Part shown: one piece after another, positions 1-33,629 of the stretch
Numbering within the stretch: the first letter of the stretch is position 1
Layout of the letters: the number at the start of each line of letters is the position of its first letter
NCBI GenBank assembly: GCA_043747095.1
Contig: JAYTPR010000140.1
Span: 1-33,629 of the forward strand
Origin: Candidatus Peribacterales bacterium
GTDB lineage: Bacteria; Patescibacteriota; Gracilibacteria; Peribacterales; Peribacteraceae
Direction: 5' to 3'
Length of the DNA: 33,629 bases
Notes under the pieces: model-generated
Seen by the model: only the letters and a program-made list of their open reading frames with translations
What the model was told of the DNA's origin: nothing
The model's database searches: none
Position numbers and translations under genes: made by a program

Positions 1-161
1 GCCTTCACAAGATATTCCATGGCCTTCTGCTCATCTTTCGCAACACCTTCACCACGCATGTACTTCACCGCTGTCGCGTAGTCAGCTGCTCCTTGCGTAG
101 CACTGCCTCCGCATGCAGCGAGTAGAACGACACCGATAATGAAGAGTTTCTTGAGAACCAT
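1..161 (-). CDS. Sel1-repeat lipoprotein (N-terminal part only; continues beyond the window edge)
   Basis: The reverse complement from the ATG at 161 reads MVLKKLFIIGVVLLAACGGSATQGAADYATAVKYMRGEGVAKDEQKAMEYLVKA. It has a signal peptide with lipobox LLAAC, followed by a Sel1-like repeat (Y..G.GV..D...A..YL.KA). It is too short for the ORF track. Confidence 0.5.
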   Translation of the reverse strand, partial: MVLKKLFIIGVVLLAACGGSATQGAADYATAVKYMRGEGVAKDEQKAMEYLVK

Positions 162-219
162 AGGAAAAGAAGAATAGTCGAACTTACCCGCACGGCAAAG
201 AGCCCCTTTCACGAATTTG

Positions 220-687
220 TTAATCGTTAATGCGGATGATTTTAATTTTTTCTTCTTTCGGTACAAGAATTTTGAGGATGCACTCTTTATTGAACGTTGC
301 CTTCACTTTGCGCGGGTCGATGGCGCATGGCAGCGTTACTTTGCGCTCGAAGTCGCCCCAAAAACATTCTTTGATGTAGTACTGATCATCTGGAATCGTG
401 TCTGTCTGACGACGCGCTCCACGAATGATGATCGTGCTGTCTTGGATATCAATATCGATGTCTGACAAACGAACGCCTGCAATAGGAGCTTTCAAGATGT
501 AGTAGTTTTCGTATTCAAAAATATCGAGAGCTACTTGCCCAACACCGGTTTGTTTTGTGGGAATTTTCGCTGGTTGCTCCTGAGGAACAATCGGCATTTC
601 ATCCGCCATACGCATACGCGGCGCTGTCTCCGACTTCCCCGCATTGACTGCGGACGAGAAGATACCGTGGAACGGAGAAGGGATCAT
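220..687 (-). CDS. small heat shock protein, Hsp20/alpha-crystallin family
   Basis: 155-aa ORF. The alpha-crystallin domain pattern is present: VALDIFEYENYYILKAPIAGV...IIIRG...GDFERKVTLPCAIDPRKVKATFNKECILKILVPK. Confidence 0.9.
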   Translation of the reverse strand: MIPSPFHGIFSSAVNAGKSETAPRMRMADEMPIVPQEQPAKIPTKQTGVGQVALDIFEYENYYILKAPIAGVRLSDIDIDIQDSTIIIRGARRQTDTIPDDQYYIKECFWGDFERKVTLPCAIDPRKVKATFNKECILKILVPKEEKIKIIRIND

Positions 688-695
688 TTCAATGG

Positions 696-701
696 ATCGT
701 A
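696..701 (-). promoter_or_regulatory. -10-like box TACGAT, 8 nt upstream of the hsp20 ATG
   Basis: The minus-sense sequence reads cgaTACGATccattgaaATG. No Shine-Dalgarno is present. Confidence 0.35.
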
Positions 702-892
702 TCGAATTTGGCAGAGGCTGCGCAAAAACTCCGTCTGGCGTGATCTAGGTTTTATGAGATGGTCACTACGCAACTTTTTGCGGAAGAAAGAAAAATCAAC
801 GTGTCTCCAAATACTTGCGAGCTTCCGTCAGAAATGTACAATCGCCTCCGCACTCCGTACCGAATACGCGTACGAGATTCTCCCCCGCACTC

Positions 893-1114
893 ATGCCCGC
901 CGTCCTGCACAACAACATCCGCCGCCTTCGTTTCGAGCGTGGTATGACGCAGGAAGAGTTGGCTCTTCGCGTCGGTGTCAGCAGGCAGACGATCATGTCG
1001 ATTGAACGTGGTGCAACGAATCCGTCAGTTCTCTTGGCCTACAAAGTCGCCATGGCCCTTCAGGCTCCGGTGACCGAAGTCTTCCAGATGGAAGGCGGAC
1101 TCGTTCCGGTCTGA
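893..1114 (+). CDS. XRE/Cro-CI family helix-turn-helix transcriptional regulator (73 aa)
   Basis: IRRLRFERGMTQEELALRVGVSRQTIMSIERGATNPSVLLAYKVAMAL is a typical HTH_3 motif. I chose the ATG at 893. The track ORF from 815 adds a non-conserved 26-aa extension. Confidence 0.75.
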   Translation: MPAVLHNNIRRLRFERGMTQEELALRVGVSRQTIMSIERGATNPSVLLAYKVAMALQAPVTEVFQMEGGLVPV

Positions 1115-1126
1115 ACGATTCGTGAA

Positions 1127-1203
1127 AGGAAAACGTAGTTTTCCTCATCACGCGGACTCTCTTTTCCTTAAGCGGTGTCGCTCCAGACAGGCAGAGCCTG
1201 TCT
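1127..1203. terminator. two stem-loops in the convergent XRE/recJ intergenic region
   Basis: The first is aggaaaac-gta-gttttcct (1127-1145, 8 bp). The second is agacagg-cagag-cctgtct (1185-1203, 7 bp). A T7 run lies at 1214-1220 but is 10 nt from the stem, so neither is a canonical intrinsic terminator. Confidence 0.3.
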
Positions 1204-1222
1204 TCGCGGCAACTTTTTTTGT

Positions 1223-2845
1223 TTAAAGTTGCGATGATCGAATATCCTCGATCACCAGCTGCACTGACTCGCGTCCGTTCCAATTGTTGATGCTGATACG
1301 ACACGCGATATCGACGAGTGTTGATGTATTCAGCTGATCAATACACGAACCGAGGCGAAAGCCAACGGCTTGGATACCGTTTACTTTAGCTTGTAGATGC
1401 GATTTTTCTGATCCAACGGTACGGAGATCGGTTAACGTTTGTCGTGGCAAAAGAAACGTTGGTTCGGCGTTGCCAGTACCAAACGGCGCGAGTGATGTCA
1501 GCGACCTTGCAAACGCCATCGTGAGATGACGCTGATCAAGTGTGGCATCCAACTCGAGTGTCGGCAGAAGCGTGTCGACGGACACCCCTCGTTTGGTCAG
1601 AACTGCATTGAGCGCTTTTTTGAGTGCCTCAGCATCTGCGGGGGCGAAGGTACAACCCGCGGCCTGCGCATGTCCGCCAAATGTTTTGAGGAATTTTTTG
1701 ACCGACGGATGCTCTAAGCACTCCATAAGATCAATCCCCGGAATGCTACGAACAGAACCGACCGCAAGATCACTCATGATGGCGGCGGCCAAACTCGGAC
1801 GTCCAAATTTTTCACTGAGACGACCTGCGACAAGTCCCGCAGTGCCGGGAGTGATCCGATCGGATGCAATGACGAGGAATGCGTCAGCAGTGTCGAGAAG
1901 TGGAATGACTTCTTCCTGCAATTCTTCCACGAACGTTCTGCGGTCACCATTCAAGCGGTGCAACTCTTCGAGTGACTCACCACCACCCAGCAGCGCCTCC
2001 AAGGCCACCAGAGGGTGCGCCATACGTCCAGCGGCATTGATACGCGGAACAATGCGAAATGCTATATCCGTTGCTGTGAGCAGCCCTGTCGTGCGCACGC
2101 TGTCGACGAAATCTTTGAGCGGTGACGGCGGCAAGTTATCCAGAAACTTCAGGCCGTGAATGACGAGCAGTCTGTTCTCACCCGTGAGCGGCACCAAGTC
2201 CCCGACCGTACCGATAGCCGCGAGTGCGATATCAAGATCGATACCGTCCCACGGTCTCATCTTTTCAAGCGCACGCACAAGCATGAACGCGACACCGGCA
2301 CCCGCGAGGTGCGGATTAGGAAATGCCGACGGAATTTCCGGATGAATAACAGCGAATGCATCGGGTCTGCCGCCTTGTGGACGGTGGTGGTCAGTCACGA
2401 TCACGTCCATCCCCAACTTTTTCGCGTGTGCGATCTCCGCGTGCGCAGCAATGCCGGTATCCACCGTGATGATGAGAGAAGCGCCCTTGGTTTTCAGAGC
2501 GTCAATACTGACGATTTTCATGCCGTAGCCTTCTTTGGCTCTATCAGGCAGATGAACAACAGGTTCGATGTTTCTTCGGCGAAAGAACCGCACAAGCTGG
2601 GCAGTTGCGGTTATGCCATCAGCATCGTAGTCACCAAAGATGGCAACTGTTTCGCCATCTGCAATCGCACGTTCGATTCTCTCCACCGCTTTCTCCATAT
2701 CCGAAAACAGAAATGGACTGGAGAGCTTTGCCTGAGTTTGATCAGTAATGCCGCGCTCACTGCGAAGCATGGCCGCAATATCGGGGGCAGTAGTCTTGCG
2801 CTTCAACATCCAACGTTTGCCGGAGAGGGAAAGTTTTTCGGTCAC
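1223..2845 (-). CDS. recJ: single-stranded-DNA-specific exonuclease RecJ
   Basis: 540 aa. DHH-family motifs are present: VAIFGDYDADGITA, ITVDTG, VIVTDHH, and the DHHA1 region GGHAQAAG. The start is GTG at 2845; an in-frame ATG at 2809 is an alternative. Confidence 0.9.
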   Translation of the reverse strand: MTEKLSLSGKRWMLKRKTTAPDIAAMLRSERGITDQTQAKLSSPFLFSDMEKAVERIERAIADGETVAIFGDYDADGITATAQLVRFFRRRNIEPVVHLPDRAKEGYGMKIVSIDALKTKGASLIITVDTGIAAHAEIAHAKKLGMDVIVTDHHRPQGGRPDAFAVIHPEIPSAFPNPHLAGAGVAFMLVRALEKMRPWDGIDLDIALAAIGTVGDLVPLTGENRLLVIHGLKFLDNLPPSPLKDFVDSVRTTGLLTATDIAFRIVPRINAAGRMAHPLVALEALLGGGESLEELHRLNGDRRTFVEELQEEVIPLLDTADAFLVIASDRITPGTAGLVAGRLSEKFGRPSLAAAIMSDLAVGSVRSIPGIDLMECLEHPSVKKFLKTFGGHAQAAGCTFAPADAEALKKALNAVLTKRGVSVDTLLPTLELDATLDQRHLTMAFARSLTSLAPFGTGNAEPTFLLPRQTLTDLRTVGSEKSHLQAKVNGIQAVGFRLGSCIDQLNTSTLVDIACRISINNWNGRESVQLVIEDIRSSQL

Positions 2846-2853
2846 AGGGGGTC

Positions 2854-2859
2854 AGTATC
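2854..2859 (-). promoter_or_regulatory. -10-like box GATACT, 8 nt upstream of the recJ GTG
   Basis: The minus-sense sequence reads gctgGATACTgaccccctGTG. Confidence 0.3.
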
Positions 2860-2917
2860 CAGCATCTCCACTGCATGAGAAAGCAGTTGGTCTTGAAAGA
2901 CATTCGACAAACCGAGT

Positions 2918-4357
2918 TCAGCGCTTCCAGTCGATCTCCGGATAGGTTCTGAGGTGCGAAAGAACCTCCGTTTCTACTGCCACGAGCTTCGCCTCACTTC
3001 TGGCTTCAATACAGATGCTCAAACATGGGCTCGTGTTGCTGTAGCGGATGCCTGCCCATGCGCCATCACCAAGGTCGATGCGCGCACCGTCGAGGGTAAT
3101 AACCGGATGCGTTTTTTGAAAATGCTTCGTTGCGTTCGCTACGATCTCAGCCTTCAGATTGTCAGGGCAATGCGGACGCATCTCGAGTGTCTGATGCACT
3201 TTTGGAAACTCTGCGATGAGATGGGATATATGCCTTGCCGCAGGAAGGCCCCCACCCCCAACCCCTCCCCCTGCGGGAGAGGGGAGCTCTGCATTTTTTA
3301 GAATAGAAATAACTCTCAAAGAAGCCACCAATGCATCATCAAAACCAAAATAGTCTTCACCACAGAAAAAGTGCCCAGACTGCTCACCACCGAGAAGAGA
3401 GCCGTTGTCACGCATTGCGTGTTCTACAAATGAATGTCCGACTTTGCACATCACCGGTTTGCCTCCCCATTTCCTGGTTTCGGTTTCGAGGAGTGATGAG
3501 TTACTGACCGTAAAAATAATCGGCGCACCTTTGTGCCGCACCAAATGATCCTGCGCAAGCAGCAGCAACGTCTGATCAGCAGTGACGATGTTTCCCTGTT
3601 CATCAACGATACCAGTGCGGTCACCGTCGCCGTCGAATGCAAAACCGATGTCCGCTTTGTCCGCTCGCACTTTTTCCTGCAGTTCTTTCAGTGTGGAATG
3701 TTTACTCGGGTCAGCAGCGTGGTTTGGAAACGTACCGTCCGGCTCAGTGTAGAGCTCATGCACCAGCGCGCCTGTTTTCCGCAGTACAGAGCAGTACACA
3801 GGGCCTGCGACTCCGTTACCTCCGTCGACAACAATGGTCTTTCCTTTGCCTGCACCTGCAAAAAGTTTTGCGAGAAAATCTTCGTATGGCGTGATGGCAT
3901 CAAAACTTTTTTTGGATCCGGCTGCATCGGTGAAAACTTTGTTCTCGATGCGCTTTTTCAAATCTTGGAGATCATCTCCGCTGTACGCTTCTGCATTTCG
4001 CAGCTGCAGCTTGATACCGTTATCTTCTTTCGGGTTATGACTCGCGGTGATTTGCACACCAGCATCAAAGTGTCCGTTGCAAATAGTAAAATAGTTCACT
4101 GGACTCGGTGTCTGCCCGATCTCAAAAACTTCACAGCCTGACTGCATCAGTCCTTCGCACATCTTTTCCATAAACACTGGGCTATGTGTGCGCGCGTCAC
4201 GACCGAGAACAACCGTCGGATGCGGATGTTCTTTGCCGTATTTTTCCTGCAATACCGTGCCAAAAGTACGGCCGATCAAGTAGCACGCCTCCTCTGTGAG
4301 TTGTGTTCCCGCCTTTCCTCGAATGTCGTACGCGCGAAAGATATGTGGATCAATCAT
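2918..4357 (-). CDS. phosphomannomutase/phosphoglucomutase (alpha-D-phosphohexomutase family)
   Basis: Motifs present are IFRAYDIRG, the catalytic-Ser loop GVQITASHNP, the metal loop FDGDGDR and the sugar loop GGEQSGH. I chose the ATG at 4357 (MIDPHIFRAYDIRG), which has TATACT 6 nt upstream. The track ORF starts at 4378. Confidence 0.9.
   Translation of the reverse strand: MIDPHIFRAYDIRGKAGTQLTEEACYLIGRTFGTVLQEKYGKEHPHPTVVLGRDARTHSPVFMEKMCEGLMQSGCEVFEIGQTPSPVNYFTICNGHFDAGVQITASHNPKEDNGIKLQLRNAEAYSGDDLQDLKKRIENKVFTDAAGSKKSFDAITPYEDFLAKLFAGAGKGKTIVVDGGNGVAGPVYCSVLRKTGALVHELYTEPDGTFPNHAADPSKHSTLKELQEKVRADKADIGFAFDGDGDRTGIVDEQGNIVTADQTLLLLAQDHLVRHKGAPIIFTVSNSSLLETETRKWGGKPVMCKVGHSFVEHAMRDNGSLLGGEQSGHFFCGEDYFGFDDALVASLRVISILKNAELPSPAGGGVGGGGLPAARHISHLIAEFPKVHQTLEMRPHCPDNLKAEIVANATKHFQKTHPVITLDGARIDLGDGAWAGIRYSNTSPCLSICIEARSEAKLVAVETEVLSHLRTYPEIDWKR
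3247..3288. repeat. GC-rich REP-like palindromic element embedded in frame in the mutase CDS
   Basis: The sequence ggcccccacccccaacccctccccctgcgggagaggggagc contains the hairpin cccctc-ccc-ctgc-ggg-a-gagggg. It translates (minus strand) to ELPSPAGGGVGGGGLPAA, which interrupts otherwise alignable mutase sequence. Confidence 0.4.
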
Positions 4358-4363
4358 GATCCG

Positions 4364-4369
4364 AGTATA
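4364..4369 (-). promoter_or_regulatory. -10 box TATACT, 6 nt upstream of the mutase ATG (leaderless-type)
   Basis: The minus-sense sequence reads gtcTATACTcggatcATG. Confidence 0.5.
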
Positions 4370-4436
4370 GACGAACAAAAGAGCCTCGGAAGCCGCTTCC
4401 AGAGCGGGGAGTGTACTATCAATAATACTAATAATA

Positions 4437-4445
4437 TGGTATAAT
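4437..4445 (+). promoter_or_regulatory. extended -10 TGgTATAAT for glgP (15 nt before the ATG)
   Basis: The sequence reads atatggtataatagttataacaaacatATG. The predicted 5' UTR is about 9 nt and has no Shine-Dalgarno. Confidence 0.55.
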
Positions 4446-4460
4446 AGTTATAACAAACAT

Positions 4461-6134
4461 ATGCCAACACCCCTCAGCGTCGCGTACTTCACGATGGAAA
4501 TTGGCCTCACCGCTGAAATCCCTACCTATGCCGGAGGACTCGGCATGCTTGCAGCTGATCTCATGATGTCTGCCGCAGACATGGGAGTGCATGCAGCGTG
4601 TATGACCGTGCGTTGGCAGCACGGCTATATGAAGCAGACGATTCGCGATGATGGTTCACAGTCCTACGCAGAGATGAGCTGGAAACCGGAGAAACACATG
4701 CGTCTGATGCCGAACAAAGTGACGGTGCAGCTTGATGGTCGTGCAGTCACCGTGGGTGTGTGGGCTATGACAATCAATGGAAGGGGAGGACACAAAGTCC
4801 CAGTATTCTTTTTGGATACCGATCTTCCAGAAAATTCGTTCGATGATCGAAAGATCACACATCAACTCTACGGCGGTGATGGATACATGCGCCTCAAGCA
4901 AGAAGGTGTACTCGGTATTGCGGGAGTACGCATGCTGCGCTCACTCGGCTATGACCAGAAAGACATCGGTACGTACCACATGAATGAAGGACACGCTGCG
5001 CTTTTGACACTGGAACTCCTGCGCGAACGCGACTTTAAAGATGAGGCCGTACAGCCGTCCTGCGCCTTTACAACGCACACGCCGGTAAAAGCCGGACACG
5101 ACGTTTTTCCGTACGACATGGCCTGGAAAGTCCTTGGCGATAATTTGCCGTGGCACATCAAAAAGATCTCAGGAGAAGATGGGCTTTCGATGACGCACCT
5201 TGCGATGCATCTCTCGAAAAAAAGTTTCGGTGTCTCTGAAGTGCACGGCATGGTGAGTAACCGTATGTTCCCTGGTGAAGATATCGGCTTCATCACCAAC
5301 GGTGTTCACCTCGGACGTTGGACGAGTCCAGAGATGCAGAAACTTTTTGACATGTACGCACCAGGTTGGCACGAAAAGCCGGAGGAACTCAGTAAGCACT
5401 GCCGTGACATTCCAGATGCCGAACTTCTTGCAGCGCACAAAGCCGCCAAGAAACGTTTGATCGACCACGCGAATAAATTTGCACCCGTTGCGCTCGACCC
5501 GAACGTTCTCACTATCGCCGGTGCGCGCAGAGTCGTGTCGTACAAGCGCCCTGAGCTCATCTACACAAACCTGGAGCGTCTCGTGCAGGTCTGTGGAGGC
5601 AAAGTGCAGATCATCCACGCTGGTAACGCGCACCCTGCCGATCCGTTTGGACAGGAGGTGATCCAGCGCATGATCGAGAGATCGAGAGAGCTCAAAGACA
5701 AAATAAAAATCGTCTACATCCCGAACTACAACCCTGACCTGGCGAAGATGCTCGTCGCCGGTGCCGACGTTTGGCTCAATACTCCGACGCGTTTACACGA
5801 AGCATCAGGAACATCTGGCATGAAGGCTGCTGTGAACGGAACCATTAACCTCTCGACGCTCGATGGTTGGTGGATCGAGGCGTACGCGTCTGATCCGGAA
5901 TCTGGCTGGAGAATTGGGCCACTGTCACAAGCCCTCGACGCAGATGACACGCGCACCATCGACGCTGAAGACTTGTACACCGAATTGCAGTACCAAGTGA
6001 TTCCGGAGTACGAGTACGCAGACCACATCCGCTGGGCACGCCGCATGAAGCGCAGCATTGGACTTGCTGGAACATTTAACACGCACCGTGCGATTCGCGA
6101 GTACTGCGAGAAAGCCTGGAACACAGAGCGCTGA
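4461..6134 (+). CDS. glgP: alpha-glucan (glycogen/maltodextrin) phosphorylase, GT35 short form
   Basis: 557 aa. It has the PLP-lysine motif EASGTSGMKAAVNG and the N-terminus YFTMEIGL...YAGGLG typical of the short alpha-glucan phosphorylase group. Confidence 0.9.
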   Translation: MPTPLSVAYFTMEIGLTAEIPTYAGGLGMLAADLMMSAADMGVHAACMTVRWQHGYMKQTIRDDGSQSYAEMSWKPEKHMRLMPNKVTVQLDGRAVTVGVWAMTINGRGGHKVPVFFLDTDLPENSFDDRKITHQLYGGDGYMRLKQEGVLGIAGVRMLRSLGYDQKDIGTYHMNEGHAALLTLELLRERDFKDEAVQPSCAFTTHTPVKAGHDVFPYDMAWKVLGDNLPWHIKKISGEDGLSMTHLAMHLSKKSFGVSEVHGMVSNRMFPGEDIGFITNGVHLGRWTSPEMQKLFDMYAPGWHEKPEELSKHCRDIPDAELLAAHKAAKKRLIDHANKFAPVALDPNVLTIAGARRVVSYKRPELIYTNLERLVQVCGGKVQIIHAGNAHPADPFGQEVIQRMIERSRELKDKIKIVYIPNYNPDLAKMLVAGADVWLNTPTRLHEASGTSGMKAAVNGTINLSTLDGWWIEAYASDPESGWRIGPLSQALDADDTRTIDAEDLYTELQYQVIPEYEYADHIRWARRMKRSIGLAGTFNTHRAIREYCEKAWNTER

Positions 6135-6211
6135 TCTTTCACATCGTTTCCGAGAGGCGCCTCTGGCCGACGTTCGGCTGGAGACATCCTCTCTGTACGG
6201 AGACACGTTCA

Positions 6212-6490
6212 ATGATTGAACTCCCCACGCGTCGCGTCATGGAAGAACGTCTTACGAGCGTCTTGGGCATTCCCCTCGACGATCTGTTCAAAGCTCTTAG
6301 CGACACCGCCGGTCAAACGATGACCAGCGAATTGTTTGCAAGCCGACTGCTCACCGCAGCCAACGGCTTCCAGCGGACATTACATCCTTCAGCTGCCGAC
6401 ATTTTCGTCGGCAAACTGCCGGACTTTGTCCGCGCCCTCGTCCCTGACGAAGGGCTTCACACGCGCGTTCTGGCGCTCGTCACAACGTGA
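6212..6490 (+). CDS. hypothetical protein (92 aa)
   Basis: The ORF is followed by a clear intrinsic terminator. I recognised no motif. Confidence 0.4.
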   Translation: MIELPTRRVMEERLTSVLGIPLDDLFKALSDTAGQTMTSELFASRLLTAANGFQRTLHPSAADIFVGKLPDFVRALVPDEGLHTRVLALVTT

Positions 6491-6506
6491 CTTCCAGAGA
6501 GATTCA

Positions 6507-6537
6507 GGCGCAGCAACCCCCGTTGCGCCTGTTTTTT
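6507..6537 (+). terminator. rho-independent terminator
   Basis: The hairpin ggcgcagc-aaccccc-gttgcgcc has an 8-bp stem including one G-U pair. It is followed by tgtttttt. Confidence 0.7.
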
Positions 6538-6619
6538 GGGTTGTCCGCTTTCATTGTCATGGGCGGGCTTGTTTGCTACTCTTTCCCGGCTGCAATAGAG
6601 TGCAGCACCGCCTGATCCT

Positions 6620-6649
6620 TTGTGACACCGTTTTAGTGACACGTAGAAA
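6620..6649 (+). promoter_or_regulatory. possible tRNA-Asp promoter (TTGTGA-18-TAGAAA)
   Basis: The hexamers were read by eye, about 15 nt upstream of the mature tRNA 5' end. The match is weak. Confidence 0.3.
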
Positions 6650-6664
6650 ATGTACCACTCGTGT

Positions 6665-6741
6665 GGAGCCGTAGCTCAGCTGGTTAGAGCGCTTCCCTGT
6701 CACGGAAGAGGTCGCGGGTTCGAGTCCCGTTGGCTCCGCCA
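6665..6741 (+). tRNA. tRNA-Asp (anticodon GTC), CCA encoded
   Basis: The cloverleaf folds by hand. The acceptor is GGAGCCG/TGGCTCC, the D arm GCTC..GAGC, the anticodon stem CTTCC/GGAAG with loop CTGTCAC, and the T arm GCGGG-TTCGAGT-CCCGT. The discriminator is G, followed by CCA. Confidence 0.95.
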
Positions 6742-6769
6742 TTATCAACACACAGAATCAAAGGCTTTT
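6733..6769 (+). repeat. direct repeat copy 1 (includes the last 9 nt of tRNA-Asp)
   Basis: The sequence gctccgccattatcaacacacagaatcaaaggctttt matches 9700-9736 at 33 of 37 positions with no gaps. Confidence 0.8.
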
Positions 6770-9699
6770 TTGTGTGGAACCGTATCTTGCAAGCGCGAGA
6801 TTAGCTCCGCTTAGATTTATAATACTTCCTTCGAAAAAGTGTTTTTCCGCATGAATAAAGTGTGAATGACACTGATTCCTTAGAGCTGTTCTAAAGGGGG
6901 AGAGAACGTTCTTTTTGGCTTCCGATAGAAGCAAATCTTCTCACCCTCGCTAAACGCGTAGGGAGGGGGTATTTTTAGAGGTACTGAACTTCTAGACTTG
7001 GGTCATGCTTGCATCCTACACACAATTACCGGATCACCGCTTCACGTATCTACAACGTGGATTAGTCACCGCAATCCTCATTGGCACCAATCTGGTTCCG
7101 CTCAACGTTTCGGCTCAATTTGCTGATGTAGATAATAACAACAAAAATACTGAGGCAATTGAGTATGTACGGAATCAGGGGATTGTAGAAGGGTATAGCG
7201 ACAAAACATTTAGACCCGAGAATAAAATTAATCGTGCAGAGTTAGTAAAGATTCTCGTAAAAAGCTTCCTACACAAAGAAGATGTTTCTGGATCAGACTG
7301 TTTCTCAGATGTTCGCTCTGAGTGGTTCGCCCCTTATATCTGTACTGCTGCAAAGGCAGGGATTGTAGCTGGATATCCGGATGCTACATTCCAGCCCTCA
7401 AAACCTGTTAATTTTGTCGAAGCCGCAAAAATGATTGGGATTGCCCTGAGCCTGAAGATAGAGAAGGATGCGCAGCCTTGGTATAAACCTTTTGTTTCTG
7501 CGCTGGAAATGAAAAGTGCCATCCCCATCTCAATACAATCATTCAGCCAAAACATTTCTCGCGGGGAAATGGCGGAAATAATCTTCCGTCTCAGCACAGC
7601 GGTAGATGACAAGCCTACGAGAACTTTTGCAGAACTTGCAGGCGTAGAAACGAAAACAGCTCAACAGACAAGTAGTGAGGATGGGTGCTCTTCTTCCGGG
7701 AAGGGGGAAATCTGCAGTAAATCATTGTTCTCACTACCGCATACACTTGAAACATACCGAACCGATGGATTGGATTCGCTCGAGTTACTCACGGATAGCG
7801 ATAACAAACATTCTGTTTTTTACATTAAAAATCGCTTCCGTGACACTGAATTGTTTATTGATGGAAAATACAAAGGAAAATATGACAGATTTGCGGCTTC
7901 TGTGAGTGAAGATGGAAGCGCGCCACTTGTTGTATTTGGATCAGGAGACCATCTGTTTCTATCAAATCAGTGGGGTCAGATAAAGATCAGCCCCATAGTG
8001 CAAAATATGATTTCCGAATCAATCCAACGACGTATCTTCCCGACATTTCCGGTCAATAGCATTGAAGAGGCTGTGATCAAGCAGGGTGAGCGTGAGCGTG
8101 AAATGTCCAAGCAGCTTAAGGAATATCTGAATTGGTCTGACGCCCAAGTCGAAGCATCTGTAACAGGTGCGATTGAGCGAGTATATCCGAAAGAACTTAA
8201 ACATCTGGCTTCTCAGCTCAAGCTAAATTCCTTGTCTCTTGGAGATGTTTTCCTTCTACTACACTACAAAAAAACTGGCGAAAGACCTTTCAATGGTATT
8301 TTCATTTCTTTTGTTTGGAAACAAAATGATCATCGTAGTGTGATTTTCCTGAGTCTCACGGATGCAAATGAGGCTTGGGCATTAGACATTGTTGATGGAG
8401 AATTAGTTGGCCTTTATCCAGCCTTTGCACCATGGGGAAATAGTCAGCCTGTTGCTTATGACGCTCAATCGAACACGCTCGCATTTCCTGGAATTAATCC
8501 AGAGATAACGGACTCTGTTGGTTCGTCCACCCTAGAAGGAAAGGCGATGTGGATAAATGGAGCTCTCGAGAAAACATTCAATTCTAATATCTCTTTCCCA
8601 CGTTTATCGAATCAAGGAGAGTTGCTATACATAGGTACAAATATTAAAGAGAAAGGCGAAGAATATAACTTCGACTGTACTGCGATTATTGGTAAAACCA
8701 GCCGCCCATTCGCATGTAACGACCCATTATTTGCTCGTTTTATTACTTACACAACAGCGTTTCGATTCCCACGTGTTAGTCCCGATGGGAAAACTGTGGT
8801 GTACCCCGAACTAGTAGACCCAAGTGAGGCAAAAGATGATTGGCTATATCCCGAGAAAGCATTTACCTCGAGGCTAATTGTGAACGGCAAGCCTCAAGAT
8901 GCCCACCCATGGGTAGATTTTCCATACTTCACTAAGAAGGGCCTGGCTGTCGTAACTCACTCTGACAACAGCGAAGCATATGTCGATAGTTATGTGGAGT
9001 GGGATGGAAAGAAGGTGGGGCCGTTTCAGAGCCTGCTTCCAAACCTTGCGAGTACGACAGACTTTCGTGGCTACCCCCCAATGTTTCAGTCAATCCATGG
9101 CAGCGTGGGGGATGAGGACCTCCCCGATGCAGTGATCGTAAGTCCTGATGGAGAAAGTATTGCTTTTAGCGGCTATAACACGAAATCAGGATGGACTCTC
9201 TATAAAAACATGGAACGCATCGCATCGTATGACCATATTTCGATGCTTACTTTTAGCCCTGATAGCGAAAAACTTGGATACCTAGGTACCTCTATCGACC
9301 GAAGTAAATCTGAGCCTGGGGTACAAATTGGAGAGTATAGATTGGTTGAACAACCTTTTGAACGAGTAGCTTTATCACAGGTGATTGTGAATGGTCTAAC
9401 CTTGAGTAGTCATGAAAAAGTTCTTTGGATGCAGTTCGCTCCGAATACATCAGACCTCCTCTATATCGCGAAGGATAATGGAAGATATCGTTTGCTGCGC
9501 AATGGCATACGTATTGGAAGTGAGTTTGATGCGTTGGTGGAAGCTCCAACCTTCTCCTCTGAAGGTACCTTGAAGTTTGGCGTAGTGGATGGCTTGAATG
9601 TAAAAATAGTCACTTTTTCATCTTTGTAGTCGCCACCTCTTAAATAGTCATGCCACGGTGCATAAGTGTTTTCCTACGCAATCTAATAGCATGCAGAAT
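6742..9699. mobile_element. candidate tRNA-Asp-associated islet or insertion remnant (no integrase)
   Basis: The segment is bracketed by the 37-nt direct repeats. The interior is visibly more AT-rich than the flanks. Single 60-nt lines I counted gave about 30-32% GC at 7201 and 8281, 57% at 9001 inside the insert, and about 53% at 5401 in glgP. No recombinase gene is present. Confidence 0.3.
7005..9629 (+). CDS. SLH-domain envelope protein with a C-terminal TolB/PD40-like beta-propeller region (874 aa)
   Basis: The N-terminal signal-like segment is followed by three SLH-like repeats: FADVD..AIEYVRNQGIVEGYSDKTFRPENKINRAELVKIL, FSDVRSEWFAPYICTAAKAGIVAGYPDATFQPSKPVNFVEAAKMI, and WYKPFV..ISRGEMAEIIFRL. 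The C-terminal part has recurring SPDG-type motifs: VSPDGKTVVY, VSPDGESIAFSG, FSPDSEKLGYLG. Confidence 0.85.
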   Translation: MLASYTQLPDHRFTYLQRGLVTAILIGTNLVPLNVSAQFADVDNNNKNTEAIEYVRNQGIVEGYSDKTFRPENKINRAELVKILVKSFLHKEDVSGSDCFSDVRSEWFAPYICTAAKAGIVAGYPDATFQPSKPVNFVEAAKMIGIALSLKIEKDAQPWYKPFVSALEMKSAIPISIQSFSQNISRGEMAEIIFRLSTAVDDKPTRTFAELAGVETKTAQQTSSEDGCSSSGKGEICSKSLFSLPHTLETYRTDGLDSLELLTDSDNKHSVFYIKNRFRDTELFIDGKYKGKYDRFAASVSEDGSAPLVVFGSGDHLFLSNQWGQIKISPIVQNMISESIQRRIFPTFPVNSIEEAVIKQGEREREMSKQLKEYLNWSDAQVEASVTGAIERVYPKELKHLASQLKLNSLSLGDVFLLLHYKKTGERPFNGIFISFVWKQNDHRSVIFLSLTDANEAWALDIVDGELVGLYPAFAPWGNSQPVAYDAQSNTLAFPGINPEITDSVGSSTLEGKAMWINGALEKTFNSNISFPRLSNQGELLYIGTNIKEKGEEYNFDCTAIIGKTSRPFACNDPLFARFITYTTAFRFPRVSPDGKTVVYPELVDPSEAKDDWLYPEKAFTSRLIVNGKPQDAHPWVDFPYFTKKGLAVVTHSDNSEAYVDSYVEWDGKKVGPFQSLLPNLASTTDFRGYPPMFQSIHGSVGDEDLPDAVIVSPDGESIAFSGYNTKSGWTLYKNMERIASYDHISMLTFSPDSEKLGYLGTSIDRSKSEPGVQIGEYRLVEQPFERVALSQVIVNGLTLSSHEKVLWMQFAPNTSDLLYIAKDNGRYRLLRNGIRIGSEFDALVEAPTFSSEGTLKFGVVDGLNVKIVTFSSL

Positions 9700-9736
9700 G
9701 CTCCGCCATCATTAACACACAGAATCAGAGTCTTTT
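9700..9736 (+). repeat. direct repeat copy 2
   Basis: The sequence gctccgccatcattaacacacagaatcagagtctttt matches 6733-6769 at 33 of 37 positions. Confidence 0.8.
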
Positions 9737-9794
9737 ATGGAGCCTTCGTGTGCCCTAAGCCTTGGGCTTTTCTTAGGATTCTCTTTGTATTAGC

Positions 9795-10142
9795 ATGCGG
9801 CACTCTTTTTTTCGCATGCCTCTCATTCTTCCCGAAAACACTGTCACTCAAACTTTGGACGCCGTTCCAAGCGTCAAGACTGCAGCAGATGTTGAACGTC
9901 AGATTCAAGCGACCATCGAGCGCATATTGTCGATAGGACTCCGTAAATGTTGTGATGATTTTCGCAGAGCTGCTGATGATTTTCGGGCACGGAGAAATGC
10001 CCATGAATTAAGTGGCAAATTTGCATATCTCGATGATCCGTATTTGCGAACTCTGGCCATAGCTGGTGAGCAACACATCTGCCAAGAGGGTCGCGTCAGA
10101 CAGCTTCCTGCGCTGTTCGATCTCCGTGAAAATTATTGGTGA
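9795..10142 (+). CDS. hypothetical protein (115 aa; alternative ATG at 9816)
   Basis: This is an ORF only, with no recognisable motif. It ends 40 nt before a strong hairpin. Confidence 0.4.
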   Translation: MRHSFFRMPLILPENTVTQTLDAVPSVKTAADVERQIQATIERILSIGLRKCCDDFRRAADDFRARRNAHELSGKFAYLDDPYLRTLAIAGEQHICQEGRVRQLPALFDLRENYW

Positions 10143-10181
10143 CATCGACAGTGGCAATATCGTAAGAACGACGAGACTCAT

Positions 10182-10210
10182 AAAAAACAGGGGAACACTG
10201 TGTTCCCCTG
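10182..10210 (-). terminator. rho-independent terminator of the 253-aa SLH gene
   Basis: The hairpin is caggggaaca-ctg-tgttcccctg. On the minus strand it is followed by TTTTTT (plus-strand aaaaaa at 10182-10187). Confidence 0.75.
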
Positions 10211-10233
10211 GTTGAGACCGATGAACGATACAA

Positions 10234-10995
10234 CTACTTGCTCAAGTTCTCCCAGCTCTGGGATGGCTGGTTCGTGATGTTCATCTTTGCACGATAGATC
10301 ATCACGGCAACCTCACCGCGAGTGACTGGCTGACCGAGGAAACGGATGGACGTCGGAATGCCGTTACGCTTCGAGAGCGAGTCGACATAGACGAAGTACC
10401 AACGCTGATCGGCGACGTCTCCCTGTTCCTGACTGACGCGGAAGATGCGGCTGACCAATTTTGCAGCTTCTACGAAGCTCACAAGACGCGTCGGACGGAA
10501 GTAGCCGTCGGCGTATCCGTGGACGATGCCGGAAACTTTGGCGTTGCAGATGTCGAGAGCGCGAATGGTATCAGTAGTGACGTCATTGAAGAGGCGAATG
10601 CCTGCACCGTTTTTGTTGAGACATGAGTTGTCACGATTTGCCATGAGGAACTCGCTCGTCATAAGCTGCACAAGTTCGTCTCTGCGAATGCGCCTTTCTG
10701 GGTGAAATTTACCGTCAGTGTAGTCACCCTTGAGAATGTTGTGCGTGCGGAGGTATTCGATTGCTTCAAATTGTGGGTGCGATGGAGTGACGTCGAGAAA
10801 CTGCTTCGTAGAAAACGGAGTTGCAGATGGAGCAGTTGCAGGAGAAGAGGAAGACGTCGTGCCTGTTGGCGGTACATACGGTGAACGTCCGATATCTTCT
10901 GGGAACATGGCGAATGCAGCTTCAGCGCTCATCCAGAGCACAAGAGCCAAGGTCGGTCCTGCGAGGAGCAGTGTGTTACGTCGTTCGAGCGTCAT
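10234..10995 (-). CDS. SLH-module-only envelope protein (253 aa)
   Basis: It has a signal peptide ([21 protein letters not shown]) and a Ser/Thr/Pro linker. Three SLH-like repeats follow: [56 protein letters not shown], and [19 protein letters not shown]. Confidence 0.85.
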
Positions 10996-11054
10996 ATGAG
11001 GAGGGGAAGGATTAACGACATTAAGACGAGTACCGAGAAAAATCCTTACACTTC

Positions 11055-11085
11055 ATAGAAAAGAGCCCCGCACCGTGCGAGGCTC
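11055..11085 (-). terminator. stem-loop plus T-rich tail on the minus strand
   Basis: The hairpin gagcc-c-cgcac-c-gtgcg-a-ggctc lies at 11063-11085. On the minus strand it is followed by ttttct. Confidence 0.5.
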
Positions 11086-11270
11086 CTATGGCAACCGATC
11101 ATCCCTCACGTGACCGGCTACCTCTCTTTCACTACGCCGCAAGTGCTCCCGTACTGCGGCGGTCTACGGAACCTATCTGGTTCAGAGTCGGTGGCCCGCC
11201 ACACTTTTGCCTCCTTCAAGCGGACACGAGCACTGTACTCGGTAGGGTTTAAGAGATGGTTAAGAATGGC
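11086..11270 (-). ncRNA. candidate structured RNA or long structured 3' UTR (identity unknown)
   Basis: This roughly 185-nt non-coding stretch lies between the kinase stop and the terminator. Minus-sense hairpins found by hand are gaacc-agata-ggttc, cgccgca-(13 nt)-tgcggcg and ccggtc-(11 nt)-gatcgg. I found no SRP, 6S, tmRNA or RNase P signature. Confidence 0.2.
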
Positions 11271-12479
11271 TCAAGCCTTCTGAATAGCGATACGGAATGT
11301 CGTGCCTTTGCCAAGCGTGCTCTCAACCCGGATACCCCATCCATGAAGCTCAACGATACGACGTACGAGTGCGAGGCCGAGGCCAAAGCCTTCTTTGGCG
11401 CGCGATGTATCCGCCTGGAAAAACCTATTGAAGACGTTCGGAATATCGCTGGGGGCAATACCGATACCCGTATCGGCGACGGCTAGTTCTTTTTTTGTCA
11501 GTAGGACCTTCACGCTTCCGGATGGCTTATTGAATTTCACAGCATTCATCAGGAGATTGGAGAGCACCTGCTTGAGAAGCGCTCTGTCACCACGCACCAT
11601 CACGCCATTTGCAATAGCCGTATCAAGCACCATGCCCTTTTCCTTGATAATGAGACTGTATTTTTCGAGCGTATCGGTGACCAACGCCGAGAAATCAATC
11701 ATGTCGTCAATGAGAACAAATTTATCAATACGTGCGAGCTCAAGAAGTCTCTCCACAAGAACTGTGATGTCTTTCACATCGTCTTTTGCAGAATGAAGGC
11801 CTTCCTGGTGCTTTCCAGTTTTCAACGCAAGATCGAGCGATGAATTCAGTGCTGCAAGCGGCGTACGCAGTTCATGGCTAGCATCCTGCGTAAACTGCTC
11901 AAGGCGCATCATCATTTCTTCCGCAGGTTTCAAGCTCCTGCGCGCAAAGAAAATGCCCACAATGAACGTGAGCGCGGAAACGGAGATACTCACAATAAGA
12001 TAGAGAAACGCGCGCAGTGGAAGATCTTTCAGTCTAAGGCGTTCCATATCCGCAATCTGCGCATAGGCCTTCAGCTTGCCATTGGACATCACCGGAATCG
12101 TGAGCACGCTCATGTCATCTTCTTCGATGCGCATGCGTGAAAATCCCTGTCCGGATGAGAAAGGTAAATCGGTAAAATACCGTCCTGCGTAGAGCGTCGT
12201 GCCCGATGCATCGATGAAGCGCACGCGGTCCCGCATCGGCATCGGCAGATCCTCAGGGTGCATATCGGGGAAGCTCGGATGATCGATATGCCGAATGATG
12301 GCGAAGGATTCACGAGAGAGACGGAAATGCGTCTGGCGCCGTGCATTCGTAATGTCTGCAGCAAGAAAAATAATGCCATTCAGTAAAAAGAGCCCCAACA
12401 CGAACGCGGTAAACTGCAGTGCGATGCGATAGCTGATGCGCTTGAACATAGGTTTGAGTGGGCTTGCCAGCCGTAGCAT
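11271..12479 (-). CDS. sensor histidine kinase (HisKA + HATPase_c, two TM segments)
   Basis: It has the H-box FTQDASHELRTPL, the N-box LLMNAVKFN, G1 DTGIGI and G2 GFGLGLALV. I used the first ATG, at 12479. The track ORF begins at a TTG at 12506, and another ATG lies at 12449. Confidence 0.85.
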   Translation of the reverse strand: MLRLASPLKPMFKRISYRIALQFTAFVLGLFLLNGIIFLAADITNARRQTHFRLSRESFAIIRHIDHPSFPDMHPEDLPMPMRDRVRFIDASGTTLYAGRYFTDLPFSSGQGFSRMRIEEDDMSVLTIPVMSNGKLKAYAQIADMERLRLKDLPLRAFLYLIVSISVSALTFIVGIFFARRSLKPAEEMMMRLEQFTQDASHELRTPLAALNSSLDLALKTGKHQEGLHSAKDDVKDITVLVERLLELARIDKFVLIDDMIDFSALVTDTLEKYSLIIKEKGMVLDTAIANGVMVRGDRALLKQVLSNLLMNAVKFNKPSGSVKVLLTKKELAVADTGIGIAPSDIPNVFNRFFQADTSRAKEGFGLGLALVRRIVELHGWGIRVESTLGKGTTFRIAIQKA

Positions 12480-12532
12480 AGCAATTGGTCCACCTACGCC
12501 CCGCAAATGCGGGACTACGGCGGACAGCCTCG

Positions 12533-13198
12533 CTACGCGGAGGCTGGAATCATGTAACCCTGACCGGGTACGGTCTCGATGACGCTCTTGCCGAGCTTAC
12601 GCCGAAGATAGGCGATATGGACATCGACGGTTTGGGAAAACATGAGGTCATCACGACCTCCCCACACATGCTCGATGATGCTGGGACGCTGCTGCACATG
12701 GCCTTTGTGTCTGAGCAAATATTCAAACAGCGCGTACTCACGAGGCGAGAGCGACACTTTCATATCATCTTTGCGCACCTCGCGTGTGTTCGTATCTACG
12801 GTGATTTTTCCAGTTTTCAGAATCGGGGTTTTCTCTTCGCTCTTTCTGCGTAGGAGTGCTCTCACACGAGCAAGAAGTTCGTCCAAATCAAACGGCTTCG
12901 TCAGGTAATCATCGGCACCGATATTCAGACCGTGGATAATTTCCTGTTGTTTGGTGCGAGCCGTCAGCATGAGAATTGGCATATTTTTGCGGTTTTCGCG
13001 AAGCATCGTACAGATGACGTACCCATCCATGCCGGGTAAGTTGATATCGAGAATGATGAGATCAAATTCTTGTGTCATCGCTTTTTCAAAACCATCTTTG
13101 CCGTCACTTGCGACCGTCACGGCATACGTCTCGGTCTTCAAAAATTCCGCGATATTCGCAGCTAGTTTTGCTTGATCTTCGATGAGGAGAATATTCAT
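12533..13198 (-). CDS. OmpR/PhoB-family response regulator
   Basis: The receiver domain has MNILLIEDQ and DLIILDINLPGMDG. The C-terminal winged-helix domain has REYALFEYLLRH...VDVHIAYLRRKL. Confidence 0.92.
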   Translation of the reverse strand: MNILLIEDQAKLAANIAEFLKTETYAVTVASDGKDGFEKAMTQEFDLIILDINLPGMDGYVICTMLRENRKNMPILMLTARTKQQEIIHGLNIGADDYLTKPFDLDELLARVRALLRRKSEEKTPILKTGKITVDTNTREVRKDDMKVSLSPREYALFEYLLRHKGHVQQRPSIIEHVWGGRDDLMFSQTVDVHIAYLRRKLGKSVIETVPGQGYMIPASA

Positions 13199-13341
13199 GA
13201 CGTCTGCGGGTACGGATAAAGAATAGGCGTCTCACGTTAAGACGGCATTAAGAACATTCTCTTTCTTGCATGCAGAAGCTTTGTATTGCCTTTATTTTCT
13301 TGCACGATAAAAAACCTTCTGACATCGGTGTACGGCTTCGC

Positions 13342-14469
13342 TTACAGCCAACCAAACATCGCCTTCGCATCATTCATGGCAAGTTTGACGATAGGATTCA
13401 GGAGAGGTGCCATTGCGGTCTGAGCGCGCTGCATGACTTTGATGAGATGATCAACTTCGGCTTCCTGATCCTGCTGAGCCTTGAGAGATTCAAGTGCGGA
13501 TGCGAGACCGAGAGCGGTGAAATCGCGCGAGACATCGTACGCGGCAAGCCTCTGTGCTTCTTTAAACTGTGCGGAGACAGAACCCTTGGCCTGATCGAGT
13601 GCGATCTGGCGCTTCAGAAGCACGGCATCGAGTGATGCGACCTGTGTGCGTGTAGCGCGTAGTGATGATGGTGGAGCGGTGACGACGGCAAACGCAAGAA
13701 CAGACGCGACGATGACGTTACTCATGACAGCGAAGAGTCCTCCGATGATCACCCACTGATAACGTCGGAAACGGAGAGCGTTATATTTTTCCACGACGGA
13801 GAAACGTAGCTTCGTTTCGCTGCGGATATCCAGCGCAGGAACAAAGACGAGTGACTGGAGCTTGGTTGCAACGGTCGATGTCGGCTGCCAACGCGTCAGA
13901 AGGAAATCTTTTGCTGTCTTGAGCTCCGAGGCAACATCGCTTGCTGACATCCGAAGTACCTGTGCGATGCGCTCGTCACTCAGTCCTACAAGCATGGAGA
14001 GAATGAGGAGTCGCTCTGCTTCTTTTGGCAGCGACCAGAGGGCGTCATGCAGTGTTGCAACCGACTGGCGCTCCGCTTCCGAAAGCCAGACGAGGCTTGG
14101 CAGATAGATCGAACCAATATCAGCTGCGACGATATCGCGATCTTTGAGCGCCTGATCTGCAGCATCAAGCAGAAGCTTGAGGCTGAGTGTGCCAAACCAC
14201 CACAAAGACATCGCACGGACGAGAATGTCTGAGTAAATTTCTGTGAGGATTGTTTTCGCAAGATCAGCGGAACCAGTGCGATGATAGAGGTAACCGTAAA
14301 ACACCTCTTTCGTTGTATCGAGGAAATCAAGATAGTCTTTGGCACCACGCTTTAAGACCGCTAGATCAAGCGCTTTGCGCTCGCCTTCAGCGGCTACAGG
14401 TACTGCCACAGGTGCCATATGAGGCAATTCTGTGAAGACGCCAGTGACTGGTGGGATGACCTCGCTCAT
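13342..14469 (-). CDS. ECF-type sigma-70-like domain fused to a TM helix and an extracytoplasmic coiled-coil region (sigma/anti-sigma-like fusion)
   Basis: The region-2-like part is FYGYLYHRTGSADLAKTILTEIYSDIL...WWFGTL. The region-4 HTH is LPKEAERLLILSMLVGLSDERIAQVLRMSASDVASELKTAKDFL. A TM helix YQWVIIGGLFAVMSNVIVASVLAFAVV follows, then a roughly 110-aa helical tail. Confidence 0.7.
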   Translation of the reverse strand: MSEVIPPVTGVFTELPHMAPVAVPVAAEGERKALDLAVLKRGAKDYLDFLDTTKEVFYGYLYHRTGSADLAKTILTEIYSDILVRAMSLWWFGTLSLKLLLDAADQALKDRDIVAADIGSIYLPSLVWLSEAERQSVATLHDALWSLPKEAERLLILSMLVGLSDERIAQVLRMSASDVASELKTAKDFLLTRWQPTSTVATKLQSLVFVPALDIRSETKLRFSVVEKYNALRFRRYQWVIIGGLFAVMSNVIVASVLAFAVVTAPPSSLRATRTQVASLDAVLLKRQIALDQAKGSVSAQFKEAQRLAAYDVSRDFTALGLASALESLKAQQDQEAEVDHLIKVMQRAQTAMAPLLNPIVKLAMNDAKAMFGWL

Positions 14470-16163
14470 GAACCGATGTCGAAATAATCCTGCAGAGTTC
14501 CGATCAGTCTGGAGAAATAACTACGTCCGCGAACAGCTTCCTGCAAATCAACAAAATATTCGTCGGCGCAGCGAATGGCTTCAGGCACAGAGTCGTCACA
14601 GAACGTCACGGTATCTACAATGTCACCTGCGCGAGCGATGTCTGCGCGCAGTTCTTCATAACGAGTATCGAAGTCCGTGCGTCCGTCACTACGAAGTACG
14701 GCGCGCAGTTCTCCAATACGCTCATCAACAGCGATAAAGTCCAGAAGCGCCTTCCTCTGCTGCACGATCGTGCCACGTTCGAAGCTATCTTTTGCTTCAA
14801 CAGGAGCGCCTGCCGAAAGACCGTCAAGGAACGGGACGATGTTGTCGAGACTTGCTACCTGATCCGCCAGTCCTGCAGTTTCTGCAATGCGCGTAGCTGC
14901 TGCTGCGGCATGCGTCGGGTTGATTTCAAAGATTGCGATGTCCGCTTTGGAAATAGCTTTGTTTCGTTCGAGCGCCAAAAGGAAGCGGTTGATAGCCGAC
15001 ACGACGCGCTCCGTATCCTGCTTCGTTGCTTCCTTACTGACGTTTTCAATCGCAGTTAGGAGCGGCTCCATATCTTTCGGATCAAGTCCGTACTCCTGCT
15101 CAAAGAGAGGGAGTGCCTGCTTGAGAGCCTGCGCTTCAGTACGCACAAGTGTGAGCGAAGCTGGCACATCTGTCGTAGCGTATTTTTCCGATGCCTCCTT
15201 GAGTGCCTTCAGTGTTGCGAAGACAGAAATAGGACGGTTGCCCGGCGTGAGATAATTCTCAAATCCGGACGGAGCGTCTTTTGCGAGATCAATACCCTGA
15301 CGCTTGAGACGTGCAATATCGACACCAACTGCGCTCTGCAAATCACCACGACGAATCACTTCCACGGCGCGCTTCAATTCATCGATAGCAATTGGAACTT
15401 CTACATCGACGAGATTCGACTTCTTCAAATCTTTCTCTTCCACAACATCAGTACTGATCGGTGTGGAGATGAACTGCTTCAAGAGATCGGTATAGCGCGT
15501 GCGCTCTGCAGACCGCGCATCTTGCAATGCAGCGTAGAGCTCCACTGCCCATTCACGCTCCTGCTTCGTGAGGCGTCGGCCGTTTGCGAGTTTATTCACA
15601 ATCGTCTCAAGTTCGATGATTTGTTCACGAGTCAGATAGTTTTTGTAATCCTCACCTGCCTCAGTACCGAGGAATAGATTGGCCTGCTGAGCCTGCGAAA
15701 TAACGATGGTGGGTACTTGCTGCTGTGGTTGAGGCTGCTGCTGCGCTGCAGGTTCCTGTTGCTGATTTTTTGTCGGCTCGGAGGAAGAAGATGCTGCATC
15801 ATGAGCACCTTCCAGCTTGCAGCTTCCGGTACAGCCGTCGCCGGAAATACCGTTACCGTCGTCACACTGCTCTCCACGAGTTTGCTGAATAACGCGATCA
15901 CCGCAGAATTCGATCTGGCAGTAGCGGTTGCAGCCGTCGTTACTTTGCAAGTTGCCGTCGTCACACTGTTCGTTGAGGTCGATGGAAAGATTTCCGCAGA
16001 GCTCGATGCTGCACGTGCTGCTGCAACCGTCACCGCTCTGCAAGTTGCCGTCATCACATTCTTCCGGCTCTTCTTTGTCACCGTCACCACACACTAAGTC
16101 CGCAGCCTGCGACGGAGCTGAAGAATGAAGAGCACTTCCGATCATCACGAGTGCCAGAAGCAC
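14466..16163 (-). CDS. secreted protein with three Cys-rich CDDGN...GDGC repeats (Myxococcus-type cysteine-rich repeat, DUF4215-like) plus an orphan C-terminal domain
   Basis: The repeats are CGDG..EECDDGNLQSGDGCSSTC, CGN..EQCDDGNLQSNDGCNRYC and CGD..EQCDDGNGISGDGCTGSC. A Q/P-rich linker and about 400 aa of helical sequence follow. The TGA stop overlaps the ATG of the downstream sigma-like gene (ATGA at 14466-14469). Confidence 0.8.
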   Translation of the reverse strand: MLLALVMIGSALHSSAPSQAADLVCGDGDKEEPEECDDGNLQSGDGCSSTCSIELCGNLSIDLNEQCDDGNLQSNDGCNRYCQIEFCGDRVIQQTRGEQCDDGNGISGDGCTGSCKLEGAHDAASSSSEPTKNQQQEPAAQQQPQPQQQVPTIVISQAQQANLFLGTEAGEDYKNYLTREQIIELETIVNKLANGRRLTKQEREWAVELYAALQDARSAERTRYTDLLKQFISTPISTDVVEEKDLKKSNLVDVEVPIAIDELKRAVEVIRRGDLQSAVGVDIARLKRQGIDLAKDAPSGFENYLTPGNRPISVFATLKALKEASEKYATTDVPASLTLVRTEAQALKQALPLFEQEYGLDPKDMEPLLTAIENVSKEATKQDTERVVSAINRFLLALERNKAISKADIAIFEINPTHAAAAATRIAETAGLADQVASLDNIVPFLDGLSAGAPVEAKDSFERGTIVQQRKALLDFIAVDERIGELRAVLRSDGRTDFDTRYEELRADIARAGDIVDTVTFCDDSVPEAIRCADEYFVDLQEAVRGRSYFSRLIGTLQDYFDIGS

Positions 16164-16300
16164 TGTGAGTATCGCTGCGCCGTTCTTTTTGAGGAATATT
16201 GCTATTTAGGTATGTGGAAATCTTACTATTGTAACATATTTATCGTTTTTGATCGCGCTCCTTGAATGTACAAAAACAATTATATGTTATCTAATTCTAT

Positions 16301-16666
16301 TTAATAAAAATCTGCGCCTACATTCACGACGTGATCGACAATCTGACCTCCTGCAACGCAAACGATGTCCGTTCTTGCGGAACCTTCGTACCGATGACGC
16401 TCCACCCAACGAAAAATGGCCTGCTTCATGGCACTTCGTTTTCGACCATCGACCATCGTACGAACGGGGTACCGAGTATCTGCAGCTGTTCTCGTTTTGA
16501 CCTCGACAAAGACAATCATTTTTTCGACGGGGTCAAATACAACGATGTCGATTTCAAAGCGGCCGTAGCGAACATTGCGCTCACGAATATGAAATCCGCG
16601 TGAGCGTAGGTAAGCCTCTGCAAGCGCTTCTCCTAGTCGTCCGGTAGATGCTGTTGTCATGGTCAT
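16301..16666 (-). CDS. yraN: YraN family (UPF0102) endonuclease-like protein
   Basis: GEALAEAYLRSRGFHIRERNVRYGRFEIDIVVFD....IVFVEVKTR is the characteristic YraN core. Confidence 0.85.
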   Translation of the reverse strand: MTMTTASTGRLGEALAEAYLRSRGFHIRERNVRYGRFEIDIVVFDPVEKMIVFVEVKTRTAADTRYPVRTMVDGRKRSAMKQAIFRWVERHRYEGSARTDIVCVAGGQIVDHVVNVGADFY

Positions 16667-16774
16667 AGAGCTCCACTACACCACAGTCTCAGGCACACGT
16701 CTTCTGAATGCTCTTGCGTAAAGGTGTACGAAAGTACACCATAGCATTCGTCACCTCTTTTTCTCCCATTCGAC

Positions 16775-18277
16775 ATGCTCACACAGCTCACCTCCTTCAC
16801 CACCGTTGGCGTTGGCGCACTACCGATCCACGTTGAAATCGGCGTCATTCCCACTGCGGGCGAACCAAAATTTCAAATCGTCGGACTCGGCGATGCGGCA
16901 ATCCAGGAAAGTAAGCAGCGCGTCATGATGGCGATGAAAACATCAGGATACAAAATCCCGATGGGACGCGTGACGAACGTGAATCTTGCTCCGGCACATA
17001 TTCGCAAAACAGGTTCACGGTTCGATCTTCCGATCGCGCTTGGGATTCTACAAAGCAACTCCGTCATCGATATTCCGCAAAAGACGATGGCAACAACGGC
17101 GTTTGTTGGAGAGCTCGCATTCGATGGACAACTTCGTCATGTGTCCGGCGTTCTTGCATGCGCACTTGCATGCGCAAAACATGGCCTGACCCAGATCGTC
17201 GTGCCCTCTGCAAACGGTGCTGAAGCCGCGCTCGTTCCCGGACTCACTGTCATCGCGGTGGATCACCTCAAAGATGTGATCGCGTGCCTCAGCGGCACCA
17301 TGACACCGCCTGTGATCTTGCCTGCTGCATGCGCTCCAGAAATGCCACTCAATATTATTGATTTCGCCGATGTACGAGGCCAAGCACTCGCAAAACGCGC
17401 GCTTGAAATTGCAGCGGCTGGCGGACATAACGTCCTGTTGTCTGGTGCTCCTGGATCAGGAAAAACACTGCTTGCAGGCGCTCTGCGCGGTATTCTGCCG
17501 CCTCTCACGCAGGACGAATCCTTAGAAGTTACCGGCATTTATTCGGTCGCAAATTTACTGCCGGCTTCGACGCCACTCATTAGCGAGCGGCCTATTCGCA
17601 CGGTGCATCACACGGCGAGCGGTGTTGCTATCGTCGGCGGTGGACAGCACCCGATGCCAGGGGAGATTTCTCTCGCGCATCGTGGAGTTTTATTTTTAGA
17701 TGAGCTCGCAGAATTTCCGCCACAGGTATTGGAAGTGCTGCGGCAACCGATGGAAGATCGAAAGATCACCATCAACCGTGCGCAGGGAACAGTGACATTT
17801 CCTGCGGATTTTATTTTGGTTGGTGCCATGAATCCGCCGCAGTACAGCTCGGCATCATCAGAGAAAATGAAGCGCCGAATTTCCGCTCCTCTTCTTGACC
17901 GTATTGATCTCACGATCGACGTACAGCCTGTGGACATCGCGGATTTGCAGCGCAAAAGTGACCCAAAAACAGAAACAAGTGCAACCATCCGAAAACGTGT
18001 CACCGCTGCGCGAAAGCGGCAAGCTGCGCGCTTCAAAACGCAAGGATTTTCCACGAATAAAGAGATGACTGTGCGCGACATCGAAACATTTTGTCCGCTC
18101 GACCTCAAGAGCCAAGCACTTCTGAAACAAGCTGCGGAAAAATTGCAGTTCTCAGCACGTACGTATCATCGCACCATCAAAGTCGCACGCACGATTGCAG
18201 ACCTCGCCGATAGCGACGACATCGGCATCAATCATATTGCGGAGGCACTGCAGTATCGGCAGCAACTTGGCATTTAA
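16775..18277 (+). CDS. comM: YifB/ComM family Mg-chelatase-like AAA+ ATPase
   Basis: 500 aa. It has an N-terminal Lon-protease-like ChlI domain, Walker A GAPGSGKT, Walker B VLFLDEL and the C-terminal Mg_chelatase_C region. Confidence 0.92.
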   Translation: MLTQLTSFTTVGVGALPIHVEIGVIPTAGEPKFQIVGLGDAAIQESKQRVMMAMKTSGYKIPMGRVTNVNLAPAHIRKTGSRFDLPIALGILQSNSVIDIPQKTMATTAFVGELAFDGQLRHVSGVLACALACAKHGLTQIVVPSANGAEAALVPGLTVIAVDHLKDVIACLSGTMTPPVILPAACAPEMPLNIIDFADVRGQALAKRALEIAAAGGHNVLLSGAPGSGKTLLAGALRGILPPLTQDESLEVTGIYSVANLLPASTPLISERPIRTVHHTASGVAIVGGGQHPMPGEISLAHRGVLFLDELAEFPPQVLEVLRQPMEDRKITINRAQGTVTFPADFILVGAMNPPQYSSASSEKMKRRISAPLLDRIDLTIDVQPVDIADLQRKSDPKTETSATIRKRVTAARKRQAARFKTQGFSTNKEMTVRDIETFCPLDLKSQALLKQAAEKLQFSARTYHRTIKVARTIADLADSDDIGINHIAEALQYRQQLGI

Positions 18278-18594
18278 CGATCGCCCTGTTTTTTAAATTC
18301 GATGCCAGGGAATCGGCGGCTCGGTTGTTTCGGTTTTGGCTGAATAAAGTCAGTCATCATGCGAAACTCTGCGCTGAAATCATCACTGATACCGGCTTCA
18401 TCTCTATCTCCGTTGTAACGCTTCACAACGATCTCAAAAAGATCGGAGCGCACTTGCCGAAGATCGGTACGGATACGCTCTGTTGTCTGTCCGTCCGTTG
18501 TTTCTGCGGCTTCTGCAAGCAGCGGCTGGATGCGAGCTAGAACGGTTGCGGCATCAGTCTCAGGAGCTGGCATCGTCGTTTTTTCGGAGTTCAT
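18274..18594 (-). CDS. hypothetical protein (106 aa)
   Basis: This is an ORF only. Its stop codon overlaps the comM stop within the tetranucleotide TTAA at 18274-18277. Confidence 0.4.
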   Translation of the reverse strand: MNSEKTTMPAPETDAATVLARIQPLLAEAAETTDGQTTERIRTDLRQVRSDLFEIVVKRYNGDRDEAGISDDFSAEFRMMTDFIQPKPKQPSRRFPGIEFKKQGDR

Positions 18595-18650
18595 TGAGTC
18601 AGGGAAAATTGGCCTATTAATAAGGATTAGATGATGTTTGTCAATTACTG

Positions 18651-18656
18651 TAGAAT
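18651..18656 (+). promoter_or_regulatory. -10 box TAGAAT, 8 nt upstream of the pyrF ATG (leaderless-type)
   Basis: The sequence reads actgTAGAATtgagaccaATG. Confidence 0.5.
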
Positions 18657-18664
18657 TGAGACCA

Positions 18665-19513
18665 ATGCACTACGCCGATCATCTCCAGCAGCGAATCAAA
18701 GAAACGTCTCCGGTCTGCGTGGGTCTTGATCCGGTGATGTCCAAGCTTCCTGATGGGATCACAAAAGACGCAGCAGGTGTAAAAGAATTTTGTATCGGCA
18801 TTATCGATGCTGTCGCCAGTGACGCTGCTGCTGTGAAACCACAGCTCGCATATTTTGAACTGCTTGGTTGGGAGGGGATGAAAGTGTTTTTTGAAGTCTG
18901 TGAGTACGCAAAGAAAAAAAATCTCGTCGTCATCGCCGACGGGAAAAGAAATGACATCGGCTCGACCTGCGAAGCGTACGCAGATGCATATCTTGGCAAA
19001 AACAGTCCTATCGATGCACTCACGGTGACACCGTACTTGGGTTCAGACGGCGTTGCGCCGTTCATGGAACGCTGCGCGAAAAACGATAAAGGTATCTACG
19101 TACTCGTCAAAACAAGTAATGACAGTTCCGGCGACCTTCAAGATCTTCCCATTGGTGACGAGGTCGTTCACGAACATGTCGCGCAGCTGGTGGAAAGCTG
19201 GGCAACGCAACTTCTTGGATCGAAAGGCAACTTGTCGGCAGTCGGTGCAGTTGTCGGTGCCACGTATCCAGAGGAATCCAGATACCTACGTACTCTCATG
19301 CCGCACGTTCCTTTCTTGATCCCAGGATATGGAGCGCAAGGCGGTACTGCAGAAGATGCTGCCCTTGGCTTCCTGCCAGACGGGACGGGAGCAATCGTGA
19401 ACGCGAGTCGCAGTATTTTGTACGCTTCTCAGGGCAAGGACTGGCAAGAGGCAGCTTCAAAGGCTACTAAAGCAATGTCTAAGGAGCTTTTGAAGGTTAT
19501 TGCTAAAAAATAG
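18665..19513 (+). CDS. pyrF: orotidine 5'-phosphate decarboxylase, type 2
   Basis: It has VCVGLDP, KPQLAYFE and the catalytic ADGKRNDIGST. I used the first ATG, at 18665. The track ORF starts at a TTG at 18638, upstream of the -10 box. Confidence 0.88.
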   Translation: MHYADHLQQRIKETSPVCVGLDPVMSKLPDGITKDAAGVKEFCIGIIDAVASDAAAVKPQLAYFELLGWEGMKVFFEVCEYAKKKNLVVIADGKRNDIGSTCEAYADAYLGKNSPIDALTVTPYLGSDGVAPFMERCAKNDKGIYVLVKTSNDSSGDLQDLPIGDEVVHEHVAQLVESWATQLLGSKGNLSAVGAVVGATYPEESRYLRTLMPHVPFLIPGYGAQGGTAEDAALGFLPDGTGAIVNASRSILYASQGKDWQEAASKATKAMSKELLKVIAKK

Positions 19514-19522
19514 AAAAAGTAG

Positions 19523-19528
19523 TATAAT
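19523..19528 (+). promoter_or_regulatory. -10 box TATAAT within a 14-nt block identical to the glgP promoter
   Basis: GTATAATAGTTATA at 19522-19535 is identical to 4439-4452. Confidence 0.45.
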
Positions 19529-19558
19529 AGTTATATTACTTCATACTCATACAAACAT

Positions 19559-19669
19559 ATGAGCCTACACCTTCTTGATAAGGAGCATCGCGAGAAGCTC
19601 CTCGTCCTCTCCTCGCTCTGGACCACCTTTGCTGGTGCGTTCCTCCTCGTCATCGTCTCGAACTACTAA
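19559..19669 (+). CDS. candidate small membrane protein (36 aa)
   Basis: The translation is MSLHLLDKEHREKLLVLSSLWTTFAGAFLLVIVSNY. The ORF sits between a promoter-like cassette and a strong terminator and is too short for the ORF track. Confidence 0.35.
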   Translation: MSLHLLDKEHREKLLVLSSLWTTFAGAFLLVIVSNY

Positions 19670-19698
19670 GCGAGCGGACGACTATTCATTGATACCAA

Positions 19699-19726
19699 AA
19701 CGCACTCTCCGTACGGAGAGTGCGTT
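19699..19726. terminator. 12-bp stem-loop between convergent genes (bidirectional terminator candidate)
   Basis: The hairpin is aacgcactctcc-gtac-ggagagtgcgtt, with flanking A and T residues incorporated into the stem. Confidence 0.7.
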
Positions 19727-19740
19727 CTTGCGTATTATGT

Positions 19741-21411
19741 TCACTGAAGACGCGTTCCCGTCACAATGGGGGAAGGCCCTTCCACCCAACGGAAAATTCC
19801 TGATTCGTCCGTCCATTCGATACTGCCGAGAGATTCTGGTGAGCCGGCAGCAGACAGCGATGTCTCGACAAGGGAACCTTGCGACCCTACGGGGAGAAAA
19901 ACTGTTGCCTTAAGATCAAGTACAAAGGGCGTTCCAACGCTCAGTACACCTACGGCTTGATCAAGCGCCAAACATGTGACCGTCATCGACTGCTCATTCG
20001 TGGTGCACGGAACGCTGGCACCAGTCACACGATTCACAAGCGTCCAGTTATTCACTGTCGCTGTACCACTTTTAGCCAGTGAGAAGACAAGCTGCCTCAG
20101 TTTCAAATTTTTCCCTGCAAGCGCAGAACTGTTGAATGAATAACTACCGATGACAACGCCGGTACCAGCAACAAGTGGTGCAGTGGCTGGCGATAATCGT
20201 GTGATGCCAAACAGCCGACCGAATGACGTCTGGTGCTTCACAAATGGCCCGCTGATCGGCGTGTTCACAGTTTGGTTGGTGGTGTCACCTTTTTTGGTGA
20301 TGGACATCGTACGGACCTGCAGAAGCTCATCGGAGAAGCCTGCATTTTCCACCGCGCGAATGACTGCACGAAGAACAACGCGAACATCGGTGTCCGCTGG
20401 AAGTGCAAATTGGTTTTCTGGCTGTAACTGAGCCTCAAATATTTGTTTGAAGTCGGGCGTATCTGCCGTCGTTCTGCGCATCAGTTGTGCAATGAGTTGG
20501 CCATTTTCGGTGACGAGCTCAAGACGTTCAAGCGACCTCACTTCCGTGAAGAGTTTCACTTGTACAAGCTGGACTTTGGAACTTTCTCCAACACTTCTGA
20601 TCACGCCATCTGCGATGGCATCGGTCGTAGTGCCGACAACGAGGAAGTGGCTCACTGGCGGCAGAGTGAAGAGAGGCGCGACAGATGATGATGAAGATGA
20701 GCTCACTGAGGATGACGTTGACGAAGATGATGAGCTCACCGATGAACTTGATGAGCTCGTTCCGTCATACTTTCCTGCCTCAGCCAATCTGTACTCAGCG
20801 AGTTTTCCTGCATTCTCAGCCATAAAAGCACCTGCGAGTCTGGCTGTCATACCGCGTGTCATCGGCGTGTCGAAGGTGATACGAATCGGGAGATCGACAC
20901 CTTTGTTCACAGCTGCCTGATAGTACGGCTCCGCCCAATCATCACCAGCGACATCTGGAATTGGATGGCGATAGAGAAGTATGAGCATCTTGAGAGCAGC
21001 GTCGTACGTCACGGTATCGGCAGGATTGAAACTCCACTGATCCTGCGGAAGTTTCGGATTAGCATTGCCACTCACGATGCCTGCGGCCTTGGCCGCACAC
21101 ACGTACGGAGCAAACCACATGTCACCTTTCACATCAGGGAAACATCCTTGGCCAGAACTGTCTGGCTCGTATCCATCGGGACTCGCAAGAATCGCGATCT
21201 TCAAAAATTCGGCGCGATTGACGAGTCGGCTTGGGCCGAAGTGACGGTCGCCGTATCCCTGCAAAATTCCCTCACGGGTGAGCAAGTTGATGCCGGCTGC
21301 CTCAGAAGAACCAGCGCGAACATCGGAGTAAAAATCCGCGGGTTGGATCTCTATGGCAAGTGCCGTGAGAGGAACCAAAAGCGCGGTGATGAGAAGAGTA
21401 CGTTTGAGCAT
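19741..21411 (-). CDS. SLH-module envelope protein with a poly-Ser linker and an orphan C-terminal domain (556 aa)
   Basis: I chose the start at the ATG at 21411 (MLKRTLLITALLVPLTALA signal peptide). The SLH-like repeats are FYSDV..INLLTREGILQGYGDRHFGPSRLVNRAEFLKI, CFPDVKGDMWFAPYVCAAKAAGIVSG, and WAEPYY..MTRGMTARL. A GTSSSSSSVSSSSSSTSSSVSSSSSSS linker follows. The track ORF extends to 21555. Confidence 0.85.
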   Translation of the reverse strand: MLKRTLLITALLVPLTALAIEIQPADFYSDVRAGSSEAAGINLLTREGILQGYGDRHFGPSRLVNRAEFLKIAILASPDGYEPDSSGQGCFPDVKGDMWFAPYVCAAKAAGIVSGNANPKLPQDQWSFNPADTVTYDAALKMLILLYRHPIPDVAGDDWAEPYYQAAVNKGVDLPIRITFDTPMTRGMTARLAGAFMAENAGKLAEYRLAEAGKYDGTSSSSSSVSSSSSSTSSSVSSSSSSSVAPLFTLPPVSHFLVVGTTTDAIADGVIRSVGESSKVQLVQVKLFTEVRSLERLELVTENGQLIAQLMRRTTADTPDFKQIFEAQLQPENQFALPADTDVRVVLRAVIRAVENAGFSDELLQVRTMSITKKGDTTNQTVNTPISGPFVKHQTSFGRLFGITRLSPATAPLVAGTGVVIGSYSFNSSALAGKNLKLRQLVFSLAKSGTATVNNWTLVNRVTGASVPCTTNEQSMTVTCLALDQAVGVLSVGTPFVLDLKATVFLPVGSQGSLVETSLSAAGSPESLGSIEWTDESGIFRWVEGPSPIVTGTRLQ

Positions 21412-21426
21412 GGGCGTATGGTGGGC

Positions 21427-21442
21427 TCCAGAGGTCTCTGGA
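21427..21442. promoter_or_regulatory. 16-bp palindrome TCCAGAGgtCTCTGGA in a divergent intergenic region
   Basis: The arms are a perfect 7 bp. The palindrome lies 16-31 nt upstream of the SLH gene ATG and could be an operator or a 5' hairpin. Confidence 0.3.
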
Positions 21443-21502
21443 TGCAAGGCTGGAGACGGATAAAGCCCTAGAAACGTGATTGAAGAAAAAGGCGTTTTGC
21501 GG

Positions 21503-21508
21503 TATAAT
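21503..21508 (+). promoter_or_regulatory. -10 box TATAAT
   Basis: The sequence reads ttgcggTATAATgttgag, upstream of the 21591 gene. This implies a leader of about 75 nt. Confidence 0.4.
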
Positions 21509-21590
21509 GTTGAGAAAGATTCAATTTTCACACATATCCATATCTTCAGCCGCATCAGTCATCGGCAATCTGCCGCCTCTGCCGCCACTC

Positions 21591-21896
21591 ATGAGTGGCG
21601 ATGCATTGTACGAGATGATCATGGGTTCTATTGAACCCGATCTCCTGCTTTCGAATATGTCGCAGGTGGTACTGGAGATGGAACACGACACACAGGAAGT
21701 GAAGACGGAGCGCATCGAGCGCTACAACCGTGCATTTGCGGAATACGACCGCAGGCTCACAGAGCACAAACAGGAGTGGGACAGGGCATACAACGACTTT
21801 AAGCGTGCATCCATGGAAAGCCTCACAGGATTTTTGAAGGCAGCTGATAAAGATCGCATGACCGATATCGAACGTCAGCTCGATTCCTCACTCTAG
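21591..21896 (+). CDS. hypothetical helical protein (101 aa)
   Basis: This is the first ATG downstream of the TATAAT box. The track ORF starts at a TTG at 21480, upstream of the box. The stop lies 2 nt before the next gene's ATG. Confidence 0.5.
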   Translation: MSGDALYEMIMGSIEPDLLLSNMSQVVLEMEHDTQEVKTERIERYNRAFAEYDRRLTEHKQEWDRAYNDFKRASMESLTGFLKAADKDRMTDIERQLDSSL

Positions 21897-21898
21897 TC

Positions 21899-23788
21899 AT
21901 GAAAAACTTTTTCGAAACCGACGGCATCGTGTCACTACGTGAAGCTCGCATGACGCATATCACGCTCCGTCCAGGTGCAGAAAGCGCTCCAGCTCCCGAG
22001 CAGCCTCAGGGGCCCCGTAGAGTTGATATGCGCGCAGATCAGGTCCCAGAAGAATTGCTTCGTAGCATTGTAGAAAGGAGAAATGGAGCTCAGGAAGAGG
22101 CGACTGAAACTGCAGCAACCCACCTCGATACCATTGCTTCAGGCGTCCAACGTAATTTGGATGCTCTGTATTCCAGCCCTAATGTCTCTCCACAATTTGT
22201 GAAGGAGTACCTGGATAGCGTGAATCAACAACTGCATCCTCGGGGGCTACATGCCAGTTCGGCAAACAGACAGGCGCGGATCTCACCGTATAACCCCAGG
22301 CAGTTTCCACCAGAGCAGATTGCAAAGAAGAATCGCATCAATGAACTGCAGGGGAAGATCAACCAGGTCGATCGTAATATTCGGGAGCTCATGCAGGGCT
22401 TTCGGCAGAACGCAGTGCAGTACAGGAATCAAAAAGGAGCCTCTATGAATCGAGGCAACGTCGCTCCTGAGATCAACCAAATGCTGATGCAGTTTCCGCA
22501 AGCCTCCATGCAGGCGAGCGCGAACCCACTCCATCAACTCCACGCACTCAAGTTCAGGCTCCAGCAGGAACTTGCGGGCGTGAAATCCGGCATGATCAAG
22601 GTTGCAGTTCCAGGGCAGGGCGGTGAGCAGGACCCGAGCCTCATCAATGATCCTCGCTATGCCGCGAGCGGCACGGGCGACACACGCTTTAACTTGAATG
22701 GCGCACCAGGCGGCATCGGTCCAGACGGTTTGCCACTTCAAAACGCCATGCCTACCGCTGCGGAACAAGCAGCTATTCTCAAGCTGACGGCGCGTTGGAG
22801 GGGCATCGGCACAGAGGAGGAGCGTGATACGGTGGAAGGTTTTCTTATGATGGACGGCGTCGATGTGAGTAATAGCAATCTCGCGACTGATGAGATCGTG
22901 ATGGCCAGCCCCGAGGAGAAAGGCATGATGTTCCTTATGGGACTCATTACGGTTCTCAAGTCATTTTTGGATCGCTTGAACAGAAAAAAAACAGTGATTG
23001 GCGAAAGCGCCGCTACCGACAAAGACCCCGCAACCATGAAGTCGGAAGACATCACGGCGGAGAAAGAGGGGAACGACAAGAAGCTTGATGAGCTCACGAA
23101 GAAGAAAGGTAAAAACGAAACCGATATCAAGGATGCTGAGAAGAAACTAAAGAACGTCGAGAAGCCGCTCGAGGGTGAGGCAAAGACGAAAGTAGAAACG
23201 GAGCTCAAGCAGATGAAAGAAGAGCTGAAGAAGATCAATGAAGAAATCGCAAAGCTCGAGAAGCGAAACAAAGAACTCGCCAACCCTGATACATTTAAGG
23301 ATCGCGAGAAGGACATCACGACGCAGGATAAGCTGAAAGATGATCCACTCTTTAAGGATTTTCAAAACGCGAAGGAGCAAATGAAGCAGAAGCTGCGTAG
23401 TGCTTTTGAACAAGTGCTGGATTCCAAAGATGCTGCAGGGAACATGAAGAAGCTCGGTGAAGAACTTGGCGTCGATCTGAGTGATACCGGCCTGAATATA
23501 AAGGATGCAGTTGAGGCACTTGTTACTTTTATGGATGCATTTGTGGATAGCTCTGGCTTAGAAAAAAATGGCGCGGGCAAATATCGTATGACGATGGATG
23601 TGGTCAAACCTTTCGAGAGCATTATGAAAAACCCTCTTCTCGCAAAGCTGCAAAAAGCGATGCGTGAGGATATGCCCGCATTTACACAAGAAATGGCAGC
23701 CGCTATTGATCTTGAGCTCACATTTGCAGGAGACAGGGTAATGACGACATTTATGGACGGACAAACGCTGCTGAAAGAAATGTTCTAG
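21899..23788 (+). CDS. hypothetical protein (629 aa): Q/N/P-rich N-terminal half, K/E-rich coiled coil, globular C-terminus
   Basis: This is a long intact ORF with coding-like composition. I recognised no known motif. The central segment is KEGNDKKLDELTKKKGKNETDIKDAEKKLKNVEKPLEGEAKTKVETELKQMKEELKKINEEIAKLEKRNKEL. Confidence 0.75.
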   Translation: MKNFFETDGIVSLREARMTHITLRPGAESAPAPEQPQGPRRVDMRADQVPEELLRSIVERRNGAQEEATETAATHLDTIASGVQRNLDALYSSPNVSPQFVKEYLDSVNQQLHPRGLHASSANRQARISPYNPRQFPPEQIAKKNRINELQGKINQVDRNIRELMQGFRQNAVQYRNQKGASMNRGNVAPEINQMLMQFPQASMQASANPLHQLHALKFRLQQELAGVKSGMIKVAVPGQGGEQDPSLINDPRYAASGTGDTRFNLNGAPGGIGPDGLPLQNAMPTAAEQAAILKLTARWRGIGTEEERDTVEGFLMMDGVDVSNSNLATDEIVMASPEEKGMMFLMGLITVLKSFLDRLNRKKTVIGESAATDKDPATMKSEDITAEKEGNDKKLDELTKKKGKNETDIKDAEKKLKNVEKPLEGEAKTKVETELKQMKEELKKINEEIAKLEKRNKELANPDTFKDREKDITTQDKLKDDPLFKDFQNAKEQMKQKLRSAFEQVLDSKDAAGNMKKLGEELGVDLSDTGLNIKDAVEALVTFMDAFVDSSGLEKNGAGKYRMTMDVVKPFESIMKNPLLAKLQKAMREDMPAFTQEMAAAIDLELTFAGDRVMTTFMDGQTLLKEMF

Positions 23789-23820
23789 CAATAAAAACCC
23801 CACCACATCGTCTTATCAGT

Positions 23821-23967
23821 ATGAAGCCTCCCGTACCTAAAAAGCAGAAGACACACGTTGCAGGGTCTATCCTGGATTTTGTATCGTGGGGCATGCGTGA
23901 AGTCGCGCTCCCGATTCCAGACTCTCTCATCGCTGCGATGAAGAAAAAGAAGAAGCTGAAGAAATAG
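23821..23967 (+). CDS. candidate small basic protein (48 aa)
   Basis: The translation is MKPPVPKKQKTHVAGSILDFVSWGMREVALPIPDSLIAAMKKKKKLKK. The ORF starts 32 nt after the preceding gene and is too short for the ORF track. Confidence 0.3.
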   Translation: MKPPVPKKQKTHVAGSILDFVSWGMREVALPIPDSLIAAMKKKKKLKK

Positions 23968-23968
23968 T

Positions 23969-24694
23969 CTACGCCGAGAGTATCGCGGCTTGTTCAAGCT
24001 CCAAGATTTCAGCAAGGACATCGATCTGTCTGCTATCAAAGAATTCTTTGATTTCCTCTTTGGAAAGCCCAAAGACCGAATGTCGGGGAACCACCGCATT
24101 GCGGGCAACGTCTAAATTGTTAATGGCTGTTTCGAGCGGATCTTGCTGCGTATCCACGACGTGTTTGTAGTCACCGATACTCGGCTTGATGACGAGCGAT
24201 TTTTTATCGATGACGAAGTAAAACGCATCCTCGGTCATAAATTCACAGCCCTTACGAGCACATTGGATTGCGATCTCGCTTAACTCCATGAGCGCCTGAG
24301 GGCCGTTTGGCACTTTGCCGATGATCTCGCAACGTTCAATACGCTCTTCCCACTCGGCGTCATCAGCAGTTCTGTTTGTATCCGAAAATACGTACTGCGT
24401 TCCGCCGCGCGTAATATCCGTGCAGCACACTGCTGTGCCGGTGTCATTGAGGCGATACGTGGTGTGCGCGACGGGGATGCCGGCATCCATCAACATCTCC
24501 CAACGCTTCGCTTCGTCGTAGAGCTTGCGGATGGCGACTGCGTTTTTGGGACGGCGAAATGCCATTGTGATATCGCGCCGCTTGTCATCGACAATGACAC
24601 GTACGTTCGCGCGAAAGACGTCGTTACGTGCACCGCTTCCAATGTACTCACCACCGCGCTCAATGATGTGCTTCAGCGGATCGGTCGTCTTCAT
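23969..24694 (-). CDS. hypothetical protein with possible protein-kinase-like fold (241 aa)
   Basis: I used the ATG at 24694, which has TATTAT 6 nt upstream; the track ORF starts at a TTG at 24709. It has a Gly-rich loop-like segment IGSGARNDVF, a possible helix-C Glu in LYDEAKRW, and a late IGDY (DFG-like). The fold assignment is tentative. Confidence 0.65.
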   Translation of the reverse strand: MKTTDPLKHIIERGGEYIGSGARNDVFRANVRVIVDDKRRDITMAFRRPKNAVAIRKLYDEAKRWEMLMDAGIPVAHTTYRLNDTGTAVCCTDITRGGTQYVFSDTNRTADDAEWEERIERCEIIGKVPNGPQALMELSEIAIQCARKGCEFMTEDAFYFVIDKKSLVIKPSIGDYKHVVDTQQDPLETAINNLDVARNAVVPRHSVFGLSKEEIKEFFDSRQIDVLAEILELEQAAILSA

Positions 24695-24700
24695 TGTATG

Positions 24701-24721
24701 ATAATACAATGATTGTATTAT
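24701..24721 (-). promoter_or_regulatory. perfect 21-bp palindrome containing the -10 box TATTAT (6 nt before the ATG)
   Basis: ATAATACAAT-g-ATTGTATTAT has 10-bp arms. The minus-sense sequence reads attgTATTATcatacaATG. Confidence 0.45.
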
Positions 24722-24750
24722 TTAGACAAATATCGACTATAGAACGTTTC

Positions 24751-24836
24751 TGGTGCCCAGGAGAGGACTTGAACCTCCATACCCTTGCGGGTACCAGCTC
24801 CTAAGGCTGGCGTGTCTGCCATTTCACCACCTGGGC
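24751..24836 (-). tRNA. tRNA-Leu (anticodon TAG), long variable arm, CCA encoded
   Basis: The minus-sense sequence is GCCCAGGTGGTGAAATGGCAGACACGCCAGCCTTAGGAGCTGGTACCCGCAAGGGTATGGAGGTTCAAGTCCTCTCCTGGGCACCA. The anticodon stem is CCAGC/GCTGG with loop CTTAGGA. Confidence 0.95.
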
Positions 24837-24848
24837 ATATGCCGCTTT

Positions 24849-24854
24849 AGTATA
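24849..24854 (-). promoter_or_regulatory. -10 box TATACT, 12 nt upstream of the tRNA-Leu 5' end
   Basis: The minus-sense sequence reads ccgTATACTaaagcggcatatGCCCAGG. Confidence 0.4.
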
Positions 24855-24878
24855 CGGTACGAATGCGTTTCCTGATGA

Positions 24879-25820
24879 TCACTTGTTGTCGTACAGGAGA
24901 TCTTTGTATTTCTGCTCAATATCTTCGTATTTCCGAGCGAGCTCTGCGTCATGCAGACGCGTCATACGACGTAGTTCGGATTCAGATTGCGACTTCCTTC
25001 CGTAGAAATCATTGTCGATTTCATTTTTACGACGAGTGGCCTCCTGTTCAATGGCGGCCTTTTTTTCGCTCCACTCAATTTCTACTTTTTTACGCTTCAC
25101 GCGAAACTGTGCTTCAATCATTCCCCGAATCTGCTGAGCCTGTGATGGCGGGCGACCGGCGGTTGCGAATGAAAATTGGCGCTGCGCTTCGTTTTCAACC
25201 TGCACATGACGACTTCTCCTCCAGCCTTCCAGCTGGTATTCGCGGGTTCGAACATCGGTATCAATAATTGCCTTTCTGGCACGCGCCTCATGTTCCAAGG
25301 CTTCTTTACGCGCGGTGTCAGAGTGCTCCGCAAGCTCCATTTTTGAGCGATGATCATATTCGGCATGCTTCCGCTCGCCCTCTTTTGCCGCGAGTAATTC
25401 GTTTTGGCGCTTCTCCATCGCTTGTTTAATGAGCGACGTGTCATGAAGTTCTTTCATGTAGCCCTGCTGTACTTTATGACGGTTATCGCGAATTTTTTGC
25501 TGATCAGCGATGAGCTGTGCCTGCTTGGCTCGGCGCTTCTTATCTTCCAGCAGCTCGAGCTCACGTGTTTTCATCGAACTGCGATACTCCTTTTTCTGCT
25601 CAGATACTTCACGCGTTTTTAATGCGGCCTCAGCGGCTGCTTTGTGCGCTTTTTTCTCTTCATTTTCTCGATCAGTTTTGATTTTTTCTTTCAGTGCTTT
25701 CTCGCGCTCCGAACGTTTGCGAGCAAGCTCCGCCGCACGTGCAAGTTCAGTTTCACGGTCGCCACTTGCAGCGGGATCGGGAGTCTCTGGGGCAGAGCCG
25801 AAAAATGCGGAGTCAGCCAT
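24879..25820 (-). CDS. hypothetical highly charged (K/E/R-rich) coiled-coil protein (313 aa)
   Basis: I chose the start at the ATG at 25820 (MADSAFFGS...), which lies directly downstream of TGgTATAAT. The track ORF starts at 25874. Confidence 0.7.
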   Translation of the reverse strand: MADSAFFGSAPETPDPAASGDRETELARAAELARKRSEREKALKEKIKTDRENEEKKAHKAAAEAALKTREVSEQKKEYRSSMKTRELELLEDKKRRAKQAQLIADQQKIRDNRHKVQQGYMKELHDTSLIKQAMEKRQNELLAAKEGERKHAEYDHRSKMELAEHSDTARKEALEHEARARKAIIDTDVRTREYQLEGWRRSRHVQVENEAQRQFSFATAGRPPSQAQQIRGMIEAQFRVKRKKVEIEWSEKKAAIEQEATRRKNEIDNDFYGRKSQSESELRRMTRLHDAELARKYEDIEQKYKDLLYDNK

Positions 25821-25826
25821 CTCACC

Positions 25827-25835
25827 ATTATACCA
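25827..25835 (-). promoter_or_regulatory. extended -10 TGgTATAAT, 6 nt upstream of the ATG (leaderless-type)
   Basis: The minus-sense sequence reads ttctGGTATAATggtgagATG. Confidence 0.55.
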
Positions 25836-25877
25836 GAAAAATGGCTTCCAGCCTATCAAAACCAGCTGCTTCAAAAG

Positions 25878-27644
25878 CTAGATCTTCTCGACGATGGTGA
25901 GCTCAAGTTCCTTCAGCTGCTCAGGAGGAACCGGTGACGGAGCGCCAAGCATGAGATCTTTGGCTTTCTGATCCTTCGGGAATGGTGTGACCTCGCGAAT
26001 GTTCGGTTCACCGGCAAGAATCATAACAACGCGGTCGATACCGTACGCAAATCCTCCATGCGGAGGGGCTCCGTAGCTGAACGCTTCGAGCATGTGACCG
26101 AAACGCTTTTTCTGATCCTCCGGAGAAATGCCGAGCATCTCGAATACTTCGGACTGAAGAACTGGATCATGAATACGAATAGAACCTGAGCCCAGTTCAT
26201 AACCGTCGAGCACTAAGTCGTAGCAAATGGAGTGCACGGTGAGTGGTTCGTCTTTGCGACGCTTCCACTCTTCCGTATTCGGGCTCGTGAACGGATGGTG
26301 GCTAAATGTGAGACTTCCATCATCATTCTCTTCAAACATCGGGAACTCCGTAACCCAGAAGAGTGCGTGCGTTGTCGTATCAATGAGATTGAAACGCTTC
26401 GCAGCTTCAACGCGAATACGGCCAAGCGATGCGCAGACGATCTTGAATTTGTCAGCACCGAAGAAGAGCGCGTCACCAGTCTTGGCACCGGTAGCTTTTT
26501 GGAGCTGCTCCAAGAAACCTTCCTTGAAGAACTTCAGAAGCGGGGACTGCGGACCCTCTTCTTTAAAGAGGATGTAGGCGAGTCCTTTGGCTTTCAGTTC
26601 GCGTGCGAGTGCGGTCCAGGTATCTATCTCACTACGAGAGAGTGACGCACCTCCTGGGACGCATACAGCGCGCACAACGCCATTCTTGAGACTGAGTGCA
26701 TCCTCAAAGACTTTGAATCCGCAGCCTTTGCTGATCTCCGACACATCGACGATCGGAAGATCAAAACGAAGGTCTGGCTTATCAGAACCATACGTATCCA
26801 TCACATGCTGCCACGTAAACGTTTCAACCTTGCCCCACTTCAGTTTCTTTGGGCTGCACTCTTTCAGGATAGATTCGATGGACCCCTGAATGATGCTCTG
26901 CACGTCTGCCTGCTCACAGAAACTCATCTCAAAGTCGAGCTGCAAAAATTCCGGCTGACGGTCGCCACGCAAATCTTCATCACGGAAACAACGTGCAATT
27001 TGGAAATACCTATCGAGTCCGCCGACCATACAGAGCTGCTTGAGCTGCTGTGGGGACTGCGGAAGAACAAAGAAATTTCCTGGGTACACACGAGAGGGGA
27101 CGACGTATTCACGCGCACCTTCTGGCGTGCCTTTGATGAGACATGGTGTGTCAATTTCAAGGCATCCCTGAGCCGTAAAGTAGGTGCGAATGAGCTGGAA
27201 GACCTTGGACCTGAGCGTAAGATTTTTCTGCATCTTTTGGCTCCTCAAATCCAAGTAACGGTACTGCAGGCGCAGCTCTTCGTTGACGGCAACCGTGTTA
27301 TCGATTTCAAACGGCGGTGTTTTGGCACGGCTCAAAATTTCTAGCTTCTCAACGGAGATTTCAATCTCTCCGGTCGGCATCTTCGGGTTTTCGGTTCCGG
27401 CGAGGCGCTTTGTTACTTTTCCTGTGACCTGAATCACCCACTCTGGGCGAATGGTCTCAGCGACAGCGAAAATTTCTTTGGCGATCTCCGGATGAAACAC
27501 AACCTGTGTCAGGCCGTAGCGATCACGAACATCGAGGAAAATCAGTCCACCATGGTCACGACGTGTATTGACCCAGCCGCAGAGAGTCACGGAGATGTCC
27601 GCGTTCTTGGCTGTGAGTTCGCCGCAGGTGTGGGTGCGTAGCAT
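25878..27644 (-). CDS. aspS: aspartate--tRNA ligase (bacterial type with GAD insertion)
   Basis: 588 aa. It has the N-terminal OB fold (LCGWVNTRRDHGGLIFLDVRDRYG), class II motifs (FRDEDLRGDRQPEFLQLDFE; GSGSIRIHD; GGFAYGIDR) and a central insertion domain. Confidence 0.95.
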   Translation of the reverse strand: MLRTHTCGELTAKNADISVTLCGWVNTRRDHGGLIFLDVRDRYGLTQVVFHPEIAKEIFAVAETIRPEWVIQVTGKVTKRLAGTENPKMPTGEIEISVEKLEILSRAKTPPFEIDNTVAVNEELRLQYRYLDLRSQKMQKNLTLRSKVFQLIRTYFTAQGCLEIDTPCLIKGTPEGAREYVVPSRVYPGNFFVLPQSPQQLKQLCMVGGLDRYFQIARCFRDEDLRGDRQPEFLQLDFEMSFCEQADVQSIIQGSIESILKECSPKKLKWGKVETFTWQHVMDTYGSDKPDLRFDLPIVDVSEISKGCGFKVFEDALSLKNGVVRAVCVPGGASLSRSEIDTWTALARELKAKGLAYILFKEEGPQSPLLKFFKEGFLEQLQKATGAKTGDALFFGADKFKIVCASLGRIRVEAAKRFNLIDTTTHALFWVTEFPMFEENDDGSLTFSHHPFTSPNTEEWKRRKDEPLTVHSICYDLVLDGYELGSGSIRIHDPVLQSEVFEMLGISPEDQKKRFGHMLEAFSYGAPPHGGFAYGIDRVVMILAGEPNIREVTPFPKDQKAKDLMLGAPSPVPPEQLKELELTIVEKI

Positions 27645-27652
27645 CGGGGGCC

Positions 27653-27658
27653 AGTATA
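27653..27658 (-). promoter_or_regulatory. -10 box TATACT, 8 nt upstream of the aspS ATG (leaderless-type)
   Basis: The minus-sense sequence reads cacttATACTggcccccgATG. Confidence 0.5.
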
Positions 27659-27676
27659 AGTGAAAGACGATGAATT

Positions 27677-27704
27677 TTGACAGGAGATTTAAAAGTTTTA
27701 TACT
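27677..27704 (+). promoter_or_regulatory. sigma-70-type promoter TTGACA-16 nt-TATACT, 8 nt upstream of the ATG at 27713
   Basis: The sequence reads TTGACAggagatttaaaagtttTATACTcgtgcgctATG. The -35 is consensus. Confidence 0.6.
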
Positions 27705-27712
27705 CGTGCGCT

Positions 27713-28099
27713 ATGCCTACTGAACAATTTGATTGGGTTGAACAGGGAACCCCCATGCAGGCCCTCGAGGAGATGTGCGGTCGTGCAGATGTGGAAACTA
27801 CAGCGTTCCATCGTGTGTATGAACGCGTGCTCGGAGATGCTGCGCTTTTGAAAGAGGAACCGGGAGCACTGATGTTTCTGGAGCAGCTTCTCCATGCTGA
27901 TACTCCATATGATAAAGAACTACTGATGAATGGTCGCATTTCAACAGTGGGCGCAGGAGAAGATCTTCGCGTGCCTGACGATGCGATCCCTGATGAGATT
28001 GGATACGACATGCGTCGTCGAGCGGCGTGGGTAGTTGCCAATCGCACGATGAAAGACGAATTTGCCGCGAACGCACAGAGAGAATACTCCTACTTCTAA
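27713..28099 (+). CDS. hypothetical protein (128 aa)
   Basis: I set the start at the ATG downstream of the promoter. The track ORF begins at 27677, inside the -35 box. I recognised no motif. Confidence 0.55.
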   Translation: MPTEQFDWVEQGTPMQALEEMCGRADVETTAFHRVYERVLGDAALLKEEPGALMFLEQLLHADTPYDKELLMNGRISTVGAGEDLRVPDDAIPDEIGYDMRRRAAWVVANRTMKDEFAANAQREYSYF

Positions 28100-28107
28100 G
28101 CGGAGCT

Positions 28108-28554
28108 CTATTTGAAGAACCGTCCAAGCTCCTTCTTGAATTCTTCGACGTCCTTGAATTCGCGGTGAACCGAAGCAAAGCGGATGTAAGCCACTTTATC
28201 GAGTTTAGAGAGCGCCATCATGACGTCTTTGCCGATGGTCGCGCTCTCTACTTCTTCTTTGTTCTTGCCCCACTTCTCTTCGAGGTCTGAAAGCATTTTA
28301 TCAATGTTCTTCTGCGTCACCGGACGCTTGGTACACGAAAGCCAAATGCCGCGTTCCAATTTACTACGGCTGTACGGTTCGCGCGTTCCATCACGCTTGA
28401 TGACGATGAGCGACGCAAGCTCCTGACGTTCGAACGTTGTGAAGCGGTGCTCGCACTTTGCACACTCGCGACGACGACGAATTGCACGCCCCTCTTCTGT
28501 GAGACGAGAGTCGATGACGGCCGTGTCCTCATATTTACAACGGGGGCAGCGCAT
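28108..28554 (-). CDS. nrdR: transcriptional repressor NrdR (Zn ribbon + ATP-cone)
   Basis: The N-terminus is MRCPRCKYEDTAVIDSRLTEEGRAIRRRRECAKCEHRFTTFE, followed by an ATP-cone region. Confidence 0.92.
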   Translation of the reverse strand: MRCPRCKYEDTAVIDSRLTEEGRAIRRRRECAKCEHRFTTFERQELASLIVIKRDGTREPYSRSKLERGIWLSCTKRPVTQKNIDKMLSDLEEKWGKNKEEVESATIGKDVMMALSKLDKVAYIRFASVHREFKDVEEFKKELGRFFK

Positions 28555-28560
28555 GGGGCA

Positions 28561-28566
28561 ATACTA
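28561..28566 (-). promoter_or_regulatory. -10-like box TAGTAT, 6 nt upstream of the nrdR ATG
   Basis: The minus-sense sequence reads catgTAGTATtgccccATG. Confidence 0.45.
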
Positions 28567-28646
28567 CATGGAGCTTCAGCTCAGACGAAAGCGGCTTCTG
28601 TAGATGACAATGACAATTTTATGTACTTCCAGACAGTCTTTGTTAC

Positions 28647-28652
28647 CATAAT
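28647..28652 (+). promoter_or_regulatory. -10-like box CATAAT, 5 nt upstream of the ATG at 28658
   Basis: The sequence reads gttacCATAATgcgctATG. Confidence 0.35.
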
Positions 28653-28657
28653 GCGCT

Positions 28658-29299
28658 ATGGCACTGGAAAATGAGCCGCCGGGCCACAATAGGCTGGAAC
28701 GCATGGGGCTTCCCGGATACGGGAGAAACCCTGGCTCACCCAAAGATGTGCGACCACCACAGGCGAACAACTTTGCTCCGATACGTGACTACGGAATGGA
28801 TTTGGAAAGCCCTACATTCCAAAATAAATACGGCTCTGGTTTAGGCGTTCCGTCGAAGCATGTACCACACGAAAGACCTCCATCTTATGAATCCTCTCGT
28901 ACGCTCTACGCACTGATCGCGGCAGGCGCCATCGCAATCAGTAGCCTGCTTGCAAACTGCGTGCAGTGGCAGAAACTTTCGGAATCCGAGAAAATGCGAC
29001 AATCTCAGCGGGAAGGTATGCAAGACGCCTTGCTCCGTTACGACGCGCTTGAAGAAGAATTTTTAAAAGAACGCACCGCACGCAGAAGCGCCGAACTCAC
29101 GACACGCTTGCAACAAGCCGACGTCATTCGCATGCGTCAGGAATTGGAGCGGGTCCGAGAGCTGTACCGCGCCAAAATACTAGAAGCGCAAAGCCCCCTG
29201 CCTAAGAACGGTGACCGTGTCTCCGATAACACGAATAACAGTAGAAGGGTCGGCGGTAGGAAGGGTGCCGGCATCGATGACCAGCTCGGGGACGAGTAA
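28658..29299 (+). CDS. hypothetical single-pass membrane protein (213 aa)
   Basis: It has a Pro-rich N-terminus, a TM helix LYALIAAGAIAISSLLANCV and a charged helical C-terminus. The last 120 nt overlap the 3' end of tsaC on the opposite strand. Confidence 0.5.
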   Translation: MALENEPPGHNRLERMGLPGYGRNPGSPKDVRPPQANNFAPIRDYGMDLESPTFQNKYGSGLGVPSKHVPHERPPSYESSRTLYALIAAGAIAISSLLANCVQWQKLSESEKMRQSQREGMQDALLRYDALEEEFLKERTARRSAELTTRLQQADVIRMRQELERVRELYRAKILEAQSPLPKNGDRVSDNTNNSRRVGGRKGAGIDDQLGDE

Positions 29300-29791
29300 C
29301 GCCCCCGCCCACTGTGCTTCGATCTCGGCAACAGAATATGGATTCGGTTTTCCGTGCAAGTTTGCTGATGTCGTTGCGATGGGCTTACTGAAAGACTCTG
29401 CAAGTTTCATAGCGAACGGATGTGATGAAATTCGCACACCGATTTGTGCATCGGTACCGTTTCCGGCAGCCGTGAGCCAAATGGGTGGAGCGCTTTTCTT
29501 TTTTGAGAGAACGATCGTGAGTGGACCCGGAAGATGCGTCTGAAAAAGTTCTTCGGCTTTCGGCGGTACCTCCACGTACTCTCGCGCAGCATCGATGGAT
29601 GCAAAAAGTGCACTGACAGTTTGGTAACCGGGACGCTGTTTCACATCAAACAAATCTTTCACCGCGTCTTCATTCGTAAGGTCACACGCGATGCCGTAAC
29701 ACGTCTCTGTCGCATGAATGACTGTGCCGCCGGTGCTGAGAACCTCCAGTGCTTCTCGAAGCGCCTCAGGTGATTCTGGAATGATTTTCAT
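29180..29791 (-). CDS. tsaC: L-threonylcarbamoyladenylate synthase (YrdC/TsaC, single-domain form)
   Basis: It is a YrdC-fold protein with TETCYGIACD, KQRP, LPGPLTIVL, ATTSANLHG and a C-terminal PSTVIRV motif. Its ATG overlaps the dnaE TGA (ATGA at 29788-29791). Confidence 0.88.
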   Translation of the reverse strand: MKIIPESPEALREALEVLSTGGTVIHATETCYGIACDLTNEDAVKDLFDVKQRPGYQTVSALFASIDAAREYVEVPPKAEELFQTHLPGPLTIVLSKKKSAPPIWLTAAGNGTDAQIGVRISSHPFAMKLAESFSKPIATTSANLHGKPNPYSVAEIEAQWAGALLVPELVIDAGTLPTADPSTVIRVIGDTVTVLRQGALRF

Positions 29792-32700
29792 GCTTGTGCG
29801 GGAAATCTCTTCACTGCTTCCTCAATGCGCTTCTCGAAAATTGGAGACATAGTCACCGTCAGTCCAACCGGAATGGTTTTGTCACCAATCTGGAGCTGTA
29901 CTTTTTCGCTGCCGGGAAACGTTTCGAAAATGTTTTTTACCTCAAGGAGCAATTCTTTTGGCGCACGAGCGGGTAATTCAATCGTGTGAATGGAAATGGT
30001 AGGAATGGACGTTGGTGCTGCCTCCTGAGAAAGCGTATATCCCTTGAGCCCTAATTTTTCGAGCGGCTCTTTCACCGGCATGTCTTTTTGTAGCCACTGC
30101 GCCAGCGGCCCAAGAGTGCCATTCTGAGCAGGTTCATCAGGTACTATCGGAGTGATCGGGACCGTGACCGACACTGCCGCGACAACTTCTCCTTCATCAC
30201 TTACGGCTTCTACCACTTCTTCAACGACTTCACGCCGCTGAGTGCCACGCCAATTTTTTGCTTCATCTTCATTGAACATCCCAGCAGCTTTGGCATTCGC
30301 CACCATCGTTTCCAGTGATGCGCGCTTCATCGCTTCCATCTTGAGCTGCGGGAGACCCATACGCATATCCAGCGTGCCAGCCATGACAAGAATGGAATCG
30401 GCTTTTTCGAGCATGTCCTTGTACTGCGCGTACGTACGCGGGAACAGCATGACCTCTATTTTCCCCGTCGGGTCTTCCACGGTGACGATGGCCATACTCT
30501 CGCCCTTTTTGGTGTGGAGCACTTTTGTAGTTTCCACGATGCCAGCAACAGTGACCTTACGACCGACGTCATCTCCGTTCAGAGTTTCAATGAGACGCGC
30601 CTTCTTACCGATATATTTTTTGAGTCCAGCGAGCGGATGACTGGAAACATAGAGACCGATCGTTTCTTTTTCCCACTGCAGTTTTTGGTAGCCGCTTGCC
30701 GGTTCTTGTGGGCCAAATTCAATCGTTGCACCGTCAGAACCACGTCCAAGTGACTCAAACATGTCGGTCTGCGATGCGCCAACGTCTCCTGCAGATTTGC
30801 TGAACTCTGCGACTTTGTCGTACTGAGCAACGAGCACGCCGCGCTCACCGAAACAGTCGAGTGCGCCAGATTTGGCGAGCGACTCTAAGAGTTTCTTATT
30901 GAGAAGTTTGCTCGGCACTCTGCCTGCAAAGTCCTCAATGGAGGCGAATTTACCCTCTTTCTCACGAAGTTCGATGATTTGGCGAATGGAGCTTTCGCCG
31001 ACACCCTTCACACCAAGAAGTCCAAAACGAATGTTGCCCTCCGGAAGTGCTGTGAAATGGGCGAGTGACTCATTGAGATCCGGCGGAAGCACCTTGAGTC
31101 CCATGGCGCGAGCTTCTTCGATCTCAATCGAGATACGATCCGTGTCACCATCTTCACTCGAGAGAAGTGCGGCCATGAATTCCGTCGGATAACGCGCCTT
31201 CAGATACGCCGTTTCGTATGCAATGCGCGCGTAACACGCACCGTGCGATTTGTTGAAACCGTAGTTGGCAAATGGCGTGATGACATCATCGAAAATATTC
31301 ACCGCAAGCTTCTGCGTGTAACCACGTGACACCGCGCCTTTGATGAATTTATCGCGCTGCGCATCGAGCTCTTTTTTAATTTTTTTACCGATAGCGCGCC
31401 TGAGCAAGTCGGCTTCTCCAAGAGAAAAACCGGCAAACACCTTCGCCATTTCAAGAATCTGCTCCTGATAAATACCAACACCGTACGTCGGCTTCAAAAT
31501 CGGCTCCATGTCCTTGTGGACATACGTCACCTCTTTATCGCCGTGCTTACATTTGATGTAGTCCGGAATTTTATCCATCGGACCCGGACGGTATAGAGAC
31601 ACCATGGCCGTGATGTCATCGAGCTGAGTCGGTTTTAACTGCTTCAGATATCTGCGCATACCGGCAGACTCAAGCTGGAACACGCCGGTTGTTTCGCCTC
31701 GTGAGAGAAGCTCGAACGTTTGTTTGTCGTCAGTCGGAATCGATTCAATATCGATCTTCACATTGTGAATACGCTCGATGATGAGGAGTGCTGTCTGGAT
31801 GATCGTAAGGTTTTTGAGGCCGAGGAAGTCCATTTTCAGGAGTCCTAAGGCTTCCAGCGGCTTGGCGTGGAACTGCGTAATAATGGTGTTTTCGTCCTTT
31901 GGAGCGCGCTGCAAGGCCGTATATTTCACGGCGGGTTCTGGCGTGATGACGACACCACACGCGTGCACGGAAACGTGACGAGCTTTGCCTTCTAGCTTTA
32001 GTGCGATCTCGATGATCTTTTTATATGTATCGTTGGATTCGATGGCCCCCTGCAATTCATCTGTTGCAAGTGCCTCCTCCAGCGTTGTTCCTGGGCGATC
32101 TGAAATCACTTTTGCGAGTGCGTTCATTTCCGCAAATGACACTCCAAAAGCGCGACCGACGTCTTTGACGGCAGCTCTGGCCGCGAGCGTTCCAAACGTA
32201 CAAATCTGAATCACGCGATCTGCACCGTATTTTTCTCGCACATATTCAAGCACTTCGTCACGCCGTGTATCCGCGAAGTCGATATCAATATCCGGCATGG
32301 AGATACGTTCCGGATTGAGGAATCGCTCGAACAGAAGTCCTTGGGCGATGGGATCAAGCGTTGTGATATTCAGGACGTAACTCACGATGGAACCCGCAGC
32401 CGAACCACGACCAGGGCCAACCGTGATGCCGCGACGTTTGGCTTCCTGCACAAAGTCCGAGACGATGAGAAAGTAACCGGAGAAGCCCATATTTTTTATA
32501 ACTTCGAGCTCGTAGGCAAGACGCTCGCGGACGGTCTTTTCAAGCGCTGGATCAGTCTTCATCTGTACGCTGTAGCGCTTCAGGAGGCCAGTTTCGCATT
32601 GAGATTTGAGAAGCGACTCTTCGGTATCAGCACCTTTTACCGGAAATTTTGGAATGCGGTACTGACCGAAAGGAATCGTGATGTTGCAACGATCGGCGAT

Positions 32701-33510
32701 GACCGATGCGTTATCAAAAGCTTCTGGAATGTGTGCAAATGCTTCGCGCATTTCCTCGTCCGGACGCATGGAGAAATCTGAATCACGCATGCTGAACCTG
32801 CCAGCGTCTCCGACGTTCGCGTTTTTCTGAATACAGAGAAGTACGTCATGTGCTTCTGCATCTTCAGGGCGACAATAGTGGCTATTGCAGGTAGCTACGA
32901 CCGGTACGTTCAGCTCTTTTCCGAATTTAATGAGCTGCTGATTTACTTCTCGCTGCCCGGGAACACTCGGCAAATCCATGAGTTCGAAATACACATTGTC
33001 TGGACCGAAGTACGAACGGTACTGCTCGGTAAGAAGTTTCACGCGTTCAAAATCTTCGGCCAGTGCAGCTTGCGGAATACTGCCTCCAATAGGGCCAGTG
33101 AGCGCAATCAGGCCTTTGCCGTACTGCTTCAAAAGCTCCGCATCAACACGGGGCTTGTAGTACATACCCTCCATGGCGGCCTTTGTGGCGAGTGCCAAAA
33201 GGTTTTGGTAGCCCTCCTCATTTTCTGCGAGGAGAACGAGTGGATATCGACGTGTATCGGACGATGCCTCTTTGTCGTGACGCGTGCGTGACGCAACGTA
33301 CGTCTCAAGACCGAGAATTGGCTTGATCCCAGCATCTTTGGCAGCTTTGTAAAACTCGATCAAGCCGTATGTGTATCCCTTGTCTGCCATACCCACCGCT
33401 GTGTGACCAAGTTCCTTGGCACGATCAACAATTTCCTCAGGGCTTGGGAGGCCCTCTAAGAGCGAGAAAGTGGAGTGACAGTGCAGATGGACGAAACGTT
33501 CGGCGCTCAT
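29788..33510 (-). CDS. dnaE: DNA polymerase III alpha subunit
   Basis: 1240 aa. It has the PHP domain HLHCHSTFSLLEG, the polymerase core (PDIDIDF, GLLKMDFLGL), an HhH region and an OB fold, plus a non-conserved C-terminal extension. Confidence 0.95.
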   Translation of the reverse strand: MSAERFVHLHCHSTFSLLEGLPSPEEIVDRAKELGHTAVGMADKGYTYGLIEFYKAAKDAGIKPILGLETYVASRTRHDKEASSDTRRYPLVLLAENEEGYQNLLALATKAAMEGMYYKPRVDAELLKQYGKGLIALTGPIGGSIPQAALAEDFERVKLLTEQYRSYFGPDNVYFELMDLPSVPGQREVNQQLIKFGKELNVPVVATCNSHYCRPEDAEAHDVLLCIQKNANVGDAGRFSMRDSDFSMRPDEEMREAFAHIPEAFDNASVIADRCNITIPFGQYRIPKFPVKGADTEESLLKSQCETGLLKRYSVQMKTDPALEKTVRERLAYELEVIKNMGFSGYFLIVSDFVQEAKRRGITVGPGRGSAAGSIVSYVLNITTLDPIAQGLLFERFLNPERISMPDIDIDFADTRRDEVLEYVREKYGADRVIQICTFGTLAARAAVKDVGRAFGVSFAEMNALAKVISDRPGTTLEEALATDELQGAIESNDTYKKIIEIALKLEGKARHVSVHACGVVITPEPAVKYTALQRAPKDENTIITQFHAKPLEALGLLKMDFLGLKNLTIIQTALLIIERIHNVKIDIESIPTDDKQTFELLSRGETTGVFQLESAGMRRYLKQLKPTQLDDITAMVSLYRPGPMDKIPDYIKCKHGDKEVTYVHKDMEPILKPTYGVGIYQEQILEMAKVFAGFSLGEADLLRRAIGKKIKKELDAQRDKFIKGAVSRGYTQKLAVNIFDDVITPFANYGFNKSHGACYARIAYETAYLKARYPTEFMAALLSSEDGDTDRISIEIEEARAMGLKVLPPDLNESLAHFTALPEGNIRFGLLGVKGVGESSIRQIIELREKEGKFASIEDFAGRVPSKLLNKKLLESLAKSGALDCFGERGVLVAQYDKVAEFSKSAGDVGASQTDMFESLGRGSDGATIEFGPQEPASGYQKLQWEKETIGLYVSSHPLAGLKKYIGKKARLIETLNGDDVGRKVTVAGIVETTKVLHTKKGESMAIVTVEDPTGKIEVMLFPRTYAQYKDMLEKADSILVMAGTLDMRMGLPQLKMEAMKRASLETMVANAKAAGMFNEDEAKNWRGTQRREVVEEVVEAVSDEGEVVAAVSVTVPITPIVPDEPAQNGTLGPLAQWLQKDMPVKEPLEKLGLKGYTLSQEAAPTSIPTISIHTIELPARAPKELLLEVKNIFETFPGSEKVQLQIGDKTIPVGLTVTMSPIFEKRIEEAVKRFPAQA

Positions 33511-33629
33511 GCGCTCACGGTAACATTCGTAAGCCCTCTCGCCAACGCACTATGTTGTCCTTTTGTAGCGTTTAGGGACCAACAGAGCTACTGGAGGACA
33601 TGAGGGATTCTTCGATACACGCCGGAATC

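Follow-up and report, generated by a model that had tools for sequence, protein, structure and literature searches.

When a protein-coding gene lies directly behind a tRNA gene and is bracketed by copies of the tRNA's 3' end, is it the cargo of one integrated element, or one layer of a locus built up in several steps? CPR bacteria have tiny genomes in which gene exchange is poorly documented, and tDNA-integrated genomic islands and islets, of the kind reportedly described by Reiter (1989) and Williams (2002), offer a frame for the question. It is raised by a 33,629-nt stretch of DNA from a Candidatus Peribacterales bacterium (contig JAYTPR010000140.1, positions 1 to 33,629, referred to below as the window), in which tRNA-Asp is followed by a gene for an SLH-domain protein. 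A first-pass annotation had read this gene as the sole cargo of one insertion delimited by two 37-nt repeats, attL and attR. The features of the region are collected in Table 1. Loci from related genomes carry L numbers; O denotes the last nucleotides of the tRNA, S the trailer behind it, F5 a pseudo-tRNA-Asp 5' fragment, and T' a pseudo-tRNA-Asp.

Table 1. Features of the tRNA-Asp region, in positions of the window.
Feature	Position	Strand	Basis
Upstream box of tRNA-Asp, TTGTGACACCGTTTTAGTGACA...GAAAAT, promoter-like	6619-6651	+	promoter-like match 6622-6651
tRNA-Asp (GTC), intact, anchor of the variable region	6665-6741	+	ARAGORN; Rfam RF00005, 68.7 bits
Repeat copy 1: last 9 nt of tRNA (O) and trailer S1	6733-6772	+	repeat search
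F5a, pseudo-tRNA-Asp 5' fragment: GGAACCGTA, hairpin, TTAGCTCCGC	6776-6810	+	14/16 match to tRNA start
AT-rich leader of the SLH gene	6811-7004	+	read from sequence
SLH874, secreted protein of 874 aa: signal peptide, 2 SLH domains, weak PD40-type beta-propeller signal	7005-9629	+	Pfam
Repeat copy 2: O2 (9 nt), trailer S2, GGAGCC as start of pseudo-tRNA remnant F5b	9700-9744	+	
orf115, small protein, cargo of module 2, GC3 0.405	9795-10142	+	homologous clusters
Terminator hairpin of native SLH253 gene, right edge of the species-specific tract	10183-10213	-	terminator scan

A direct repeat anchored in tRNA-Asp

The repeat was recovered where the first-pass annotation had placed it: 6733-6772 and 9700-9739 agree at 35/40 positions without gaps, and constitute the best long-range repeat that a repeat search returned for the window. 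Within the 37-nt core 33 positions match by eye, with mismatches at repeat positions 11, 14, 29 and 32; agreement at 33 or more of 37 has a probability of P = 1e-15, and with ~6e-7 such pairs expected over 33.6 kb, the repeat is not a product of chance. Copy 1 takes in the last 9 nt of tRNA-Asp(GTC), as had been claimed. Of the sharp edges described for the repeat, the left one holds, the copies sharing these 9 nt of tRNA and nothing further upstream, but the right one is not quite sharp: 4 nt further on, the two copies agree again, in (G)TGGARCC, a tRNA-Asp-like 5' start.

Behind copy 1, GTGTGGAACCGTATCT matches the tRNA start and its 4 upstream bases at 14/16 positions (p ~0.015). Fragment F5a contains the hairpin TCTTGC-AAGC-GCGAGA (6785-6800), and its last 10 nt agree with the tRNA 3' end, TTGGCTCCGC, at 9/10 positions, although they can alternatively be read as a D arm, also at 9/10. 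Behind copy 2, a stretch with a hairpin runs on to ~9777. Three parts make up the repeated unit (O-S-F5): the tRNA 3' end, a conserved trailer, and the first part of a pseudo-tRNA-Asp with a hairpin. In L006 and L071, homologous hairpin-bearing pseudo-tRNAs occupy the corresponding place, and in L007 and L025 they lie 5' of the tRNA; full pseudo-tRNAs fill the slot 5' of the equivalent of copy 2 in L006 and L071. The hairpins are not tRNA introns, as their removal restores no tRNA. The larger pseudo-tRNA inserts (CYTGCC..GTAG-hairpin-CGAAG..GG) belong to a dispersed family of small palindromes found at many unrelated positions.

The trailer of copy 1 resembles those behind tRNA-Asp in L006, L013, L025 and L071 at a significant level, that of L093 only marginally (p 0.05-0.1), and that of the closest relative, L010, not significantly. 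An nhmmer search with a profile of 11 O-S-F5 units returned no additional copies in 1.4 Mb of Peribacteria loci.

The tRNA itself is 100% identical in L006, L007, L010, L013, L025 and L071, its upstream box is kept in L006, L007, L010, L012, L025 and L071, and it was the sole match in an Rfam search of 6400-10300. The arrangement of tRNA-Asp and SLH gene recurs at 99.99-100% identity in two ENA and two Logan assemblies, and is therefore not an assembly artefact. Two Logan contigs start inside the tRNA (window 6682) and cross from it into the islet without interruption. Mixed alleles were considered as the source of these contig starts and rejected, since the break lies on the 5' side, where species share the tRNA sequence.

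A compositionally foreign SLH gene

Between the repeats (6770-9699) the GC content is 0.438, compared to 0.515 in the rest of the window, and the tetranucleotide distance of this interior ranks first among 123 windows of the same size (z = 4.4), in line with the AT-rich insert first described. The SLH gene is compositionally foreign: its GC3 is 0.40, against 0.49-0.63 in 19 of the 20 other genes, and in codon usage it departs with a chi-square of 246 (df 41), where the other genes all fall between 33 and 92. The leader (6811-7004) has no Rfam match, no promoter-like match at 9/12, and, past the tRNA, no similarity to the leader of the L093 homologue. The SLH domains attributed to the encoded protein were found, and the beta-propeller is represented by a weak PD40-type signal. 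Its supposed paralogy with the two native SLH proteins of the window was not borne out, as similarity is confined to the SLH anchor (31-35% identity over ~190 aa).

Could the gene nevertheless be an old resident, present at tRNA-Asp since an early Peribacteria ancestor and deleted in most lineages, with low GC as a property of its family? Its homologues in L093 and L090 are GC-poor as well (GC3 of 0.46 in L090, where 7 of 9 complete neighbouring genes have 0.56-0.72), and in L093, which represents a different lineage, the homologue starts ~140 nt past the 3' end of tRNA-Asp and has thus retained the linkage. We hold vertical descent to be very improbable, however. The family has just 3 members, as full-length homologues number only two (59% and 53% identity) among 5.8 billion clusters, and the gene is absent from this site in 20/20 related tRNA-bearing loci, the sister species included. 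At 59%, identity with the L093 protein is higher than native surface proteins show over a similar phylogenetic distance (43% for the SLH604 orthologue), GC3 and codon usage deviate beyond what amino-acid-driven GC accounts for, and the L090 homologue has no tRNA nearby.

The island extends past the second repeat

The species-specific, low-GC tract runs from 6742 to ~10180, that is, 450 nt past copy 2. Homology with the sister species (L010) breaks at 6743, the 3' end of the tRNA, and on the right it breaks at ~10180, at the SLH253 terminator (L094, L095); copy 2 therefore lies inside the island. The proposal that the 37-mers are the attL and attR of this one insertion and delimit it is not supported in that form, as copy 2 is internal and its orthologue in L098 occurs without the SLH gene. 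Nor is the SLH gene the sole cargo: orf115, 3' of copy 2, is the second real gene of the island, with five homologous clusters (best E = 5.6e-24) and no match in Pfam or PHROG.

In L098, a counterpart of copy 2 and an orf115 orthologue adjoin tRNA-Asp. The L098 unit matches copy 2 at 35/37 positions, has three diagnostic bases in common with it, and aligns over 143 nt at 78%, so that the duplication is older than the split from L098. There, the unit still closes a partial tRNA that begins at the T loop; copy 2 is also homologous to the unit of L102. By this comparison, copy 2 appears to be the 3' end and trailer of a displaced or tandem partial tRNA-Asp. The possibility raised at the outset, and named there as grounds against the single-insertion reading, that it is the trailer of a former tandem tRNA-Asp gene finds support in the partial tRNA of L098 but no counterpart in the window, where tRNA likeness in the 100 nt 5' of copy 2 is no better than in shuffled sequence (p ~0.9). 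The window and L098 are not derivable from one another by one insertion or deletion, T-arm sequence before copy 2 being found only in L098.

A different route would have brought the whole 3.4-kb tract from a related member of the Peribacteria by a double crossover in its flanks. The left crossover would lie in the 77-nt tRNA-Asp, which is 100% conserved, and the right one either in the SLH253 region or in an O-S unit; the repeats would be inherited from the donor, and no site-specific step would have taken place in this genome. Such an allelic replacement is consistent with a tRNA that is identical across genera, with breakpoints that fall at two conserved features, the end of the tRNA and the terminator of SLH253, with a GC3 of ~0.40 in both cargo genes, as from one donor, and with the GC of 0.44-0.49 in L098-type genomes. 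It only transfers the question of how the repeats arose to the donor, however, and the nucleotide identity to L098, 78% for the seemingly orthologous orf115 block and 74% for native SLH253, amounts to about equal divergence, which fits vertical descent of the second module better than its arrival together with the SLH gene. We regard this route as distinctly unlikely.

Variable cargo and tandem arrays in related genomes

The cargo beside tRNA-Asp is different in every relative compared, and includes RelB/YafQ, a HAD hydrolase, Fic, HEPN, DUF5655 and a Na/Ca exchanger; another relative carries a large serine recombinase, a primase, McrBC and a methyltransferase. A DKNYY cargo has a GC content of 0.38, against 0.57 in its surroundings. 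The DNA 3' of tRNA-Asp is hypervariable, a hot spot.

In some relatives, the O-S-F5 unit heads each module of a tRNA-Asp array. The homologues of orf115 in L098 and L102 are each preceded by such a unit, giving three different upstream contexts in all. The array in L006 reads tRNA-O / S-T'-99 nt / O / S-T'-RelBE / O / S-T'', with boundaries 12-13 nt from the tRNA end; its three O-S-T' units are identical, so that in-situ duplication fits as well as independent arrivals. L025 presents the classical picture, with the order tRNA, S-type trailer, Na/Ca exchanger gene, displaced tRNA 3' half and a different trailer, the last of which directly follows the tRNA in L016, L018 and L023. In L098 and L013, a 55-81-nt stub lies between two O-S copies.

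Several of these layouts lend themselves to another history, in which tRNA-Asp and a pseudo-tRNA-Asp (T') arose by an old tandem duplication, the two repeat copies being the 3' end and trailer of each. The SLH gene would have come later by another route, either illegitimate recombination or integration at the T' end, and taken the place of all of T' that once joined F5a to the final 9 nt. The junction repeat would then be GCTCCGC (6804-6810 and 9700-9706) and not the 37-mer. The paired O-S copies of L098 and L013, which enclose a partial tRNA alone and lack the SLH gene, are as such a history predicts, as are the full-length T' copies directly 3' of tRNA-S in L006 and L071, and the diagnostic bases common to copy 2 and L098 place the split between copy 1 and copy 2 before speciation. 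F5a, moreover, immediately follows copy 1 and ends in a match to the tRNA end, a placement that mirrors the T'-O / cargo / O-S layout of L006. That same ending is equally readable as a D arm, however, and the S-F5 start of every module, including that of orf115 in its three contexts, is left unexplained. The two copies in L013 are 100% identical, which speaks for a repeated, recent origin, as from an active process, and T' itself is most simply a displaced tDNA fragment. On these grounds we consider a tandem duplication followed by separate arrival of the SLH gene rather unlikely.

Recombinases and junctions

As the first-pass annotation had noted, the window encodes no integrase or transposase: Pfam detected no recombinase or transposase domain in any of its ORFs, SLH874 and orf115 included, and no excisionase or replication gene in the islet or elsewhere in the 33.6 kb. 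A PHROGs search matched the SLH region only. Inverted repeats pairing the two islet ends are absent from the window, so that the islet has neither the terminal inverted repeats nor the transposase of a transposon or MITE.

Tyrosine recombinases were absent from the window and from the 10-kb flanks of related arrays. In L007 and L055, the end of a large serine recombinase gene overlaps or directly adjoins the 3' end of a tRNA, and in L007 a Resolvase/Recombinase/Zn_ribbon_recom gene and RepB_primase/PriCT_1 lie directly after a pseudo-tRNA-Asp.

An empty site, defined as tRNA-Asp...GCTCCGCCA joined straight to S2 and the orf115 leader, was not seen in the loci compared. Exact-pattern scans of JGI metagenome contigs gave 0 matches for the O-S unit CCGCCATYATYAACACACAGAATCA and 0 for the hairpin pseudo-tRNA signature, and IMG/VR, searched with the final 25 nt of tRNA-Asp, likewise gave 0. 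The search for an empty site and a circular form thus returned no empty site, circle junction or phage attP from either collection.

Discussion

The tract from 6742 to ~10180 is a small two-module islet of the form tRNA-O / S1-F5a-SLH874 / O2 / S2-F5b-orf115 / native SLH253 terminator. Each module comprises a ~30-nt trailer S, a pseudo-tRNA-Asp 5' fragment with its hairpin, and one gene, and the last 9-13 nt of the tRNA stand between modules. On balance, we favour an origin in which modules without a recombinase of their own were inserted serially at a tRNA-Asp hot spot. They would integrate one after another, site-specifically, at the 3' end of tRNA-Asp, each newcomer rebuilding the end of the tRNA and shoving older modules and displaced tRNA ends further inward. 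A site-specific recombinase, possibly of the large serine class seen in L007 and L055, would have made the junctions; this gene and any replication genes may have been lost later, or may never have been there and acted in trans. The orf115 module, common to L098, would be the older one; the SLH module, proximal to the tRNA, is probably the later arrival, and likely came from another member of the Peribacteria of lower GC. The L093 homologue, likewise placed shortly past a tRNA-Asp 3' end, and the low GC3 of the L090 homologue relative to its host also speak for this origin. Against it stand the lack of recombinase, excisionase and replication genes in the window, the lack of a clean empty site in the loci compared and of circle junctions in the collections scanned, the short 9-nt remainder of tRNA at copy 2, the failure of one insertion or deletion to relate the window to L098, and the identity of the three L006 units.

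How does such an islet compare with known systems? With tDNA islands as catalogued by Islander (PMC4383910) it shares an intact tRNA at one end, a direct 3'-end repeat in an internal or distal position, foreign composition, strain- or species-specific cargo, alternative islands in relatives, and tandem arrays. Among the marks used by Islander, the intact tRNA, the absence from relatives and the atypical composition are present and an integrase inside the island is not; the displaced fragment is represented by a direct copy that retains 9 nt of tRNA only and lies 450 nt inside the tract. The islet further differs in its very small size, with one gene per module, in the length of the displaced tRNA part (12-13 nt in L006), which at copy 2 is shorter than the fragments left by usual tyrosine-integrase crossovers (anticodon, T-stem), and in a repeat that runs ~30-40 nt past the tRNA into the trailer and the start of the pseudo-tRNA.

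Tycheposons of Prochlorococcus offer a second comparison: each new arrival displaces its predecessors towards the interior of the island, where tRNA fragments and decayed elements stay behind (bioRxiv 10.1101/2020.12.28.424599). Shared features are the streamlined genome, tRNA-adjacent islands, cargo modules, successive integrations and remnants in the form of partial tRNAs or degraded elements; with L007, they also share a tyrosine or large serine recombinase and a primase, a likeness by gene types. In contrast, the window lacks the hallmark genes (L007 has a recombinase and replication module of this kind), the phylum is different, and tRNA-Asp is not among the sites examined there. By analogy, the islet is best read as resembling decayed tycheposon-type islands, a known kind of feature. 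Recombinase-less islets linked to a tRNA are ordinary, and all that sets this one apart is the small tRNA-derived unit, the same in each case, that heads each module.

Integron cassette arrays likewise consist of tandem, recombinase-less, single-gene modules with a short hairpin site and a cargo that varies between genomes. In the islet, however, no IntI, attI or Pc was seen, nor an attC-type imperfect palindrome with extrahelical bases; its site is tRNA-derived and precedes the gene, and mobility is here putative. The Islander paper (PMC4383910) also cites myxophage Mx8 (its reference 24). Mx8, a full phage with a tyrosine integrase, is reported to integrate at the 3' end of tRNA-Asp in a tandem tRNA-Asp locus. 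Its recombinase gene overlaps the attachment site, like the large serine recombinase ORFs of L007 and L055, whereas the islet contains no phage genes.

A bolder reading, which we consider doubtful, is that Peribacteria possess a tRNA-Asp cassette system, with modules of one gene or one operon, tRNA-derived heads of 50-120 nt and a recombinase acting in trans. A head would comprise the last 9-13 nt of tRNA-Asp, the ~30-nt trailer and a pseudo-tRNA with a hairpin in place of the D arm, and the recombinase, for which the large serine recombinases of L007 and L055 are candidates, would insert, stack and exchange modules. If this were true, the system would be functionally analogous to integron cassettes, in a CPR bacterium with a reduced genome, and its modules would carry surface proteins, toxin-antitoxin pairs and defence genes.

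The locus provides a base-mapped site of turnover of cell-surface, toxin-antitoxin and defence genes among close Peribacteria, and the O-S-F5 unit a short sequence tag for finding such modules in metagenomes. If the modules are not mobilised in trans, the islet would represent routine decay at a tRNA integration hot spot; if they are, it would mark a route by which surface-anchored proteins may be swapped in an episymbiotic lineage.

Gene order and foreign composition

The source is an uncultured member of the Peribacteria (Peregrinibacteria, CPR), as the source names of alpha-glucan phosphorylase homologues indicate, and the related loci fetched from GTDB genomes (L numbers) all come from Peribacteria MAGs (80 of 80). 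Genes are ordered RecJ(-), phosphoglucomutase(-), phosphorylase(+), orf92(+), tRNA-Asp(+), SLH874(+), orf115(+), SLH253(-), histidine kinase(-), response regulator(-), sigma-like 375-aa gene (sig375)(-) and DUF4215(-), followed by more genes (SLH874 encodes an 874-aa SLH protein; SLH253 and SLH604 are native SLH proteins). Four independent assemblies show an identical islet arrangement, which is therefore not an assembly artefact. With five homologous clusters, orf115 is a rare gene, but a real one.

Coordinates of features in the window and in related loci, and genes found 3' of tRNA-Asp
Locus	Feature	Position	Strand	Remarks
Window	orf92	6212-6490	+	GC 0.58; with terminator, a 411-nt stretch (6121-6532)
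Window	orf92 terminator	6505-6531
Window	tRNA-Asp(GTC)	6665-6741	+	ARAGORN
Window	Repeat copy 1	6733-6772
Window	SLH874	7005-9629	+
Window	Repeat copy 2	9700-9739
Window	orf115	9795-10142	+	GC3 0.405; five homologous clusters, best E = 5.6e-24
Window	Tandem repeats inside DUF4215 gene	15852-16064	-	Three copies, 93-99-nt period, 72-90% identity; Cys-rich repeat protein
Window	629-aa ORF	21899-23788		No Pfam match; strong skew maximum at 23001-23500 (AT 0.45, GC 0.18); near tRNA-Leu 24751-24836
L006	RelB/YafQ	3' of tRNA-Asp
L007	Large serine recombinase, RepB-type primase, McrBC, DNA methyltransferase	3' of tRNA-Asp
L007	Large serine recombinase ORF	8613-10379	-	Runs into pseudo-tRNA-Asp 3' end
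L010, L014	HAD hydrolases	3' of tRNA-Asp
L015	DUF5655 protein	3' of tRNA-Asp
L017	Fic	3' of tRNA-Asp
L019	TrmB	3' of tRNA-Asp
L020	HEPN	3' of tRNA-Asp
L025, L071	Na/Ca exchanger	3' of tRNA-Asp
L055	Large serine recombinase ORF	2414-4039	+	30-nt overlap with tRNA-Ala(GGC) 4010-4086
L071	DKNYY protein	tRNA-Asp variable region		GC 0.38 vs 0.57 background
L071	Paralogous small Cys-rich (CxxC) genes	13045-13587, 15382-15864		Either side of DKNYY gene
L094	V-type ATPase operon	14212-21128		Complete; directly adjoins SLH253 or sigma-like gene
L095	V-type ATPase operon	11936-15974		As L094
L096	V-type ATPase operon	5388-13924		As L094
L006, L007, L023, L014, L090	Palindromic family	12932, 8630, 6005, 17514, 12857		About 20 others in related loci

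The orf92 stretch is missing from L010, with only 24 nt between phosphorylase and tRNA promoter box, and no orf92 homologue occurs in any fetched related locus. Assembly ERZ28573559 (window 6090-6128 vs L005) differs only at the phosphorylase 3' end, where ~105 nt are added and differences cluster (559 aa vs 557), and ERZ27314301 carries a C-to-T change at 6670, within the tRNA-Asp acceptor stem.

The first-pass annotation described an AT-rich insert, and its composition bears this out: GC is 0.438 inside vs 0.515 in the rest of the window, and GC3 is 0.40 in the SLH gene vs 0.49-0.63 in 19 of the 20 other genes. By tetranucleotide distance the interior ranks first among 123 equal-size windows (z = 4.4), with a GC-corrected correlation of 0.53 against a mean of 0.85, and codon usage of the SLH gene gives a chi-square of 246 vs 33-92 in all other genes. 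The interior is foreign by composition.

A variable region 3' of tRNA-Asp

In 20 related loci, among them those of all relatives whose phosphorylase is at least 70% identical, tRNA-Asp comes after the phosphorylase gene, and the DNA 3' of tRNA-Asp is different in each; SLH874 is absent from this position in all 20. The Cys-rich pair of L071, together with the DKNYY gene, may be another composite module.

On the left flank, homology to the closest species (L010; phosphorylase 96% aa, 85% nt) stops at 6743, in the last tRNA bases, where a HAD-like gene follows in L010. Three relatives were located via the sigma-like gene (L094, 82% nt; L095; L096). The genes from sig375 through response regulator and histidine kinase to SLH253 are common to the window, L094 and L095. 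Homology of L094 and L095 with the window extends a little past the SLH253 terminator hairpin, to ~10180, and from there on they carry a V-type ATPase operon; in L096, sig375 is directly followed by this operon. The breakpoints in L010, L094 and L095 therefore define a species-specific tract from 6742 to ~10180 (3.44 kb), which coincides with the low-GC tract and contains copy 2, with orf115 next after it. Where the relatives have the V-type ATPase operon, the window has orf115, SLH874 and tRNA-Asp; either the variable region includes the operon as well, or a rearrangement has affected the locus.

The repeat and its orthologue in related loci

The repeat itself is real: its two copies align ungapped at 35/40 positions (33/37 as first counted), no other long-range repeat of the window is as strong, and the chance expectation for such pairs is ~6e-7. 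The sharp edges ascribed to it hold on the left, where identity ends after 9 nt of tRNA (in the 100 nt before copy 2, tRNA likeness is no greater than in shuffled sequence, p about 0.9), but not fully on the right, where a 4-nt gap is followed by TGGARCC in both copies. Copy 1 continues with GTGTGGAACCGTATCT, a 14/16 copy of the tRNA 5' start including four upstream bases, then a 6-bp hairpin (6785-6800; TCTTGC-AAGC-GCGAGA in this pseudo-tRNA 5' fragment, F5a) and TTAGCTCCGC.

An orf115 homologue (P0344, 45% aa) is encoded on Logan contigs starting inside tRNA-Asp (L098, L100, L101), whose SLH253 orthologues are 67-70% identical to that of the window at the protein level. Here the tRNA-Asp end, a 19-nt trailer resembling that of the repeat and a T-arm fragment with an 18-nt palindrome, ending GCTCCGCCA, precede a trailer of the copy 2 type, TAGAACCG… and the orf115 homologue. 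The unit of tRNA end plus trailer in L098 matches copy 2 at 35/37 positions and copy 1 at 33/37, has the copy 2 state at the three bases separating the copies, and lies within a 143-nt alignment to window 9700-9839 (78%). Copy 2 and orf115 thus appear orthologous to the L098 block, which stands beside tRNA-Asp without an SLH gene. No other arrangement comes as close to the empty site that was sought; the JGI metagenome contigs and IMG/VR collections scanned contained neither a clean empty site nor a circle junction. The L098 orthologue of copy 2 still ends a partial tRNA, so copy 2 would stem from a partial tRNA-Asp, either displaced or in tandem, of which it is the 3' end with trailer, a case that the first-pass annotation had listed as counting against its reading. 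Given the diagnostic bases, the duplication predates the split between window and L098.

A second homologue (P0345, L102) is preceded by GCCGCCA, a trailer like that of copy 1 and AAGCCGTATCC; this unit follows a membrane-protein gene, and the 590 nt upstream contain no tRNA. Hence orf115 is headed by a unit of tRNA end, trailer and pseudo-tRNA 5' fragment in three different upstream contexts, and the window SLH gene by one of the same kind.

Further tRNA-Asp-derived pieces lie 3' of the tRNA in several relatives. In L006, a unit consisting of TTGGCTCCGCCA, a 27-nt trailer and a pseudo-tRNA with the D-arm 5' half replaced by the palindrome TCAGCCTAGGCTGA occurs three times (tRNA, unit, 99-nt stretch, unit, RelB/YafQ, unit with two inserted hairpins); cargo boundaries lie 12-13 nt from the tRNA end, and the pseudo-tRNAs score as weak tRNAs in Rfam (38-39 bits). 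L071, L007 and L025 have a like pseudo-tRNA with a different yet self-complementary hairpin (TCCCGC-NNNN-GCGGGA), the L071 copy being called a tRNA by ARAGORN. In L013, tRNA and trailer are followed by a 50-nt tRNA 3' half, an identical trailer and directly SLH253. L025, with tRNA and trailer of the window type, exchanger gene, displaced tRNA 3' half and a different trailer that is directly 3' of the tRNA in L016, L018 and L023, gives the textbook picture. The window trailer has significant similarity to the trailers of L006, L013, L025 and L071, but none to the trailer of L010, the closest relative; the distribution of the unit is thus patchy and not a matter of simple inheritance.

A dispersed small palindromic family (CYTGYCNNCC-GTAG-(variable hairpin)-CGAAG-GGNNG), with covarying stems and an internal loop (GUA/GAA) resembling a loop-E or sarcin-ricin motif, has members within pseudo-tRNA-Asp copies, where they interrupt the anticodon loop and the T region, and others well away from tRNAs; none occurs in the window.

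Origin of SLH874

Only two full-length homologues of SLH874 were found among 5.8 billion clusters. P0123 (53% identical) has no tRNA nearby, and its GC3 of 0.46 is below that of 7 of 9 complete neighbouring genes (0.56-0.72). P0122 (59%) is encoded on a 2.8-kb contig starting inside a tRNA 3' end, ~140 nt upstream of the gene start; this end (…GTCAGCCCCGCCA) has the form that tRNA-Asp takes in the L068 lineage, where the orthologue of native SLH604 reaches only 43% identity. This suggests, without proving, that SLH874 and P0122 diverged later than their hosts did (59% vs 43%). SLH874 had been called a paralog of SLH253 and SLH604, which is true of the SLH anchor (31-35% over ~190 aa) but not of the other ~650 aa, which are unrelated. 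Many Peribacteria SLH proteins match the anchor at 44-51% identity, which makes another member of the Peribacteria the probable donor. As to the proposed swapping of surface proteins, SLH874 adds one SLH-anchored protein, with no sign of replacing one.

Discussion

Our results only partly support a simple attL/attR pair, as the first-pass annotation had it: the repeat is real and tRNA-anchored and the interior foreign, but copy 2 is internal to the tract, and its L098 orthologue lacks the SLH gene. The window, L006, L098 and L102 are most simply parsed as stacks of modules, each starting with a trailer and pseudo-tRNA, with the final 9-13 nt of the tRNA between one module and the next. Serial integration at a tRNA 3' end yields stacks of this kind: the principle, with tandem arrays, is described for Islander (PMC4383910), and in tycheposons new elements push old ones inward, leaving partial tRNAs and degraded elements (bioRxiv 10.1101/2020.12.28.424599). 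The main rival holds that the repeats are an older tandem of tRNA and pseudo-tRNA, with the SLH gene placed later, possibly at GCTCCGC (6804-6810 / 9700-9706). It leaves unexplained why orf115 and the SLH gene are headed by the same kind of unit, and we consider it possible but less likely than serial integration. A point against serial integration is that the window and L098 are not interconvertible by one clean event.

Under serial integration, the modules must be either relics or moved in trans, since the window contains no recombinase. Their 9-13-nt tRNA part fits neither of the usual crossover classes of tyrosine-integrase islands (PMC4383910). The large serine recombinase ORFs of L007 and L055 terminate within or next to the 3' ends of tRNAs, suggesting that these elements target such ends via a serine rather than a tyrosine recombinase; on this ground we infer only that this class is a candidate for moving the modules.

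The feature, real, well delimited and of an ordinary kind, is an islet of two modules without a recombinase, situated at a hot spot of integration beside tRNA-Asp; its modest new twist is the recurring tRNA-derived head unit.
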